This document shows, piece after piece, positions 1 to 64,000 of a stretch of 64,000 nucleotides of DNA. Below the pieces are notes generated by a model that saw only the letters and a program-made list of their open reading frames with translations, searched no databases and had not been told where the DNA came from. Numbering within the stretch: position 1 is the stretch's first letter; every line of letters starts with the position of its first letter. Source of the DNA: Lachnospiraceae bacterium. Its GTDB lineage: Bacteria > Bacillota > Clostridia > Lachnospirales > Lachnospiraceae. The DNA lies in assembly GCA_045600945.1 (NCBI GenBank), contig JAZRYX010000027.1:1730-65729 (forward strand), in the 5' to 3' direction. Both the position numbers and the translations under genes were made by a program.

Positions 1-1359
1 CGGATGAAATCATGATTACTGTCTTACCTTCCTTAACCATCTGTGTCATGAGACGATAAATCTCTGCCTTTGCACCGACATCGATACCACGTGTAGGCTC
101 ATCAAGGAAGAGGATATCCGACTCCTGGAATAACCACTTTGCTATAACGACCTTCTGCTGGTTACCACCTGAAAGATACTGAACCTCTGTCTTGATGGAA
201 GGTGTCATTGTATGAAGCTTATCTACATACTCCTGTGCTGCCTTCTCTTCAAGGCTACTGTTGATAACTCCGCCTTTGATAACTTTATCAAGTGCTACCA
301 GTGTAGTGTTCTTCTCAACTGTCATAATCTGCACAAGACCCTGAAGCTTTCTGTCCTCCGGAACAAGTCCGAGACCGTCTTTGATAGCTGCACGGAAGTT
401 GTGATATTTAACCTTCTTACCGCGAACGGAAACTTCTCCGCCGCGAGTCTTGTCGATACCGAGGATGGCACGAGCGAGCTCTGTACGTCCTGCACCTACA
501 AGTCCGGATATACCGAAGATCTCACCATGCTTAACTTCGAAGCTGATATCTTCAAACATACCTCCGGTCAAATGATCAACCTTAAGTACCGTATCACCGA
601 TCGGAACGACTTCCTTCGGATATTCCTGACCCATCTCACGACCAACCATCATGTTGATGAGTCCCTGGCGGGTAACATTCTCGATAGGAAGTGTATCGAT
701 CATATGACCGTCACGAAGTACTGTTACATTATCGCAAAGATCGAAAACTTCATCAAGTCTGTGAGAAATGTAAATGATAGTGATACCTTTCTCACGAAGC
801 TGACGAACGATGCGGAACATTATCTCAAGCTCACGGTCCGTAAGTACGGCTGAAGGCTCGTCCATAACGAGAATCTGTGAATTTGCATTGATAGCATGCA
901 TGATCTCAACGATCTGCTTCTTTGCAACCGAAAGTGATGAAACCTGTGCGTTAACATCAATATCCATACCGAGGTCATCAACGATTTCCTGAGCACGCTT
1001 TCTCATACCCTTCCAGTCAACAAGTCCGTTGGATGTCGTAAGTACGTTACCGAGGAACATGTTCTCTGCTACCGAAAGCGGCTCGGCAAGTTTGATTTCC
1101 TGATGAACAACTGCGATACCGGTGTGACGGGCCTGGATAGGAGTTGCGAAATGCTCCTGCTTATCATTCATCCAGATCTCACCGGCTGTCGGCTGATATA
1201 TACCAGCCAGAATTTTAATAAGTGTTGACTTACCGGCACCGTTTTCTCCTACGAGTCCGTGGATGGTACCGCGTTCAACATTAACGGATACATCATCAAG
1301 CGCCCTTACACCGGGGAACTGCTTTGTAATGCCCTTTAATTTAAGAATATAGTCTGCCA
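1..1359 (-). CDS. Sugar (ribose/galactoside-type) ABC transporter ATP-binding protein with two ABC domains; the 3' end runs off the window
   Basis: Reverse translation from the ATG at 1359-1357 gives MADYILKLKGITKQFPGVRALDDVSVNVERGTIHGLVGENGAGKSTL (Walker A). Near the window edge it reads SDILFLDEPTRGIDVGAKAEIY (second Walker B/D-loop). It is absent from the ORF track because no stop codon lies in the window. Confidence 0.9.
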
Positions 1360-1410
1360 TATTTTCCCAACCTTTCTTTTTTGATTTTTATTAGTTTCCG
1401 GTTAGGTAAA

Positions 1411-2394
1411 TCAAGACTTCTTCATGTTGCCGACAACGTCGAGAGTTACGGCCATAACAAGTACGATACCCTTAAGTACATCCTGTACGAACGGGTCAAC
1501 GCCCATCTGTGAGAATCCGTTGAAGAGGATATTAAGGAAGAGCGCACCGAACATTGTTCCGATAACACGTCCCTTACCACCTGCAAGAGATACACCACCG
1601 ATGATAGATGAAATAACTGCGTCGAACTCGTAGTTCTGTCCGTTTGTAACAGCTACCGAGTTAAGACGTGACATAAGTACGATACCGCCGAATGTGGAAA
1701 GGATAGAACCAAGGATAAATGTTCCGAAGTGATACTTCTTAACATCGATACCTGAGAAGAATGCTGCTTCCTTTGATCCACCTACTGCATAGATGTTACG
1801 TCCGACTTTGGTCTTTGTTGTAACAAACTGGGCAATTACATAAAGGAGTACCATGATAACAGCACAAATCGGAACTACGCCGCCGATGTATCCACGACCG
1901 AGCCATGAAATAGACTCCGGCATCTTCGGAATCGGAACAGCTTGTGTAACGAGCTTTGCAACACCGTAGCAAATGTACTGTGTACCAAGTGTAGCGATCA
2001 TTGCCGGAACTCCGATGTATGCAACCATTGTTCCGTTGATAGAACCAACCACAAGTCCGATTGCGAACATAACGAGAATCGCTACAGGAACAGGTGTGCC
2101 ACCCTTCATAAGAATAGCTCCGACACAGGATGTAAGACAAAGCATACGTCCGAGTGAAAGGTCGAAGTTTCCGCCGATGAGCATTATTGACTGTCCGATA
2201 GCAACAATGGCGATTGTTGATGTCTGAAGCAAAATGTTCTTGATGTTACTCCATGTAAGGAAGTACTGCGCACCAAACTTAACAAATGATAAAATTGAGA
2301 ATACGATAAGCAGTAAAAGAATACCTACTATCGACATCCAGTCCTTTGCAAGAGCTCCGATTCTGCTCTTTGCAGATTTACTTGCTGTAGCCAT
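1411..2394 (-). CDS. Sugar ABC transporter permease (RbsC/branched-type permease family)
   Basis: 327-aa polytopic membrane protein. It has the typical RbsC-like N-terminus (KDWMSIVGILLLLIVFSI...) and lies directly downstream of the ABC ATPase. Confidence 0.85.
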   Translation of the reverse strand: MATASKSAKSRIGALAKDWMSIVGILLLLIVFSILSFVKFGAQYFLTWSNIKNILLQTSTIAIVAIGQSIMLIGGNFDLSLGRMLCLTSCVGAILMKGGTPVPVAILVMFAIGLVVGSINGTMVAYIGVPAMIATLGTQYICYGVAKLVTQAVPIPKMPESISWLGRGYIGGVVPICAVIMVLLYVIAQFVTTKTKVGRNIYAVGGSKEAAFFSGIDVKKYHFGTFILGSILSTFGGIVLMSRLNSVAVTNGQNYEFDAVISSIIGGVSLAGGKGRVIGTMFGALFLNILFNGFSQMGVDPFVQDVLKGIVLVMAVTLDVVGNMKKS

Positions 2395-2451
2395 AATTTC
2401 CCTCCAAGATTTTGTTTTTTATATATAGCTGATTATTTTTATCTTACTCTA

Positions 2452-3165
2452 TCAGTCCAGCGGCAACAGACATTTCGTGCTGTAGCGAGGATAAACATTG
2501 TAAGGTTTAAAACCTTCTGCATATGGAACACCGCACTGATATCCGCGGTACTTTGAACATGTCTTTACCATATCCGCAAAATCGATATTGTCATGCTCAT
2601 ACATCCATTTAAGCTGTGACTCGTGACAGTTTAACGCTTCAATCTTCTTGTCAATCTGATCCGTGATATTTACATAGATTGCCGGCTGGAAGTTCACTCC
2701 CGCAAGCGTGTCCATAAAATAAACCGGAACGAAGCTGTCATACGCATCATACTTTCTGTTTCTGTGAGCAAGTCCTGAGCAGAAACTACCGTTAACCGCA
2801 AGGCGACTGGTCTCCATATGATCCTGCATATAATCATCGTCGTTGTGAGTGATGATGACATCAGGTCTTACGAAACGAACCACATCTGCTACTGCATCGA
2901 TAACATCCTGGTCATGGCTGTCCACTCTTAGATCGCCGACATCGATGTTGAATACCTGCTTAACACCCAAAACCTTACCGGCCTCTTCAGCCTCTTTAGT
3001 CCTGATGACTCTGAGCTCATCCGGTTCAATAACGACATGACCCAGATTGCCGTTTGCCACATGGGCTTCATAAACATCTGCACCTCTTTCCACATACTTC
3101 CGCAGAGTTCCGCCGCACGCGATTTCAAGATCGTCGGGATGACATCCAATTGCTAAAACTCTCAT
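2452..3165 (-). CDS. PIG-L/LmbE family N-acetylglucosaminyl deacetylase
   Basis: The N-terminus MRVLAIGCHPDDLEIACGGTL carries the PIG-L signature HPDDxE. Length is 237 aa. Confidence 0.85.
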   Translation of the reverse strand: MRVLAIGCHPDDLEIACGGTLRKYVERGADVYEAHVANGNLGHVVIEPDELRVIRTKEAEEAGKVLGVKQVFNIDVGDLRVDSHDQDVIDAVADVVRFVRPDVIITHNDDDYMQDHMETSRLAVNGSFCSGLAHRNRKYDAYDSFVPVYFMDTLAGVNFQPAIYVNITDQIDKKIEALNCHESQLKWMYEHDNIDFADMVKTCSKYRGYQCGVPYAEGFKPYNVYPRYSTKCLLPLD

Positions 3166-3326
3166 ATGACTTCCCTTCTTTTCTCTTAATTTTACATTAC
3201 AAAAAAAATGTCAAAAGAGAAACTGCTTTAACAAGTTTATTTTAGTTGATTTTACCTAATTTTTCATTATAATATAGGGTAATGAGTTTATAATATCGGC
3301 TACAGTAGCTGAAAAGGGGATGCAAA

Positions 3327-4202
3327 ATGTTCTTATATCACAAACTTATACCGCAATTTGATATAGATTCTCTTATTAATGCCTCTTTTTACCATATGAC
3401 ACCGAAGTTTCAGGGATTCGCCGAATCTCATGATTTCTGGGAACTGGTATACTGCGACAAAGGCCAGGTACTGGTACAGGCAGGAGATAATCACTATGTT
3501 CTTAAAGCCGGCGAGATGGTCTTCCACTGTCCCAATGAGTGGCATGATGCAAAAGGCTTCGGTTCAAAACCGGCTGACGTCATCATTATCGCTTTCACAT
3601 GCAACAGTCCATATATGTCCATGTTTGAAAAAAAGGTTCTCTTTCTGGGACCGCGTGAAAAAGAATGCCTTCGTACCATCGTTGATGAGTCCGAGGCTTC
3701 TTATGCCTTCTTTGACATAGAACCTCCATACGTTAACCTGACCAGAAAAGACGATGCTCCTTTTGCCAGCGATCAGATTATCAAATCTCAGCTCGAACTG
3801 CTGCTTATATACATTGCCCGCGGTAACCGGGATGTGCTCTCCAGTCCGAATGAGATTTCTTCAAACATCATGCACCAGCACGAGCATCTTGCAGAGGAAG
3901 CCAAACAATACATGCAGGATCACCTGAATGAAAAAGTCACTTTAAAAGATATCGCATCCAGCCTGGGTATAAGTGTTTCGCTGCTGAAGCGTATCTTCCA
4001 TGAACAGACGGATTCTTCTGTCATCGCATATATGACCAACATGAAGATAATTGAGGCTAAGCGTCTTATACGAAGCAATGCGATGAACTTCACGCAGATT
4101 TCCGAATCGCTCGGATATGATAACATCCACTATTTTTCTTCGCAGTTTAAAAAACAGACCGGCATGACTCCTACGGAGTATGCACGGTCTGTGAGAAAAT
4201 AA
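3327..4202 (+). CDS. AraC family transcriptional regulator (cupin-like sensor plus C-terminal HTH)
   Basis: The C-terminal region reads ...LKDIASSLGISVSLLKRIFHEQ...NIHYFSSQFKKQTGMTPTEYAR, a typical AraC double HTH. It is divergent from the sugar genes. Confidence 0.85.
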   Translation: MFLYHKLIPQFDIDSLINASFYHMTPKFQGFAESHDFWELVYCDKGQVLVQAGDNHYVLKAGEMVFHCPNEWHDAKGFGSKPADVIIIAFTCNSPYMSMFEKKVLFLGPREKECLRTIVDESEASYAFFDIEPPYVNLTRKDDAPFASDQIIKSQLELLLIYIARGNRDVLSSPNEISSNIMHQHEHLAEEAKQYMQDHLNEKVTLKDIASSLGISVSLLKRIFHEQTDSSVIAYMTNMKIIEAKRLIRSNAMNFTQISESLGYDNIHYFSSQFKKQTGMTPTEYARSVRK

Positions 4203-4215
4203 ATATATATTTTGA

Positions 4216-5166
4216 TCAGTTTGCATCCGGAACCAGCGGTCCTGCAAGCTCTTCCATAAAGAAAAGCTTACCCGGCATAGTCGGGATACGTGATGATGTG
4301 ACAAATCTTGTCGGTCCGTATCTTAACGTCATCCAGAAGCTCATGCCCTGCCACTGCATGCCTCTTGAAAGGATACCGTCTGCACCTCCGATGCAGTAAT
4401 CTGAATTGAAGATGATGTTCGGTCCGATTGTATTTGCATAGCATGGGATAAGCGGCCATGACGACTTAAATGATGTGATAGCATTCTGCTCGATTGTGAA
4501 CGGATGCAATCTTGCGCCTATTCTGTATGGCTGCTCCAGCCACTCTTTGTCGCTCTTGAACTCATCAGCGAAATGCGGCTCCCAGAATGCGATATGGCAC
4601 ATTCTTCCGATTCCGTATACCATTACCTGTTTTGCGCCTTCTTTTCTCAGCTTAGCCATCTTTTCCGGATATGTCGGAAGGTTTGTCTTTGTTGCAAAGT
4701 TTCTCTGCTTTACCGGTACCGTAAGTTTTCCGAGTGGTCCGTAGAATGCTTCTACCATTGCATTGGTAAATGCTGCCGGATCCGATGCGGGAAGTGTATT
4801 GCCATTCTCATCTGCCCACTCATCCATATTGAATCCGTATACATGCTTACAGTCTATATTAAGCTGTTTGATGAAGTAAACTGCCCATTTGTACATTCCC
4901 ATAGGCCCTACAGGAAGGATAAGGATAAGTTTTCTTCCGGCTTCTTTTGTCTCCTTGATCTGCATAGCGATCTCGAATCCCATGTATGCACCGAACTCTT
5001 CAAGATCCGTACACTTTACTACCTGGAAATTTTTGTTCCAGAACTTCTGACGGTCAAAGACTGTCTCCGGAGCATTACTTACACATTTTTTGATCTTTTC
5101 GATATCCCAGCCCTTTGGAAATACTTCCGAAAAATATGAGCCTTTTAAGGTATCTAACATATCCAT
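4216..5166 (-). CDS. Glucosamine-6-phosphate deaminase/6-phosphogluconolactonase-superfamily protein (NagB-like)
   Basis: 316 aa. Core region LILILPVGPMGMYKW...VYGFNMDEW resembles the NagB/Pgl sugar-phosphate isomerase fold. The amino-sugar context (PIG-L deacetylase nearby) is consistent. Confidence 0.6.
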   Translation of the reverse strand: MDMLDTLKGSYFSEVFPKGWDIEKIKKCVSNAPETVFDRQKFWNKNFQVVKCTDLEEFGAYMGFEIAMQIKETKEAGRKLILILPVGPMGMYKWAVYFIKQLNIDCKHVYGFNMDEWADENGNTLPASDPAAFTNAMVEAFYGPLGKLTVPVKQRNFATKTNLPTYPEKMAKLRKEGAKQVMVYGIGRMCHIAFWEPHFADEFKSDKEWLEQPYRIGARLHPFTIEQNAITSFKSSWPLIPCYANTIGPNIIFNSDYCIGGADGILSRGMQWQGMSFWMTLRYGPTRFVTSSRIPTMPGKLFFMEELAGPLVPDAN

Positions 5167-5262
5167 AAAACAGTTCCTCCTAAATATTATTTCTGCAGTG
5201 ATTACCTTCGTAATCTCTTAAATAGATATACCACAATCAATAAGATGTGTCAAAGAAATAAC

Positions 5263-5287
5263 TAAAAAAGAAGTCCGAAGACTCCTT
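5263..5287 (-). terminator. Rho-independent terminator after tRNA-Trp
   Basis: The minus strand reads AAGGAGTC-UUCG-GACUUCUU (8 bp with one G-U, UUCG tetraloop), followed by a T-run. Confidence 0.7.
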
Positions 5288-5295
5288 TAATAAAG

Positions 5296-5366
5296 CAGGG
5301 GAAGAGGGATTCGAACCCCCATCGGCGGTTTTGGAGACCGTAGCTCTACCATTGAACTATTCCCCT
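5296..5366 (-). tRNA. tRNA-Trp (anticodon CCA), CCA tail not encoded
   Basis: The minus strand is AGGGGAATAGTTCAATGGTAGAGCTACGGTCTCCAAAACCGCCGATGGGGGTTCGAATCCCTCTTCCCCTG. It folds by hand into a cloverleaf: 7-bp acceptor stem, anticodon loop CTCCAAA, T-loop TTCGAAT. Confidence 0.93.
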
Positions 5367-5436
5367 ATCATATGCGGGTGCTTTTTTGATGCACTCGCAT
5401 ATATTATCACATATAGACTGTAGTGTCAAATCTTAT

Positions 5437-7884
5437 TTAACCCTCTTCGATTATCGTTGCCGGTCCGTTGAATTCGATAAGAAGCATAGTCATATCGTCG
5501 AACTGATCAGCCTCTCCCGCGAACTCATCAACATTGGCTTTGACTCCTTTTATAGTAGTCTTCGGACTGTCTGTCGTGTGCTCATTGAGATAATTAATCA
5601 GCCTTTCCTCACCGTAAAGCTCGTTGGAAATATTCTGAGCTTCTACGATACCATCGGTATAGAGGAATAACTTATCTCCCGGATTAAGATCCAGAGACTG
5701 GAGCTTATATTTGATTCCTTCCATACCTGCAAGTACAAATCCGACTTTGGACCTAAGATATGACCAACCTTCTTTATCGCGGTATACAAGCGGCGGGTTA
5801 TGCCCGGCATTGGCAAAATCAATATGCCCCGTATTGATATCCAGTAAGCCCTGCCATGCTGTTACGAACATCTCCGCATCGTTATTATCGCAAAGCTTTG
5901 TATTGGCCACTTCAAAAGTATCGTTGACCGAAAAACCCGCGGATATAAATCCGTTAATCATGGTCTTGGCCTGCATCATGAACATCGCCGCAGGTATACC
6001 TTTACCCGAAACATCGGCGATAAGAAATGCCAGCTTGTTATCTTCAGGCATATAGAAATCGTAGAAATCTCCACCGACTTCCTTTGCCGCATCCATCGAC
6101 GCATATATGTCGAATTCATGAACATCGGGAAATGCCGGAAATTTCGACGGAAGCGCCGAAAGCTGTATGTTCTTTGCAAATTCGAGTTCCTGATCGATTC
6201 GCGCTTCTGCCTCTGCAATATATTCTTTAAGTCTGTCAACCGTCGTATTGATTTCATCTGACAACTTGTTGAACTCTACTGTAGATCTGACATCAACAAC
6301 TTCATTAAGATCTCCGTCAGTAATCTTTTCAAGACTTGAATTGACTTTCTTAAGTCTTTTTACAACTACAGCATTTATTCCGAAGAAGACAGCTGCAAAA
6401 AGGAATGCAAATACCAATATCTGACTGAATACATTCATGTAAATATTGAAATCACGGCTTAACATTGCCTCTTTAACTGATTGAACGGCGATAATGTTGT
6501 ATCCGTCTTCCCTTTCATACATACAATAAGAGTCTTCTCCGAAAACTTCAGTTTTATATGTTACAAGAGGTTCTGCTTCATCCCATACCCAAATACCTGC
6601 TGTCATCAGATTTTTTCCTACTGCTTCTTCCAATGAAGAACTGAGGATCCTGTTATTGCCGCCGACAACAAGCAGATACCCTGTATTACCTATATGTCTG
6701 TTTTTTGCAACCGAATAAAGTGAATCCGAAACAATATTGAGCAGCCCGACATCGTCTACTCCGACCTGAATAAATCCTCCGTCTTTCGTTGCGGCACCGG
6801 CGTATTTCCTTTTGATTGAAGAGTCAATTGATACCGGCATGTATTCCTGAACCAGCGTCTTTTCTCCGTAAAGGAGCTTCATGAACTCACGGGATTGTTT
6901 TCCGGAATTCATATTATAATTAATAAATGAACTGTTATTACTATCCTCGATGATACCATACGGGTTTACGATATTTACCTCTGTGACACCATACCATTTT
7001 GCAATTGTATCCGTATCTCTAAATGTATCGCTATCATATTCCTTTGCTACATTTTTAGCGATTTCAATCATCTTTTCATTTGTGATATCCGATACATCCG
7101 CCGCAACATCTTCTATATTTGTCCTCAGAAGCTTGTCAACAGTTTTACTCGTTTGATTCGTCTGGATAACATATGACAAGGTTGAAGTAAGCAAAAACGA
7201 AATCAGGACAATAACAAAAAGCAAAAACTGTATATGATCGGAAATAGTTCGTTTGTTCGTATCCGACTGCTCACTTTGTTTTTTAAGTGCCTTTTTGTTA
7301 ATAATATCAATCAGTCCTGACGAAGCAGACAGCGCAACAGAATTTGCAAGTATCATCGGCATTGTGCATAGTTTCAGCACTTCCACAGCCTGTGTAACAT
7401 CGTCTGTATGAGTGATGAATACCATCATCATATGGAATGCTTCAATTATTACACCGATGAGAAATGCAATATACCACGACGGTTTTTTTTCTTCAAATAT
7501 GTATTTTCTCATCAATGCAGCGTAGATACCTGCAATGAATGTTGATACCGTGCATGCAATCTTGGTATAAACACCTATGCCGAAATATGCTGCTATCCAT
7601 CTGTGAACCGCACCTATTGTTCCTGCAATGATACCTGCAGGGCCACCGAAAAACAAACCGGCGCAAAGCGGAGCCGCATCTCTCGCATTTGCTGTGGCTC
7701 CGCCTACGTCTACCCCGAATATAGTTGCATATATAGCAGCAACTCCAAATACGCATCCAACTATAGCCTGCTGCCCCCAGTATGGAATTTTGTTGAATGC
7801 CGTATGTCTCTTGAGCAGATAAAATATTATTGTCAATATCACCGGAATCATCGCTGTTCCCAGTAATTTGATAATTGTATACAT
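5437..7884 (-). CDS. Membrane sensor PP2C-type phosphatase (5TM LytS-like N-terminal domain, extracellular sensor domain, HAMP, SpoIIE/PP2C domain)
   Basis: 815 aa with a multi-TM N-terminus. A second TM is followed by a HAMP-like segment (VVKRLKKVNSSLEKITDGDLN). The C-terminus has GGDFYDF...LIADVSGKGIPAA...LYTDGIVEA...DDMTMLLIEF, the SpoIIE/PP2C hallmarks. Confidence 0.85.
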   Translation of the reverse strand: MYTIIKLLGTAMIPVILTIIFYLLKRHTAFNKIPYWGQQAIVGCVFGVAAIYATIFGVDVGGATANARDAAPLCAGLFFGGPAGIIAGTIGAVHRWIAAYFGIGVYTKIACTVSTFIAGIYAALMRKYIFEEKKPSWYIAFLIGVIIEAFHMMMVFITHTDDVTQAVEVLKLCTMPMILANSVALSASSGLIDIINKKALKKQSEQSDTNKRTISDHIQFLLFVIVLISFLLTSTLSYVIQTNQTSKTVDKLLRTNIEDVAADVSDITNEKMIEIAKNVAKEYDSDTFRDTDTIAKWYGVTEVNIVNPYGIIEDSNNSSFINYNMNSGKQSREFMKLLYGEKTLVQEYMPVSIDSSIKRKYAGAATKDGGFIQVGVDDVGLLNIVSDSLYSVAKNRHIGNTGYLLVVGGNNRILSSSLEEAVGKNLMTAGIWVWDEAEPLVTYKTEVFGEDSYCMYEREDGYNIIAVQSVKEAMLSRDFNIYMNVFSQILVFAFLFAAVFFGINAVVVKRLKKVNSSLEKITDGDLNEVVDVRSTVEFNKLSDEINTTVDRLKEYIAEAEARIDQELEFAKNIQLSALPSKFPAFPDVHEFDIYASMDAAKEVGGDFYDFYMPEDNKLAFLIADVSGKGIPAAMFMMQAKTMINGFISAGFSVNDTFEVANTKLCDNNDAEMFVTAWQGLLDINTGHIDFANAGHNPPLVYRDKEGWSYLRSKVGFVLAGMEGIKYKLQSLDLNPGDKLFLYTDGIVEAQNISNELYGEERLINYLNEHTTDSPKTTIKGVKANVDEFAGEADQFDDMTMLLIEFNGPATIIEEG

Positions 7885-7909
7885 AAATTAGATAATTCCT
7901 GATTCTATG

Positions 7910-8980
7910 TTATTTGGCAGTCTTCTTTGCAGGAGCTTTCTTTGCTGCTTTCTTTGCTACTTTCTTCTCGCCCCATTTGCCTGCTTTATATGCTTCCTCG
8001 ATTGCTACTGCTACCGAAACAGTCATACCTACCATCGGGTTGTTGCCTGCACCGATAAGACCCATCATCTCAACGTGTGCCGGAACTGATGAAGAACCTG
8101 CAAACTGTGCATCTGAATGCATACGTCCGAGTGTATCTGTCATACCATATGAAGCAGGACCTGCTGCCATGTTATCCGGATGAAGTGTACGTCCTGTACC
8201 GCCGCCCGATGCAACTGAGAAGTACTTCTTGCCCTTCTCTATTCTTTGTTTCTTGTATGTACCTGCTAGCGGATGCTGGAAACGTGTCGGGTTGGTTGAG
8301 TTACCTGTGATGGATACGTCAACATTTTCCTTCCACATGATTGCTACACCCTCGGGAACTGAGTTAGCGCCGTAGCAGTTAACCTTTGCACGAAGACCCT
8401 CTGAATAAGGTGTACGTGATATTTCCTCTACCGTATTTGTATATGGATCATACTTTGTTTCAACAAATGTGAATCCGTTGATACGTGAGATGATCTGTGC
8501 TGCGTCTTTACCAAGTCCGTTAAGAATAACTCTGAGAGGTTTCTTACGAACTTTGTTTGCCTTCTCTGCGATACCGATAGCACCCTCAGCTGCTGCGAAT
8601 GACTCATGACCTGCAAGGAAGCAGAAGCACTCTGTCTTCTCTTCAAGAAGCATCTTGCCGAGGTTACCATGTCCGAGACCAACCTTACGTGTATCTGCAA
8701 CTGATCCGGGGATACAGAAACTCTGAAGTCCCTCGCCGATAGCTGCCGCTGCCTCAGAAGCCTTTGTACAACCCTTCTTGATTGCAACTGCTGCACCGAC
8801 TGTGTATGCCCAGCATGCATTCTCGAAACAGATAGGCTGAATCTTCTTTACCATTTCATAAACATCAAGTCCTGCTGCTTTTGTAATCTTCTCACACTCA
8901 GCGATATCCTTAATGCCGTATGTCTTAAGTAATGCGTTAATCTGATCAATACGTCTCTCATAAGACTCAAATAATGCCAT
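7910..8980 (-). CDS. GGGtGRT family protein (function unknown) with a Lys/Ala-rich C-terminal tail
   Basis: Contains the name-giving motif ...VASGGGTGRTLHPDNMAAGPASYGMTD. The tail is ...KWGEKKVAKKAAKKAPAKKTAK. Confidence 0.8.
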   Translation of the reverse strand: MALFESYERRIDQINALLKTYGIKDIAECEKITKAAGLDVYEMVKKIQPICFENACWAYTVGAAVAIKKGCTKASEAAAAIGEGLQSFCIPGSVADTRKVGLGHGNLGKMLLEEKTECFCFLAGHESFAAAEGAIGIAEKANKVRKKPLRVILNGLGKDAAQIISRINGFTFVETKYDPYTNTVEEISRTPYSEGLRAKVNCYGANSVPEGVAIMWKENVDVSITGNSTNPTRFQHPLAGTYKKQRIEKGKKYFSVASGGGTGRTLHPDNMAAGPASYGMTDTLGRMHSDAQFAGSSSVPAHVEMMGLIGAGNNPMVGMTVSVAVAIEEAYKAGKWGEKKVAKKAAKKAPAKKTAK

Positions 8981-9002
8981 AGCTTTTATCCTCCTTCACC
9001 TA

Positions 9003-9701
9003 TCATTCTTTACGCGGGTCAATAATCTTAACTGCATCGTCAACACGTCCGTACTGTCCGCTTGCTTTTTCCCATGCTGTTGTAGGATCATCACCCTTCT
9101 TGATGAAGTCGGTCATCTTGCCAAGGTTAACGAACTTGTAACCGATGATCTGGTTGTCCTTGTCAAGAGCGATTCCTGTTACATAACCCTCTGCCATCTC
9201 GAGATAGCGAGGACCTTTCTTTCTTGTTCCGTACATAGTACCTACCTGTGATCTGAGTCCTTTACCAAGATCCTCAAGTCCGGCACCTACTACAAGACCG
9301 TTCTCTGAAAATGCTGACTGTGTTCTGCCGTATGCAATCTGCAGGAACAGCTCACGCATAGCTGTATTGATAGCGTCGCAAACAAGGTCTGTGTTAAGAG
9401 CTTCAAGGATAGTTCTTCCCGGAAGAATCTCAGCTGCCATTGCTGCCGAATGTGTCATTCCCGAGCAACCGAGCGTCTCAACCAAAGCCTCCTCGATAAC
9501 ACCGTTCTTAACGTTAAGTGACAGCTTGCAAGCTCCCTGCTGTGGAGCACACCAGCCTACACCGTGTGTAAAACCACTGATGTCTTTAACATCTTTTGCC
9601 TTGATCCATAATGCTTCCTCCGGTATTTCGGCAGCACCGTGGTTCACGCCCTGCTTAACTTTGCACATCTTATTAACTTGATCTGAATAAATGATGGCCA
9701 T
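9003..9701 (-). CDS. NifU/IscU-like Fe-S scaffold-domain protein
   Basis: Cys-containing segments GVGWCAPQQGACKLSLNV, LGCSGMTHSAAMAAE and LVCDAINTA resemble the IscU N-terminal fold. I moved the start to the ATG at 9701 (MAIIYSDQV), which has AGGAGGA 8 nt upstream. The track start at 9734 has no RBS. Confidence 0.65.
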   Translation of the reverse strand: MAIIYSDQVNKMCKVKQGVNHGAAEIPEEALWIKAKDVKDISGFTHGVGWCAPQQGACKLSLNVKNGVIEEALVETLGCSGMTHSAAMAAEILPGRTILEALNTDLVCDAINTAMRELFLQIAYGRTQSAFSENGLVVGAGLEDLGKGLRSQVGTMYGTRKKGPRYLEMAEGYVTGIALDKDNQIIGYKFVNLGKMTDFIKKGDDPTTAWEKASGQYGRVDDAVKIIDPRKE

Positions 9702-9754
9702 GACGCAACTTCCTCCTACTAAAAATTTAGTCAAAAAATAACATTATAATTTTA

Positions 9755-11134
9755 CTATTTTGATAAATACTCGTCAATGCTTCTTGCGGCTGTTCTTCCT
9801 GCTTCCATAGCCAGAATAACCGTTGCGGCGCCGGTCGCGGCGTCACCTCCGCAGAATACTCCCTCTCGGCTCGTCTTACCGTTTTCATCGGTTTCTATGG
9901 TTCCGCGGCGGCCCGTGTTAAGGCCCTGAGTGGTACGTGCCAGCATCGGGTTCGGACTTGTTCCCAAAGCCATGATGACTGTATCACACTCTATCTCGTA
10001 TTCGCTTCCGGGAACTTCAACCGGTCTTCTTCTGCCTGATGCATCCGGCTCTCCGAGTTCCATTTTTATGACGCACATACCGCGTACCCATCCATTCTCA
10101 TCCTGAAGAATCTCAACCGGGTTTTGAAGAAGGTTAAATACTATTCCTTCTTCCTTTGCATGATGTACTTCCTCACGTCTGGCCGGAAGCTCTGCTTCAG
10201 ATCTTCTGTAAACAATATCTACATGTGCTCCGAGTCTTAAAGCAGTCCTTGCGGCATCCATTGCTACATTTCCGCCTCCCACCACGCAGACTTTCTTTCC
10301 GCGTCTTATCGGAGTATCATAATCATCTCTGAATGCTTTCATGAGATTGTTTCTTGACAGAAATTCATTTGCCGAGAATACTCCGTTTGCCGTCTCTCCC
10401 GGTATGCCCATGAACATCGGAAGTCCCGCTCCGGATGCGATATAAACCGCTTCGAATCCTTCATCTTCAAAAAGGCTGTCGAGTGACATAGTCTTTCCCA
10501 CAATGACATCTGTCTCAATCTCAACTCCGAGTTTCTTTACATTTTCAATCTCCGGCTTTACTACTTTATCCTTCGGAAGTCTGAACTCCGGTATGCCGTA
10601 CATGAGCACTCCGCCGGCTTCATGCAGAGCCTCGAATATCTTTACCTTATACCCTTTCTTTGCAAGATCTCCTGCACATGTAAGTCCTGAAGGACCTGCA
10701 CCGATGACTGCGACTTTCTTTTCCTTCTTTTCTGCTTTTATCTCCGGTACGTAGTCATGTTCTCTTGCCCAGTCTGCCACGAATCTTTCTATCTTTCCGA
10801 TTGAGATGGCCTCTCCCTTGATGCCGCGTATGCACACACCCTCGCACTGTGTTTCCTGTGGGCATACTCTTCCGCATACTGCGGGAAGCGTACTTGAAAG
10901 TGCAATGATATCAGCTGCCTTTTCAAAATCACGTTCTGTGACTGCATGAATAAATGCCGGAATATTGATTCCTACAGGGCATCCCTCTACGCATTTCGGA
11001 TTTTTACAGTTAAGACATCTGCCTGCCTCTGCTACTGCCTCTTCCTCACTGTATCCGTAACAAACTTCATCAAAATTTGTTGCTCTTACCTTCGGATCCT
11101 GTTCTCTCACAGGTACTTTCTTCATAACATCCAT
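9755..11134 (-). CDS. nfnB: NADH-dependent reduced ferredoxin:NADP+ oxidoreductase subunit B (GltD/SudA-like)
   Basis: Two N-terminal 4Fe-4S motifs (CLNCKNPKCVEGCP..., CGRVCPQETQCEGVC), then VAVIGAGPSGLTCA and VCVVGGGNVAMDAA dinucleotide folds. The ATG at 11134 overlaps the nfnA stop (TGATG) and has GGAGGTGA upstream. Confidence 0.85.
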   Translation of the reverse strand: MDVMKKVPVREQDPKVRATNFDEVCYGYSEEEAVAEAGRCLNCKNPKCVEGCPVGINIPAFIHAVTERDFEKAADIIALSSTLPAVCGRVCPQETQCEGVCIRGIKGEAISIGKIERFVADWAREHDYVPEIKAEKKEKKVAVIGAGPSGLTCAGDLAKKGYKVKIFEALHEAGGVLMYGIPEFRLPKDKVVKPEIENVKKLGVEIETDVIVGKTMSLDSLFEDEGFEAVYIASGAGLPMFMGIPGETANGVFSANEFLSRNNLMKAFRDDYDTPIRRGKKVCVVGGGNVAMDAARTALRLGAHVDIVYRRSEAELPARREEVHHAKEEGIVFNLLQNPVEILQDENGWVRGMCVIKMELGEPDASGRRRPVEVPGSEYEIECDTVIMALGTSPNPMLARTTQGLNTGRRGTIETDENGKTSREGVFCGGDAATGAATVILAMEAGRTAARSIDEYLSK

Positions 11135-12027
11135 CACCTGTCACCTCCGCAGTTTCCGCATCCGCCGTGGTGTGAATCACCCTCGGTCAGTTTCAGCATG
11201 GCTCGTCCTTCTTCTGTCTTATATTGCTGCTGACGTTTCATCGCAGCATCAAAATCAACTTTGTGTCCGTCAAATTCCGGCCCGTCAACGCAGGCAAACT
11301 TAACTTCCCCGTCAACTATCAATCTGCACGCTCCGCACATTCCGGTTCCGTCTACCATTATCGGATTCATGGAAACAACTGTCGGTATGTCATACTTTTT
11401 AGTAGTAAGGCAGGTAAACTTCATCATGATCATGGGGCCTATTGCTACGCAGAGATCATATTTCTTTCCCTGATTCACCACCAGTTCATCAATAACCGCC
11501 GTTACAGGTCCCTTCATTCCGTATGATGCATCATCCGTGCAGACATACAGATGGTCACCGGCTATATTTCTCATTTCATCTTCGAGTATCAAAAGATCTT
11601 TGGTTCTCGATCCGATGATGACGTCTGCGCTTATTCCTTTTTCCTTAAGCCACTTAACCTGAGGATACACCGGAGCTGTTCCTACACCGCCTGCCACGAA
11701 AAGTATGGTTTTCTTTTTCAGTTCTTCTGTATCTTCAGAGATGAGATCGCTTGGTTTTCCCAAAGGTCCCACAAAGTCTGCAAAGCCCTCTCCGGCTTTG
11801 AGATCTTTCATCCTTGTCGTAGAAGCTCCGACTTCCTGAAATACTATTGTTACGGTACCTTCTTCGCGATCGTAGTCACAAATTGTGAGCGGAACTCTCT
11901 CACCCTGCTCATCTATCCTTACGATAATGAACTCACCGGGTTCGCATACTTTTGCAACTCTGGGTGCTTTTATTTTCATCATCCAGATTTTGTCTGCGAG
12001 TTTTTCTTTCTTCAAAATCTCAAACAT
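11134..12027 (-). CDS. nfnA: NfnA / sulfide-dehydrogenase SudB-like FAD/NAD-binding subunit with a C-terminal 2Fe-2S site
   Basis: FNR-like fold (ILFVAGGVGTAP) plus GTGMCGACRLIVDGEVKFACVDGPEF. The ATG at 12027 overlaps the upstream stop (TGATG). Confidence 0.85.
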   Translation of the reverse strand: MFEILKKEKLADKIWMMKIKAPRVAKVCEPGEFIIVRIDEQGERVPLTICDYDREEGTVTIVFQEVGASTTRMKDLKAGEGFADFVGPLGKPSDLISEDTEELKKKTILFVAGGVGTAPVYPQVKWLKEKGISADVIIGSRTKDLLILEDEMRNIAGDHLYVCTDDASYGMKGPVTAVIDELVVNQGKKYDLCVAIGPMIMMKFTCLTTKKYDIPTVVSMNPIMVDGTGMCGACRLIVDGEVKFACVDGPEFDGHKVDFDAAMKRQQQYKTEEGRAMLKLTEGDSHHGGCGNCGGDR

Positions 12028-12782
12028 CACTCTACCCCTCTTGTAAAATGCCCTCTTGTAAAATCACCACACGGATCATCGACTTTAATACCTTTAATCG
12101 CCGATGCGAATGTATTAATTATCTTTTGTGTTTCACCCTCGTTCTCAATCGTTAAATTTATTCTTATCGACTGCGGATTTAATTTCTTTACTCTGTCGAA
12201 TACCCCTGCAAGACTCAGCGGATCCGGATTATAGATCAGGTTATAGCAGTATGCACATCTGTTTTCAACCGGTAGATTTTTACCGGTTCTGTCCGTGATC
12301 CGGATGATTGTCGGAGTCCTGTCACATTGGCCCGTGTTTCTGTGAATGCACTGTGCGCTTACCATCATCGGTATGTGTCCGTATACGATGAGTTCTTTGT
12401 CTTCGCATCCGAGTTCATACAGTTCATGTTGATTAAGTTCAACAGGCGCTGTGATTCTTTTGATTCCCGACTCTTTCAGCACATCCGCAGCAACCGCATT
12501 CATGCAGTAAAGTCCGTAGTCACTGACAAGCTCATGAGTTTTATATCTCTCCAACTCATCAACAGATCTTACATAAACTTCATCATATCCGTCTACATCG
12601 ATTTCGCCTGTATCTCTCAAAACATACGGAAGTGCAATCGCTGATTTTTTCTCAGCTTTATGACATGCATCAATCACAGACTTATCAAACCTGTCTGCTT
12701 CGACGATTATCTCATCTGTTGCATCATTTGATAATGCTGTCTTAAATTGTGCTTCATTATTGCAAAGTACGTTCAGATTCAT
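12027..12782 (-). CDS. U32-family (peptidase U32-like, probable Fe-S hydroxylase family) protein, short paralogue
   Basis: 251 aa with the Cys cluster SAQCIHRNTGQCDRT...ENRCAYCYN. It overlaps the upstream U32 gene by 26 nt. Confidence 0.6.
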   Translation of the reverse strand: MNLNVLCNNEAQFKTALSNDATDEIIVEADRFDKSVIDACHKAEKKSAIALPYVLRDTGEIDVDGYDEVYVRSVDELERYKTHELVSDYGLYCMNAVAADVLKESGIKRITAPVELNQHELYELGCEDKELIVYGHIPMMVSAQCIHRNTGQCDRTPTIIRITDRTGKNLPVENRCAYCYNLIYNPDPLSLAGVFDRVKKLNPQSIRINLTIENEGETQKIINTFASAIKGIKVDDPCGDFTRGHFTRGVE

Positions 12783-14052
12783 TATCTATCTCTTTCTGCA
12801 ATGCCGTAAGTGTCTCTCTTCTTAATTCGTTGAGTGAACTTAACGGAATAAAACTTTCCGCGTCCGTATCAACCGTAAGATTATCCCACTCAAAGCATGT
12901 TCCGCCTGTTTTCTCAAGCTGTTTTCTTATATCTTCCTGAGTCAGCGCCCGATTTCTTGCCTTATCCGGTTTTTCCTGTTTTACGGTGCATGGTTTATGT
13001 CCCTGTGTGCTTACCGTAAGTTCGACTTCACGACCCTGTACTATCACTGCATGACCGTTAATGAAAATCTTTTTTACAGTGTTTACGTATTTATCGTCAA
13101 GATATGCATACAGGTCTTCATTTTTTCCGAAACGGTCTTTCCGGTCCTCCCATGCCATCATGTCCCGACCGTTGTGTTCAAAATAATACCCTTCCGTAGA
13201 ACCTCCTCTGTCATAAAGATCTGACAGCATCTTCTTGTCTTCAGGGTCTACTTTATATCCTGATTCACCTTTACTTTCATAAAGGTCTATATATTTTCTC
13301 CAAATCTGTGTAACGCCTGCGGTATACCTCGGAGACTTCATACGTCCCTCGATCTTAAATGAATCTATCCCTGCCTGCGCAAGTTTCGGAAGTATGTCGA
13401 TTGAGCATAAATCTTTTAAGCTGAGCAGTGTCCCTGTCTTTGGTCCGCCGTCTGCATCGTATTCAAGTCTGCAGGGTTGTGCGCATCTTCCTCTGTTTCC
13501 GGATCTGCCACCGATGAGTGAACTCATGAGGCACTGTCCGGAATAGCAGTAGCACAGCGCACCGTGAACAAATGTCTCGACTTCTATCTGCGCCTTATCT
13601 TTTATATTTTTAATCTCTGCAAGTGAAAGTTCTCTTGCTGGTACGACTCGCGTAATTCCGAGCCGTTTAAGATACAGCGCCGAGTCAGCATTTGCCACCG
13701 TCATCTGAGTACTTGCATGTACCGGAAGATCCGGATAACTGTCTCTGAGCACTTTAAGTGCTCCAATATCCTGAACCAGTATCGCATCTACTCCTGCGCA
13801 GTAATACGGCTTTATGTATTCTTTTAATTCTTTAATTTCTCCGGGTTTAAACAGGGTATTGACCGTCATATAAACCTTGCTGCCATATCTGTGTGCATAT
13901 TTGATTCCGTCTATGAACCGGTCTGTTTCGGGATTATCTGCATATGCTCTTGCACCGAATCTCGTTCCGCCCATATATACGGCATCTGCGCCGGCATTTA
14001 CGGCTGCAACCAGGCTCTCGTATGATCCTGCCGGAGCCAAAAGCTCTATCAT
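12757..14052 (-). CDS. U32 family protein (collagenase-like peptidase U32; family of RlhA/TrhP/UbiU-type O2-independent hydroxylases)
   Basis: [29 protein letters not shown]... is the canonical U32 N-terminus. The Cys motif [15 protein letters not shown]...RGRCAQPCR is present. Confidence 0.85.
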
Positions 14053-15059
14053 AGATTCATTTTCTCCTGATATGTTAATCCAAGATGTTTATATGCATTA
14101 TCTGTCGCCACTCTTCCCCGGGGTGTCCTGTTGATGAGGCCGTTCATGAGCAGATATGGTTCATAGACATCTTCGAGTGTTCCCGCATCTTCGGAAAGTG
14201 CTGCGGCCAGTGTGTCGATTCCTACAGGTCCGCCGTTAAACTTCGTGATGATCATGTCCAGATAGTTTCTGTCATTCTGATCAAGCCCGAGCTTATCTAC
14301 ATCCAGTACGTCCAGTGCATAGTCTGCAACTTCTTTCGTGATGACTCCGTCGTATTTAACCTGCGCAAAATCACGAACTCGCTTTAATAATCTGTTTGCA
14401 AGTCTCGGTGTGCCGCGGCTTCTTCTTGCGATTTCGGCCGCACCCGATGCATCAAGCTGTACCTCAAATACTTCTGCGGAACGATTGATGATTTTTTCAA
14501 GTTCCTTCGGTGAGTAGAACTCAAGTTTCTGAACCACTCCGAACCGGTCTCTTAAAGGTGCCGACAAAAGTCCTGCTCTTGTCGTTGCTCCTACGAGGGT
14601 GAACTTCGGAAGCTCCATGTGAATGCTTCTTGCACCTGCTTCTTTGCCGATAAGTATATCTACTGCGAAATCCTCCATGGCCGGATACAGTACTTCTTCA
14701 ACCTGACGGTTGAGTCTGTGTATCTCGTCGATGAAAAGCACATCGCCTTCATTGAGCTTAGTGAGTATCGAAGCCATGTCGCCGGGTTTATCGATTGCGG
14801 GTCCGGATGTGACTTTGATTTTTACTCCCATCTCATTTGCAATGATTCCGGCAAGTGTTGTCTTACCCAGTCCCGGAGGTCCGTAGAATAAGACATGGTC
14901 AAGATTCTCGCCTCTTTTTTTAGCGGCATCGATATATATCTTGAGGTTCTCCTTTATCCTTTCCTGTCCGATGTAATCGGAAAGCTGCTGCGGACGCAGG
15001 TTCACATCGTTTGCACGATCTTCACTTGTTACATCTGTTGTTATTATCGTTCTTCCCAT
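14049..15059 (-). CDS. ruvB: Holliday junction branch migration DNA helicase RuvB
   Basis: [19 protein letters not shown]...[14 protein letters not shown]...LFIDEIHRL; 336 aa. Confidence 0.97.
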
Positions 15060-15646
15060 TACAGACTCCTCAAAGCTTCTTTAAGCATACTTTCCGCATC
15101 CATTCCTTCCGCGGCTATTGCTCTGACCGCGCGTGTTGCCTCTGATCTTGCATAACCGAGATTTACCAGCGCCTCGATTACTTCTGCTGTTTCCGAATTA
15201 ATCGGTGCGGTTTTTCCGCTCGGGATGGCGCCTATGATTTCGTCAGCATTTACCTTATCCTTTAAATCAACTATGACTCTCTGTGCGGTCTTGACTCCTA
15301 TTCCCGGTGCAGTGGAGATCATCTTGTCATCACCGGTGAGTATAGCCATCCTGAGTTCGTCGGGATTCATCGCAGACAGAATCGACAGTGCGCCTTTAGG
15401 GCCTATGCCGCTGACTCCGATGAGCTGTTCAAACATGGCCAGATCCCTTCTGGAATTGAAGCCGTAGAGACTCATAGCATCTTCGCTCACACGGAAATAA
15501 GTGTAGATTTTCACTTCTTCTCCTATGCACGGAAGCTGCTCCATGACCGATGCGGGAACATTGATTTCTATGCCGAGTCCTCCGGATTCGACAACAATCT
15601 TTCCTTCAAGTATTTCGGATAATTCACCCTTAACAAATGATATCAT
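15059..15646 (-). CDS. ruvA: Holliday junction DNA-binding protein RuvA
   Basis: MISFVKGEL...GIEINVP...LYGF...[17 protein letters not shown]...; 195 aa. Its stop overlaps the ruvB start (TAATG). Confidence 0.95.
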
Positions 15647-15786
15647 TGTATTTCACCTCATTTGAATGTAATTATACCATAACGCGACGAGCGGGGCGCA
15701 TATTTATATGCATTTGGCGGCCGCAAGTGATTATAATTATCAGAATTGCAATGCCATAATTGGCCGTTTCGATATATAATAAAACT

Positions 15787-16449
15787 ATGAACAAAGCGTT
15801 ATTTATCAATATTACTGCGACAGGTACATCGCCGATGTACTCGCAGATTACATCACTTACCACCGTGGAATTTAGCGGGGGTTCTTTTAAACGCACTGAT
15901 ATTGCCATCGACGGTCTGGAAAGTGAACGCAAAGCCCTCACCGAACTTTGTATCCTGACGCGTAAGGCTGACCTGATTCTGTACATTAATCATGCCGTGC
16001 TTAAATATATCGCCGACTGCTGCAGACAGTACTGTCTTGATTTTCATCCCAAGGACAGCGACGAACTTTACAATCACATGGATGAACTGGGAATCGACCT
16101 TGATAAGGCGCGATCCGGGATCCCCACAGTTCGCGGGGAGTTTAAGCATTTCTATAAAGATTATAAAAATTATTATTATCTCCCGGCTGAGGATGTAGCC
16201 TATCATAAGTCGGTCAGCGAGTTTGTTGATAAATCAGCGCGTAAGCAGGCTACGGCACGTACAGCATATATAAAAAAGACAGGTCTTTTTGCACCTGTCT
16301 TTGATAAGTCTTTATTTAATCCCGATTTTCTGTTTCGTCCGAGTTATGAATGCAAACAGGAATATCTTCCTTTTGAGCTTCTCGATCTTTCGGACAACCG
16401 GATTCTATGCTCTTATATTTTCCGCCCTCGTAACGATAAGGATGTTTAA
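15787..16449 (+). CDS. Hypothetical protein, possibly a degenerate RNase H-like/DEDD-exonuclease fold
   Basis: MNKALFINITATGTS... resembles the FDIETTG exonuclease motif I, but with D->N and E->T. The start is taken at the first ATG (15787); the track start at 15760 is a TTG. The 3' end overlaps the convergent gene by 134 nt. Confidence 0.45.
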   Translation: MNKALFINITATGTSPMYSQITSLTTVEFSGGSFKRTDIAIDGLESERKALTELCILTRKADLILYINHAVLKYIADCCRQYCLDFHPKDSDELYNHMDELGIDLDKARSGIPTVRGEFKHFYKDYKNYYYLPAEDVAYHKSVSEFVDKSARKQATARTAYIKKTGLFAPVFDKSLFNPDFLFRPSYECKQEYLPFELLDLSDNRILCSYIFRPRNDKDV

Positions 16450-17014
16450 GGAGCCAGCGCATATATGCGAGGGCTTTTTCTTCGCCCTGATTTGCCATGA
16501 GTTTCAGTACATCCTCAAGCAGCATCCTTGTATCCTCATGAAGATTCCGTGACACTATATCTGATTTGATATTATAATAATCCCATGGATCACGTGATGT
16601 ATATCTGTCCTTGTGATAAACCTTGCAGGCTGCTATTCTGTCACATGCCATCTCAAGTGCATATCTTAAAGGCATCTTTGCACCGCCTACTACAACCCCT
16701 TTTATGTTACCTCCGTACTGAAGATCCATCCAATACTCGAAGTGATGTTTGTTGCGTCCTTTATGATGCAGCCATGCTTCGCTGTATCCTTTTTCCTTTT
16801 TTTCTTCTGCATTGGGGCTGTGATCACCGCAGTAATACCTGACTCCGGTAATAAACTCAACCGGCTCATACTTTGACAGATCATGTAACAGGCCCTGCTT
16901 CGTAAGACCTATTTTAAAGCAGAGATCCATGACTATCATCTTATGTTCGGTGATCGTCTTCATATGACCCCATGCTTTTTCGAGTGTAATTGTTCTGTTA
17001 TCTCTATTTTCCAT
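16316..17014 (-). CDS. Conserved hypothetical protein with an HD-like motif (DUF5662-like by memory)
   Basis: ...GLLHDLSKYEPVEF...AWLHHKGRNKHHFEYW.... The start is placed at MENRDNRT (ATG 17014), which overlaps the upstream methyltransferase stop (ATGGAAAATAG). Confidence 0.55.
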   Translation of the reverse strand: MENRDNRTITLEKAWGHMKTITEHKMIVMDLCFKIGLTKQGLLHDLSKYEPVEFITGVRYYCGDHSPNAEEKKEKGYSEAWLHHKGRNKHHFEYWMDLQYGGNIKGVVVGGAKMPLRYALEMACDRIAACKVYHKDRYTSRDPWDYYNIKSDIVSRNLHEDTRMLLEDVLKLMANQGEEKALAYMRWLLKHPYRYEGGKYKSIESGCPKDREAQKEDIPVCIHNSDETENRD

Positions 17015-17747
17015 TTTCCTGTAATACCACCAATAGCCTTGCTGTATCACCTTCGGGATCTGTTTGTGTATCTGCGTCCCATGCACCGACCCATTTCAGT
17101 CCGGCAGACTCTGCACAGCATTTTATCTCATCGACACTGTATGCTCTCTGAGTATGTATCTCTTCTGATTTCTTAAACAGTTTGCCTTCTTTTATGAACA
17201 TCGTCAGATTATATTCGTTGAGTTTGGTTTTACTGTCGTAATAATTCTCCCAGATATATGTTGCGTCATCATTCGATCTTGAAAATGTATTGTCCGCCAG
17301 AATGTTTTCGTACATGAACTCTGTCTTAAGATCAAAGATGAAAAGTCCTTTCGGATCAAGGTAATTATTGACCAGTTTAAATACTTTAGTCATATCCTCT
17401 GGCTCAGTTATATAATTCAGACTGTCGCATCTTGAGACGATGGCAGCGCATGTGCCGTACAGTTCAAACTCCCTCATATCCTGATTAAGATACAGTATGT
17501 CATGTCCGCTCTCATCACGTTTTCCGAGCGCTTCCATAAGCATCTCACCGGAACTGTCGATGCCTATCATATCGTATCCTCTTGCCGCAAGCATTTCAGT
17601 AAGCACACCCGTACCGCATCCGAGATCTGCAACTATACCTGAAGAAATCCCGTACGTACGGAGTATGGCAGTTATCTGCTCACACCACGCATCGTACGGG
17701 ACATTATCCATAAATCCGTCATAGATTTTTGCAAAATCGTTATACAT
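17004..17747 (-). CDS. Class I SAM-dependent methyltransferase
   Basis: Motif I VADLGCGTGVLTEMLA, followed by GIDSSGEMLMEA; 247 aa. Confidence 0.85.
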   Translation of the reverse strand: MYNDFAKIYDGFMDNVPYDAWCEQITAILRTYGISSGIVADLGCGTGVLTEMLAARGYDMIGIDSSGEMLMEALGKRDESGHDILYLNQDMREFELYGTCAAIVSRCDSLNYITEPEDMTKVFKLVNNYLDPKGLFIFDLKTEFMYENILADNTFSRSNDDATYIWENYYDSKTKLNEYNLTMFIKEGKLFKKSEEIHTQRAYSVDEIKCCAESAGLKWVGAWDADTQTDPEGDTARLLVVLQENGK

Positions 17748-17752
17748 TGAAA

Positions 17753-18259
17753 TCAGGCATTCTTTCCGCAGCAGAATTTATATTTCTTTCCCGACCCGCA
17801 TGGACACGGATCGTTACGTCCGACTTTCTTATCCTTTACTACGGTCCCGCTCATCCTCTGCTCACGTGCCATCTCTTTACGCTGTTCCTGGGTAAAATAC
17901 TTATCCCACTGAGAAAGATTGTAAAGCCAATCAGCCTTTGCAGCTACCATGTTCTTATAAAGCTTCTCAAGATCGATATCAAGAGTAACCTTTGTGGATT
18001 CTTTCATCTTCTCGATAGGATTGGCCTTTTTCAAACTGTCATTGATTCCATCCAGAAATCCGGTCATAGTTTCAATGTCGGTATCCCACTTTTCAGCGAG
18101 TTCCTTTACCGTACCCGAAACAACCTTTGAGGAATCCTCAAGAAGCTCTTCATAGATGCTCTGCTCTTTTGCAAAATAATCCTTCCAGAGTTTTGCTCTC
18201 TCCTTAACCGCAAGAGCCTCCCCGTATGCTTTATCTCTCCATGTCTCCAGTAGTGTCAT
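17753..18259 (-). CDS. SEC-C metal-binding motif protein
   Basis: The C-terminus [22 protein letters not shown] is the SEC-C zinc motif. Confidence 0.8.
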
Positions 18260-19346
18260 TGTTTATGTACTCCTTTGTATCTTCGTCAATCTTTTTAAGA
18301 TCGCTGTAATCTGCCGAGTGTGTAGATAAATCTTTCTTTTCAAGATTTTTGTATATTATTCTTTTTATGATTCTATGTATTACCGCAAATGTAGGAACCG
18401 CGATTATCATTCCCACAAATCCGAACAGTCCGCCGAACAAAAGTATAGAGAACAATACCCAGAAACTGCCTACACCTGTCTGCTGCCCGAGTATCTTTGG
18501 TCCGATGATATTTCCGTCCAACTGCTGAACAACAAGGATAATGATACAGAATTCGAGACATTTAATAGGTGAAACGGCCAAAAGCAATACAGCGCAAGGT
18601 ATGGCACCTATGAATGGTCCGAAGAACGGGATGATATTGGTAACACCCACGATAATCGAAATAAGCGGCGCGTACGGTATACCGAACAGACTGACCACAA
18701 TAAAAGTCAAAAGTCCGATAATAATCGAATCAATAATCTTTCCTACCAGGAACTTACTGAAGACATCACAGGTATATCTGCAATCATCAAGAAGGATATT
18801 GGCCTTGTCTATCGGCAGTAAACCGTAGGCCATCTTTTTGGCTCTGGCCTTTGTAATATCCTTCATATTGAGGAAGTATATCATGACAATAAATCCGATA
18901 ATGACATTCTTAAATGTCAATATGACAGACCATACTCCCGAAGTTATGCTGGCAACATAACTGTTCAGATTCGGAAGCATCTCACCTGCCACCCACTTGA
19001 CTACGGAATCACCTACGTTCGAATAGTGAGTCTCGATGGTCTCCGCAAGTCCCGGATAACTTTCAAACAGTCCCTTTACTATATCGTCCAGTGCATTGAT
19101 ATAACTCGGGAACTGAGAAAGTATCATAGACACACTGTCTATGAATTGAGGAACAATGAGCAGAAGCAGAAGTGCCATCGCCACGATTATGATCAAAAGA
19201 CATATAATTGAGCAGACTGCCTTTGGAAGCTTTTTTTCCAGCTTCCGATAAATAGGTAAAACAAGAAAAGCAAATGCCAGTCCGTAAGCAAACGGAGCAA
19301 GTGCCTCGCCCAAAGTATTAAAAAAGCCTCTGATCGCCTCAAACAT
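18231..19346 (-). CDS. AI-2E family transporter (PerM/YhhT-like permease)
   Basis: 371-aa polytopic membrane protein. The segment [28 protein letters not shown] is typical of the AI-2E/UPF0118 family. Confidence 0.8.
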
Positions 19347-19555
19347 CTTTTATCCTCTGAAAGCCCAAGGTGCCGTTCCCTGTCGATTTGACGCCCTAAC
19401 TCTCGTCAGGTGGGTATCCGCAGCTGCACATCTGACTACCAATATTATATTAAGAGGCTTGTCATCCTTGCATATCATATGAGATCCCTTATATCAAAAT
19501 GTAGGTTCAAATTATAACAGGGGTGTCGAACATCCCAGGTAGTTATATTTTAGCA

Positions 19556-19585
19556 TATAAAAATCAGGGTGCATAGTGCACCCTG
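19556..19585 (-). terminator. Rho-independent terminator of pckA
   Basis: The minus strand has CAGGGTGCA-cta-TGCACCCTG (9-bp perfect stem) followed by ATTTTTAT, 25 nt after the pckA stop. Confidence 0.85.
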
Positions 19586-19610
19586 ACAAAATCTTTTTAT
19601 TAATATTCAA

Positions 19611-21308
19611 TTATTTACACTCATTGAATACTTTCTTGATAGCCTTAAGAGCATCTGCAGGAAGTCTGTCGAATCCGCCCTGCTTGGAATCAAGTTCTTC
19701 AACGAACTTAACTCTGTCTTCCATACGAGCCTTGAGTTGCTTGAGGTAGTTAGCGTCCTTCATATCCGGAACATATCCCTTCCACTCACAGATCTCAATG
19801 TCTGAGAAGTTGCCCCACTTTTTGAATTTAGCTTTCTTCTCAACGATAGCTTCAAGAACACCGAGTGTAACTTCCTTTGTGATCTTCTTGCCCATGAAGT
19901 CACCTGTATTTACGATGTAGCAATCAACTTTCTTCTTATCTACGAGCTTTTTGAACTTCTCATAGTCATTTGCAAGTGGATATGTTCTGAATGGGTTAGC
20001 ATACGGAACAACTACAAGTGCGTTCGGATCAGCACCCGGAGCAAGACGCTCAGCCGATGATCTCTTTGTAGCAAGTGTTGCGCCCATAACTGATGCAAGT
20101 GCTGCACCTTTAAGCTTAACAACCGGCGGAATTGTAGGATCCTTCATGATCCAGAAAATAGCATTAACCGGCTCGGAAATCTTATCTACACGGTTCGGGC
20201 TCCAAAGTTTAGACTTGATAGCACGTCCGTTACCGTTACGGATATCCTCTGTTACGATAGTAACTTCACCGTTCTCGTCAAGAGTAGCACCTACGTTCTG
20301 TACAGTGATGAGATACTTGTTGTCCGGGCAGCCTGCCGGATAATCAGCTGTCTTATCAAAATATGTAGGCTCGATAGCAATCGATGAACATGTATCTGTA
20401 TTGATGATGAAAGCATCATCATGAAGAACTGTAATATCAAACTTACCGCCATGCTTAGCATGTGTAAGTGTTGACTTACCTGAACCTGAAAGACCGAATA
20501 CAGATGCTACGAAGCTCTTTCCGCCCTTGAGGTTGTATCTCTTCTGTCCGCCGTGGCAGCTTGCATAACCGTTACGGTTTGCGATAGCCCATGCCATGGT
20601 AAGTGTACCCTTCTTATGCTCTCCGAAGTACTTCATACCAAGGATGCATGCACAGTTCTGCTCTGTGTTGAAGTAGCACAGTGTCTTCTTCTGAGGATCA
20701 CTGAGTACGCTGAAATCAAGTCCCGGTCCCTCTTCAGGTGTCCACTGAGGATCTGAGAAGATGTAGATATCAGGCTCATTACCCTTACCTACCGGAACTG
20801 AATTCTTGTACATCTTGATGTATTCATCTGACATATACTGGAAGTTGATCATCCAGTTGTAAAGGAGGTTCTCTTCACCTTCCGGAATAAGAAGATGTGC
20901 CTTTACCATGAACTCAGGATCAAGTCCGCAGAATACTTCTGCATGATACATTGTTTTCCAACGTGACTTATAAACAGCATCCATTGCAATCTTATCAAGT
21001 GCTTCACAATTAACACCTTCCATACCTGCAATACGTCTTGCTGTTGCATAACGTCCTGTAATAGCGCCGTCGTTGAAAAGCAGAACTTTTGCATCCGGCT
21101 CAAGTCCGAATTCTTCACCACGATATACCGTCTGTCCGGTAACTACTGTTCCGGGTGAGTTCTTTGCAAGATCATATGCTTCCTTAAGAGTATTGATCTT
21201 AACTACGTTGTTGCCATAGAAAGCTGACTCGATGATAGTTCTGGTCTTAGCAAAGCCTACTTTTCCGGGGCCTATTTCATTTGTTTTGTAATAAGCTTTT
21301 GTTGACAT
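19611..21308 (-). CDS. pckA: Phosphoenolpyruvate carboxykinase (ATP)
   Basis: 565 aa. The kinase-1a motif FGLSGSGKSTLT is present, along with ...GGQKRYNLKGG... and ATP-PEPCK-like overall architecture. Confidence 0.9.
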   Translation of the reverse strand: MSTKAYYKTNEIGPGKVGFAKTRTIIESAFYGNNVVKINTLKEAYDLAKNSPGTVVTGQTVYRGEEFGLEPDAKVLLFNDGAITGRYATARRIAGMEGVNCEALDKIAMDAVYKSRWKTMYHAEVFCGLDPEFMVKAHLLIPEGEENLLYNWMINFQYMSDEYIKMYKNSVPVGKGNEPDIYIFSDPQWTPEEGPGLDFSVLSDPQKKTLCYFNTEQNCACILGMKYFGEHKKGTLTMAWAIANRNGYASCHGGQKRYNLKGGKSFVASVFGLSGSGKSTLTHAKHGGKFDITVLHDDAFIINTDTCSSIAIEPTYFDKTADYPAGCPDNKYLITVQNVGATLDENGEVTIVTEDIRNGNGRAIKSKLWSPNRVDKISEPVNAIFWIMKDPTIPPVVKLKGAALASVMGATLATKRSSAERLAPGADPNALVVVPYANPFRTYPLANDYEKFKKLVDKKKVDCYIVNTGDFMGKKITKEVTLGVLEAIVEKKAKFKKWGNFSDIEICEWKGYVPDMKDANYLKQLKARMEDRVKFVEELDSKQGGFDRLPADALKAIKKVFNECK

Positions 21309-21376
21309 ATTATTCCTCCTAAATTCTCAATACATACTCAATACATATCTGTATTAAAATAAACAAATTTGGTTTA

Positions 21377-21405
21377 ATTATCTCACTTTGAGACCTGTGT
21401 GTCAA
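21377..21405 (-). promoter_or_regulatory. Sigma-A type promoter of pckA
   Basis: The minus strand reads TTGACA-17 nt-GATAAT, about 70 nt upstream of the pckA ATG. Confidence 0.55.
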
Positions 21406-21411
21406 TTGATA

Positions 21412-22356
21412 CTACTGTTTTATCCGCAGTTCACAATCAAACTCGGCATCATTATCCAACATGATTTTATACACCTTAAGCAGAAATACCGGATCCAGCG
21501 ATTTCTCGCTTATACCGTAACTTTCCCATAATATCGCGAATTTTTCTCCGGGATAATGCTTGCCGAAGCCTCCGTAAAGCACATCCGCAAATGCATCCAG
21601 ATTATGCCCCATTTGGAAATCCGGACTGTCGGTCATCTTTGACTCAATCTCATTAAAGAAGCTATCCCTGTCTGTTATTTTGTTTCCGTCCAGAACATAG
21701 ACAAACGGTATAAGCATACTCAGATCTTCCATATGATCTATCATGCAGTCCGGCTGCAGCGCTTCAAGAACCTCCCTGTCTCTGAACCCCCATGTAACTC
21801 CGACAGTAAGACATCCTGCTGCTTTTCCTGCCTCTATATCCGTCTCACCGTCGCCTATATAGATACATTCTTCCGGTTTTACTCCCAGCTCCTCAGCAAC
21901 ATTTAATATCGGCATCGGATTCGGTTTAAGAGGTACTCCCTGCCTTTCTCCGCAGACTATATCAAAAAGATCATCCCCGTATACTTTATGGATACATGCC
22001 TCGACACCCTGCTGGCTTTTATTTGAAGTAACCGCAAGTTTGATTCCACGTGCCTTGAATTCTCTAAGTGCCTCGGGAACCCCTTCGTATGCTTCATTTT
22101 TATAAGTACAATACTCTGCGAATACTTTCTTATAAGTCAGGTATGCTTTTTCAATATCTTCTTCATCGGGATTGCTGTAGAGACTTACAGCTTTTCTGAT
22201 CAGATTCTTTCCTCCGTTTCCGATAAATGATTTGACATGCAACATGTCTATCTCTTTATATCCAAGTTGCTTAAGTGTCATGTTCACAGCATATGTAAGT
22301 GATTCAAGAGTATTGATAATTGTTCCGTCCAAATCAAAAATACAAGCTCTTATCAT
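21412..22356 (-). CDS. HAD-superfamily phosphatase (PGP-like) fused to a C-terminal barstar-like domain
   Basis: The N-terminus has CIFDLDGTIINT (HAD motif I), TSNK, and GDGETD (motif III/IV). The C-terminal ~95 aa (VYVLDGNKITDRDSFFNEI...GHNLDAFADVLYGGFG...AILWE) aligns by eye with barstar (INGEQI...ENLDALWDCLTG...VLEW). Confidence 0.75.
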   Translation of the reverse strand: MIRACIFDLDGTIINTLESLTYAVNMTLKQLGYKEIDMLHVKSFIGNGGKNLIRKAVSLYSNPDEEDIEKAYLTYKKVFAEYCTYKNEAYEGVPEALREFKARGIKLAVTSNKSQQGVEACIHKVYGDDLFDIVCGERQGVPLKPNPMPILNVAEELGVKPEECIYIGDGETDIEAGKAAGCLTVGVTWGFRDREVLEALQPDCMIDHMEDLSMLIPFVYVLDGNKITDRDSFFNEIESKMTDSPDFQMGHNLDAFADVLYGGFGKHYPGEKFAILWESYGISEKSLDPVFLLKVYKIMLDNDAEFDCELRIKQ

Positions 22357-23954
22357 ATTTTGAATAACGTTGAGAGTAAGCCTCTTCCGAGTGAAGCTCC
22401 CACATTTCCTCCTATCGTCTTTCCGAGAGAACCGCCCACGCTGTTTCCTACTGATTTTCCAAGTTCGCGTCCGACAGATCCGACAGCTGCACTTGCAACA
22501 TTCTTGGCTGCGCGTTTTCTTGCTTTCTCTGCTTTCTCTTTCTCTTTCTGTGCCGCTTTCTCTGCCTTCTCGGCAGCCTTTGCGGCATCTTTCTCTGCCT
22601 TTGCCGCTTCCTTCTCTGCCTCTGCAGCTTCTTTCTCTGCGTCAGCCGCATCGCTTAATTCCTGCTGCTTTCTCTGAAGAAACTCATATGCAGAATCACG
22701 ATCTATCATCTCATTATATGTCTCTCTAAACTGATCGGATGCTATAACCTGCGATCTCATATTATCATCTATGGTTCCCATCTTTGACTGAGGAGGAAGT
22801 ATGCCTGCAATCTGAGCAACCGATGGAGATCCGTCTTCCTGAATGAAAGATACAACAGCTTCACCTGTTCCCAGATTTTTAATTGCCTCTTCAGTATCAA
22901 AATCAGGATTTTCTCTGAATGCCTGCGATGCTGCTTTGATTCCTTTCTGCTCTGCCGGTGTATATGCTCTGAGTGCATGTTGAACCTTGTTTCCGAGCTG
23001 AGCAAGTACAGAATCAGGAATATCCTTTGGATTTTGAGTTACAAAATATACTCCTACTCCTTTTGATCTGATGAGCTTGACAACCTGATCGATCTTTGCA
23101 AGAAGTGCCTTTGGTGCATCCGCAAAAAGCAGATGTGCCTCATCAAAGAAAAATACCATCTTCGGTTTCTCCGGATCTCCGACTTCCGGAAGTTGCTCAA
23201 AAAGTTCTCCGAGCATCCAGAGAAGGAATGTGGAATACACCAGCGGATCATGTATCAGGCTTTCCGAATCAAGAACATTGATATATCCTCTTGAGTCCGG
23301 TGCGGTTTTGAACCAGTCAAAAACATTGATTGCAGGCTCTCCGAAGAATTTATCTCCTCCCCTGTCCTCAAGAGATACCAAAGATCTCATGATTGCTGAA
23401 ACTGATTTTGAAGATATGTTGCCGTAATCTGCTTTATACTCTGCCGCATTTTCGACACAATAATTAAGAACGGATTTTAAATCTTTAAGATCCAGAATAA
23501 GAAGACCTTCATCATCTGCTATCTTAAAAACGATATTAAGTATGTCTGACTGAATCTGATTAAGTTCAAGAAGTCTGGCTAAAAGTAATGGTCCGAACTC
23601 CGTAACCGTAGTACGAAGCGGCATGCCTTTTACTCCGTAGATATCCCAGAATCTTGTGGGATAATTTTTAAATACAAAGTTCTTATCTGCAAGTCCGTAC
23701 TTTTGTATTCTGGACTGCATATCGTCACTGTCCTCTCCCTGCATGCACATACCGGCAAGGTCGCCTTTTACATCTGCAAGAAATACCGGGACTCCCGCAT
23801 CGGAAAAAGACTCAGCCATTACTTTCAATGTAATGGTCTTACCTGTTCCTGTTGCACCGGCGATAAGTCCGTGCCGGTTTGCCATCTTCGGAAGGACACT
23901 GACATATGAACCATCATCTGTCATGCCCACAGTAATCAGATTATTATTATACAT
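22353..23954 (-). CDS. HerA-like/DUF853 (YjgR-type) P-loop NTPase with a low-complexity C-terminal tail
   Basis: Walker A GATGTGKT and Walker B VFFFDEAHLLF are present. The charged tail is AEKEAAEAEKEAAKAEKDAAKAAEKAEK..., followed by Gly/Ser-rich repeats GRELGKSVGNSVGGSLGKTIGGNVGASLGRGLL, typical of DUF853. Confidence 0.8.
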   Translation of the reverse strand: MYNNNLITVGMTDDGSYVSVLPKMANRHGLIAGATGTGKTITLKVMAESFSDAGVPVFLADVKGDLAGMCMQGEDSDDMQSRIQKYGLADKNFVFKNYPTRFWDIYGVKGMPLRTTVTEFGPLLLARLLELNQIQSDILNIVFKIADDEGLLILDLKDLKSVLNYCVENAAEYKADYGNISSKSVSAIMRSLVSLEDRGGDKFFGEPAINVFDWFKTAPDSRGYINVLDSESLIHDPLVYSTFLLWMLGELFEQLPEVGDPEKPKMVFFFDEAHLLFADAPKALLAKIDQVVKLIRSKGVGVYFVTQNPKDIPDSVLAQLGNKVQHALRAYTPAEQKGIKAASQAFRENPDFDTEEAIKNLGTGEAVVSFIQEDGSPSVAQIAGILPPQSKMGTIDDNMRSQVIASDQFRETYNEMIDRDSAYEFLQRKQQELSDAADAEKEAAEAEKEAAKAEKDAAKAAEKAEKAAQKEKEKAEKARKRAAKNVASAAVGSVGRELGKSVGNSVGGSLGKTIGGNVGASLGRGLLSTLFKI

Positions 23955-23998
23955 ATCTTACCTCCCGCAATCACTTCTAAACTGTCTTCAGTATAACA

Positions 23999-24027
23999 AA
24001 AAAAAGGAGGTGAGTAAACTCACCTCC
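23999..24027 (-). terminator. Rho-independent terminator of the Lys/Ala-rich protein gene
   Basis: The minus strand has GGAGGTGAG-ttta-CTCACCTCC followed by a run of 7 T. Confidence 0.85.
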
Positions 24028-24099
24028 GCAATGATTTATCCTTGTAAATCAATCAATATTTGTAAGCACTTTCTCAGCTACTGCTTTAAAAAACGCTGC

Positions 24100-24741
24100 T
24101 TATTTAGCTGCCTTCTTTGCAACTGCTTTCTTAGCTGCTGCTTTCTTAACTGCTGTCTTAGCTACTGCTTTCTTAACTGCTGCCTTAGTTGCTGCCTTCT
24201 TAACTGCTGTCTTGGCAACCGCCTTCTTAGCTGCCGGCTTAGCTGCTGCTTTCTTAACTGCTGCCTTAGCTACTGCCTTCTTAACTGCTTCCTTCTTAAC
24301 TGCCGGCTTTGCTGCTGCTTTCTTAACTGCTGCCTTAACTGCTGTCTTAGCTACTGCCTTCTTAACTGCTGTTTTAGCTGCTGCCTTCTTAACTGCTGCC
24401 TTAGCTGCTGCCTTAGCTACTGTCTTCTTAGCTGCTGTCTTAGCCACTGCCTTAGCTGCTGTCTTAGCTACTGCCTTCTTAACTGCTGCCTTAGCTACTG
24501 CCTTCTTAGCTGCCGGCTTTGCTGCTGTCTTAGCTGCTGCCTTAGCTGCTACCTTAGCTACTGCCTTCTTAACTGCCGGTTTAGCTGCTGCCTTAGCTAC
24601 TGCCTTCTTAACTGCCGGTTTAGCTGCTGCCTTAGCTACTGCCTTTTTAGCTACTGCCTCAACTGCTTTCTTAGCTACTGCCTTCTTAGCTGCAACTTTC
24701 TTTTCTGAAGCTTTTAATACTTCTGTCTTATCAACTAACAT
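24100..24741 (-). CDS. Histone H1-like Lys/Ala-rich repetitive protein
   Basis: 213 aa, almost entirely AKKAVAK/AAAKPAVKK-type repeats after MLVDKTEVLKASEKK. It has an RBS (AGGAGGA), a consensus promoter upstream, and a strong terminator downstream. Confidence 0.8.
   Translation of the reverse strand: MLVDKTEVLKASEKKVAAKKAVAKKAVEAVAKKAVAKAAAKPAVKKAVAKAAAKPAVKKAVAKVAAKAAAKTAAKPAAKKAVAKAAVKKAVAKTAAKAVAKTAAKKTVAKAAAKAAVKKAAAKTAVKKAVAKTAVKAAVKKAAAKPAVKKEAVKKAVAKAAVKKAAAKPAAKKAVAKTAVKKAATKAAVKKAVAKTAVKKAAAKKAVAKKAAK
24105..24715 (-). repeat. Degenerate in-frame tandem DNA repeats encoding the KA-rich protein
   Basis: Units such as gctgctgccttcttaactgctgccttagctact recur throughout. They also create long spurious ORFs in other frames. 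Confidence 0.85.
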
Positions 24742-24788
24742 AATTTCCTCCTAGTCCCTCAAAGGGTTTGATAACTCATACATAAAAA

Positions 24789-24817
24789 ATTATAAATGTA
24801 ATTTTTTTTCTTGTCAA
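24789..24817 (-). promoter_or_regulatory. Perfect-consensus sigma-A promoter for the KA-rich protein gene
   Basis: The minus strand reads TTGACA-17 nt (agaaaaaaaattacatt)-TATAAT. Confidence 0.7.
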
Positions 24818-24837
24818 TAAATTGTATTTTTCAAAAA

Positions 24838-25680
24838 TCAAATGTTCTGTTGCTTTCTCGAATATGTTACAAGCACATCTGTCGCAGCCATTTTCAAAAC
24901 TATTTTTTTGATAAGCATATCAAGTTCTTTTCCTTCTTCGTAATTTGCTTTTGCCGCAAAATTTATTCTGTTATCTCTCATAAGTTCACGCACGGTATCT
25001 TTTTTATTTCCCTGATAAACAGCTATTGCCTGTCCTCCGTTTACACTTACAAGTTTCATGCATGGTACATCAGTAAGTCCGTCACCGATATATATCATAT
25101 TTCTAAACGGTACTCTTCTGTCAGGTTCGGGAACATATTTATTGAGTTTACTGTTATCACCCAAATTTAAAAGTCCCTTATTTATCCTGAACAGATATTG
25201 TGTCTTTCCTGTAAAGTTTACACCCATCTTCGGCCAGTCTGCAGCACCGTTCTCATCATAATGAAATTCGCATGCAAAGATTTCTTTAAAACGATCTGCG
25301 ATTTTACAGCCTTGTATAATTTCTTTAAGTCCGGATGAGATGATGTAGTGTTCAATCGTCACACCGTTTTCTTCTCCGAACTTATTGATCCTTTCAAACC
25401 ATGTCTCGACACCCGGAAACAGTTTAATATCTTTTCCTGCCCTTTCAAAAACATCCCTTGTGATCGGTCTGTGTTTATCTTTTGACAACCTGAGCATGAG
25501 ATACATGTATGTAAGGACAGGATCCATCTTTTCTTCTTTCGCCATCCGATCGGTTTTTGTCCAAAAACTTTCCGCAGACTCTTCAAGACTCGGAATAAAA
25601 GTGTATTCCTGCATATCCTTCGTACATAATGTCTTATCAAAATCATACATCAGCGCAATGATTGGTTTTTTTTCTTTCAT
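24838..25680 (-). CDS. HAD-IB type hydrolase (phosphoserine-phosphatase-like)
   Basis: IALMYDFDKTLCT (motif I), IISSG (motif II), IYIGDGLTDVPC (motif IV); 280 aa. Confidence 0.75.
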   Translation of the reverse strand: MKEKKPIIALMYDFDKTLCTKDMQEYTFIPSLEESAESFWTKTDRMAKEEKMDPVLTYMYLMLRLSKDKHRPITRDVFERAGKDIKLFPGVETWFERINKFGEENGVTIEHYIISSGLKEIIQGCKIADRFKEIFACEFHYDENGAADWPKMGVNFTGKTQYLFRINKGLLNLGDNSKLNKYVPEPDRRVPFRNMIYIGDGLTDVPCMKLVSVNGGQAIAVYQGNKKDTVRELMRDNRINFAAKANYEEGKELDMLIKKIVLKMAATDVLVTYSRKQQNI

Positions 25681-25788
25681 ATATAACCTTCTTTCTGTTG
25701 TTTCAGAAGTTGTATTAATAATAATGGATTTTTCAAAAAAATAAAAGTCCGACCATATGCCGGGCTTTTATAGTTTTTGTAAGTGTGT

Positions 25789-25995
25789 TTAAGCAACCAC
25801 TGTAACGTTAACTGCCTGTACGCCTCTGTTTCCTTCAGCTGTCTCGAAAGTAACCTTCTGGCCATCCTCGAGTGTCTTATAGCCTTCGGAATTGATGCCT
25901 GAGAAATGAACAAAAATTTCTTTTCCGTCAGCGTCATCTGTGATAAAGCCGTAACCCTTAGTAGCATTAAACCACTTTACTGTACCACTGTGCAT
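25789..25995 (-). CDS. Cold-shock protein (CspA family)
   Basis: [34 protein letters not shown]... carries the RNP1/RNP2 motifs. The start was moved to the ATG at 25995, which has GGAGG 6 nt upstream. Confidence 0.93.
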
Positions 25996-26026
25996 AACAT
26001 GCCTCCAAAATATAATCAGTACAATG

Positions 26027-26055
26027 AGTATAACAAATTGACAAAAAATCGTCAA
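26027..26055 (-). promoter_or_regulatory. Putative sigma-A promoter of the csp gene
   Basis: The minus strand reads TTGACG-17 nt-TATACT, about 30 nt upstream of the csp ATG. Confidence 0.5.
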
Positions 26056-26082
26056 TGTTTCTTTGTCTCCATTGTGCATTTT

Positions 26083-28020
26083 TTAAAGTGCAAAACGGTC
26101 TAAAAAGTCACGTTCCGTTAATATTGGTACATTCAGTTCTTTCGCTTTCTTGTTTTTGGATGATACGGAGTTAATATCATTATTGATCAGAAAACTCGTG
26201 GCACCGCTTACGGATGATGCACATTTACCTCCGCGATCCTCGATAAACTGCTGAAGCTCTTTTCTGTTTGAGAAGTGTTCAACATTTCCGGTAATGACAA
26301 ATATCAGTCCCTTAAGATTCTGCTCGCTCATCTGATCTGCCGAACTCTTTTGCAAAACGACCTCTGTCAAAAGCTCATCAATCCGGCGGTTGTTATTATC
26401 ATCTGTGAAATAATCCACGATGGCATCTGCGAGTACATTTCCGATTCCTTCTATACCGCACAACTTATCTGCATCGGCATTTCTGAATCTTTCAAAATCG
26501 TCTTCAAATGCTTTGCTTATCGCCTTTGCATTGGCTGCTCCTATTCCCGGAATGCCCAGTGAATATATGAATCTTGCAGTCGTAGTCTGAGATGCTTTCT
26601 TTGCAGCTTCAATCAGGTTATCCGCGGATTTCTCTCCGAAGCCGTCAAGCATCGCTATCTCACTTCTGTATCTGCCGAGTCTGAAGATATCGACATATTC
26701 TTTTATGAATCCTGCAGAGATGAGTTTCTCAAGAGTCATCTCACTGAGCCCCTCGATGTTCATCGCATCACGCGAGCATAGCAGTGCAAACGACTTGACT
26801 TTCTTTACCGGACACTGAGTATTGACGCACACCAAAGTCTTGACACCATTTTGCGCCTCTGTCACGGTCGGCATACCGCATACCGGACATACTTCCGGAA
26901 TATCTTTCACACCGGATCTGGTCAGATTATCTGCTATCTGAGGTATGATCATGTTCGCTTTATAAACAGTGATTGTATCTCCTGCGCCAAGTTCAAGTGA
27001 TTCCATAACACTTATATTGTGGACGCTGGCTCTTGAAACCGTGGTTCCCTCTATCTCAACCGGTTCAAACACGGCTACAGGGTTAATGAGTCCTGTTCTT
27101 GACGGTGACCATTCTATGTATTTAAGTTTTGTCTCTGCAATCTCGTCACTCCATTTAAATGCTATCGCATTTCTGGGGAATTTCGCAGTCGTTCCCAGCG
27201 ACTCTCCGTAAGCAATATCTTCAAGAAGCAGCACAAGTCCGTCGGATGGAATATCATAAGTCTCAATGCGTTTTGCAAAATCTGCTACGGCATCGGATAA
27301 GGTATCGGCATCGACAATAACATAATCCACAACATCAAATCCCTGCTCTCTGAGCCATTTGAATTTATTGCTGTTCAGATTCTTAAAATCAACATCTGCA
27401 GATACAAGACTGAATGCAAAAAGATTAACATTCCTTTCGGCAGTTACTGCAGGATCAAGCTGCCGCACAGAACCTGAGCAAAGATTCCTCGGATTTTTAT
27501 ACTCTCCGCTGAACTTTTCAAAATCGGAATATTTTATAACTGCTTCACCACGCAGCACAAGTTTTCCTTTATACGGTATGCGAAGCGGAACATTTCGGAA
27601 TCTTCCGGCATTGTTCGTTACATCCTCTCCTATGAATCCGTTACCTCTTGTAACTGCCTGTTTGAGCATGCCGTCTTCATATGTGAGCACTATTGTAAGT
27701 CCGTCTAATTTCCATGAAAGTATGGCCTTCTGATCGCCTATCCACTCCTTAAGAGTATCAACAGATTTGGTTTTATCCAGAGATAGCATAGGTTTTTCAT
27801 GCTCAACTTTCGCAAGCTGTGAAAGCACTTCATAACCGACATTCTGAGTAACCGAATCAGACAGTACTATGCCTGTCTTTTCTTCGAGTTTAATGAGTTC
27901 ATCATACAGAGCATCGTATTCATAATTACTCATGATTTCCCTGCTCTGCTGGTAATATGCCAGCGATGCCTCTTTCAGAATCTTATTCAGTTCAACCATT
28001 CTGGATTTATCTTTTTCCAT
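26083..28020 (-). CDS. ligA: NAD-dependent DNA ligase
   Basis: Adenylation motif WKLDGLTIVLTYEDG...TRGNGFIGEDVT, Zn finger CPVCGMPTV...CVNTQCPVK, HhH repeats, and a C-terminal BRCT (LIFVITGNV...); 645 aa. Confidence 0.9.
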   Translation of the reverse strand: MEKDKSRMVELNKILKEASLAYYQQSREIMSNYEYDALYDELIKLEEKTGIVLSDSVTQNVGYEVLSQLAKVEHEKPMLSLDKTKSVDTLKEWIGDQKAILSWKLDGLTIVLTYEDGMLKQAVTRGNGFIGEDVTNNAGRFRNVPLRIPYKGKLVLRGEAVIKYSDFEKFSGEYKNPRNLCSGSVRQLDPAVTAERNVNLFAFSLVSADVDFKNLNSNKFKWLREQGFDVVDYVIVDADTLSDAVADFAKRIETYDIPSDGLVLLLEDIAYGESLGTTAKFPRNAIAFKWSDEIAETKLKYIEWSPSRTGLINPVAVFEPVEIEGTTVSRASVHNISVMESLELGAGDTITVYKANMIIPQIADNLTRSGVKDIPEVCPVCGMPTVTEAQNGVKTLVCVNTQCPVKKVKSFALLCSRDAMNIEGLSEMTLEKLISAGFIKEYVDIFRLGRYRSEIAMLDGFGEKSADNLIEAAKKASQTTTARFIYSLGIPGIGAANAKAISKAFEDDFERFRNADADKLCGIEGIGNVLADAIVDYFTDDNNNRRIDELLTEVVLQKSSADQMSEQNLKGLIFVITGNVEHFSNRKELQQFIEDRGGKCASSVSGATSFLINNDINSVSSKNKKAKELNVPILTERDFLDRFAL

Positions 28021-28688
28021 TTTCCTTCTTTTATGGAGCCGAGTCTTACTCCCATGATTCTTATTCGTTTAAGTTTTATGACTTCGTAACCGCACTCTTT
28101 GCACATTCTTCTGATCTGTCGGTTAAGTCCCTGAGTCAGTATAATATTAAATGTCCTTGCACCGGTTCTTTCTACTTCACACGGTCTTGTGGATTTCTCC
28201 AGTTCCTTAAGATACATACCCTCTCGCATCTTCTTAAGAGCTGCCTCCGTAAGAGGCTTATCAACTTCCACTTCATATTCTTTTTCATGAAAGTTCGAAG
28301 CCTTAAGTATATCATTTACCAGATCACCGTCATTGGTCATCAGTATCAGTCCTTCAGAATCCTTATCCAGTCTGCCTATCGGATATACTCTTTCGGGATA
28401 ATCAACCAGATCTACAATGTTCGGTGCCCTGTCATTATCTGTTGTCGTACATACCACACCTCTGGGTTTATATACTGCGAGAACGACCTTTTTGACTTTT
28501 GCGGCATCATCCGCGACTCCTATGATTTTATCACCTACGGTCACGACTTCCTTGCCCGAGACTTTGCTTCCCGGCACGGCTTTATGTCCGTCTATGCGTA
28601 CCAGACCGGCTTCTATGAGTCTGTCGGCTTCTCTTCTGGAACAATATCCCATCGTGCTTAAATATTTATTTATTCGCATTTCTCCCAT
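27987..28688 (-). CDS. Pseudouridine synthase (RsuA/RluB family) with an S4 domain
   Basis: MRINKYLSTMGYCSRREADRLIEAGLVRIDG (S4 domain) and the catalytic GRLDKDSEGLILMTNDG. It overlaps the ligA start by 34 nt. Confidence 0.9.
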   Translation of the reverse strand: MGEMRINKYLSTMGYCSRREADRLIEAGLVRIDGHKAVPGSKVSGKEVVTVGDKIIGVADDAAKVKKVVLAVYKPRGVVCTTTDNDRAPNIVDLVDYPERVYPIGRLDKDSEGLILMTNDGDLVNDILKASNFHEKEYEVEVDKPLTEAALKKMREGMYLKELEKSTRPCEVERTGARTFNIILTQGLNRQIRRMCKECGYEVIKLKRIRIMGVRLGSIKEGKWKKINPEWLN

Positions 28689-28749
28689 ATGAAAATTATA
28701 TCATATATGATACACTAGAGGGCAGAATAATTATGGAAGAAGGTACTAT

Positions 28750-29754
28750 ATGTTAGGTGACCAGAAAGTACTGTTCAGTGGTATGCAGGCCACGGGAAAT
28801 CTTACACTCGGTAATTATCTCGGAGCTTTAAAGAACTGGGTTAATATCAGCGACGAGTACAAAACATTTTTCTGCGTAGTTGATGAACACTCTATCACGG
28901 TTCGTCAGGATCCGGCAGAACTCCGCAAAAGAGCAAGAGCACTTCTTATGCTTTATATCGCGGCAGGACTCGATCCCGAAAAGAACTGTATCTATTATCA
29001 GAGTCATGTTTCGGGACATGCGGAACTCGCATGGATACTCAATTGCTTCACTTATATGGGTGAGCTCTCACGTATGACTCAGTTCAAAGACAAATCCGCA
29101 AAACATGCAGACAACATCAATGCCGGATTGTTCACATATCCTGTCCTTATGGCAGCTGATATCCTCTTATATCAGGCAGACGTTGTCCCGGTTGGTATCG
29201 ATCAGAAGCAGCATCTTGAGCTTACGCGCGATATCGCGGAGAGGTTCAATTCTATATACGGCGAGGTATTTACCATCCCCGAGATCTATCTCGGCAAGGT
29301 CGGACGAAAGATCATGAGTCTGCAGGATCCCGCTAAGAAGATGAGCAAATCCGATGAAAATCCGAACGGCTCTATCTACCTCATGGATGACAAAGATACC
29401 ATCATACGCAAGTTCAAACGTGCTGTTACTGATAGTGAAGCATGCGTTCGTTACAGTGATAATCAGCCGGGTATCAAGAATCTGCTGGATATCTATTGCG
29501 CATGTACAGGTTCAACTACCGAAGCAGCCGAGAAAGAGTTTGAAGGAAAAGGATACGGCGATTTCAAGATTGCAGTCGGTGAGGCTGTTGCAGGAGAACT
29601 CATACCTCTGCAGAATCGTTTCCATGAACTTGAACAGAACAAGGATTATGTAGATAAGATTATTAAGGAAAATGCCGAGCAGGCCTCCTACTTTGCGAAT
29701 AAAACCTTACGTAAAGTTCAGAAGAAAATCGGATTCCCTGAAAGAGTCAGATGA
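28750..29754 (+). CDS. trpS: Tryptophan--tRNA ligase
   Basis: FSGMQATGNLTLGNYLGAL (HIGH-equivalent region) and the KMSKS motif (KKMSKSDENP); 334 aa. Confidence 0.95.
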   Translation: MLGDQKVLFSGMQATGNLTLGNYLGALKNWVNISDEYKTFFCVVDEHSITVRQDPAELRKRARALLMLYIAAGLDPEKNCIYYQSHVSGHAELAWILNCFTYMGELSRMTQFKDKSAKHADNINAGLFTYPVLMAADILLYQADVVPVGIDQKQHLELTRDIAERFNSIYGEVFTIPEIYLGKVGRKIMSLQDPAKKMSKSDENPNGSIYLMDDKDTIIRKFKRAVTDSEACVRYSDNQPGIKNLLDIYCACTGSTTEAAEKEFEGKGYGDFKIAVGEAVAGELIPLQNRFHELEQNKDYVDKIIKENAEQASYFANKTLRKVQKKIGFPERVR

Positions 29755-29770
29755 TTCGGACAAAAACAAA

Positions 29771-29806
29771 AAATCCTCTGTGGAAAAACCACGGAGGATT
29801 TTTATT
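29771..29806 (+). terminator. Terminator hairpin between the convergent trpS and putP-like genes
   Basis: ATCCTCTGTGG-aaaaa-CCACGGAGGAT (one G-U pair) followed by TTTTATTT. It is flanked by an A-run on the other side, so it could act in both directions. Confidence 0.8.
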
Positions 29807-29815
29807 TCAAACTTA

Positions 29816-31276
29816 TCAGTCTTTGTAATTAACTGCAGTATCAAAAAGTTCCTGAACTTTCTGAGGAGCTCCGCCTGTTGCATTGGTTACAATGATTGAA
29901 ACGATAAGACCTGCAACAAATCCCGGAAGAATCTCATAGATACCCGTCGGTCCGCTTAAGAAGATAAGCCATATGATATCTACTGCAGCGCCTGTTACGA
30001 TACCTGCAAGAGCACCCTGTCGGTTAAACTTCTTCCAGAAGAGACTTAAGATGATTACCGGGCTGAATGCCGCTCCGAAGATACCCCATGCATTTTCAAC
30101 AAGTCCCATTATGGTTCCGCTGTTCGGATTTGATGCAATGATAACTGCGATAACCGTGATAATAAGAACAACGAATCTTCCTGCCCAAAGCATCTCCTTA
30201 TCCGTAGCCTTGCCTTTACGAATGATAGGCTTATAAACATCGCTTGCAAATGCCGAAGCAGATGAAAGAAGCTGTGAATCAGCCGTTGACATAGATGCCG
30301 CGAGTATAGCAGAAAGAAGTATACCTGAGATAAGTCCCGGGAATATCATTCTGACCATCTGGATAAATACCGTTGAGTTATCATCGATATTTCCGAGAAG
30401 GAGATGTCCGATACATCCTGATGCTACCGAGAAGATAACGATGATTACATTCCATGCGATACCGATTTTTGCCGACTTCTTTAATTCTTTGTCTGATCTG
30501 AGCGACATGAATCTTACGATGATATGAGGCATACCGAAGTATCCGAGTCCCCATGCAAGTCCCGATACAACCTGCCTCCAGTCTGCAAAGAGATTCCAGT
30601 AATTCTCCGGAAGATTTGAAAATCCGTCAACTGCTCCGCCGCCTGCATTGATAACTCCGAGTGCAAAGATAGGAGCTATAAGAAGTGCGCCCAGCATCAG
30701 AAGTCCCTGGAAAAAGTCAGTCCAGCAAACTGCCGAGAATCCACCAAGGAATGTATATGCAAGAATGATAGCTGCTGCTATATACATGGCAGCCGTCGAA
30801 TCGATACCGATAACAGTGTTAAAAAGTGTACCGCAGGCCTTCATACTTGATGCTGCATAGATAGTATATGCTACAAGGAAGATGATTGCACAGACAACCT
30901 GGGTAGTCTTCTTTTCAGACAGAAATCTGTTTGTAAGATACTGCGGTACCGTGATTGAATCTCCGGATACGATAGTGAACTTGCGCAGTCTGCCTGCCTC
31001 ACACAGCCATGCGATTGCATAACCGATTGCAAGTCCTATGGCAACCCATGCATTTCCGAGTCCGGTCGCATAAACAGATGCAGGAAGTCCCATAAGCACC
31101 CACGCGCTCATGTCAGATGCTCCGGCACTTAGTGCAGAAACCCATGCGCCCATCTGACGACCGCCGAGGAAATAATCTTTCTCACCGCCGTTTTTTGATT
31201 TTACAAAGAAATAAACACCGATACCCAACATAAATATCAGGTAAATGATGAATACTATACTCTCAATATTTAACAT
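29816..31276 (-). CDS. putP: Sodium:solute symporter family protein, sodium/proline symporter-like
   Basis: 486 aa with about 13 TM segments. The N-terminus ...DYFLGGRQMGAWVSALSAGASDMSAWVLMGLP is typical of PutP-type SSS transporters. Confidence 0.75.
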   Translation of the reverse strand: MLNIESIVFIIYLIFMLGIGVYFFVKSKNGGEKDYFLGGRQMGAWVSALSAGASDMSAWVLMGLPASVYATGLGNAWVAIGLAIGYAIAWLCEAGRLRKFTIVSGDSITVPQYLTNRFLSEKKTTQVVCAIIFLVAYTIYAASSMKACGTLFNTVIGIDSTAAMYIAAAIILAYTFLGGFSAVCWTDFFQGLLMLGALLIAPIFALGVINAGGGAVDGFSNLPENYWNLFADWRQVVSGLAWGLGYFGMPHIIVRFMSLRSDKELKKSAKIGIAWNVIIVIFSVASGCIGHLLLGNIDDNSTVFIQMVRMIFPGLISGILLSAILAASMSTADSQLLSSASAFASDVYKPIIRKGKATDKEMLWAGRFVVLIITVIAVIIASNPNSGTIMGLVENAWGIFGAAFSPVIILSLFWKKFNRQGALAGIVTGAAVDIIWLIFLSGPTGIYEILPGFVAGLIVSIIVTNATGGAPQKVQELFDTAVNYKD

Positions 31277-31347
31277 ACCCTAACATCCTCCTAACTGAAA
31301 AACCGAACTACAAAATAATATCACAAATACTCATTCCCGTAAACTCT

Positions 31348-31818
31348 TTACTCCGGAAGTTTAGTAACATCTATCCACTCAATATATCCGCTTGAACGTT
31401 CAAGCTCGGGGATGGTAAGCTTTACCGCCGAATTATCGGTTCCTGCTGCCGGATATACTATATCGAACTTCTTGAGCGATTCATCCAGGTAGACCTTCAC
31501 GTTATCATTTACTCCGAAAGGACATACTCCGCCGACAGCATGACCGATGGCGCCCTCTACTTCGTCAAATGAAATCATTTTTGCCTTGGTATGAAATTTC
31601 TCTTTGAACTTATGATTGTCTATTTTGACATCTCCCGTCGCAAGGATAAGGATAGGCTCATCTCCTACCCAGAAGCTCATGGTCTTTGCAATCTGCGCCG
31701 GTATGGTCCCGAGTGCCTGTGCGGCCAGCTCGCAGGTTGCCGTACTTACCTCAAAAAGTTTTATGCGATCCTCAAGTCCGCATTTTGCCAGATGTTCTTT
31801 TGCTTTGTCGTATCCCAT
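31348..31818 (-). CDS. YbaK/EbsC-family aminoacyl-tRNA deacylase (prolyl-tRNA editing domain protein)
   Basis: 156 aa; ...KTMSFWVGDEPILILATGDVKIDNHKFK...VGGVCPFG... matches the YbaK/ProX fold motifs. Confidence 0.75.
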   Translation of the reverse strand: MGYDKAKEHLAKCGLEDRIKLFEVSTATCELAAQALGTIPAQIAKTMSFWVGDEPILILATGDVKIDNHKFKEKFHTKAKMISFDEVEGAIGHAVGGVCPFGVNDNVKVYLDESLKKFDIVYPAAGTDNSAVKLTIPELERSSGYIEWIDVTKLPE

Positions 31819-31823
31819 AGTCT

Positions 31824-32852
31824 TTACTCCTTTATGAACATAGCATCTCCGAATGAGAAAAATCTGTATCTTTCTTCGACTGCCTCTTTATATGCATTAA
31901 GTACATTCTCTCTTCCCGCAAGTGCACTTACCAGCATGATAAGCGTAGATTCAGGTAAATGGAAATTCGTAATCAGTTCATCAAGCACTTTGAATTTATA
32001 TCCCGGATAAATATAGATTTCCGTCCATCCGCTCTGTGCGTGAACTATTCCGTCATCCGTAGACGCGCTCTCAACTGTCCTGCAGCTCGTCGTTCCGACG
32101 CAGATTACTTTGCCGCCGCGCTCTTTGGCCTCATTGATACGTCGCGCCGCATCATCTGTCACGACATAGTATTCCGAATGCATGTGATGCTCTTTTATAT
32201 TTGTTTCTTTTACCGGTCTGAAAGTTCCCAGTCCGACATGGAGCGTGACATGAACTATATCAACTCCCATATCCTCGATTTCTTTCAGGAGTTCTTTTGT
32301 AAAATGCAGCCCTGCCGTCGGCGCTGCCGCACTTCCGTCATGCTCTGCATATACCGTGTTATATCTTGTCTTGTCTTTAAGTCTGTGTGTTATATACGGA
32401 GGAAGCGGCATCTGTCCGAGCCGGTCGAGTACTTCTTCCCAGATACCGTCAAAGTGAAATCTTACGAGACGGTTACCTTCTTCGACAATATCTTCGACCG
32501 TTGCTTCTAAAAGTCCCTCACCGAAAATCACTTTTGTTCCGACCTTGCATTTCTTTCCCGGACGGACCAGAGTTTCCCACAGATCTTTTTCGATACGTCT
32601 TAAAAGCAGTATCTCAATCTCTTCGTCTTTATCCGGTCTGTGTCCTATAAGTCTTGCCGGTATGACTTTTGTGTCATTGATGACCATGCAGTCACCTTGG
32701 TGAATATACTCTTTTATATCTGTGAAATGCCTGTGCTCAAGTTCACCTGTGTTTTTATCAAGAACCAAAAGGCGCGATGATGATCTGTCCTCGAGCGGAT
32801 CCTGTGCGATCAGTTCTTTGGGAAGATCATAATAAAAATCATGTAATTCCAT
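31824..32852 (-). CDS. queA: S-adenosylmethionine:tRNA ribosyltransferase-isomerase
   Basis: [31 protein letters not shown]...PLPPYI...[13 protein letters not shown]...[10 protein letters not shown]. Confidence 0.95.
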
Positions 32853-32859
32853 TTTGTAT

Positions 32860-33714
32860 TTATTGTTCTCCTATTATGATTTCAACATCTTCTGCCTCAG
32901 AGCTTTCTTCGCTGTTTCCTGATGTCTCCTCACTCTCAATACGTATAGCGTTCGGATCTGTCTCTTCCGGAGCTGCTTCCTCATTCTCGGTATCCGACCA
33001 TAACTGATAAAGCTTGGCAAGCTGTGCATCATTGATTACGGCCTGTGCGAGTCTTGTTCTCATATCGTTATCGAGCATCATAACATCTTCCGATGTTGAT
33101 ACCTGAACAAGAAGCTCTTTCTGCTTATCATTTAACTTATCGGGCTCAAGCATGTAATAATTTCCGTCTGCTCCCTTGTAGACATAGGCCCAGGTCAGCA
33201 TAGGCGCGGGAGTATCTATGCCGGCAAACTTAAGATCACTTGCAATATATACAAGATACGAATCTTCTTCACATCCGGGTGTCGTATAACAGATAGTGTT
33301 ATCATACGACTCATATACTTTGGATTCTTCTGCGAGTTTCTCCCTGAGTTCCTCAATGTCCTCGTCCGGTTCTCTTCCGAATACCGAATACATAAGTTCC
33401 GCATCGCCTGTCACCTTTGCACGCTGATACTTCGCAACTATCTCGTTGACCTCCGGAACAGCATTTTGCTGAAGTCCGTATTTATCGAAATTATTAGCTA
33501 TGATTTCCGTCTGCGATGCGCTTTCGGACATCTGCTCTTCAGCCTTTGCCGTTTCAACGGCAGCCGTCTTCTCCGGTGCATTTTTCACGCGATCTGCAAT
33601 GACTATTACCAGTATAAGGATGATTACGACAACCGGGATGATAAGGATCTTTGCGACCTTCATCACCTTGTATTCATCCATGCCGGCGATTTTTCTGTTT
33701 TTTTCGTATTTCAT
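32860..33714 (-). CDS. Hypothetical membrane-anchored acidic protein
   Basis: 284 aa. One N-terminal TM ([18 protein letters not shown]) and an acidic C-terminal tail ([17 protein letters not shown]). No family recognised. Confidence 0.5.
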
Positions 33715-33746
33715 AATCTGTCCAATCCCGATGTATCCACATCGTA

Positions 33747-33820
33747 TGTAACCGGCGGGATTCGAACCCGCGATCTTCAGAGTCGGAGTCTGATGCGATA
33801 TCCAGCTTCGCTACGATTAC
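33747..33820 (-). tRNA. tRNA-Arg (anticodon CCG), CCA tail not encoded
   Basis: The minus strand is GTAATCGTAGCGAAGCTGGATATCGCATCAGACTCCGACTCTGAAGATCGCGGGTTCGAATCCCGCCGGTTACA. It folds by hand into a cloverleaf with anticodon loop CTCCGAC. Confidence 0.9.
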
Positions 33821-33841
33821 TCGTCGCTGTGGACTGCGCTT

Positions 33842-33983
33842 CTCCTCGTGTCAAAGCCTTGCTTTGACACTCGTTACGCTTCGTCACAGCTCCTCTCCGC
33901 ACATGACTCGTCATGTGCGGGAAAAACATAATTCATCCCGTTACGACGTTCCTCCTCTTCCGGTCACGTCAGGCCGTGACCGG
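33842..33983 (-). other. Three GC-rich stem-loops, each followed by GAGGAG, between uvrB and tRNA-Arg
   Basis: On the minus strand: CCGGTCACG-gcctga-CGTGACCGG+AAGAGGAGG; CCGCACATGA-cgag-TCATGTGCGG+AGAGGAG; GTGTCAAAGC-aag-GCTTTGACAC+GAGGAG. None has a U-tract. Confidence 0.6.
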
Positions 33984-34008
33984 GTTAAAATCAAAACCAA
34001 TTTTGTTA

Positions 34009-35991
34009 CTATAAATCCTGTAGTAGCTTGTTAACTTCAACCATCCGGTCGCGGAGTTCGGCTGCAGTTTCAAATTCAAGTTCAGCCGCTGCCCTCCTCA
34101 TGCGGCGTTCAAGTTCTTTTGAAAGTTTTTTAAGCTCATCTTCATCCATAGACTCGGGATCTTTCTGCCACTTGCCTTTGTCTTTGGATGCCGCTTTTGA
34201 TATTGCTATGACATCACGGACTGCTTTTTTTATAGTCTCCGGTGTTATGCCGTGCTCTTCGTTATACTTCATTTGAACACTGCGTCTTCGATTTGTCTCC
34301 TCGAGTGCGGCCTTCATTGAATCCGTCATTGTATCCGCATACATGATTACGTGTCCATCGGCATTACGTGCAGCACGTCCTATGGTCTGAATAAGCGATG
34401 TCTCTGATCTCAAGAAACCTTCCTTGTCTGCATCAAGTATCGCCACAAGTCCTATCTCCGGGATATCAAGTCCCTCTCGCAGAAGATTTATTCCGACAAG
34501 AACATCGAAAACATCCAGTCGCATGTCTCTGATAATCTCACTTCGCTGCAGAGTATCGATATCGCTGTGCAGATATCTGACTCTTATTCCGACTTCCTTC
34601 ATATAATCCGTCAGATCCTCTGCCATCTTTTTGGTCAGTGTAGTGATGAGAACTTTATTACCTTTGGAAACTTCCTTGTTACACTCACTGATGAGGTCAT
34701 CTATCTGTCCCGTTATCGGACGCACTTCAACACTCGGGTCGAGAAGTCCGGTAGGTCTTATAATCTGCTCTGTTCTTAAGAGCTCATGTTCAGCTTCGTA
34801 CTTCGCAGGCGTTGCAGAAACAAAAAGCATCTGATCTATCTTGCTCTCGAACTCTTCAAAACAAAGCGGTCTGTTATCCAGTGCCGACGGAAGTCTGAAT
34901 CCGTAATTGACCAGTGTAGTCTTTCTGTTTCTGTCTCCGTTATACATGGCGCCGATCTGCGGAATAGTCATATGTGACTCATCAATTATGAAAAGCATCT
35001 CCGACGGGAAATAATCGATGAGTGTATATGGCGGCTGTCCCGGAGCCGTGCCTATAAGATGTCTTGAGTAATTCTCGATTCCGGAACAAAATCCGGTCTC
35101 CTTCATCATTTCAACATCATAGTGTGTTCTTTCATCTATTCTCTGAGCCTCAAGGAATTTCTCCTCACTCTTAAAGAAGTTGACTCTTTCTTCGCATTCC
35201 GCAAGTATGTTCTGTGCTGCGATCTCCATTCTCTCCGGAGCGACTACATAATGAGATGCCGGAAAGATTGCAACATGCCCGAGTTCACATATGGGTTTTC
35301 CTGTTACGACATCCATCTGGGTAATCTTTTCGATTTCATCACCGAAGAACTCGACCCTGAATGCTTCTTTACTTAAGTATGCAGGGAATATCTCAAGCGT
35401 ATCTCCACGCACTCTGAAACATCCTCGTTTAAAGTCCATATCATTGCGGGCATACTGGATATCTACAAGTTTATGTATGACCTCATCTCTGTCCTTTATC
35501 ATGCCCGGTCTTAATGATACGACCTGCTCTCTGTAATCTATAGGTGAACCCAGTCCGTAAATGCAGGAAACAGAAGCTACTATTATTACGTCATCTCTTT
35601 CCGAAAGCATCGCCGTTGCCGAGTGACGAAGTTTATCTATCTCATCATTTATCGCTGAGTCTTTTTCAATATATGTATCTGTCGAAGGTACATATGCCTC
35701 CGGTTGGTAGTAGTCGTAATATGATACAAAGTACTCGACAGCATTTTCGGGAAAGAACTCTTTGAGTTCGGAATACAGCTGTGCAGCCAGCGTTTTGTTG
35801 TGAGCTATAACCAAAGTAGGCTTTCCCAGCTGAGCGATAACATTTGCCATGGTGAAAGTCTTTCCCGATCCGGTCGCACCCAGAAGCGTCTCGAACTGAT
35901 TACCGGCCTTAAAGCCATCCACCAGTTCCTTTATCGCCTTCGGCTGATCTCCGGTAGGTTTGTATTCTGATACTAGTTTAAATTCCGCCAT
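34009..35991 (-). CDS. uvrB: Excinuclease ABC subunit B
   Basis: [17 protein letters not shown]...[14 protein letters not shown]..., helicase motifs, and a C-terminal UVR domain ([15 protein letters not shown]); 660 aa. Confidence 0.97.
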
Positions 35992-36598
35992 CTGTCGTGT
36001 ATTTCTTTATCACTTTCCAAAATCCCTGCCTGCTCATCGGTTTTCCGTCACAGTTGGAAAATAATCTGTCGCAGGCATTCCCCGCAAGGAGTGACTCTCT
36101 TGATCCGTATATATAATCATCCACTATGACACGCGTTTCTTCCGGTAAGTCGAGTTTGTTTACATCATCGGTAGTCAGGCTGAGTATCGCACTTACTTTC
36201 ATGCCGGTGTCCAGCATGATTGCTATCATTGCCCTGTCACGTACCGCTTTATCACTGTATCCTTTCGGCATGCTCTTAAGCAAGATTTTCTCCTCTTCGG
36301 TGAAGCTGTGCCGCGGATTTTTAATTACCTTCGGCGGTACGATGTCGTCCATAGGATTTTTCTCCATCACTCCGCTTAATACGAGACTTCTGAAGAAAAC
36401 ATTCATCGACGAATATATCCGTGAAAGGCTCGCGGTGGATCTGCCGTCCGCGATATGCCGTGCGTAATCCCGTACATCCTTTTCCGGATTAGTCTCCAGA
36501 TAATCCTCCATCTGCATAAGATCCCTGCGATACGACAAAATCGTATTGCGGGATTTATTCAGCTGAGATATGAAATTTTCTATCTGTTCCTTATACAT
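35978..36598 (-). CDS. XerD-like tyrosine-recombinase fragment (N-terminal SAM-like domain plus first part of the catalytic domain; probably non-catalytic)
   Basis: 206 aa. It ends at ...[18 protein letters not shown], just before the position of the H-x-x-R and Tyr catalytic motifs. The TGLRVSE box reads TGMKVSA, so Arg-I is replaced by Lys. The 3' end overlaps the uvrB start by 14 nt. Confidence 0.6.
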
Positions 36599-37002
36599 TC
36601 GTCTGTATCTTTATCTGTTACTCCTCCGAGTCTGTCTGCCCAGTTCTCTGGATATATTGAGTAATACGAAACTTCTCCATTTTTCCACTTTTTGGCAAAT
36701 ACCGGCAAATGGCACCATAATACCGAAGGAATGCCCACTGCAATAAGGTAAAACGGACCGAGTATCATCGACTGTATCGAATGCCCGTATTCATGCTTTA
36801 TGGTCCTGAGTCCTCTTCTTTTTCCGATGAAAAGAAACATGCCCAGTGAAAGACTGTCTCTGTGATTCCAGTATGTCACACTGGCAACTTTATACGGTCT
36901 GCCCTGGTACTCATGCTTTTGAAATAAGTACATAAAAAGTCCCGCAAGGTTCTGCGGGATTCCCCAGGTCCACTGAATAAGAATGTAAAGCAGTTTCTTC
37001 AT
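36580..37002 (-). CDS. Small membrane protein with an HExxH motif (putative zincin-like)
   Basis: 140 aa, hydrophobic. HEYGH lies within ...RTIKHEYGHSIQSMILGPFYLIAVGIP. Confidence 0.5.
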   Translation of the reverse strand: MKKLLYILIQWTWGIPQNLAGLFMYLFQKHEYQGRPYKVASVTYWNHRDSLSLGMFLFIGKRRGLRTIKHEYGHSIQSMILGPFYLIAVGIPSVLWCHLPVFAKKWKNGEVSYYSIYPENWADRLGGVTDKDTDECIRNR

Positions 37003-37056
37003 CGCCCGGTTATTATAACAAATTTATGTAAACCTTGCAAGGTTATCGGAGATGTT

Positions 37057-38004
37057 TTATCCCTTAATTTGAGCCAGCCTCTCCAATACCTGCTCTTTGC
37101 TCCTGATTCCCGTCGTCGCACCTATGTATTCTGTGCAGATAGCTCCGCATACATTTGCAAACTCAAGTGCCTCCCGATCGGACTTTCCGTCATGTCTCGC
37201 TGTTATGAAGCCTGCCATGAAATTATCGCCTGCTCCTACCGCATCAACCGGATTGATTTTTACCGCAGGAAGGAATATGCGTTCATCCGCATTCTTAAGA
37301 AGACATCCCTTCGAACCCAGTTTGATGATTGCGGTCCTGACCCCGTATTTCAAAAATACGTCTGCCTGTCTGTCCGGTTCCGTCTCGCCGGTATAGAATG
37401 CCGCTTCATCTTCATTCGGGAAAATGTAGTCGATATGCTGCATTGATTTACGAATATCTTCAAGTGAAAGTGTATTGTAATTCGGAAGTTTGGTATCTGC
37501 GTAAACCGTTATCCTGTTTTCTTTTGCCTTTGAGAGCACGTTAAATATGATCTCCGGGTCATTGAACGGAGGGCGGAATAATGAACCTATGGCTATAGCC
37601 GGAGTTTCATTAAGTGCTTCCATATGTTCCTCGGGATGGAAATTATACCGATGTGATCCGTTCATTATGGACTTTCTTGTTCCGTCCCGATTGACCAGAA
37701 GTGTTGATACAGGTGTATGGATTTCTTCGTTTCGTACACAGTAGCTTATATCAACTCCGTTATTTTCAAGTGCACCGGTAACAAGTTCTGCTGCCGCATC
37801 ATAACCGAGCCCGGTGACTATGGCTGATTTAAGTCCGAGTTTTGATGCCGTGATTGATTCGTTCAGGGCTTCTCCGCCTACGGAAAGTGAACCGGATTCG
37901 GCAAAGTATCCGGCTTTTGAAATTGGGTTGGGATCAAAGCCGCGAACTATTGAATCGACAAGTGCGACTCCTATGCATACTATGTCATATTTATAATTTT
38001 TCAT
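37057..38004 (-). CDS. PfkB-family carbohydrate kinase (ribokinase-like)
   Basis: DIVCIGVALVD...GGEALN... near the N-terminus, and the C-terminal PVDAVGAGDNFMAGF (PfkB signature 2). The start is placed at MKNYKYD (38004). Confidence 0.85.
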   Translation of the reverse strand: MKNYKYDIVCIGVALVDSIVRGFDPNPISKAGYFAESGSLSVGGEALNESITASKLGLKSAIVTGLGYDAAAELVTGALENNGVDISYCVRNEEIHTPVSTLLVNRDGTRKSIMNGSHRYNFHPEEHMEALNETPAIAIGSLFRPPFNDPEIIFNVLSKAKENRITVYADTKLPNYNTLSLEDIRKSMQHIDYIFPNEDEAAFYTGETEPDRQADVFLKYGVRTAIIKLGSKGCLLKNADERIFLPAVKINPVDAVGAGDNFMAGFITARHDGKSDREALEFANVCGAICTEYIGATTGIRSKEQVLERLAQIKG

Positions 38005-38102
38005 GGTTTTATTATAGCATAAAATATACAATATAAGACGCTCAGCTCACGGCAAAAGCATGCCGTGAGCTACCGTTTGCTTCGCAAACTAATCCAGAGC
38101 AT

Positions 38103-38144
38103 AAAAGACCACATGCAAAAGTAAACTTCCGCATGTGGTCTTTT
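38103..38144 (-). terminator. Terminator hairpin downstream of groEL
   Basis: AAAAGACCACATGC-14 nt loop-GCATGTGGTCTTTT (14-bp stem), U-rich at the 3' side, 32 nt after the groEL stop. Confidence 0.7.
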
Positions 38145-38175
38145 CTACTCTGTAGCGTCTTATCAGCTTATTCGA

Positions 38176-40097
<1,922 letters not shown>

Positions 40098-40175
40098 ATC
40101 TATGTCCTCCTACATTCAAGCATCTTTTCCTGTTAATATACTACAAAAGACGCCTTCTTTACAAATTACACTGAT

Positions 40176-40203
40176 ATTATACTCTTATTGTTAGCACTGT
40201 CAA
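40176..40203 (-). promoter_or_regulatory. Sigma-A promoter of groESL
   Basis: The minus strand reads TTGACA-16 nt-TATAAT. The -35 hexamer lies inside the CIRCE element. Confidence 0.7.
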
Positions 40204-40217
40204 GAGTTGAGTGCTAA
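40191..40217. promoter_or_regulatory. CIRCE operator (HrcA binding site)
   Basis: TTAGCACTG-tcaagagtt-GAGTGCTAA matches the consensus TTAGCACTC-N9-GAGTGCTAA with one mismatch, upstream of groES. Confidence 0.92.
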
Positions 40218-40329
40218 TTTTATGGTTTTTTCATAAATTTTGTTCTTTTTAATATTATTTAGGTTTTTTTAACTTTTAATTCTCCCCTTTTTAGGTTAAA
40301 ATATGGTCAGCAAGTAAGGAGGTATACCC

Positions 40330-40866
40330 ATGAAAGTAGCCGGAATTATAGGAGCTCTCATTTTCGCAGGCGGTGTATATGCCGGAATCAAATACTACGA
40401 GAAGTACCGCAAAGATCATGCTGAGCTTGAAGATGACTTTTCAGAATATGAAGAGGATGATGAGAAAGCATTTGAAGCTGAAGAGACTCAGGATTTTGAT
40501 GCAAATGTTACCGTTGATGAAGATCCGAATGTCAAATATACTTCTCTCAACTCAAACAAAGAAAATTTCGTCGAGGCGGCACGAAATGTGGCTAAGGCAG
40601 CCAAAGAAATGGTTGGTCCGGCCAAAGGTATCGTAAAAAACATAGGTGAAATCATTAACGATAAAGTTGATGATTCACATATCGTTGCGGGCGATTATGT
40701 TGCTTCGGTTAAGGAAAAAGTTGAGAACATCGTAGAGGAGACAAAGGGCAAAATCGGAGTCAAGGAAGAGGATGTTCTGGATAAGGATCTCGAGGGCTTT
40801 GATACGACAGATGATGTCATCATTGACATAGACATTTCAAAGGACGAAAAGAAAGACCAGCAATAA
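40330..40866 (+). CDS. Hypothetical membrane-anchored acidic protein
   Basis: 178 aa. N-terminal TM (VAGIIGALIFAGGVYAGI), RBS AAGGAGG upstream, very acidic. Divergent from groESL. Confidence 0.55.
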   Translation: MKVAGIIGALIFAGGVYAGIKYYEKYRKDHAELEDDFSEYEEDDEKAFEAEETQDFDANVTVDEDPNVKYTSLNSNKENFVEAARNVAKAAKEMVGPAKGIVKNIGEIINDKVDDSHIVAGDYVASVKEKVENIVEETKGKIGVKEEDVLDKDLEGFDTTDDVIIDIDISKDEKKDQQ

Positions 40867-40908
40867 AGCAATACCAACTGACATAAGACAAGACTCATAC
40901 AAATTTGG

Positions 40909-40927
40909 GGAGGTGATAATCACCTCC
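40909..40927. terminator. Hairpin between convergent genes (weak U-tract)
   Basis: GGAGGTGA-taa-TCACCTCC, followed by GCATTTCATTT on the plus strand. Confidence 0.4.
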
Positions 40928-40941
40928 GCATTTCATTTGTC

Positions 40942-42090
40942 CTATTTAACTTCTACCCACTTTTGAGTCTTTGTAGACTCAAGGCAGGCATCAACGAGTT
41001 TAAGTACATACCAGCCCGTTGCGAATGTAGCATATGACTGCTCTTCATTCTGGTATGTTCCGGCCTTTACCGCACTGTAGAACTCATTGATTCCGTTCTT
41101 TAAAGCATCTTTCCATGCAACTGCATGTCCTTCGGGGATAGGTGCAAATCTTGCTGCATCACCCGTTACGGTTCCTGCCGATGCATAGATAAGTCTGTTT
41201 CCGTCAACTCTGTCACAGACATGAAGTTTATCAGCATTTTCCTGCTCCCATTTCATGGAGTACCTGGATGTATCCACCTCAAGCATAAGATCGTTCTTGT
41301 GTCCGCCGCTTATCTGTGAGATAGTCGTTGTTCCGAGCGTGCCGTCTTCAAACTCAACCATGATAACTGCCAGATCCTCGGAATCGATCTTCACTGTCTC
41401 GCCCTTGCCGTCATTTTTAGCAAATGTTGCAACTTCCGCAAGCGGTTTTATTCTCTCCGGGATAACCGTGTCAAGCTTTGCAAAAACCTTTGTAATCTTC
41501 TTTCCCACTGTGAACTGTGCCGTATCAAACCAGTGTGAACCGATGTCTGCTACCGCACGTGATACACCGTTTCTTGCAGGATCGAGTCTCCATGAGAAAT
41601 CAGTGTCATACATAAGCCAGTCCTGAAGATAATGTCCGTGAACGAAAAATACCTTTCCTGCGTCACCGCTCTTAATGCGCTCATGCATATCGCGAACCAT
41701 TGCGTTATTTCTGTAGTTGAAGTTTACTGCGTTCGGAACTTTCTTTTCTGCTGCAAGTTTTGTAAGTTCCTCACCCTGCTTCGAATCAAGTGCAAGCGGT
41801 TTCTCACAATATACACCGCATCCCTGCTCCATGGCATATTTCGCAACTTCATAATGAAGGAAGTTGGGTGTACAGATATGAACCACATCCGGCTTGATTT
41901 CTGCCAGCATTACTTTATAGTCTGTGTAATATTTCGGAATCCCGAGCTGTTCGGCATATTTCTTTGCTGCCGCCTCGTTTACATCAGCGATAGCTGCAAC
42001 CTCTACTCCCGGTATTCTGTGAAGTGCTTCAGAATGAACAACACCCATCATTCCCGATCCGACGATAACAGATTTAATCATACTATTCAC
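40942..42090 (-). CDS. Gfo/Idh/MocA family oxidoreductase
   Basis: The N-terminal Rossmann fold VIVGSGMMGVVHSEAL..., then ...VYCEKPLAL..., is typical of the family; 382 aa. Confidence 0.85.
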   Translation of the reverse strand: MNSMIKSVIVGSGMMGVVHSEALHRIPGVEVAAIADVNEAAAKKYAEQLGIPKYYTDYKVMLAEIKPDVVHICTPNFLHYEVAKYAMEQGCGVYCEKPLALDSKQGEELTKLAAEKKVPNAVNFNYRNNAMVRDMHERIKSGDAGKVFFVHGHYLQDWLMYDTDFSWRLDPARNGVSRAVADIGSHWFDTAQFTVGKKITKVFAKLDTVIPERIKPLAEVATFAKNDGKGETVKIDSEDLAVIMVEFEDGTLGTTTISQISGGHKNDLMLEVDTSRYSMKWEQENADKLHVCDRVDGNRLIYASAGTVTGDAARFAPIPEGHAVAWKDALKNGINEFYSAVKAGTYQNEEQSYATFATGWYVLKLVDACLESTKTQKWVEVK

Positions 42091-42108
42091 CTTTCCTTCT
42101 TATTATTT

Positions 42109-43803
42109 TTATTTATTTAATTTAAATGATGACTTGAGGCTGACTATACGGTTAAATACCGGGGAACCCGGCTTTGAATCTTTGCAGTCAGCACAGAAGA
42201 AACCATTACGTACAAACTGGAAGCTATCGTATACTTTCGCTTCTGCAAGCTGAGGTTCTACGTAGCAATCATTAAGAACAGTAAGTGAATTCGGATTGAG
42301 GTTGAGAGAGCCGTCCTCATTGAGTTTGCCTTTTTCCTCGTCAACGATATTCTCATATAGTCTTACGGTAACTTTTTTGCACTCGCCGGCATTTACCCAA
42401 TGTATGGTTCCTTTGACTTTACGCTCAACTTCCATTCCGTTCTTTGTCATAGGATCATATGTTGCATGTACAACCGTTACGTTGCCGTTTTCATCTTTCT
42501 CGCATCCGGTACATGTTACGAAATAAGCACCCATAAGTCTTACTTCATTACCCGGGAAGAGTCTGAAATACTTCTTCGGCGGTTCTTCCATGAAGTCTTC
42601 TCTTTCGATCCACAGCTCACGTCCGAATAGCAGTTCGCGCTCTCCGAGCTCAGGATTTTCGAGATTGAGCGGCATCGGAAGTTTCTCGCTCTGTCCCTGG
42701 GGATAGTTATCGATGACGAGTTTTATCGGATCAAGGATAGCCATCATTCTCGGTGCCTTGAGTTTGAGATCTTCACGGATACAGTACTCAAGCATCGCAT
42801 AGTCAACCGATGAATTGGCCTTGCTGAGTCCTACAAGCTCGACGAACTTCTTGATGGATTCCGGCGTGTATCCGCGGCGGCGAAGTGCTGCGATGGATAC
42901 GAGTCTCGGATCATCCCATCCGTCAACGATTCCGTCTTCGACAAGTTTCTTGATATATCTCTTTCCCGTAACTACATTTGTGAGATAAAGTTTTGCGAAC
43001 TCTATCTGACGCGGTTTCGGGTCAAATTCGCACTCTGTTACAACCCAGTCATAAAGCGGACGATGGTCTTCGAACTCAAGCGTACAGATGGAATGTGTGA
43101 TGCCTTCGATTGCATCCTCGATCGGATGCGCGAAATCATACATAGGATAGATGCACCACTTGTCGCCCTGACGGTGATGACTCTGATGAGCTACACGATA
43201 GATGACCGGATCACGCATATTGATGTTGGGTGATGCCATATCGATCTTGGCACGAAGCACTCTCGCTCCGTCCTCGATGACACCGCTTCTCATCTCCTCG
43301 AATAACCTTAAGTTCTCTTCGATGCTTCTGTCACGATACGGTGAGTTCTTACCGGGTGTATTGAAATCACCTCTGGTCTCACGTATCTCGTCTGCGCTTA
43401 AATCACATACAAATGCTTTGCCTTTCTTTATGAGCTTTACGGCACATTCATACATGGTCTCAAAATAATCGGATGCGAAGAAGAGTCTGTCTTCAAAGTC
43501 TGCACCGAGCCACTTAACATCGGCGATGATTGACTGAACAAACTCATCTTTTTCTTTCGTCGGGTTCGTATCGTCAAATCTCATATTAAACTTTCCGCCA
43601 TACTCCTGAGCAAGTCCGTAGTTTGTAAGTATGGACTTGGCATGTCCGATATGCAGATATCCGTTCGGTTCCGGAGGAAATCTGGTCTGCACATGGTCAT
43701 ACACTCCATCCGCAAGATCTTTTTCTATTTCTGTTTCAATAAAGTTTTTGGAAACTCTCTCTTCCTGACTTTCTTCAATGTTGTTCTTAATTTCTTCGCT
43801 CAT
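42109..43803 (-). CDS. glnS: Glutamine--tRNA ligase
   Basis: [17 protein letters not shown] (HIGH), 564 aa, and a GlnRS-type C-terminal anticodon-binding region. Confidence 0.9.
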
Positions 43804-43815
43804 ATATACTCCCCG

Positions 43816-44877
43816 TCATCCTACCAGCTTCTCTGCCTGATCTGCGGCAATTAGGCTGTTAAGGATCTCATTAATGTCCCCGTTCATTATCTCTTTTATT
43901 CTGTAAGATGTAAAGTTTATTCTGTGATCCGTAACTCTGTTCTGAGGGAAATTGTACGTTCTGACCTTTTCGGATCTGTCGCCCGTACCGATCTGGCTCT
44001 TACGCTCTGCCGATTCGGCTTTCTGCTGTTTTGACAGTTCCAGGTCATACAGTTTCGATCTAAGCAGTGCGAATGCTTTATTCTTATTCTGAAGCTGCGA
44101 CTTCTCAGTCTGTGAGTAAATAACAATACCCGTAGGAATATGTGTAAGTCTCACGGCTGAGTCTGTCGTATTGACGCACTGACCTCCGTTTCCGGATGCA
44201 CGGCACACATCGATTCTACAGTCATTCATATCGATCTGCACATCGACCTCTTCGGCCTCAGGCATGACTGCAACGGATGCTGTCGATGTATGTATCCTTC
44301 CGCCCGATTCCGTCTCGGGCACACGCTGGACTCTGTGAACCCCGGATTCGTACTTAAGCTTCGAGTAAGCACCCTTTCCGGTCACCATGGCCTCTATTTC
44401 CTTGATGCCTCCGAGTCCCGTATCATTGATATTGACTATATCGACCTTCCACCCCTGCGCATCACAGAAATGCTGATACATCCTGAACAGTTCCGCCGCA
44501 AAAAGTGCCGCTTCCTCTCCTCCTGCTCCCGCACGAATCTCAAGTACGATGTTCTTGTCATCGTTGGGATCTTTCGGGAGAAGCATTATACGCAGTTCTT
44601 CTTCCAGCTGTTCCAGTCGCTTTTTGGCATCAGAAAGTTCTTCTTTGGCCATATCCCGCATATCGTCATCATTTTCCGTTTCGAGTATCTCGAGCGCTAC
44701 GGCCTCATCTTCTTTTGCCTGTTTATACTTTTTATATGCATCGACAAGCGGGAGCAGATCCGACTGCTCCTTCATGAGTTTTCTGAAACGGTTCTGGTCA
44801 TTTGCCACTTCCTGACTTCCCAGTTCCGCCATAATCTCCTCATAATGTTTTAAGATGTCTTCTAAATTGTCGAACAT
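43816..44877 (-). CDS. prfA: Peptide chain release factor 1
   Basis: The GGQ motif ([21 protein letters not shown]) is present. The tripeptide region fits PxT-type RF1, and the RF1 length (353 aa) and prmC neighbourhood are consistent. Confidence 0.93.
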
Positions 44878-46655
44878 ATAACTCTGTCCAGTCCTGATAA
44901 GTCTTTTACGACTTCAATGTTTTTGTATCCTTTTTCTTTAAGGAGTCCTCTCACTTCTTCTGCCTGATCGTATCCGATTTCGAGATAGAGCTTTCCTCCT
45001 TTATGTAAATGCTTGCACGCCTCGGCTGCGATTATGCGGTAAAACTTAAGTCCGTCCGGTCCTGCATCGAGTGCCATCCTCGGTTCATGATCTTTGACTT
45101 CCGTCATCAGTTCTTCGCATACCGCGCTTTTTATATACGGAGGGTTGCTGACGATGATATCAAGTTCGGTAAGGTCATCGAGTTCGTCAAACATATCGCT
45201 TTCATAAAATGTTATATCTACGCCGTTTCTTTCGGCATTGGCATCTGCGATTTCAAGTGCCGCACGCGATATATCCGATCCATAGACTTTCCTGTATCCA
45301 CCGAGTTTGGCAAGTGCGATTGCTATGCATCCGCTGCCTGTACATAAGTCGAGAACCGATACATCGCTGTCTTTATTATCTGTGAGGACTTTTTCGACCA
45401 TGACTTCTGTATCAAATCGCGGCACGAGTACATTTTCATCTACGTATAAATTGAGTCCGCAGAAATTTGACTCATGGGTTATGTACTGGAGCGGGACGCC
45501 TGATTGTCTCAGTGCTATCGCGTCTCTGTATTTTTGGATTTTGTCTTCCGGTACCTGAGATGTCGTATATTGCTCAAGCAGCTGCGGCATGTCTATTTCG
45601 CATGCCCACAGCAGAAGCAGGCGGGCGTCGTTTTCGCCTTCCTGCTGCTTAAACAATGCTATGCGGCCTTCGTCGTATAAATCATAGTAACTTTTCTCGG
45701 GGAATCCGTCAGGATATAGCTCCGGGAAGTTTTCGGTGAGAAACGCTTTCCAGTCAAATACCTCCTTCGTTGCGGCGATGGCAACCTCGCACATATCCGG
45801 AGTAGGTTCCTTGGTCGTAAGTCCCTGCATCCACATGCCCGGACGGCTGAGGATGTTAATGATAGGGTTCTCACTGCGGCCCGCAATACGCAGGAACTCA
45901 TATGAAACACCTGCAATCACCGGTATAAGAAGTATCCTGCTGAGTGCTCGCATTGCCAGATTATCTATACGGATAACCATGAAAAACAGGATGCTGATTA
46001 TCATTACTATAATAATAAAACTCGTACCGCAGCGCTTATGCTCTTTCGAACTGGCCATAACATTATCAACCGTAAGTTCTTTTCCGAGTTCCACGCAGTT
46101 GATGCACTTATGCTCTGCACCGTGATACATGAATGTTCTGTTGATGTCGTCCATGAGCGAGATCAGCTTGATGTATCCGACAAAAATGGCGATTCTGATA
46201 AGTCCCTCAAGAAGTGCCATAACAGTATGACTCTTTATGACATTTTTAAGAAGATTGCTTATGAACATCGGAAGCAGCATAAAAAGTCCGACTGCCAGAA
46301 TAATAGCGATAACAACAGCGAAATCCATGATAATCTTCTCTGTCTTATCTCCGAACTTTTTGTAAAGCCATGCTTCAAACTTGGACGGTTCTTCATCTTC
46401 CTCTATTCCGAGCATATCTGCTGAAAGAGTTATGGTTTTAAGTCCTAAGGTAAGTGAATTGATAAATGAGAAGATGCCGCGAATAAACGGCCAGCCGCAT
46501 ATCTTATGCTTGCTCGCTATTGATTCTGTCTTCTGGAGACTTACCGCTATTTCTTTATCGGGTTTTCTGACGGCGATAGCATACTTGTCTTTGTTCATCA
46601 TCATGATGCCTTCAAGTACTGCCTGACCGCCTATGCCGCTATATACCCTTTTCAT
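44862..46655 (-). CDS. prmC: Fusion protein: N-terminal DUF1385 (YqhQ-like) membrane domain plus C-terminal release-factor glutamine methyltransferase PrmC/HemK
   Basis: The N-terminal ~300 aa have [12 protein letters not shown]...[11 protein letters not shown] (DUF1385 hallmarks) and several TM segments. The C-terminal part has [16 protein letters not shown] and IVSNPPYI (the NPPY catalytic motif). Confidence 0.85.
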
Positions 46656-46795
46656 CTATTGTCCTCATATACAGCTCGAAGCAAGCTGTTTCTCTGTGCT
46701 GTCTCAAAATGCGAACCGCTCTGCGGTTTGGTGTTTGGCGCCACTATCGCACAAAAAAAGAGCTCAGGTAATAAACCCGGCTCTCTTTATGATTT

Positions 46796-47005
46796 CTACT
46801 GCTCTGAACCCAAGCCGTATTTCTTGTTGAACTTATCAATACGTCCACGTGCCTGTGTAGCCTTCTGTGTTCCTGTATAGAACGGATGGCACTGTGAACA
46901 AATTTCAACGTGAATTTCTTTCTTTGTAGATCCTGTTGTAAATGTGTTACCGCAGTTGCATGTAACTGTTGCCTGCTGATACTCAGGATGTATTCCTTCT
47001 CTCAT
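46796..47005 (-). CDS. rpmE: 50S ribosomal protein L31
   Basis: [27 protein letters not shown]...[10 protein letters not shown] (Zn-ribbon type A L31). Confidence 0.95.
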
Positions 47006-47059
47006 GATTAATACCTCTTTCTGATAATTTGCTGATTTCCAAACAGCTAAAACAGTATA

Positions 47060-47830
47060 TCACACCGTCATAGAGGTGTCAATAATAAGCCCTACCGGGC
47101 AATGATCCGATCCCATAACCTCCGGATATATGCTTGCTTCCTTTATTTTACAGGCTATCCTGTCTGAACAGATGAAGTAATCGATACGCCAACCCACGTT
47201 CTTGGCTCTGGCATTCATTCTGTATGACCACCAGGAATAAGCATCCGTTTTATCGGGGTATAAGTATCTGAATGTATCCGTGAATCCGTTTGAGAGCACC
47301 TCCGTCATTTTAGCGCGTTCCTCGTCAGTAAAGCCGGCATTTCCCTTGTTGCTTTTCGGGTTCTTAAGATCTATCTCCTCATGCGCTACATTAAGATCGC
47401 CACAATATATCACAGGTTTCTTCTTATCGAGTTCCTTGATGTATCCGAGGAAATCCGTCTCCCAGCTCATCCTGTAATCAAGCCTCGTCAGCTCATGCTG
47501 AGCGTTAGGCGTGTAACAGGTTATCATATAGAAGCCCGGATACTCTGCAGTGATTACACGACCTTCGTGGTCATGCTCATCGACTCCGATTCCGTATGTA
47601 ACCGACAGGGGTTTTTCTTTCGTGAAGATTGCAGTCCCCGAATAACCTTTCTTGTCGGCATAGTTCCAGAAATCAAAATATCCCGGCAGGTCCAGTTCTA
47701 TCTGACCTTCCTGAAGCTTTGTCTCCTGTACACAGAAAATGTCGGCATCCGATTCATGAAAGAAATCCAGAAATCCTTTTCCGACCGCGGCGCGCAGGCC
47801 GTTAACATTCCAACTGATTAATTTAATCAT
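47060..47830 (-). CDS. xth: Exodeoxyribonuclease III
   Basis: MIKLISWNVNGLRAAV...FCVQETK...GDLNVAH...SDHCPV. The start is placed at the ATG at 47830, which overlaps the ABC-F stop by 8 nt. Confidence 0.9.
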   Translation of the reverse strand: MIKLISWNVNGLRAAVGKGFLDFFHESDADIFCVQETKLQEGQIELDLPGYFDFWNYADKKGYSGTAIFTKEKPLSVTYGIGVDEHDHEGRVITAEYPGFYMITCYTPNAQHELTRLDYRMSWETDFLGYIKELDKKKPVIYCGDLNVAHEEIDLKNPKSNKGNAGFTDEERAKMTEVLSNGFTDTFRYLYPDKTDAYSWWSYRMNARAKNVGWRIDYFICSDRIACKIKEASIYPEVMGSDHCPVGLIIDTSMTV

Positions 47831-49460
47831 CTGACTCCTCTGATTCTGAAACGGTATATGTAAATCTCTTACGGGCCGTGATATCGCTCTCAAGATACTC
47901 GTCGTATGTGGTCATCTTGTCAACGAGCTTGCCGTCAATGATTTCCATGATACGGTTAGCCGTAGTCTGAACGACCTGATGATCTCGTGATGAGAAAAGC
48001 AGAACGCCCGGGAACTTCATAAGTCCGTTGTTGAGTGCCTGAATCGACTCCATGTCCAGATGGTCGGTAGGCTCATCGAGGATAAGAACATTAGCTGCGC
48101 TTATCATGAGTTTCGACAACATAACCCTTACTTTCTCACCACCGGAAAGGACCTTTACATATTTGATTCCGTCCTCGCCTGCGAAGAGCATTCTTCCGAG
48201 GAATCCTCTAACATATGTGACGTCCTTGTTATCGGAATATTGCGTGAGCCACTCTGTTATATTTTCACTTCCTGAGAAATCTTTGGTATTGTCCTTAGGG
48301 AAGTAGCTGACCTTTGTCGTAAGACCCCATTTGTAATCACCTTCATCCGGCTCAAGTTCTCCGGCAAGTATCCTGAACAGAGTCGTCTTTGCCTTCTCGT
48401 TCGGTCCGACAAATGCAACCTTGTCAGTACGATTAAGAATGAAGCTTACATCGTCGAGAACTTTTTCTCCGTCGATGGTCTTGGAAAGATGTGATACCTC
48501 CAGTACTTCATTTCCGATCTCACGCTCCGGTCTGAAATCAATGAACGGATATTTTCTCGATGACGGTCTGATATCATCAAGCTCGATTTTCTCGAGTGCT
48601 CTCTTGCGGGCGGTTGCCTGTTTGGACTTGGCAGCATTTGCAGAGAATCTTGCGATGAACTCTCTGAGTTCTTTGATTTTCTCTTCTTTCTTTCTGTTGG
48701 CCTCTTTCATCTGACGAACCATCAGCTGTGATGACTCTGACCAGAAATCATAGTTGCCGGTGTATAGCTGTATCTTGCCGTAATCGATATCTGCGATCAT
48801 GGTGCAGACTTTATTAAGGAAGTATCTGTCGTGGGAAACAACGATAACCGTATTCTCAAAATTGATAAGGAACTCCTCAAGCCAGGCGATGGCATCAAGA
48901 TCCAGATGGTTCGTAGGCTCATCAAGAAGAAGTATATCCGGATTACCGAAAAGCGCTCTTGCAAGAAGCACTTTTACTTTGATGGCACCCGGCAAATCTC
49001 CCATCTTCTGATAATGATATTCTGTATCCACTCCGAGACCGTTAAGAAGATTTTCCGCATCCGACTCTGCTTCCCATCCGTTCATCTGAGCGAAGTCCGC
49101 CTCAAGCTCAGCCGCCTTGATTCCGTCTTCGTCCGTGAAATCCTCTTTGGCATATATGGCATCCTTTTCCTTCATTACATCATAAAGGTGCTGGTTGCCC
49201 ATGATTACGCAATCCAAAACCTGATAGTCGTCGTATTTAAACTGATCCTGCTCAAGGAAAGACAGTCGCTGTCCTGCCGTCATCGTCACATCACCGTTAG
49301 TAGGTTCAAGATTACCCGAAAGTATCCTTAAAAATGTTGACTTTCCCGCACCGTTTGCTCCGATGAGTCCGTAACAGTTTCCCTCCAGAAACTTGATATT
49401 GACGTCTTCAAATAAAGCTTTCTTTCCGAGTCTTAAAGTTACATTACTTGCCTGAATCAT
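47823..49460 (-). CDS. ABC-F family ATPase (YbiT-like, two ABC domains, no TM domain)
   Basis: MIQASNVTLRLGKKALFEDVNIKF..GLIGANGAGKST (Walker A1), LLLDEPTNHLD, second Walker A GPNEKAKTT, LILDEPTDHLD. The start is the ATG at 49460, with AAGGAG 9 nt upstream. Confidence 0.88.
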   Translation of the reverse strand: MIQASNVTLRLGKKALFEDVNIKFLEGNCYGLIGANGAGKSTFLRILSGNLEPTNGDVTMTAGQRLSFLEQDQFKYDDYQVLDCVIMGNQHLYDVMKEKDAIYAKEDFTDEDGIKAAELEADFAQMNGWEAESDAENLLNGLGVDTEYHYQKMGDLPGAIKVKVLLARALFGNPDILLLDEPTNHLDLDAIAWLEEFLINFENTVIVVSHDRYFLNKVCTMIADIDYGKIQLYTGNYDFWSESSQLMVRQMKEANRKKEEKIKELREFIARFSANAAKSKQATARKRALEKIELDDIRPSSRKYPFIDFRPEREIGNEVLEVSHLSKTIDGEKVLDDVSFILNRTDKVAFVGPNEKAKTTLFRILAGELEPDEGDYKWGLTTKVSYFPKDNTKDFSGSENITEWLTQYSDNKDVTYVRGFLGRMLFAGEDGIKYVKVLSGGEKVRVMLSKLMISAANVLILDEPTDHLDMESIQALNNGLMKFPGVLLFSSRDHQVVQTTANRIMEIIDGKLVDKMTTYDEYLESDITARKRFTYTVSESEESDD

Positions 49461-49538
49461 ATCGATCATCTCCTTATCTATTGCGTAAACAGTATACCAC
49501 ACTTTTAAGGCAGGCCGCAATGCGGCTTAAATGAATTC

Positions 49539-49550
49539 AAATAGCTATTT
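49539..49550. promoter_or_regulatory. Palindromic operator candidate, copy 1 (AAATAGCTATTT)
   Basis: A perfect 12-bp palindrome in the divergent intergenic region between the ABC-F and phd-like genes. Confidence 0.55.
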
Positions 49551-49584
49551 TTTTATATAATTTTTATATATCTTAAAAATAATG

Positions 49585-49613
49585 TTGCAAAATAGCTATT
49601 TTTAGTGTAGAAT
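49585..49613 (+). promoter_or_regulatory. Sigma-A promoter of the phd/yefM-like gene, with palindromic operator copy 2 (49589-49602) in the spacer
   Basis: TTGCAA-17 nt-TAGAAT. The spacer begins with AAAATAGCTATTTT, a 14-bp perfect palindrome with the same core as copy 1. Confidence 0.6.
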
Positions 49614-49644
49614 TTAGTTCATTGAAGGACGGAGTATTTCGTTT

Positions 49645-49860
49645 ATGAATATTGATTCAAAAACCATAATCTCTGTCACTGCAGCTAATCAGAATTTTTC
49701 CAAGGTCGTAAAGATGGTTGAAGAAAATGGAGAAGCAGTCATATTCAAACGTAATAAACCGAGATATATGATGATCGACATTAACAATTTCAAAATCGCA
49801 GACAAGGCATTTGAACAGCTTAAGGATTGGCAAAAAGAAAGTAAAGGGAAGAAAGCATGA
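49645..49860 (+). CDS. Phd/YefM family antitoxin-like protein
   Basis: 71 aa. ISVTAANQNFSKVVKMVEENGEAVIFKRNKPRYMMIDI matches the Phd/YefM N-terminal fold pattern (ARANLSKLLDEV..GEPVIITRRGKP.AVLV). Confidence 0.75.
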   Translation: MNIDSKTIISVTAANQNFSKVVKMVEENGEAVIFKRNKPRYMMIDINNFKIADKAFEQLKDWQKESKGKKA

Positions 49861-50339
49861 TAAGCTTCAGGACGGATATACAGCAAAAAAGAGACAGCAA
49901 AGCTGGCAGGCTTAAATCGCTTGTGCTTGTTAATCTGTGTCTTGCTTTATTATGCATAGCAACATTCGGAACATCAGCCTTTGTAGTCAGAGCAAATGCT
50001 GCCAATTATGAAACCGAAAAGAAGACAACGGCCGGCTGGTACGGGATTGATGACGACGGGCGTACTCTCTCGGTTCACCTTGATGGGAATATTAAAGGAT
50101 ACGAATGGAAATACGGTCTTTCCAATTCAAAGTTAAGAGAGCTTCGCTTTATGGAGACCTCTGAAGAGCAAAGAAAGCTCGATAAGAATTATGACTGGAG
50201 TGCACATTTTACATCTTACCCGGATGTTGATGGGGATGTTATCCTGACGCTTCAGTATATAAGTGATTCTGATTCAAAATCTATAGACACAAGAACGATT
50301 CTTGTTCATATAGAAGACGGAATCATCAGTTTACTTTAA
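49857..50339 (+). CDS. Hypothetical signal-anchored protein, translationally coupled (ATGA) to the antitoxin-like gene
   Basis: 160 aa. It has a basic N-terminus, one TM (LVLVNLCLALLCIATFGTSAFVV), and an extracytoplasmic domain of about 115 aa. No toxin family is recognised. Confidence 0.55.
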   Translation: MISFRTDIQQKRDSKAGRLKSLVLVNLCLALLCIATFGTSAFVVRANAANYETEKKTTAGWYGIDDDGRTLSVHLDGNIKGYEWKYGLSNSKLRELRFMETSEEQRKLDKNYDWSAHFTSYPDVDGDVILTLQYISDSDSKSIDTRTILVHIEDGIISLL

Positions 50340-50358
50340 TTTGATCATTTCTCAGTCA

Positions 50359-50418
50359 GCAGTCCCTCGGACTCTCTCTCACCCGGCAACGGGCTTCCGG
50401 GGGACTGCGCATCCGTTT
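50359..50418 (+). terminator. Extended stem-loop with a GCAA tetraloop and short T-run (possible terminator)
   Basis: GCAGTCCC/GGGACTGC outer stem, CGGA/TCCG and CCCG-gcaa-CGGG inner stems, followed by ...CCGTTTTC. Confidence 0.4.
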
Positions 50419-50443
50419 TCATATAGAGAGAATCGTATTATTA

Positions 50444-50473
50444 TTGACAAATGCCGGCAAAATAGTCTATAAT
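50444..50473 (+). promoter_or_regulatory. Sigma-A promoter of tRNA-Pro
   Basis: TTGACA-18 nt-TATAAT, 23 nt upstream of the mature tRNA 5' end. Confidence 0.7.
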
Positions 50474-50496
50474 ACATCGCGTGCCTTAAAGGCAAT

Positions 50497-50570
50497 CGGG
50501 GTGTGGCTCAGTTTGGTAGAGTACCTGGTTTGGGACCAGGGGGCCGCAGGTTCGAACCCTGTCACCCCGA
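50497..50570 (+). tRNA. tRNA-Pro (anticodon UGG), CCA tail not encoded
   Basis: CGGGGTGTGGCTCAGTTTGGTAGAGTACCTGGTTTGGGACCAGGGGGCCGCAGGTTCGAACCCTGTCACCCCGA. It folds by hand into a cloverleaf with anticodon loop TTTGGGA, and a T7 run follows. Confidence 0.93.
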
Positions 50571-50735
50571 TTTTTTTGTACTTAAAAATCAATATTTTCT
50601 ATAACAAGTTCAGCAAATCGCTTGTAATTTTCACCTGAAACAACGGTTTCTTCAATTTTTGTTTCTAACGGAGATGTTTCATCTTAAATTAAGTAAAGTA
50701 TCCGGCTTTTCTTAAGAATTGTAAACACTACAACA

Positions 50736-51212
50736 ATGTACACCAGCGAATCCTGCAATTTCCGTAACGGTCCGTCTATGAACGCAGGCATAATCAGACA
50801 GATCCCCGCAAATGATCCTATATTTGTGTACCAGATCACTGACGGTTGGGCTGAGATTGACCACGGCAATACTCACGGATATATCAGCACAGATTTCATA
50901 AAGGGTATGGCGCCGGCACCGACTCCTACTCCGGCTCCGTCAGATATATCATGGGCATATCAGTATAATTGGTCAACAGTTTACAACTTCAATGATTACT
51001 GCGATCTCAACCAGGATATTGCAAAAGCTTTCGGCAACAATCCGACCGGTGCATTTGAACACTTCATCAGATTGGGTATGAATGAGGGTCGTCAGGCATC
51101 CAAGTCATGGAATATCCTTTCATATGCTCTGGCAAATCCGCATCTTATCGATAAGTTCGGAAGTTACTATCCTGCATACTATATGTCAGCTTGCAACATT
51201 CCGATTCACTAA
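50736..51212 (+). CDS. SH3b-domain protein lacking a signal peptide (probably an N-terminally truncated remnant)
   Basis: ...CNFRNGPSMNAGIIRQIPANDPIFVYQITDGWAEIDHGNTHGYIS is a bacterial SH3 domain. The domain appears to begin upstream of the first ATG, since the in-frame VNTTT precedes the Met and a stop lies at 50694. A Pro/Thr linker is followed by a C-terminal ...FEHFIRLGMNEGRQAS repeat-type module. Confidence 0.55.
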   Translation: MYTSESCNFRNGPSMNAGIIRQIPANDPIFVYQITDGWAEIDHGNTHGYISTDFIKGMAPAPTPTPAPSDISWAYQYNWSTVYNFNDYCDLNQDIAKAFGNNPTGAFEHFIRLGMNEGRQASKSWNILSYALANPHLIDKFGSYYPAYYMSACNIPIH

Positions 51213-51230
51213 TTAAACGCATCAAATCAA

Positions 51231-51268
51231 AAGAGCTTGCAGCATCAAACCGCAAGCTCTTATTTTTA
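51231..51268 (+). terminator. Bidirectional terminator between the SH3 gene and the end of the minus-strand cluster
   Basis: AAGAGCTTGC-11 nt-GCAAGCTCTT (10-bp perfect stem) followed by ATTTTTATTT, with an A-rich 5' flank. Confidence 0.8.
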
Positions 51269-53185
51269 TTTCATCCGACTGTTAAGTGTCCTTATTCCGC
51301 TTAAATATCCTCCCGGTGTTCCATCAAGTTTATATATGTTTCCTTCCGTAACATGCGCATACAATTTAATATCATCTATATAACACTGCGCCGTCGCCGA
51401 TATCGATATGTTTCCTTTGCACTGGCTTCCGAAGTCAATGTCTATTGTCTGCGAACCCGGGGCGAAGCCTGCACTCTTGCTGACTCCTCCGACTGTTACG
51501 GTAACGGTTCCGCTTTCCGATGAATCTACTTTAAGCTGCGCTTTTGTGCTGTAGGAACTATTGAATCCTCTGCCTGTCAGATCCTGGGAAATCACTGCTC
51601 CCAGATTCATATGCATTTTTTTATTGCCGTTTATATCTTCAACAGATGCACCGCTTACACTCCAGCCTTTTGTATCTCTTCCGAACTCGGGATTGTAAAT
51701 GATGCTGTCGGCATAGTCCTTATATGTCCATAAGCCGTACCCTGTGGTCTGTGCGTTGAATACGCCTGCCATAGCCGCCAGATAGGCATTTACATCTGAA
51801 ACCCTGGCAAGATTTTCATATCCCGGAGTCGTCTCCATATACAGGAACTGGTCTATGAATACCGGCTTACCCGCTGCCTGTACTCTTGCGATAAGCGAGG
51901 AACTCATTGCTGCCGCATTTGCCGGCGGTATAACTGTTCCGTCCGGAAATCCCATAGCAGCCGTAACTATTGTTGACGAATACGGTGCATTACCGCATCC
52001 GAATGTTTTTACATGCGAGTATGGCTTTCCGTCGCTTGTCATATCATCAAAGAGTCTGCACTCCATCGACAGATTCGGAAATACCTGCTGTGTCTGCGTG
52101 AGAAGCTCCATCAGCTTGTTATCCATATCTTCGTATCCGTAACATGTAGATGCAAGTGATGACCAGAAATCCTCCCAAGTAATAAAACCTCCGATAAAGT
52201 TCGGATGAGGGGCGCATATCTGATAAACCCTCTGGGCGTATTTAAGCCATGCTGTCCTTTCGTTTCCATTTGTGAACAGACGGTTGAATCTGTTCATCGA
52301 TGAGCTTTGATCTGCATAGTCCCATGTGTATCCGAGCCTGATCATAGCCTGAAGTCCGCATGTTCTGGCTCTGCCCAGCATTTCATTAAGCTTTGTAAGT
52401 GCGGTCTCATCAAAACCTGTTATCGGATCCGGCTGTATCTCCCTCCAGGGAACGCAGAATATTACGGTATTAAATCCGTCCGCTTTTATCTTTGCGAAAT
52501 CAGCTTCTGCCTGCGCATGCTCGCTGTTGAGAAAATTAACAGGCCACTCGTTTCCGAAATATGTGACTGCCTTTGTCTTGGCAAGAGTTTCATCTTTTCT
52601 TCCTACTATCATAAAACTCATAAGCAGGAAAAATGCTATCATTTTAAGACTTATTTTCATCTTCGGTTTTATCCTTTTTGTGTATAACAGTCTGACTTTA
52701 TCAAGTAATATATCATATATGAGCATAACTAAAATCATGATTACATAATATACCGTATTAATTACCATACTCACGGACTTAAACTCGGCAAGAACCGCCT
52801 GCAGCTTCAGTACGTAGCAAAGCACAAAATACATTAAACCGATAGCCACAGAAAATACCGCCACTTTTACCGCAATACAGAGCGGTTTTGGCTTTATTTT
52901 CTCAAGTATCGGTTTCAGCATGGGATAGTATCCTACGAAAATGTAAAAAGCAGCCGCTTCTTTATCCGCCAGCAGTAAAACGGAAAGTAATGATACCGTG
53001 ATCCAGACCATCCATCCCCATTTGACATTTATCTGGTCGATAACCGGTATAAGGAATATACCGGCAAAAAGCGGTGCTGCATATGTCAGCACCGGTATAA
53101 GGCTGCTAAGCGATAAGATGGCCACACTGAGTGCGGCCATCAAACCACTGAATGCAATTTTAAAGCTTAACTTAATAGTACTCAC
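51266..53185 (-). CDS. Fusion ORF: N-terminal ~175-aa polytopic membrane module, then an internal signal-peptide-like segment, a TIM-barrel glycosidase-like domain and a CBM-like C-terminal domain
   Basis: 639 aa with a GTG start overlapping the upstream stop by 14 nt. Residues 176-200 read MKISLKMIAFFLLMSFMIVGRKDETLA (signal-like). DGFNTVIFCVPWREIQPDP resembles GH5/GH42-type barrels. The C-terminus ...GWSVSGASVEDINGN...CYIDDIKLY is CBM4/9-like. Confidence 0.6.
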   Translation of the reverse strand: MSTIKLSFKIAFSGLMAALSVAILSLSSLIPVLTYAAPLFAGIFLIPVIDQINVKWGWMVWITVSLLSVLLLADKEAAAFYIFVGYYPMLKPILEKIKPKPLCIAVKVAVFSVAIGLMYFVLCYVLKLQAVLAEFKSVSMVINTVYYVIMILVMLIYDILLDKVRLLYTKRIKPKMKISLKMIAFFLLMSFMIVGRKDETLAKTKAVTYFGNEWPVNFLNSEHAQAEADFAKIKADGFNTVIFCVPWREIQPDPITGFDETALTKLNEMLGRARTCGLQAMIRLGYTWDYADQSSSMNRFNRLFTNGNERTAWLKYAQRVYQICAPHPNFIGGFITWEDFWSSLASTCYGYEDMDNKLMELLTQTQQVFPNLSMECRLFDDMTSDGKPYSHVKTFGCGNAPYSSTIVTAAMGFPDGTVIPPANAAAMSSSLIARVQAAGKPVFIDQFLYMETTPGYENLARVSDVNAYLAAMAGVFNAQTTGYGLWTYKDYADSIIYNPEFGRDTKGWSVSGASVEDINGNKKMHMNLGAVISQDLTGRGFNSSYSTKAQLKVDSSESGTVTVTVGGVSKSAGFAPGSQTIDIDFGSQCKGNISISATAQCYIDDIKLYAHVTEGNIYKLDGTPGGYLSGIRTLNSRMK

Positions 53186-54380
53186 CCGGTACTACAAGTA
53201 CCAGATCGGCGATCGGGAAGCTTGCGCACGGATGTATCTCACCGCTCTCTTTATCTGCCCAACGTCTGCCGTCGGTTTCTTCAGGTATGAAGACTTCACC
53301 CGAGATGAGTCTTGAACGGCACCATCCGCACTCACCGCTGCGGCAGCGTGAAGGAGCTTTGATTCCCGCTCTTTCGATTGCTACAAGCAGAGGCTCGTTG
53401 GCATCGGCATCAATAACTTTCTCTGTATCACCCTGACGAACAGTTACCTTAAATACTTTATCTTTCTTATCCTGCGGATATCCCGGCTGTTCCCAGACTT
53501 TCTTGGTCGCTCCGAGAAGCTCACGGCGTACATGCTTTCTGTCGAGTCCGAGTTTCTCAACCTCGCCTGCCGCAAATCTGTACATCGCCTCAGGTCCGCA
53601 GATAAATACGCTGTAATCATCAGACGGTGCATATTTCCTGATAAGTTCTGCCGTGATAAATCCGTTTTCATATCCTTCCTTTGTCTCATCTGAAAGAACG
53701 TGAATGACTTTTACCTTATCACATACTGATGTGATGGCATCAAGTTCTGCCTTGAAAAGAATCGCTTTTTCTGTCTTACTTCCAAAAAGAATGGTAAGAC
53801 TAAAATCTTCGATTCCGTCACGGATAGCATATGCCATTGAAAGGAACGGTGTGATTCCCGAACCGCCGGCAAGAGCTACTACGTTCTTTGAATCACGAAG
53901 TGACTCATAGTAGAACTGTCCCTGTCCGTCTGATCCGATAACTTCATCACCAATCTTGAAATTATCCAGCATCCAATCAGCTGCAAATCCGCCCGGATTT
54001 TTCTTAACGGTAATTGCGATTTTTCCTTCAAGCGCCCACTTCGGTGAAGATGAGATTGAATACGGGCGGGTTACAAAGCTGTTCCCGATCGGAAGTTTTA
54101 AAGAGATGTACTGACCTGCCCTGAAATATGCTGCAGGTTTTCCGTCTGCTCTCTTTAATACAAATGTCTTGGCATCTGCATCTTCATGATCCATTATCTC
54201 TGTGATAATGAACTTCTGATAATCAGGATGCATAGCCTTAGCGAAGTTATTAATAGGATAATCAGCCGTAATTTCTTTTGCGGGTGCCGCATCTATTGCC
54301 TGCTGACGTGTCTTACTGAGGTTTGCAAATTTAAGCATATCAAGAAGTCCGATAAGACCTACTTTAACATTAAGTGCCAT
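53172..54380 (-). CDS. FNR-type FAD/NAD(P)-binding reductase with a C-terminal plant-type 2Fe-2S ferredoxin domain
   Basis: RPYSISSSP (FAD RxYS motif), VVALAGGSGITP (NAD-binding motif), and C-terminal CRSGECGWCRSRLISGEV...HPCASF (2Fe-2S Cys pattern). Confidence 0.8.
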   Translation of the reverse strand: MALNVKVGLIGLLDMLKFANLSKTRQQAIDAAPAKEITADYPINNFAKAMHPDYQKFIITEIMDHEDADAKTFVLKRADGKPAAYFRAGQYISLKLPIGNSFVTRPYSISSSPKWALEGKIAITVKKNPGGFAADWMLDNFKIGDEVIGSDGQGQFYYESLRDSKNVVALAGGSGITPFLSMAYAIRDGIEDFSLTILFGSKTEKAILFKAELDAITSVCDKVKVIHVLSDETKEGYENGFITAELIRKYAPSDDYSVFICGPEAMYRFAAGEVEKLGLDRKHVRRELLGATKKVWEQPGYPQDKKDKVFKVTVRQGDTEKVIDADANEPLLVAIERAGIKAPSRCRSGECGWCRSRLISGEVFIPEETDGRRWADKESGEIHPCASFPIADLVLVVPGEYY

Positions 54381-55921
54381 TATTTGTTACCTCCTTCCTT
54401 AAGCTCGCTGCACGCCATGGCAGCACACATATCTCCGTTGATCCATGTTGATGAATATCCGTCGCCTCTGAATGAAGCTGCGCCGATATGGCGAAGTCCC
54501 TTGATCGGGAACTCCTCAGGAATCATCATCATACGAGCAAGCATCGCGTCCCATCCTCCGAGGTCATAACCGTAGGTTGATCCCTCAGGTGTTCCGAGAT
54601 ATCTTGCAAATGTCATAGGTGTTGCTATCTCAACCTCTTCGATATAAGGCTCGATGTCAACGCCGTATTTCTCTTTCATTGTCGTAAGACACTTCTTTGC
54701 GAGTTTATCTTTAAGCTTATAGTAGTCTTCCGGTTTCACGTTGTTCCAGTCATCCGGTCCATACATTGATGTAAAGCTGCATACGCAGGTTCCTTCCGGT
54801 GAGAAATCGGGAATAAGCGTGTTGTAGCAAAGAAGGATAGTAAACTCGTTTGTATCTATATGCTTGAAGCTCTCAAACTCTTTACGTGTATCGCATGTTC
54901 CCGGGAAGAATACGGTATAGTCTTTGATGCCAAGTTCTTCAGCTGTCTTGTTAAGTGCGAAATAGCAAACGAACATTCTTGCCGAGTAATTATGATTACG
55001 AGCCGCCGAAAGTTTCTTCTCTCTTTCCGGTACAAGTTCCTTCGGCATCATCTTTGCATATATGATATCAGGGTTAATGTTGGCAAGAACCTGCTTGCAC
55101 TCTACCGTGCCGAGGCTTGTCTTAACTCCGCAGATATGATCTCCGTCAAACAGGAACTCTTCCGCCCTGCAGTTAAACCAGGCTTCTCCGCCAAGCTCAT
55201 AGAATCTGTTCATGAATGTCATAGAGATCTCATGAGATGTATGATGCGGGATAACCGCTTTTCTTGTGATATACATATCGAGCATGTTGCCGAAATGAAG
55301 GAAGTTGATCTCATCAAGCGGGACTCCTAAGTAACACCAGTATACTGAAAGGATATCTATGGCTTTCTGCGGGAGCTTGATTGCTTTCTTCATAACATCA
55401 AGTGCCGGATAGCCGCAGGTTCTGAGTGTATTCGGGAAATGCTCCTGCATATACTTGGAATCGTTTGGTGTTCCGTCGTTCATATACTCAACGGCTGCTC
55501 TTACTTCTTCGAAAAGATCAAACAAAGTGTTCATCTTCTCTCTTGTTCCCGGAACATACTCCTCCATCTTATCAATGAAAGCTTCACGTCCTGTCGGCAT
55601 AGAAATGTCCATAGGTGTTCCGTCGGAATATTTGGAAATACAGCGATAACAATCCGGAACCGTGATCCAGTCAACATTGATACCGTTTCTTTCCATCATA
55701 CGTCTTACATGACCCTTGTTATCATCCGGACCGAAGTCACAGATTTCATGAACACTTGGGTCGAATTCAAACCTACCTCTTCTGAAGCTGGACGCACATC
55801 CACCCGGAAGGTTATGCTGATCGATCAAAAGTGTCTTTTTTCCTTCACAGACAGCTTTTACTGCAGCACTAAGTCCGGCGTTTCCTGCTCCAACCACAAC
55901 TACATCGTACTTTGTTGCCAT
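54380..55921 (-). CDS. CrtI/phytoene-desaturase-family NAD(P)/FAD-dependent oxidoreductase
   Basis: The N-terminus YDVVVVGAGNAGLSAAVKAVCEGKKTLLIDQHNLPGGCASSF is the GxGxxG-type amine-oxidase/CrtI dinucleotide fold. Length is 513 aa. Confidence 0.75.
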   Translation of the reverse strand: MATKYDVVVVGAGNAGLSAAVKAVCEGKKTLLIDQHNLPGGCASSFRRGRFEFDPSVHEICDFGPDDNKGHVRRMMERNGINVDWITVPDCYRCISKYSDGTPMDISMPTGREAFIDKMEEYVPGTREKMNTLFDLFEEVRAAVEYMNDGTPNDSKYMQEHFPNTLRTCGYPALDVMKKAIKLPQKAIDILSVYWCYLGVPLDEINFLHFGNMLDMYITRKAVIPHHTSHEISMTFMNRFYELGGEAWFNCRAEEFLFDGDHICGVKTSLGTVECKQVLANINPDIIYAKMMPKELVPEREKKLSAARNHNYSARMFVCYFALNKTAEELGIKDYTVFFPGTCDTRKEFESFKHIDTNEFTILLCYNTLIPDFSPEGTCVCSFTSMYGPDDWNNVKPEDYYKLKDKLAKKCLTTMKEKYGVDIEPYIEEVEIATPMTFARYLGTPEGSTYGYDLGGWDAMLARMMMIPEEFPIKGLRHIGAASFRGDGYSSTWINGDMCAAMACSELKEGGNK

Positions 55922-57369
55922 AAAGCCTCTCCTTTCTTTAATATCTCGATTTTTCTTTCATAGAATTTCAAAGAATCATTATTTTTATAATACTCTTCAC
56001 AACCGTATCTTGCAATGAACCTTGAAGAATAATATCCTATCGTAAGTTCGGTAACCAGTATGAGCATCTCCTGTCCTTCACCGAAAACTTCTTCGACAAA
56101 CTTGAAAAGATTGGAAAGTCTTTTACCTGCCACAACAGCGTCTGATTTCATCTTTTCAAGCATCTCATCATAATCCGATTTGATATGTGCAAAATCCGAC
56201 TGTGATGTTATATGTCTGTTTAAGAACTTAAGAACCGTCTCATACTTGTCTCTTTTATCTGACGAAAGCACTCCCATCTTACGGAATCTGTGATAAAGCA
56301 CTTCCTCCTCTTCAGTCGCGATTATAAGATCTTTTCCTTCTTTAACTTCTTTCAGTATCTTGAGAAGTTCGGTTATTACATCTTCCTGTTTCATAACAGC
56401 GGTTATGCCGGCATAAACACTATCCATCAGAAGTCCGAGAAGGCTTATTCTTTCGTCAAATCCCGCCTCTTTTGCCCGGTTCTTGATTTCCGCGGGTGCA
56501 TTTCCTGAAAGTATCTCCTCAATCTTATAATCGGATTTATATTTGTTATACAGGTCATAATAGGTTGCAAAGTCTTCTGCGATTTCGGGGTTCTGTATAT
56601 ACTGTTCTATCAGTTTTTTATCAACCGGTATCGCCCTTTGTTCATACAGTTTGATAATATCACTTAAGTCTATCCAGCCTCGTGCCGTAACGAAATTTTT
56701 ACCGTCTACGGTCTCTTCGATCTTATAGAAATATTCTTTTCTGATATCAAGATATGTAAGTATCGCTGCATGTGTTTCGTGCTTATATGCGTATGCTTTC
56801 CATGCATCATAGTCCGGTTCTATCTCGACTTTTTTCAGTCTGTCCCATGTCACTATATCGAACTCTCTTGCACTTCTGTTATAGGCGATCGGGTTTCCGG
56901 CCGTGACTACTATCCATCCGTCGGGAACTTTGTGACGACCGAAAGTCTTAAACTGCAGAAACTGAAGCATGGTCGGTGTAAGTGTTTCCGATGCACAGTT
57001 TACTTCATCAAGAAACAGTATCCCTTCTTTTAGTCCGGTTTCCTCCATGCAATCATAAACCGATGAGATAATCTCGCTCATGGTATATTCGGAAACATCA
57101 TATTCATCTTCCCCGAACTTCTTGTGAACTATCTTCGGAAGTCCCAGTGCGGACTGCCTCGTATGATGAGTGATGGAGTATGAAACCAGTCCCAGTCCGA
57201 GTTCCTCCGCAACCTGTCTGACGATGGCTGTCTTGCCTATTCCGGGAGGACCCATAAGAAACACGGGTCTTAACTGCGAAGGCTCCAGCACATAATTACC
57301 GTTGGCATCACGTGTGGAGTAGGCCTTTATAGTATTAAATACCTGTTCTTTTGCTTCGGCTATATTCAT
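55900..57369 (-). CDS. AAA+ ATPase (AAA_5/MoxR-like core) with a long helical C-terminal extension
   Basis: Walker A FLMGPPGIGKTAIV, Walker B ILFLDEVNCA, VVTAGNP; 489 aa. Its start overlaps the upstream stop (ATGA). Confidence 0.8.
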   Translation of the reverse strand: MNIAEAKEQVFNTIKAYSTRDANGNYVLEPSQLRPVFLMGPPGIGKTAIVRQVAEELGLGLVSYSITHHTRQSALGLPKIVHKKFGEDEYDVSEYTMSEIISSVYDCMEETGLKEGILFLDEVNCASETLTPTMLQFLQFKTFGRHKVPDGWIVVTAGNPIAYNRSAREFDIVTWDRLKKVEIEPDYDAWKAYAYKHETHAAILTYLDIRKEYFYKIEETVDGKNFVTARGWIDLSDIIKLYEQRAIPVDKKLIEQYIQNPEIAEDFATYYDLYNKYKSDYKIEEILSGNAPAEIKNRAKEAGFDERISLLGLLMDSVYAGITAVMKQEDVITELLKILKEVKEGKDLIIATEEEEVLYHRFRKMGVLSSDKRDKYETVLKFLNRHITSQSDFAHIKSDYDEMLEKMKSDAVVAGKRLSNLFKFVEEVFGEGQEMLILVTELTIGYYSSRFIARYGCEEYYKNNDSLKFYERKIEILKKGEALWQQSTM

Positions 57370-58040
57370 AGTTCGAAATCTCCCATGTTAACGGTTTCTT
57401 TATTTCCTGCTTCAAGCAGCAATGCAACTGCCTCGGTCTCTTTTCTGATATTGGCCTCTTCGATATATTGTCCGATATTTTCCTTTCTCAGAAGTTTTTC
57501 TGAAACCAATCCGCTGAGCGCTGCTGTATTATTGAACTTAAGTATGCGTTCCATTATCAATGCTTCATTTTCTTTGATGAAAGTCTCGGCATGCAGGCGC
57601 GTTTTTTCATTGTGTTTCTCAGGACATGTGCACCAGAGCAAAGTATAAAGCAGTTCCTCAGGCGGATTGCATACCTGCGGATATCCGGCCGCCACATATC
57701 CCTCTAAAAGATTTCTGCAGTCCCCAAAGGCATCGGTTCCAATAAAAGTATTATCATTCGGAATCTCTATATATTTAAGATCCGGACATGAGAAAAATGC
57801 TTTCTCGTCTATAGTCTCAATCGACTTAGGGATAATGACTTTCTCCAGTCCGCTTTCCCCGAATGCTTCTTCCCTTATAGTTTTAAGTGTTTGCGGAAGC
57901 TTTACTGATTTGAGGTTAATGCACCCGAAAAACGCTACTTCACCTATATCTTCAATTCCCTCGGGAATATCTATGTGAGTTAATTCTTCGTTTTGAGCGT
58001 ATGCACCCGGCTCTATTTTTTTATCTGCCGAATCTGTCAT
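57366..58040 (-). CDS. BspA-type leucine-rich-repeat protein without a signal peptide
   Basis: Repeats IPEGIEDIGEVAFFGCINLKSVKLPQTLKTIREEAFGESGLEKVIIPKSIETIDEKAFFSCPDLKYIEIP. There is no N-terminal hydrophobic segment. Length is 224 aa. Confidence 0.75.
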   Translation of the reverse strand: MTDSADKKIEPGAYAQNEELTHIDIPEGIEDIGEVAFFGCINLKSVKLPQTLKTIREEAFGESGLEKVIIPKSIETIDEKAFFSCPDLKYIEIPNDNTFIGTDAFGDCRNLLEGYVAAGYPQVCNPPEELLYTLLWCTCPEKHNEKTRLHAETFIKENEALIMERILKFNNTAALSGLVSEKLLRKENIGQYIEEANIRKETEAVALLLEAGNKETVNMGDFEL

Positions 58041-59346
58041 TTAGTATATCTTCCTCCGGGAGATAAAGTTTCATCGCCCATTCCGGTGTCCATACATCAC
58101 TGAGCCCGTCATCATGAATGATAAAGGCCACATCATAATCCGGTTTCTCACCCGGGAATACTCCCTTGCCGTCGGTGAAATACAAAACACCTCTTAAATC
58201 TGTCAGCTTTTTCTGAGTTACAAGTTCATCAACGTAAGCAAAGAGCGGCCTGAAATCAGTCTCTCCGAGACCTTTTATCTCCATCTTTTTAAGATAGTCA
58301 TCAAAATCTTCCTTGCATGTTATATAAGCAACATCCTGCACCTTGTCATCACATTGGATAATATACATATTGACTTTGGTGCTGAAGTTTTCCTGTTTTG
58401 CAAGTATATCATGCGTATGCTGGACGAACTTCTGAACCACTTCCCCCTCTACGCTGCCGGACGTATCGATTGCGATAACGAAATCACGAATCTTATTCTG
58501 ATCTCTGTATTCGAGCGGTTCAATCAGCGGTATGTTACCGTATAGTTCAAGTCCGTATGTGTAGTAATTGTTGTCGAACTCTTCATCCGACAGTCTCATA
58601 ACCTCACCGTGGACTCCGAAATGTTTCAGAAACTCCGTATAATCATGCCTCGCTTTATTTATGTCCCTCAGGTTTTGAGTAAGTGCATTCTCATCACCCA
58701 TTATGACTTCAAGTTCAGTCTCCATGCGTTTGGAGATTATTTCCCACAGTTCATTTAAGTCTATGTCGGCCTCGGCAGCATTGGCAGAACGCCCTGTTCC
58801 GAACCATATGCTATGATCATCACCGACAAACGGTACTCTGTTACCCAGCAGTTCACTGTCGGGAACTTTCTTATCAATGAGCCATCTGTAGATCCGTTCT
58901 GCGGTAAGTGCCGGCAATTCTTCTTTGAGCATTGCCGTCGTAGCCTGCTGCGCACTTGATCTTCTGCAATCCGTCACCGGCTTTGAAAGTTCATTTATCG
59001 CGTTCTCCACCGCTACATCACATGCAAGATTCCATGCGTTTTTGTTTATATCTTTTCCGACATAATAGTGTCTGAAAACACAATGAAGCAGGCTGTGCAA
59101 TATGTTTCTCGTAACAACTGTCTGTTCATTCTGATAAAGGCTGATGACAAACCACGGGCTGTATAGTATGTTTCTCCCGTCAGTTGCAAATGTTGCCTGC
59201 ATCTCCGGGACAAATCTGATATTGGCTATTGCCCTGTCCATATATCTAAGATTCACCAGGAGCTGATTTCTTGAAAGCACCAGAATATCAGCCGCAAGTT
59301 CCTGCGCCTTTGAAAGATTGTCTTCCTTTTTATCTCCGGTACTCAT
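58021..59346 (-). CDS. VWA-domain protein with an N-terminal zincin-like (DUF2201_N-like) domain
   Basis: MIDAS motif VIAIDTSGSVEG. The N-terminal helix ...NILHSLLHCVFRHYY carries HSLLH in place of HExxH. Length is 441 aa. Confidence 0.7.
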   Translation of the reverse strand: MSTGDKKEDNLSKAQELAADILVLSRNQLLVNLRYMDRAIANIRFVPEMQATFATDGRNILYSPWFVISLYQNEQTVVTRNILHSLLHCVFRHYYVGKDINKNAWNLACDVAVENAINELSKPVTDCRRSSAQQATTAMLKEELPALTAERIYRWLIDKKVPDSELLGNRVPFVGDDHSIWFGTGRSANAAEADIDLNELWEIISKRMETELEVIMGDENALTQNLRDINKARHDYTEFLKHFGVHGEVMRLSDEEFDNNYYTYGLELYGNIPLIEPLEYRDQNKIRDFVIAIDTSGSVEGEVVQKFVQHTHDILAKQENFSTKVNMYIIQCDDKVQDVAYITCKEDFDDYLKKMEIKGLGETDFRPLFAYVDELVTQKKLTDLRGVLYFTDGKGVFPGEKPDYDVAFIIHDDGLSDVWTPEWAMKLYLPEEDILNDRFGR

Positions 59347-59349
59347 CCG

Positions 59350-59520
59350 TCACATCTGATGCCTTACAACCTGATATTCATCTCCGTTTCTGTAAAACGG
59401 ACAATCTTTATAGTGACTTAACTGCAGTCGATAAACTTCATCTTCATCCATGTCCACGCTGCAGTAATACTCTTCATATTCCTCATCCCATGCGTAGTAC
59501 GCACATGTATCACAACTCAT
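59350..59520 (-). CDS. Small acidic 4-Cys protein (56 aa), not in the supplied ORF track because it is shorter than 60 aa
   Basis: Translated by hand as MSCDTCAYYAWDEEYEEYYCSVDMDEDEVYRLQLSHYKDCPFYRNGDEYQVVRHQM. Its ATG overlaps the upstream transporter stop (TAATG), and its stop lies 3 nt before the VWA gene ATG. Confidence 0.6.
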   Translation of the reverse strand: MSCDTCAYYAWDEEYEEYYCSVDMDEDEVYRLQLSHYKDCPFYRNGDEYQVVRHQM

Positions 59521-61331
59521 TATTCCGTACGCTCCGCCATGCCCAACGCATTGAAATAATAATCATGCTTTGTTTTATATTGTTCATTAAAGAACTCATC
59601 ATTACCCTGATGAAGCTCATGTATATAATCATGATGAGACTGCATAACATGTTCATCAGTAAGTGCGAGTGTATATATACCTATATTGGAACATTGATCT
59701 GCAATACGTTCTATATTCACCAGTGCATCAAGGAATATGAGTCCCGAGTACATATTGCAGCGCCCTTCACGAAGTCTGCGCGTGTGGTTTGCCTTAAGCA
59801 CGCTTACAAGATCATCTACCACTTCCTCAACCGGCTCGATTTTTCTTGCGGCCTCGAAATCAGAGTTACTGAATGCCTCATATGTATTTGAAAGAATGTC
59901 TCTTAATGCGTTCGATAAAACCAGCAGTTCGTTCTGAGCCTGTGGTGTGAAGCTTGCTCCTTTTTCATGGATCTCGGAAGCATTTTCCGTAAGATTCACT
60001 GCCAGATCTCCGATTCTCTCGAACTCGCTGAAACACTGCATATAATAATTCAGGATATCATTGTTCCTGCCGTTGGGAACATGAGTTCCGAGTCCGATAA
60101 GGTAGTTATCTACAGCATCGGCCAGGCGGTCTATGCTGTCTTCGTTTTGATTGATTACATCTATTGCTTCCTGACTGAACTCGTCGAATTCATTCATTGC
60201 ATTGACTACTGCTTCCTGCGCCATCTTTGCCATAGCCTTTATTGCTTCCCTTGCTGAATTAAGCGCGAGGGCGGGTGATGCGTACAGCTTCTCATCCAGC
60301 ATAGCGATTTCATTATCGATGCTTGTTCCGATTTTCTTGTCATCGGGAATGATTTTCATAGAAAGCTTCTCATATACGCCTGCAAGCGGCATAAGAAGAA
60401 GCGCGCAGGTTAAGTTAAATACCGTATGCGTATTTGCGATAAGACCGGAGTTCATGGTGGCATTCCATATTCCGTCCAGCGCACCGACTTTGTGAAGTAT
60501 CGTAACTCCTAAAAATACCAGAATGGTCTCGCAAAGATTGAACATAATGTGGATGGCACCTGTTCTTTTGGCATCCGCCTTGGCACCTATTGAACAAACC
60601 ATCGCCGTCGTTACACAATCGCCCAGATAAACACCGATGATAATCGGATAAGTCGCCTTAAATGTCAGCGCACCTGTGATTGAAAATGCCTGCAATATAC
60701 CGATGGTAGCTGACGATGACTGAAGAACAAATGCAACAGCGACACCGACGAGATATGCAAGGAATGGATTGTCTCCGAACTTTACGAAAAGATTTGTGAA
60801 TGCCGGATCCTGTGAAAGCGGCTCAACAGCACTTGTCATCGTAAGAAGTCCCGTAAACAGGATGCCGAAACCCATTGCTACAGTGCCGATGGTCTTAACC
60901 TTTGCCTTATTGTTATTAAGAAACATAATGCAAATGATACCGATGACCGCGGCAATCGGAGCAAGTGTGGATGGTTTGAAGATGTTAAGCCATGATGATC
61001 CGGAAGCATCTATATCAAGAAGCCTTATAATCTGGCCGGTAATTGTAGTACCGACATTGGCTCCGAGTATGATTCCGACTGACTGATGCAGCGTAAGTAT
61101 ACCTGCACCTACAAGACCTGATGTTATGACTATCGTCGCTGTTGAAGACTGTATGATAGCAGTCATCAGCATACCGACAAGAAAACCTTTGATGGGGTTG
61201 TTTGTTACTTTTTCAAGAACTGATTTAAGAGTATCTGTAGATCCCTCTTTCAGCCCGTCGCCCATGACCCTCATTCCGTACAGGAAGAGGGCCAGTCCGC
61301 CGAGTAGAGTTATGATATTAAAAATCGACAT
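59520..61331 (-). CDS. Na/Pi cotransporter family protein with C-terminal PhoU-like domains
   Basis: 603 aa. N-terminal membrane domain LLGGLALFLYGMRVMGDGLK...IQSSTATIVI (duplicated NptA repeat: ...LQSSSATIGI). The C-terminal helical region is PhoU-like. Confidence 0.85.
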   Translation of the reverse strand: MSIFNIITLLGGLALFLYGMRVMGDGLKEGSTDTLKSVLEKVTNNPIKGFLVGMLMTAIIQSSTATIVITSGLVGAGILTLHQSVGIILGANVGTTITGQIIRLLDIDASGSSWLNIFKPSTLAPIAAVIGIICIMFLNNNKAKVKTIGTVAMGFGILFTGLLTMTSAVEPLSQDPAFTNLFVKFGDNPFLAYLVGVAVAFVLQSSSATIGILQAFSITGALTFKATYPIIIGVYLGDCVTTAMVCSIGAKADAKRTGAIHIMFNLCETILVFLGVTILHKVGALDGIWNATMNSGLIANTHTVFNLTCALLLMPLAGVYEKLSMKIIPDDKKIGTSIDNEIAMLDEKLYASPALALNSAREAIKAMAKMAQEAVVNAMNEFDEFSQEAIDVINQNEDSIDRLADAVDNYLIGLGTHVPNGRNNDILNYYMQCFSEFERIGDLAVNLTENASEIHEKGASFTPQAQNELLVLSNALRDILSNTYEAFSNSDFEAARKIEPVEEVVDDLVSVLKANHTRRLREGRCNMYSGLIFLDALVNIERIADQCSNIGIYTLALTDEHVMQSHHDYIHELHQGNDEFFNEQYKTKHDYYFNALGMAERTE

Positions 61332-61453
61332 ATTTTGCGATGTTGCCTTTCATGCTTTCTTTATAACAAACTTCCAACTTCATCCGAATGCATTACACCA
61401 AAAAAGTCAAAACAAATGAGCCGGCCTTATACATGATGAATCAACCACATTGA

Positions 61454-62636
61454 TTAATTTATAAACTTCAAAAACTTGCGTGCAATGCGTTTCATGGAAG
61501 AAAACAATTTATTTACCGTCCTGCACAACCTGCGACCTGCAGCTTTAAAAAAACTTGACTCTTTATATTTAGTCATACAATAAAAGGCCAAAGATCCTGT
61601 ATAATCTGACACTACATTTTTTATCCGTTTTTGATTATCTTTGATATAGTACTTATAATCTTTAAAATTTTCACGCCAATATAATCTGTTATTTATACTT
61701 CTATCTTCAAAATAGTCCTTAAGATTTTGACTGACATAGTAAAAAAACGGTCCTTCCCACGGAAAGTCTTTATTCACAAAAACCGATAAATGACAATCTA
61801 CAATTGTAATACTTTGATTCCATAAAGTGTTGACCGTCATCTGATAACCCGTCAAATAGTTCGCCCGCGGAATCAATATTACACTCGCATCATTCTCTAA
61901 AAAAATCGAATTATGAGAACATGAGCCAATCGTCGAGGCAAAGCATTTACAATTTAAAAGTATATTGAGCTGCTCAGAAAACGTATATTTTTCCGGAGCA
62001 ATTACTTTAAAATCCTTATTGGAAAAATATTTTTCTAATTTGTCTTCTCCATAAGAGTTTGTTTTCCATTGTGATGCAGTAAAATACACTTTATCATATC
62101 CTGTTTCTTTTTTATTCTTCCGGCCATAATCTCTTATTTCATCAATCAACCACTTGTACTCTTCGTTTTGATACAAAATCTCGTTTTACAAAAAGAAAAA
62201 TCAAATCCTTGTAGGCTAAAGTTTCCTTTAAGTGCAAATCTAACAATCTATGTTTTGAAGTGATCTCCGTTAAAAATTTGGTTTCCAAAATATTCTCCTC
62301 GTCTAAATAAATGAATATATGACTTTTAAAGTCCTGATAAAAAAGGATTTCATTATATACAGGTAGATTCGGCAGCCATTTACAATTGTCTTTTCCCTTG
62401 GTTCTTCAATACCCACATAGAACGTCTGCAGCAATTCAGACTTCCACAAATCATCTCCGTCCAAGTATATTTTACCATAAAAATATCAAAAAAAAAGAGT
62501 CAGGCTGATGCCCAACGAAGTAAAGGAATTGTCAGTTATAAAAAAACGGAATGGTCCCAAAGATATGATTTCAAAATTAATGTTAAGACATTCTACATCC
62601 TTAACTGATTTATTATGAACTTCTTGAATAATTAAT
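61454..62636 (-). pseudogene. Decayed glycosyltransferase 61/DUF563-like gene in three pieces
   Basis: The 240-aa piece (61454-62176, TTG-initiated in the track) has ...FASTIGSCSHNSIFL..., typical of the GT61 C-terminal half. Upstream, a ~105-codon piece is in another frame. A further ~48-codon piece has no start codon and is separated by an in-frame TGA at the end of a T9 run (plus-strand A9 at 62486-62494). Confidence 0.55.
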
Positions 62637-63049
62637 CCTCAACAGCTTGCGGACTGCATTTTGCAGTACCTAACGGACACTGATGCATCTCAGGGCATAC
62701 ACTTTGCAGGGCAAAACGTACACCCTAAAATAATTTAATTCGTTACTAAATTGACGACTTTATTATTACCGTGAAGTGCTTTGTCGCCCTCTCACGATTG
62801 CATTTGAAGATACTTCATCATTCAGTATCATGGATTTACAGCTTTTGGACTTACGTTGAGAGACCATAAAACTATCGTCTAATTCCATAAGTAAATTTAT
62901 TCCTCCTTTTTTTAAAAAACTACTGATTTCTTTTCTTTTGAATAAAAAAATGAAATAATATTCAAGTTATTAAACTTTCACTCATATTGTGTGCTTCTTT
63001 CTCCTTAATCAACGAAAATGCGTTGAGATGTTTATTTCTATCTGCAGTT

Positions 63050-63691
63050 TTAGATAAATGGGTAAATGCTACCCCTTTTATAATCTGCTCCTAAAATATC
63101 TACTTCACCATCGACAATTTTTAATCTATGCTCATCAATTATTTTTACCAATCTTTCCAGCATATCTATCTGTAAATCCAAAATCGAATCATAATCGTGT
63201 GTCTCCAAGAACGCTTTCAAAGGTATAATGCTTTGCATAATTATTTTTCCATTATCCATACTATCATCAATAAAGTGAGCAGTATTTCCAACCAACAATG
63301 TGTTTCCATGGTCAACAGCTTGATCTATTGCTCTAATTCCCGGAAACATTGGCAACAAAGATGGATGAAAATTAATTAATCGATAATTATATTTTTCTAG
63401 TAATTTACCGCTCAATAAATGTTCCCCAAATGAAAACAAGTAATCAATATTATTTTTTTCTAATTGTTTTAGAATAAAATTCGAAATTAAGAGGTTTTTT
63501 TTCTTACGCGTTCCAACAAGTTGACAGTCATCAATAACCTCTAAAGTCAAATTATTACTCTCTATTAATTTTTTCAAATTACAATCTACTTGCGCATCTG
63601 ATACCACCAATATCCAGTCCTTTGTACATAGTTTCTGTATTGCTTTCAACAATCTATCAGATTTTCCCGAAATATAAAAAGCATATCGCAT
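63050..63691 (-). CDS. Formyltransferase (PurN/Fmt-like catalytic domain; likely sugar N-formyltransferase given the context)
   Basis: ...RLINFHPSLLPMFPGIRAIDQA...GNTAHFIDDSMDNGKIIMQ has the formyl-transferase N/H/D motifs. AAGGAG lies 10 nt upstream of the ATG. Confidence 0.8.
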   Translation of the reverse strand: MRYAFYISGKSDRLLKAIQKLCTKDWILVVSDAQVDCNLKKLIESNNLTLEVIDDCQLVGTRKKKNLLISNFILKQLEKNNIDYLFSFGEHLLSGKLLEKYNYRLINFHPSLLPMFPGIRAIDQAVDHGNTLLVGNTAHFIDDSMDNGKIIMQSIIPLKAFLETHDYDSILDLQIDMLERLVKIIDEHRLKIVDGEVDILGADYKRGSIYPFI

Positions 63692-63971
63692 AACTCATTT
63701 TCTCCTTGCGCCACAAGTAATAGTACTCTAATATCTGTTATCAATGGTTCCCCATCTAAGCTGAAAATAAGCCCATTTTTTGAAATTCTCAAAGCGTTCA
63801 ACTTCACATAAAAATCCTCCACTGGTTCTCTATATGATTTTTCATCAAGCTTTTTTTTATCCTAGAAAGCTTTGATACAATACCACCATTTTGGGTGAAT
63901 TTAGCAATAATACCTGTCCTTTTCTTTTCACAGTTATTATTGATAATAACTATATTAATCATGGGTGTCAT
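63646..63971 (-). pseudogene. Small ORF apparently split by a frameshift at an A8 tract
   Basis: Frame 1 reads MTPMINIVIINNNCEKKRTGIIAKFTQNGGIVSKLSRIKK, then stops shortly after the A8 run (plus-strand T8 at 63851-63858). Adding one A would continue it as KLDEKSYREPVEDFYVKLNALRISKNGLIFSLDGEPLITDIRVLLLVAQGENE.... Confidence 0.3.
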
Positions 63972-64000
63972 AGGATTTGCAACATCACGCCACCATTTAT

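Follow-up and report, generated by a model that had tools for sequence, protein, structure and literature searches.

Eight minus-strand genes lie so closely together at positions 51266-61331 of the 64,000-nucleotide stretch of Lachnospiraceae DNA analysed here (the window) that the question arises whether they constitute a single functional module, as an earlier note had proposed. Open reading frame listing and direct reading re-derived the eight frames and all of their junctions, and profile searches upheld the domain calls for every gene, as folding did the terminator that closes the array (Table 1). Six of the seven junctions overlap: Na/Pi cotransporter to Cys56 (TAATG, 1 nt), VWA to LRR (20 nt), LRR to AAA+ (ATGA, 4 nt), AAA+ to CrtI-like (22 nt), CrtI-like to FNR (TAATG) and FNR to the membrane gene (14 nt, with a GTG start). 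The seventh, between Cys56 and VWA, is a 3-nt gap.

Table 1. Features of the array, in order of transcription, with the evidence for each assignment.
Feature	Coordinates	Strand	Evidence
Unit 1a: Na/Pi cotransporter-PhoU fusion, 603 aa, ~8 TM helices	59520..61331	-	Pfam Na_Pi_cotrans 2e-56, PhoU 2.7e-20; NCBIfam Na_Pi_symport
Unit 1b: DUF6472 small Cys-rich acidic protein (Cys56), 56 aa	59350..59520	-	Pfam DUF6472 7e-25
Deletion scar, 3-nt Cys56/VWA junction	59347..59349	-	alignment with L081, L083, L085
Component V: zincin-like domain and VWA domain with full MIDAS	58021..59346	-	Pfam DUF2201_N 2e-10, DUF2201 8e-13; PHROG 1314 5e-41
Component L: cytoplasmic BspA-type LRR protein, 224 aa, short form of the highly variable third component	57366..58040	-	Pfam LRR_5 1.3e-27
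Ankyrin-like helical unit, ~64 residues, L aa 151-211	57408..57590	-	iterative HMM
C-terminal tail of L, NMGDFEL-COOH, acidic run then Phe-x-Leu	57369..57389	-	C-terminal pattern count
Component A: MoxR-class AAA+ ATPase (aa 1-~290) and family-specific C-terminal helical bundle (aa ~290-489)	55900..57369	-	Pfam AAA, AAA_5; PHROG 1297 2e-39
Unit 3a: CrtI/CrtISO-superfamily FAD flavoprotein, 513 aa	54380..55921	-	NCBIfam carot_isom 2.8e-29, full length, far below cut-off
Unit 3b: FNR-type FAD/NAD(P)H reductase ending in a plant-type 2Fe-2S domain, 402 aa	53172..54380	-	Pfam FAD_binding_6, NAD_binding_1, Fer2
Unit 4: membrane protein (~6 TM helices, aa 1-195) fused to GH5-like barrel and beta-rich C-terminal region	51266..53185	-	hydropathy; Pfam Cellulase 4.6e-4, below cut-off
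Intrinsic terminator, end of array	51231..51261	-	13-bp stem then T-run; -20.6 kcal/mol, z -5.9

Tight packing is frequent in this window: 13 of the 37 co-directional junctions outside the array are spaced by 5 nt or less, and another run of five overlaps occurs at 9755-15646. By our arithmetic the chance of seven tight junctions in a row is 0.35^7, or ~6e-4, so that co-transcription of the eight genes is likely on the strength of their spacing. The genes could instead be neighbours by accident and not even one operon, with internal promoters and partial terminators distributing them over several transcripts. In relatives DUF6472 is parted from VWA by a terminator and a -10 box, and gaps elsewhere in the array measure 72-167 nt; in the window a second hairpin with a T-run (53094-53072), within the 5' end of the membrane gene, could partly insulate that gene. 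Against several transcripts stand the junctions of the window themselves, the absence of a Shine-Dalgarno sequence before V and the membrane gene, which would therefore rely on coupling to the gene upstream, and a promoter scan that returned no excess over shuffled sequence (31 sites vs 34.4 +/- 5.8). We regard this alternative as quite improbable.

Co-transcription does not make a module. Neighbourhoods were compared in both directions, across 80 species-level loci anchored on the AAA gene and 41 loci anchored on the CrtI-like gene. Although the array is most likely a single transcription unit in this strain, these comparisons make it probable that it is an evolutionary composite of four independent units and not one functional module. 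Arranged head to tail, the units would be Na/Pi-PhoU with DUF6472; a triad of AAA+, DUF2201-VWA and repeat protein; the CrtI-like protein with FNR; and the membrane GH5-like protein. Co-conservation of all eight genes failed, since the arrays of relatives shrink stepwise, from eight genes at 87-95% AAA identity to seven at 75% and five at 69-71%, where the flanks also differ. Na/Pi-PhoU, which adjoins the triad only where the relative's AAA identity reaches 75%, and DUF6472 are lost below ~75%, and the membrane gene, found among relatives only in L081 and L083 (at least 87%), is lost below ~87%; each of the three occurs at 0 of the 80 AAA-anchored species loci. In the GTG-start frame of the membrane gene, the differences between the window, L081 and L083 are synonymous or conservative. 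Automatic gene callers picked a downstream ATG in the relatives.

The junction between the first two units appears to be a recent product of deletion. In relatives at 94%, 87% and 75% identity the spacer between Cys56 and VWA measures 67-90 nt, and only in the window lineage is it 3 nt. The spacers of L081, L083 and L085 contain a terminator hairpin (-16.9, -21.1 and -34.4 kcal/mol; z -2.7, -5.3 and -3.4, respectively), a U-run and a TGnTATAAT -10 box, none of which is present in the window. A deletion of ~67 nt in the window lineage would have taken out the terminator and -10 box dividing unit 1 from unit 2, and the loss of this spacer indicates that the 3-nt junction is recent. DUF6472 homologues in other genomes lie downstream of DUF4317, an SDF symporter or FtsH, or alone before PFOR, with no constant partner gene among the genomes compared. 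Since DUF6472 closely follows unrelated genes in other genomes, a coupled junction cannot be taken as a sign of common function in this group of genomes.

Unit 3, in contrast to the whole array, holds together. FNR follows the CrtI-like gene in 39 of the 41 CrtI-anchored loci, the two exceptions being contig ends, which bears out the earlier assignment of a dedicated FNR/2Fe-2S reductase to the CrtI-like protein; a GntR/FadR-type regulator flanks the pair at 10 loci. The CrtI-like protein resembles CrtI, CrtISO and RetSat in that the carotenoid isomerase model aligns with it from end to end, and in the PDB it comes nearest to CrtD and CrtI (~1e-7). The reductase shares the domain order FAD, NAD, C-terminal Fer2 with phthalate dioxygenase reductase and PaaE, and its closest PDB entries are the benzoate and phthalate dioxygenase reductases. 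Both proteins nevertheless miss every equivalog cut-off by a wide margin, and in their anaerobic hosts no carotenoid or oxygenase pathway lies nearby. We know of no description in which an FNR/2Fe-2S protein is the dedicated partner of a CrtI-family enzyme, and a literature search found no such pairing. Electrons from NAD(P)H would pass through FAD and the 2Fe-2S cluster of the reductase to the CrtI-like flavin, which would reduce or desaturate a C-C bond of a substrate that is probably lipophilic or a carboxylate; we give this scheme an even chance of being correct.

The NorQ/NorD, CbbQ/CbbO and CoxD/CoxE pairs, each a MoxR-class AAA+ protein with a VWA partner, mature a client enzyme, and the CrtI-like protein with its reductase had been suggested as the client of the AAA+/VWA pair here. 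As a general relationship this is not supported. CrtI-FNR occurs at 2 of the 80 AAA-anchored loci and is absent within 10 kb of the other 78, and the triad occurs at 3 of the 41 CrtI-anchored loci and is missing from 38, some of which are uninformative because many metagenome contigs are short. The two sets are thus mostly unlinked, the DUF6472 coupling is uninformative, and a terminator and -10 box lie between units in relatives. The proposed synteny of the VWA-LRR-AAA-CrtI-FNR core across Clostridia accordingly holds inside one AAA clade, to ~55% AAA identity, but not beyond it.

Within that clade the triad might still mature, load with cofactor or remodel the CrtI-like protein and FNR/2Fe-2S in the manner of those pairs. 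The five-gene order (V-L-A-C-F, where C and F are the CrtI-like and FNR genes) persists between 95% and 69% AAA identity with changing genes on either side, the 22-nt AAA/CrtI overlap recurs in most such loci, and a second CrtI-like gene lies beside V in L001. All linked loci belong to the one clade and show three arrangements, V-L-A-C-F, C-F-V-L-A (L026) and convergent C-F/A-L-V (L094), so the adjacency has outlasted rearrangement, which purely accidental adjacency does not predict. Besides its rarity at triad loci generally, however, CrtI-FNR often has its own GntR regulator, and its sister-branch loci L098, L100 and L107 lack the triad in 8 kb of flank on each side; the triad has no conserved client-type gene beside it at any locus compared, and its VWA is of the DUF2201 type, neither NorD nor CoxE type. 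A client relationship confined to this clade is therefore unlikely.

Closer examination of the triad reveals two constant components and a variable one. VWA adjoins AAA in 77 of the 80 species loci, and ORF clustering across 81 triad loci found no recurrent neighbour besides L-family proteins. In V, the zincin-like domain keeps three histidines (H84-x3-H88-x4-H93) and lacks the catalytic Glu, which points to a metal-binding or scaffolding domain and not a protease, and the MIDAS (D294-T-S-G-S298, T363, D392) is invariant in 69 relatives. Component A, with more than 8000 homologues and 50-70% identity across families, conserves Walker A (GPPGIGKT) and Walker B (LFLDE); its top PDB sequence match is Midasin, over the P-loop region only, and the top Foldseek matches of its predicted model (AF2, mean pLDDT 79) are NorQ chains (7e-5).

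The third component, in contrast, is far from constant: it comes in 1-5 copies, is 177-1282 aa long and differs in the kind of repeats it carries (LRR, ankyrin, DUF4132). Its L proteins are cytoplasmic. The L family, whose member here has neither a predicted signal peptide nor a predicted TM helix, was recovered by ORF clustering in 61 of the 81 loci, co-directional and either between V and A or directly after A. An iterative HMM finds the ~64-residue helical unit in 58 of the 81 loci, also in proteins that have ankyrin repeats or DUF4132 in place of LRRs, and judged by sequence this unit is a signature common to third-component proteins. Where the unit is C-terminal, 43 of 53 proteins end in hydrophobic-x-Leu, vs 8% of other ORFs; of 21 proteins in a second, independent library set, 18 end in acidic residues and F-x-L and two more in L-x-L (20/21). 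In 28 third-component proteins the helical unit is internal and the tail is absent.

How might these parts work together? Tentatively, A would be a hexameric MoxR-type motor and V its VWA adaptor, whose invariant MIDAS may capture the acidic tail (...E-E-F-x-L-COOH) lying C-terminal to the ankyrin-like unit in L; ATP hydrolysis would then remodel or release L, or cargo held on its variable LRR/ankyrin/DUF4132 surface. The MIDAS domain of Midasin/Rea1 binds the UBL domains of Ytm1/Rsa4, and the integrin I-domain binds an acidic ligand residue. By analogy, completion of the MIDAS metal coordination by an acidic residue of the partner, followed by the pull of an AAA+ motor, may model the triad step, although the Midasin ligand is a folded UBL domain and the ligand proposed here a short C-terminal tail. 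The triad likewise resembles NorQ/NorD in pairing an AAA+ gene with an intact-MIDAS VWA gene, and the predicted fold of A is structurally closest to NorQ chains. It differs in its DUF2201-type VWA with an N-terminal degenerate zincin domain, in the additional ~200-aa C-terminal helical bundle of A, in a dedicated repeat-protein third component and in the absence of a conserved client gene nearby. For the MoxR/vWA class it is an established principle that a protein whose extended peptide is captured by a MIDAS site is then remodelled by the MoxR motor (PMC7159879). The uncharacterised E. coli yehI-yehL-yehM-yehP-yehQ cluster (DUF4132, MoxR, DUF5682, VWA_CoxE, SWIM) also groups a MoxR ATPase and VWA with DUF4132, as do the five triad loci at which a DUF4132 protein is the third component. 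Its Pfam families are nevertheless unlike those of the triad, which has no DUF5682 or SWIM partners, and no significant pairwise similarity was found between A and YehL or V and YehP.

The variability of the third component beside a conserved A also suggests a role in immunity or conflict, as a MoxR-vWA ternary system in which invaders would be sensed by the fast-evolving LRR/ankyrin protein and the activation threshold set by AAA+/VWA. The ternary systems, of VMAP, iSTAND, FtsH and beta-propeller classes (Kaur et al. 2020, PMC7159879), likewise combine MoxR, vWA and a variable repeat-built third protein. Consistent with this reading, a single-sequence search with the L C-terminus returns just 33 representatives, the genes flanking the triad vary, A and V have strong PHROG relatives, a borderline Pfam bpMoxR match was obtained (27.3 bits vs a cut-off of 27), and L086 adjoins phage remnants. 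PADLOC, however, gives no match for V or L and a weak, P-loop-level match for A; the triad has no effector or EAD domain, because the zincin-like domain lacks its catalytic Glu; it often lies among housekeeping genes; and only 4 full-length relatives occur among 2.9 million viral contigs. The triad has none of the partners by which PMC7159879 defines those classes, and its LRR_5/ankyrin/DUF4132 component, which has a helical unit and an EEFxL tail of its own, falls in none of the four. Its hosts are gut Clostridia and Eggerthellaceae, whereas those of the ternary systems are multicellular bacteria. A defence function is thus rather unlikely.

The claim of an undescribed module survives for the VWA-LRR-AAA set, which is conserved and of which no description was found in the published literature, but not for all eight genes. 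The broadly conserved part of the array is only this uncharacterised triad, which is common in gut anaerobes.

Open reading frame (ORF) listing and direct reading of the window reproduced exactly the eight minus-strand genes and seven junctions described in the earlier note, and Pfam and NCBIfam upheld each of its domain calls. From the Na/Pi cotransporter-PhoU gene (NaPi) to the membrane gene, the junction offsets are -1, +3, -20, -4, -22, -1, and -14 nt. Outside the array, 13 of the window's 37 co-directional junctions measure 5 nt or less, and by our own arithmetic the chance of seven tight junctions running is about 6e-4. Since such a run is improbable by chance, co-transcription of the eight-gene array is likely. 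The terminator reported beyond the membrane gene is also present, and an Rfam scan of the cluster found no riboswitch, leader, or other element within it. Shine-Dalgarno sequences are strong for CrtI, FNR, and L on direct reading, with none for V and the membrane gene. Sequence comparison supports the membrane gene's GTG start: of the differences seen in that frame among the window and two loci from other genomes, L081 and L083, three are synonymous and one is conservative.

Coordinates of genes and signals in the window and of the promoter-like box in three related loci. The eight array genes were placed by ORF listing and direct reading.
Feature	Location	Strand	Remark
NaPi	59520-61331	-	
DUF6472 (56-aa Cys protein)	59350-59520	-	
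VWA (V)	58021-59346	-	
LRR (L)	57366-58040	-	
AAA (A)	55900-57369	-	
CrtI-like (C)	54380-55921	-	
FNR/2Fe-2S (F)	53172-54380	-	
Membrane/GH5-like	51266-53185	-	
Array terminator	51261-51231		13-bp hairpin; -20.6 kcal/mol; z -5.9
Internal hairpin + T-run	53072-53094	-	8 bp, 6 GC pairs; wider fold -17.5 kcal/mol, z -3.2
tRNA gene	50497-50570	+	Rfam 65 bits
Promoter ahead of tRNA gene	50444-50473	+	TTGACA-18-TATAAT
Six-gene run	9755-15646	-	overlaps -4, -4, -26, -4, -1
Glyco_transf_61-matching ORF	61454-62176		TTG start
Formyltransferase-like ORF	63050-63691		
TGnTATAAT box, L081	8005-8023		ends ~11 nt before V start
TGnTATAAT box, L083	2210-2228		ends ~11 nt before V start
TGnTATAAT box, L085	~7780-7796		ends ~11 nt before V start

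The window contains a second such array, a six-gene run with five consecutive overlaps, so overlap-coupled arrays are general in the source genome. An internal hairpin with a T-run lies 80-100 nt past the FNR stop, within the first transmembrane helices of the membrane gene; L083 apparently preserves its stem, an A:T pair replacing G:C, and it may be a partial terminator closing the CrtI-FNR unit. Just past the array terminator, on the opposite strand, stands a tRNA gene whose promoter matches the sigma-70 consensus perfectly (12/12). Downstream of the membrane protein, L081 (16.4-21.5 kb) and L083 (10.5-15.7 kb) encode a sortase and two Pfam-less proteins of ~750-820 aa, a region replaced in the window by the terminator and opposite-strand genes, including one for an SH3_3 protein (50736-51212). 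A PDB sequence search with the membrane protein returned GH5 matches only, all sub-threshold. At the other end of the array, GC content falls from ~43% to ~31% directly upstream of NaPi (61400-64000). This low-GC stretch holds the formyltransferase-like ORF and an ORF matching the C-terminal part only of the Glyco_transf_61 profile; in L081 and L085 glycyl-tRNA synthetase (GlyRS) lies directly upstream of NaPi, so low-GC DNA seems to have been inserted or substituted here in the window.

The earlier note had taken the eight genes for one candidate module, and comparative analysis contradicts this. A served as anchor; its homologues at E<1e-5 exceed 8000, most of them belonging to anaerobes of the gut or rumen. 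From at least 540 matches in species-representative genomes, 80 loci from distinct species were sampled with 10-kb flanks and searched by tblastn with all eight proteins. VWA adjoins AAA in 77/80 loci, LRR is seen in about half, and CrtI plus FNR lie within 10 kb in two (L001 and L026); NaPi, DUF6472, and the membrane gene were found in none of the 80 within these flanks. ORF clustering identified a V-L-A or V-A-L set, hereafter the triad, as recurrent across Clostridia and always co-directional, with L-family proteins (one to five copies each, 177-1282 aa) in 61 of 81 loci. No fourth gene family recurs beside the triad across the 81 loci, CrtI-FNR being present in three. The complete eight-gene set is limited to AAA identities of at least 87% (L081 and L083, 87-95%) and erodes stepwise below: L085 (75%) retains GlyRS-NaPi-DUF6472-V-L-A-C-F and lacks the membrane gene, L086 (71%) has V-L-A-C-F following phage remnants, L001 (69%) has V-L-A-C-F plus an extra, divergent CrtI-like gene, and L026 (55%) has C-F-V-L-A. 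The array is most likely a composite operon. What survives of the original interpretation is a conserved, apparently undescribed triad and a real CrtI-FNR pair; the triad is a ternary variant of the MoxR-VWA kind whose repeat-protein partner bears a tail, and the CrtI-like/FNR pair beside it is independent. In L086/L087, which represent a common species (327 sequences in its AAA cluster), Phage_Mu_F, holin, and ELLD genes (5.6-7.9 kb) stand directly upstream of V-L-A-C-F, which suggests a prophage remnant or insertion hotspot.

The junction between DUF6472 and V records how the composite arose. L081, L083, and L085 carry a spacer of 67-90 nt at this position that is wholly absent from the window. 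Folding revealed a hairpin with a U-run directly after the stop codon (-16.9, -21.1, and -34.4 kcal/mol, respectively), with a different stem sequence in L085; a consensus promoter/terminator scanner missed these hairpins because of a bulge or interrupted T-run. Downstream follows a conserved box, TGATATAAT or TGGTATAAT, separated by ~11 nt from the start codon of V. Because the hairpin/box spacer is present there and missing here, these sequences indicate that NaPi-DUF6472 and V-L-A-C-F are separate transcription units in the relatives, fused in the window by deletion, and that the 3-nt DUF6472-VWA junction is a recent deletion scar. Since the box lies so close to the V start and no Shine-Dalgarno sequence intervenes in L081, L083, or L085, the V-L-A-C-F transcript of the relatives may be leaderless or nearly so. 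DUF6472 homologues in L177-L184 (56-72 aa, Cys-rich, acidic) lie 5-10 nt behind, or overlap, genes for DUF4317, an SDF symporter, or FtsH, and some homologues are solitary, ahead of PFOR; with NaPi counted in, the distance to the 3' end of the upstream gene is 0-10 nt. DUF6472 behaves like a small gene relying on upstream translation and, because its upstream neighbors are varied and unrelated, a coupled junction is no sign of shared function in these genomes. Anyone reading compact Clostridial genomes such as these should therefore not take overlapping junctions as the bounds of a functional module.

The CrtI-like protein served as a reciprocal anchor, and relatives of 28-87% identity were located in 41 metagenome loci. 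FNR lies immediately downstream in 39, the remaining two being contig ends, and in 10 of the 41 the pair has a GntR/FadR-type regulator gene directly beside it. The triad accompanies it in three: two loci of the window's clade (L088 and L089) and L094, where it is convergent. CrtI-linked loci all fall in one clade of the AAA tree, and in the CrtI tree triad-linked loci are interspersed with unlinked ones having 8 kb of flank per side. This is most simply read as a single ancient juxtaposition, which has come through three rearrangements in some lineages and disappeared from others. Such a history speaks strongly against a general link between the triad and the CrtI-like client that the earlier note proposed, and weakly for a link confined to the clade. 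L001 (CACZAM010000021.1, ~5-8 kb) encodes a second CrtI-like paralogue of 516 aa, divergent and just upstream of V, that groups with unlinked copies in the CrtI tree; its CrtI-FNR pair proper lies downstream of A.

The CrtI-like protein scores below the NCBIfam cut-offs (crtI_fam, 58 vs 238 bits; carot_isom, 102 vs 587 bits), which supports phytoene desaturase/carotenoid isomerase membership at the superfamily level only. FNR reaches no NCBIfam equivalog cut-off; its Pfam domains run FAD_binding_6 (residues 68-157), NAD_binding_1 (170-270), and Fer2 (319-388), the order of PDR/PaaE-class reductases with a C-terminal 2Fe-2S domain. This domain order and the CrtISO-like flavoprotein suggest that the pair, as a prediction, uses NAD(P)H to reduce or desaturate a C-C bond. 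As a two-component flavoenzyme, CrtI-like/FNR is distinct and widely conserved among anaerobes.

Within the triad, V matches Pfam DUF2201_N and DUF2201, not VWA_CoxE, and a PDB sequence search gave no match. The residues of its metal site (MIDAS) are invariant (D294-T-S-x-S298, T363, and D392), as are H84, H88, and H93 of its zincin-like domain. Where zincin metallopeptidases have the catalytic HExxH motif, V reads H-S-L-L-H in the window, and the catalytic Glu is missing in 65/69 relatives, with I, M, V, T, or S at that position, so that V is probably not a protease. A conserves Walker A (GPPGIGKT) and Walker B (LFLDE) at 90% or more across 73 relatives and exceeds the cut-offs of Pfam AAA (38.6 bits) and AAA_5 (31.6 bits); against bpMoxR it scores 27.3 bits (cut-off 27.0) over a partial profile, and PDB sequence matches are at the P-loop level only. 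In a Foldseek search with its AF2 model (mean pLDDT 79, pTM 0.79), the ATPase half lies nearest the NorQ chains of NorQ-NorD complexes (E 7e-5, probability 1.0), and the confidently modelled C-terminal helical bundle has no match. The Walker motifs, AAA+ core fold, and pairing with a VWA/MIDAS protein place A in the MoxR class. MoxR-class AAA+ cores have a characteristic insert in helix 2, and it is at just the loops concerned, residues 68-76 and 125-131, that the model is of low confidence.

The third component is the variable one. L proteins adjoining V or A have no signal peptides. An iterative HMM seeded on the window's L protein (C-terminal half) detected an ankyrin-like unit of ~64 residues in third-component proteins of 58/81 loci, among them LRR-free DUF4132 or ankyrin-repeat proteins and the Eggerthellaceae partners. 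Where this helical unit is C-terminal, an acidic linker and a hydrophobic-x-Leu-COOH end follow in 43 of 53 proteins, compared with 8% of other ORFs; the stricter [FW]xL tail occurs in 20/53 versus 13/1085. A further 28 partners carry the unit internally and are tail-less. In an independent set drawn from a library of 1.84 billion proteins, 18 of 21 end in acidic residues plus F-x-L (EEFEL, EEFDL, EEFAL) and two more in L-x-L; the window's L ends in NMGDFEL. A library search with the L C-terminus alone returned 33 close relatives only and so cannot size the third-component family.

The triad resembles maturases of the NorQ/NorD, CbbQ/CbbO, and CoxD/CoxE type, but without linked client genes, and it uses a DUF2201-type VWA whereas NorQD/CoxDE maturases use a NorD- or CoxE-type. 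It shares three-part logic with the ternary conflict systems of Kaur et al. (PMC7159879), whose four classes, VMAP, iSTAND, FtsH, and beta-propeller, include none of LRR type and whose text mentions LRR once; the triad fits none of them, its third component being LRR_5, ankyrin, or DUF4132. No effector domain (peptidase, nuclease, or EAD) was found on the triad, the sole candidate being the zincin-like domain of V, which lacks the catalytic Glu. A PADLOC scan of seven proteins gave nothing of use: V and L had no match and A matched only IetA (~4e-5, 55 residues at the P-loop). Escherichia coli yehI-yehL-yehP is parallel in theme, down to the triad's occasional use of DUF4132, but YehP is VWA_CoxE, unlike V, and identity with the Yeh system was rejected for lack of sequence similarity (BLASTP E 0.9 for the ATPase, 3.6 for the VWA). 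Triad proteins have strong PHROG relatives; a phage-borne triad was rejected, full-length relatives amounting to a few unannotated virome contigs and four IMG/VR contigs, and plasmids yielded distant MoxR proteins only. A literature search on DUF2201, DUF4132, MoxR with LRR, and anaerobe CrtI with 2Fe-2S found no description of the triad or of CrtI-FNR.

Characterised MoxR-vWA systems combine capture of an extended peptide at the MIDAS site with ATPase remodelling of the protein thus bound (PMC7159879). By analogy with these systems, the V MIDAS site would bind the acidic F-x-L tail of L, the A hexamer would act on the V-L complex, and the variable repeat surface of L would pick the target. 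It is conceivable, though we hold it rather unlikely as a whole, that the triad is a widespread, undescribed fifth MoxR-vWA ternary class of gut Clostridia and Eggerthellaceae, in which interchangeable LRR, ankyrin, or DUF4132 adaptors join a conserved motor via the ankyrin-like unit and an EEFxL-COOH tail read by the VWA MIDAS, and repeat surfaces choose cellular clients or invaders as targets; in the window's clade one target could be CrtI-like/FNR. The conserved C-terminal tail on a hypervariable partner offers a testable binding hypothesis for substrate choice by MoxR/VWA machines, and the triad, present at no fewer than 540 places in species-representative genomes, opens a fresh way into a system so far uncharacterised.

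Follow-up and report, generated by a model that had tools for sequence, protein, structure and literature searches.

A recurrent LRR/VWA/AAA+ trio of gut Clostridia as a putative MoxR-vWA-type remodelling module beside a two-component flavoenzyme

What task is served by a cytoplasmic LRR protein whose gene lies between those of a VWA protein and an AAA+ ATPase? This question was raised by a locus in a 64,000-nucleotide stretch of DNA from a Lachnospiraceae bacterium (contig JAZRYX010000027.1), which was analyzed as a whole and is referred to here as the window.

Layout of the locus

The trio lies on the minus strand in the order VWA, LRR, AAA+, and its reading frames are joined by stop/start overlaps, as had been described in the initial annotation. 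The overlap measures 20 nt between the VWA and LRR genes and 4 nt between the LRR and AAA genes, and a further overlap of 22 nt joins the AAA gene to the next gene, which encodes a flavoenzyme. The trio, this CrtI-like flavoenzyme, and an FNR/2Fe-2S reductase are translationally coupled. The features are as follows (positions in the window).

51231-51261, minus strand: terminator-like hairpin with a 13-bp stem
53172-54380, minus strand: FNR-type reductase, 402 aa
54380-55921, minus strand: CrtI/CrtISO-family FAD-dependent oxidoreductase, 513 aa, proposed client (catalytic subunit)
55900-57369, minus strand: MoxR-like (AAA_5-type) AAA+ ATPase, 489 aa, with a helical C-terminal extension of ~300 aa
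57004-57021, minus strand: Walker B motif ILFLDE, residues 117 to 122
57229-57252, minus strand: Walker A motif GPPGIGKT, residues 40 to 47
57366-58040, minus strand: cytoplasmic BspA-type LRR protein, 224 aa
57369-57380, minus strand: C-terminal tail DFEL-COOH of the LRR protein (acidic-aromatic-x-Leu)
58021-59346, minus strand: pseudo-zincin/VWA co-chaperone-like protein, 441 aa
58453-58467, minus strand: MIDAS motif DxSxS (DTSGS), residues 294 to 298
59068-59097, minus strand: degenerate zincin motif HSLLHCVFRH, residues 84 to 93
59350-59520, minus strand: small four-Cys DUF6472 protein, 56 aa

The hairpin follows a membrane/GH5-like gene (51266-53185) and closes the transcription unit; no comparable terminator was found on the minus strand from position 61331 to position 51266. 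The DUF6472 gene (Pfam E value of 1e-24) starts with a 1-nt overlap with the stop of a Na/Pi-cotransporter gene and stops 3 nt ahead of the VWA start. It was found in three loci (L001, L007, and L008) and stands ahead of the VWA gene only in a Lachnospiraceae subclade; its membership in the system is uncertain.

Domain composition of the trio

Pfam assignments, an AF2 model, and fold matches define the VWA protein as an N-terminal zincin-like domain (DUF2201_N, "putative metallopeptidase," E value of 2e-10), a conserved linker, and a C-terminal VWA domain with a MIDAS (DUF2201, VWA-like, E value of 8e-13). The N-terminal domain was modeled mostly at a pLDDT of >80, with dips to ~60 to 70. Fold matches of the VWA domain were found in the PDB, while the full-length fold matched phage "metallopeptidase/VWA-like" proteins (E value of ~1e-15) and, among others, ATV ORF892. 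A total of 5,711 homologues were recovered at E values of ≤1e-5. The MIDAS is intact: DTSGS is followed by the partners T363/D364 (GETD) and T391/D392 (FTDG), which are also conserved, and the MIDAS columns are invariant in two alignments (A2 and A3; conservation was checked across 105 sequences). In the HExxHxxxxH motif, Glu is replaced by Ser, and H84, H88, and H93 are kept and invariant across the alignment. The HSLLH columns match HEVLHPALGH of Bacillus phage G gp576 and HELLHIAFLH of Thermus phage phiFa gp30 one to one, and in 109/109 cellular homologues the second position is S, M, T, I, C, L, V, A, or G but never Glu, with all three His residues retained. HSLLH thus occupies a genuine zincin site as judged by alignment. 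Since the catalytic Glu has been lost clade-wide at this site, it is reasonable to regard the protein as a nonproteolytic scaffold, in which the metal site may persist because its three His ligands are kept.

The ATPase matches Pfam AAA (E value of 1.8e-9), AAA_5 (E value of 1.9e-7), and bpMoxR (27.3 bits versus a cutoff of 27), and its sequence scores on the latter two are modest. It also matches phrog_1297 (E value of 2e-39) and the AAA+ protein gp34 of Thermus phage phiFa (28% identity, E value of 1e-24), and its best PDB sequence match is midasin. The Walker A and Walker B motifs are followed by a sensor-1 AGNP and a DR arginine-finger region, and the ATPase motifs are conserved across 82 sequences. 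The MoxR-clade helix-2 insert was judged by sequence spacing alone. The pair YehL/YehP of E. coli, the sole characterized-family pair compared directly, displayed no BLAST similarity to the ATPase and VWA proteins.

The LRR protein carries four to five LRR_5 repeats at residues ~7 to 116 (Pfam E value of 1.3e-27), followed by a six-helix C-terminal domain (residues 126 to 213) with a WCTCPxxH motif and by a disordered tail. It matches 4fs7 in sequence (E value of 1.5e-42), and its AF2 model (pLDDT of 91.5) resembles 6mlx and 4fs7. A Kyte-Doolittle scan revealed no hydrophobic segment in any of the five cassette proteins; the highest 17-residue mean of the LRR protein is 1.09, compared to 2.5 to 2.6 for the two membrane proteins of the operon. 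The tail (residues 216 to 224) has a pLDDT of <50, yet F222 is nearly invariant and L224 invariant in alignment A1, and nearly all short LRR orthologues end in [DE]F[EDAST]L-COOH. LRR partners of the Roseburia type end in an analogous ...L[DE][DE]W-COOH, and the combination of a helical C-terminal domain with a disordered acidic-aromatic tail (...EFEL) is common to the LRR partners. We propose that the tail could act as a docking peptide. The short LRR+CTD subfamily is narrow: 1.84 billion proteins yielded only 36 representative clusters of it.

These results bear out what had been read from the sequence before, namely, the intact MIDAS and Walker motifs, the Glu-to-Ser replacement, and the lack of a signal peptide or anchor in the LRR protein, and the HMM assignments of all three proteins agree. 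The initial annotation had staked its reading on three points, and on each of them it held: the LRR ORF is conserved in orthologous loci, HSLLH aligns inside the zincin site, and the family did not turn out to be a known, functionally assigned MoxR-VWA system.

Homologues of the ATPase and the VWA protein occur as pairs in phages, and Iyer et al. (2021, PMC7824862) described these as a MoxR-vWA chaperone/co-chaperone pair that includes an N-terminal metallopeptidase. In a scan of viral contigs, HExxH was kept in 72 of the 77 VWA ORFs whose motif could be read, and the ATPase partner was present in 75 phage-type loci, none of which had an LRR neighbor. In contrast, the cellular VWA proteins all lack the Glu, and most have LRR neighbors. 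The cellular pair probably descends from a phage-type AAA/active-zincin-VWA pair, its Clostridial branch being marked by the missing Glu and by the partnership with an LRR protein.

Recurrence of the LRR partner and of the five-gene cassette

Of 48 VWA-AAA loci in Clostridia, 39 have one to five cytoplasmic LRR_5 genes as neighbors, whereas among 60 control loci drawn from genomes of the same kinds, only 1 has any (Fisher P = 1.5e-19). The trio is fixed as LRR-VWA-AAA in the Roseburia/Butyrivibrio clade, and the partnership recurs family-wide in several gene orders; "adaptor," the term used in the initial annotation, is therefore a fair description. The trio appears, from its genes, to be a recurrent and previously undescribed three-part machine of gut Clostridia.

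The conserved unit at this locus is a five-gene cassette rather than the trio to which the annotation had been confined. The flavoenzyme (Pfam NAD_binding_8 and FAD_oxidored) matches the NCBIfam carotenoid isomerase over its full length but far under the cutoff, and its PDB sequence matches are 4rep and 4dgk. The reductase combines FAD_binding_6, NAD_binding_1, and a C-terminal 2Fe-2S Fer2 domain (NCBIfam PaaE/GbcB-like; PDB 1krh and 2pia). The two genes are neighbors in 79 of 80 loci, and the reductase is predicted to be the electron-donor partner of the flavoenzyme. VWA-LRR-AAA-flavoenzyme-reductase sets stand in unrelated gene neighborhoods in Lachnospiraceae, Oscillospiraceae, and Mogibacterium. 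Among 26 species found through the LRR protein, VWA and AAA flank the LRR gene in 24, and the flavoenzyme/reductase pair lies within 7 kb in 23; this pair can follow or precede the trio, lie on the other strand, or occur in duplicate, one copy to each side. Proximity that is kept despite shuffled order is a classic sign of functional coupling. For flavoenzyme orthologues of at least 72% identity, the trio is present in all loci with room for it. In two genomes, an LRR paralogue stands beside flavoenzyme/reductase pairs without VWA or AAA, which ties the LRR protein to the enzyme and not to the motor. LRR-free VWA-AAA pairs of Anaerovoracaceae lie inside a corrinoid-methyltransferase/RACo/tetrapyrrole cluster, which is another cofactor-enzyme context.

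Proposed function and alternatives

The trio is most likely an assembly or activation helper of the flavoenzyme. More specifically, we consider the chances about even that it forms a ternary ATP-driven remodelling module of the MoxR-vWA type, here dedicated to the two-component flavoenzyme just downstream. NorQ-NorD, CbbQ-CbbO, CoxD-CoxE, and RavA-ViaA remodel clients in such a way for their own enzymes, and the trio may be likened to them as an ATP-driven enzyme helper. A chaperone/co-chaperone pair would have become ternary, with the LRR protein as client adaptor for the neighboring reductase. Its LRR surface would hold the client (flavoenzyme, reductase, or their complex), while the tail (...[DE]F-x-L-COOH) would plug into the VWA protein. 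MoxR-vWA pairs work by binding peptides at the MIDAS in a metal-dependent manner (Kaur et al. 2020, PMC7159879). The acidic residue of the tail might rest on the metal of the MIDAS, the peptide might lie in the dead-zincin cleft, bound without being cut, or both. The VWA protein would then link the client-bound LRR protein to the hexameric ATPase, and ATP hydrolysis could remodel the client by loading its cofactors (FAD, 2Fe-2S), by assembling its two subunits, or by freeing it from an inhibited state.

This client-adaptor idea is extrapolated from one clade, because no client enzyme obviously adjoins Oscillospiraceae loci with two to five LRR genes or Roseburia-type trios, and such neighborhoods make up the larger part of the family. 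It is conceivable, though unlikely, that the LRR proteins are themselves the substrates, and that the AAA-VWA pair folds, assembles, disassembles, or hands over cytoplasmic BspA-type LRR proteins, recognized via their C-terminal tail. They might be destined for a larger structure, either intracellular or associated with the envelope, and the flavoenzyme link would be secondary. The LRR protein is the most constant neighbor of the pair across clades, client-like enzymes being found in some clades only, and a conserved tail with a helical module is what would be expected of a recognition tag. BspA-type LRR proteins are otherwise surface proteins, and phage and archaeal-virus relatives of the pair, of which ATV ORF892 is among the fold matches, have been suggested to function in the assembly of virion or tail structures (PMC7824862). 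However, no membrane or export component is conserved alongside the trio, a confident model predicts that the small LRR protein folds by itself, and an LRR paralogue stays by the enzyme pair where VWA and AAA are missing from the locus, which would be difficult to account for if the LRR protein only served the motor as a substrate. It is equally improbable that the adjacency is a lineage-specific accident of gene order and that the trio has a general housekeeping role apart from the enzyme. Most trios lack the enzyme pair, some genomes hold both redox-linked and redox-free VWA-AAA sets, and of the 80 flavoenzyme/reductase loci, 67 lack a trio within 7 kb, so that the enzyme family has no general need of a trio nearby. 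Against an accident, the linkage has persisted in at least three families although the genes were rearranged and duplicated, the narrow LRR+CTD subfamily co-occurs with the enzyme pair in the genomic survey, and the AAA-flavoenzyme stop/start overlap is seen here and in orthologous loci.

The initial annotation had likened the architecture to a conflict system as much as to a chaperone. The chaperone/activase half fits better, and we regard it as very unlikely that the trio is an NTPase-based sensing or immune system in which the LRR proteins recognize invader molecules and the MoxR-vWA pair sets a response threshold, as it does in the MoxR-vWA ternary systems (Kaur et al. 2020). In favor of such a system, LRRs within cells are classic sensors of molecular patterns, the bpMoxR gathering score is just reached by the ATPase, conflict systems of this kind often contain inactive peptidase domains (PMC7159879), and many relatives have two to five tandem divergent LRR_5 paralogues per VWA-AAA pair, like a diversified repertoire. 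Only for the relatives with tandem arrays is this reading conceivable. At the present locus, however, PADLOC gave weak P-loop-only IetA matches and nothing else for the trio, and no effector, VMAP, iSTAND, FtsH, or beta-propeller component was found. Nine large LRR partners that were tested contained LRR_5, DUF4132, and DUF6273 only, and domains resembling toxins or nucleases were absent from them. Flanking genes have metabolic or housekeeping functions and include no mobile or defense genes, and the trio of the Roseburia type occurs family-wide as one fixed set, unlike patchy defense islands. Moreover, translational coupling here links the cassette to an enzyme that is very conserved, the flavoenzyme being 98% identical where the LRR protein is 65% identical.

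Gene organization of the operon and of the five-gene cassette

The minus strand between 51.2 and 61.3 kb is occupied by a densely packed run of genes whose neighbors overlap or almost touch. The genes are given here in the order of transcription, with Pfam families in brackets; the Pfam search covered all three proteins that the initial annotation had grouped as a trio (VWA protein, LRR protein and AAA+ ATPase).

59520-61331, minus strand: Na/Pi cotransporter-PhoU protein, 603 aa; first in transcription order
59350-59520, minus strand: DUF6472 protein with four cysteines (CxxC…C…C), 56 aa
58021-59346, minus strand: VWA protein, 441 aa (DUF2201_N and DUF2201)
57366-58040, minus strand: LRR protein, 224 aa (LRR_5)
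55900-57369, minus strand: AAA+ ATPase, 489 aa (AAA/AAA_5/bpMoxR)
54380-55921, minus strand: CrtI-like FAD oxidoreductase, 513 aa (NAD_binding_8/FAD_oxidored)
53172-54380, minus strand: FNR-type reductase, 402 aa (FAD_binding_6, NAD_binding_1 and Fer2)
51266-53185, minus strand: membrane and GH5-like protein, 639 aa; last gene of the operon

Reading from the cotransporter to the 3′ end, the first two genes overlap by 1 nt, a gap of 3 nt comes next, and the remaining junctions overlap by 20, 4, 22, 1 and 14 nt; the sole strong terminator-like hairpin on the minus strand of this run is located at 51261-51231. A hydropathy screen detected hydrophobic segments in the two membrane proteins of the operon, whereas all five soluble cassette proteins were devoid of them. 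Gene names in the source record were nothing more specific than "NAD(P)-binding protein." The DUF6472 gene shares 1 nt with the cotransporter stop, and 3 nt separate its end from the VWA start; this small gene was found 5′ of the VWA gene in the three nearest Lachnospiraceae genomes but not in other clades. The product of the last gene consists of a multi-pass membrane domain (~200 aa) fused to a weak GH5/cellulase-like domain, and a close homolog of it was present 3′ of the cassette solely in a Lachnospiraceae subclade.

The conserved unit at this locus comprises five genes. Look-ups with VWA homologs showed the order VWA-LRR-AAA-flavoenzyme-reductase to be shared by Lachnospiraceae, Oscillospiraceae and Mogibacterium amid unrelated flanks. 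A genome scan seeded with the LRR family retrieved 26 species, all of them gut or rumen Clostridia; VWA and AAA genes flanked the LRR gene in 24 of these, and the flavoenzyme/reductase pair was located at most 7 kb away in 23. The placement of the enzyme pair varied: it was upstream in some loci and downstream in others, and elsewhere it occupied the opposite strand or was duplicated, with a copy on each side. Two genomes carried an LRR paralog together with flavoenzyme/reductase pairs and a GntR/FCD regulator, with VWA and AAA absent at the locus. The two enzyme genes were adjacent in 79 of 80 loci. All flavoenzyme orthologs of at least 72% identity with enough contig room were accompanied by the trio, while the 67 more distant pairs among the 80 loci had no trio alongside. 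Conservation decreased in the order flavoenzyme, reductase, AAA, VWA and LRR; on one contig, for example, identities to the window proteins were 98, 87, 80, 80 and 65%, respectively.

Matches in Pfam, NCBIfam and PDB sequences placed the oxidoreductase among the flavoproteins of the CrtI/CrtISO family, with NAD(P)H-FNR-2Fe-2S as its donor. Its family membership suggests that it probably reduces or isomerizes C=C bonds in a lipophilic substrate; the substrate class is a weak prediction. A literature search on CrtI-like enzymes and rumen biohydrogenation yielded nothing usable. Some paralogous pairs appear to have acyl-CoA-type, DegV-like and TetR-like neighbors, named by eye from their N termini, and the same kind of naming placed AMP-ligase, crotonase, hydroxyacyl-CoA dehydrogenase and DegV-like genes beside some pairs elsewhere. 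In Vescimonas and relatives (L026, L028 and L032; L-numbers denote comparison loci from other genomes or phages), a gene for a 236-aa GntR/FCD regulator lies between two flavoenzyme genes; the L026 regulator, tested with Pfam, was assigned to GntR/FCD with a weak FadR_C match. Together, the acyl-type neighbors and the GntR/FCD regulator provide a weak hint at a fatty-acyl (lipid or acyl-CoA) substrate.

The ATPase, the VWA protein and the LRR protein

The ATPase matched Pfam AAA and AAA_5 above the gathering cut-offs. Its Walker A (GPPGIGKT), Walker B (ILFLDE), sensor 1 (AGNP) and arginine finger (DR) regions were conserved in 82 family members. In ATPases of the MoxR clade, helix 2 of the AAA+ core carries a characteristic insert (PMC7159879); in the window protein, the ~50 residues between strand 2 and Walker B contain, as read from the sequence, a conserved THHTRQSAxGLP motif and a hairpin-like stretch, which would be compatible with such an insert. 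The AAA gene adjoined the VWA gene in 39 of the 48 cellular loci with full flanks and in 70 of 80 viral loci.

The motifs cited in the initial annotation (DTSGS, HSLLH, GPPGIGKT and ILFLDE) were all recovered in the window sequence, and its placement of HSLLH at a genuine zincin active site was borne out, as HSLLHCVFRH matches the HExxH motifs of phage proteins column by column. The phage counterparts identified by tblastn read HEVLHPALGH in gp576 of Bacillus phage G and HELLHIAFLH in gp30 of Thermus phage phiFa. In the window protein, the catalytic Glu is replaced by Ser, which departs from the zincin consensus, while the metal-ligand residues H84, H88 and H93 show no variation among the cellular and phage proteins. 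The second motif position was occupied by S, M, T, I, C, L, V, A or G, and Glu was found in none of 109 Clostridial VWA ORFs; on viral contigs, 72 of the 77 VWA ORFs with a readable motif had Glu there. This combination of a Glu-less motif with retained His residues at the true site marks the VWA protein as a pseudo-peptidase, which, judging from the conserved ligands, may still hold a metal. The MIDAS residues (D294/S296/S298, T363/D364 and T391/D392) were invariant in VWA family alignments.

An AlphaFold2 (AF2) model of the VWA protein displayed a helical N-terminal domain (pLDDT mostly >80, with dips to ~60-70) and a VWA domain. The VWA domain matched integrin I, VWF A2 and CLCA1 with a probability of 1.00, and matches of this kind dominated the fold search of the PDB. 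With the whole protein, predicted phage "metallopeptidase/VWA-like" proteins were retrieved at E values of ~1e-15, with ORF892 of Acidianus two-tailed virus lower in the same list. A solved relative of the VWA protein was not found in the PDB by sequence, either with the single query or with a profile including phage homologs, and NCBIfam had no family for it; the other proteins tested gave only far sub-threshold NCBIfam matches. Based on the Pfam assignment, the alignment to HExxH homologs and the full-length matches to phage "metallopeptidase" models, the N-terminal domain is predicted to adopt a zincin fold. Residues 256 to 280 (58507-58581, minus strand; EFD..Y.YG..Y...PL.EPLEY) are among the most conserved parts of the protein and constitute a linker insert of the cellular branch (i.e., the Clostridial VWA-AAA loci) that is missing in phage homologs. 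The AF2 model is least confident in the region that includes this stretch, which may need a partner in order to fold.

In the LRR protein, residues 7 to 116 form BspA-type repeats (Pfam LRR_5, E value of 1.3e-27); the sequence matched PDB entry 4fs7 with an E value of 1.5e-42, and the model superimposed on 6mlx and 4fs7 with an rmsd of 1.2 to 1.5 Å through the LRR half only. Residues 126 to 213 form a six-helix domain with an invariant or nearly invariant WCTCPxxH motif, for which the PDB fold search of the model revealed no structural relative; by eye, the domain has an ankyrin-like appearance. The protein closes with nine residues that are disordered in the model (pLDDT of 91.5), and the C termini of orthologs almost always read [DE]-F-[EDAST]-L-COOH. 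Used as a single query against 1.84 billion proteins, the C-terminal domain retrieved only 36 representative clusters, almost all of 230 to 300 aa with the domain at the C terminus, whereas an iterated profile detected a related helical module in 79 ORFs adjoining VWA-AAA pairs. Although its repeat type had been described as one usually found on surface proteins, the window LRR protein has no hydrophobic segment for secretion or anchoring, as judged by hydropathy rather than by a signal-peptide predictor. On hydropathy alone, the same applied to 99 of 102 LRR genes beside VWA-AAA pairs.

LRR partnership and comparison with related systems

The initial annotation left open whether an LRR gene within an ATPase-VWA pair is a recurrent arrangement. 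A scan with the VWA profile matched loci of at least 554 species, in which genes were called as ORFs by us and classed by phmmer against the window proteins. The arrangement was indeed recurrent: of 48 loci flanked by 3 kb or more on each side, 39 had between one and five LRR_5 genes next to the pair, compared to 1 of 60 control loci from the same kinds of genomes (Fisher p = 1.5e-19). LRR partnership is thus a property of the whole cellular branch. Many of the partners are 400 to 800 aa long and encoded in tandem arrays, and four of the nine tested by Pfam contained DUF4132. A Lachnospiraceae clade with cultured members (Roseburia faecis JCM 17581 and Butyrivibrio sp. INlla21 and X503) displayed a fixed trio of LRR (~300 aa), VWA (HMxxH) and AAA genes amid housekeeping genes. 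This trio was found in 48 of 52 bacterial loci, and the remaining four were cut by contig ends. Its LRR proteins end in …LMEYQR…[ST]L[DE][DE]W-COOH or …EFxL-COOH. A correlation between LRR tail type and the residue replacing Glu was discounted as independent evidence because it follows clade boundaries.

LRR-free relatives were also observed. Anaerovoracaceae metagenome-assembled genomes (MAGs; L074, L078, L084, L100, L105 and L111) carry, as a second pair in the genome, VWA and AAA genes flanked by a tetrapyrrole methylase, an ABC transporter and a SirC-like gene on one side and by a URO-D-type methyltransferase, a B12-binding corrinoid protein and RACo on the other; Pfam was run on L078, and the other loci were matched by gene order and size. 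The corrinoid, RACo and tetrapyrrole neighbors suggest a corrinoid enzyme as the client of this paralog. Two Methanomassiliicoccales MAGs (L326 and L327) encode Glu-less archaeal VWA relatives (HCxxH) with an AAA gene nearby and no LRR gene, a possible sign of gene transfer between gut Clostridia and methyl-reducing methanogens.

The closest known relatives are the MoxR-AAA+/metallopeptidase-vWA pairs of phages (PHROG 1297 and 1314; phiFa gp34 and gp30; phage G gp576), which are homologous to the window pair by sequence and fold. Iyer et al. 2021 (PMC7824862) noted such pairs in jumbo phages and interpreted them as a chaperone/co-chaperone that carries a metallopeptidase at the N terminus; their role in virion assembly is a prediction only. 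E values were 1e-24 for the ATPase and 4e-14 and 8e-12 for the VWA protein, and the PHROG matches of the window ATPase and VWA protein reached 2e-39 and 5e-41. Both forms share the zincin and VWA architecture (HxxxHxxxxH and MIDAS) and the pairing with an ATPase. However, the phage proteins keep the catalytic Glu (72 of 77 ORFs), and the 75 phage-type loci had an ATPase but no LRR gene, while in the cellular branch the Glu is missing and LRR partners are present. The phage ATPase is also shorter (335 aa for phiFa gp34 compared to 489 aa): identity to the window ATPase is 28% over the AAA+ core, beyond which the latter has ~250 additional C-terminal residues.

The ATPases of the MoxR clade cooperate with vWA co-chaperones, which bind a peptide or acidic residue through their MIDAS, and many of these pairs service a neighboring enzyme (Kaur et al. 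2020, PMC7159879). In NorQ-NorD, CbbQ-CbbO, CoxD-CoxE, RavA-ViaA and MoxR, an AAA_5-type ATPase and a MIDAS-bearing VWA protein are encoded beside the redox or metalloenzyme that they service (summarized in part in PMC7159879), and the window pair likewise adjoins its putative client enzyme. The proposed logic would be shared: an acidic residue or peptide is held by the VWA protein while the ATPase carries out the remodeling of the client. The window system adds a pseudo-zincin domain and an LRR component, and the likeness is one of layout. To our knowledge, a flavoenzyme/FNR pair has not been reported as the client of any MoxR system. Midasin/Rea1 was the top sequence match of the window ATPase among solved structures (6or5, E value of 1.5e-7). 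Midasin joins AAA_5 modules to a MIDAS, through which it seizes an acidic residue in its substrates and exerts pull; however, it is a giant single polypeptide of eukaryotic ribosome biogenesis, and the similarity is confined to the AAA_5 P-loop region.

The E. coli yehI/yehL-yehM-yehP-yehQ cluster and the Bacteroides Bat operon likewise combine a MoxR ATPase and a VWA protein with large solenoid or repeat proteins. Bat proteins are membrane anchored and pair MoxR and VWA with TPR rather than LRR. Membership in the YehL/YehP subfamily was rejected, since BLASTP gave E values of ~1 or higher for both pairs; moreover, YehP is a VWA_CoxE protein (Pfam) without a zincin domain, while the window protein belongs to DUF2201. 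DUF4132, the YehI domain, is also fused to several large LRR partners in the Clostridial family (LRR_5-DUF4132 fusions at L047, L066, L081 and L094; the yeh cluster is L114, E. coli K-12 2196000-2216000), and one accessory domain thus occurs with two unrelated MoxR-vWA lineages. Our literature search found no description of an LRR-containing MoxR-vWA system, of the Glu-less DUF2201_N branch or of the C-terminal tail. The components are of known kinds; what is new is their ternary combination, the way it differs from the active phage form and its association with a flavoenzyme.

Proposed mechanism and alternative explanations

Based on the MoxR-vWA precedent (PMC7159879) and the phage chaperone/co-chaperone pair (PMC7824862), we hypothesized that the trio represents a MoxR-vWA chaperone/co-chaperone pair made into a ternary machine. 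The LRR protein would act as the client-binding adaptor, as the initial annotation had also proposed, and its disordered tail would dock on the VWA protein, using the MIDAS, the dead zincin cleft or both. Work would be supplied by the ATPase, and the flavoenzyme/reductase pair would be the client, with cofactor loading, subunit assembly or reactivation as the outcome. The architecture, conservation and linkage of the cassette are observed directly, whereas how the proteins touch, what the tail does and what remodeling achieves are inferred.

That the enzyme pair neighbors the trio by accident appears improbable, given a linkage that outlasts rearrangement and the translational coupling of the genes. 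The constancy of the LRR partner would also fit LRR proteins that are themselves substrates instead of adaptors; however, LRR paralogs that accompany the enzyme pair where the motor is missing do not fit this explanation, and we consider it quite unlikely. A conflict or sensing system, the other half of the original proposal, resembles the window in several respects: the ternary conflict systems have three parts built on a MoxR-vWA core with a repeat-bearing third partner and often contain inactive peptidase domains (Kaur et al. 2020, PMC7159879), and the window ATPase has a borderline bpMoxR match. No LRR version is among the systems in that paper. The conflict reading is not supported at this locus. 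Pfam searches of all neighbors detected none of the third components of these systems (VMAP, iSTAND, FtsH or beta-propeller) and no effector domains, PADLOC, run on five proteins, gave only weak P-loop matches to IetA and no defense assignment, and the genomic flanks are metabolic. For the wider family, the conflict reading stays alive due to the tandem arrays of divergent cytoplasmic LRR paralogs found elsewhere. A broader scenario, which we regard as rather doubtful, is a family-wide intracellular recognition machine of gut Clostridia, in which an AAA+ motor and a dead-protease/VWA hub would serve exchangeable cytoplasmic BspA-type LRR (often LRR and DUF4132) receptors via the acidic-aromatic C-terminal tail. 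The window cassette would then be a specialized case and the tandem arrays a repertoire surveilling foreign or damaged proteins, i.e., an LRR-based bacterial immune or quality-control system of an undescribed kind.

Few chaperone-like systems of bacteria are as widespread, or as poorly understood, as MoxR-vWA pairs. Under the ternary-machine hypothesis, client choice in the cellular branch appears to be delegated to separate cytoplasmic LRR proteins with a recognizable docking tail. If true, this would provide a first function for many signal-less BspA-type LRR proteins of gut Firmicutes and a natural example of a protease domain turned into a non-cutting peptide clamp, in clean contrast to its active phage relatives. 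The CrtI-like flavoenzyme with its FNR/2Fe-2S reductase would be a concrete client for biochemical reconstitution, and a very conserved two-component reductase of rumen and hindgut bacteria would require an accessory factor in heterologous expression.

Two database entries and one segment of the window deserve mention. Phage G gp576 (L033) and PHROG 1314 are labeled "HNH endonuclease" in RefSeq and PHROGs; the DUF2201_N and VWA content gives no support to this label, which is probably a propagated annotation error. The VWA protein of L035 (MT835935.1, "Bacteriophage sp.") is 99% identical to the chromosomal one of R. faecis JCM 17581 (L275, NZ_CP173697.1), and the flanking ORFs resemble, by eye, FolC, DegV, an aminopeptidase and a branched-chain aminotransferase; the entry is probably a bacterial fragment misfiled as phage. 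Within the window, the segment at 62001-64000 has a G+C content of 31.5%, compared to ~43% elsewhere, and contains an ORF (63050-63691) that is formyltransferase-like by eye; it may be a glycan-type segment gained horizontally.
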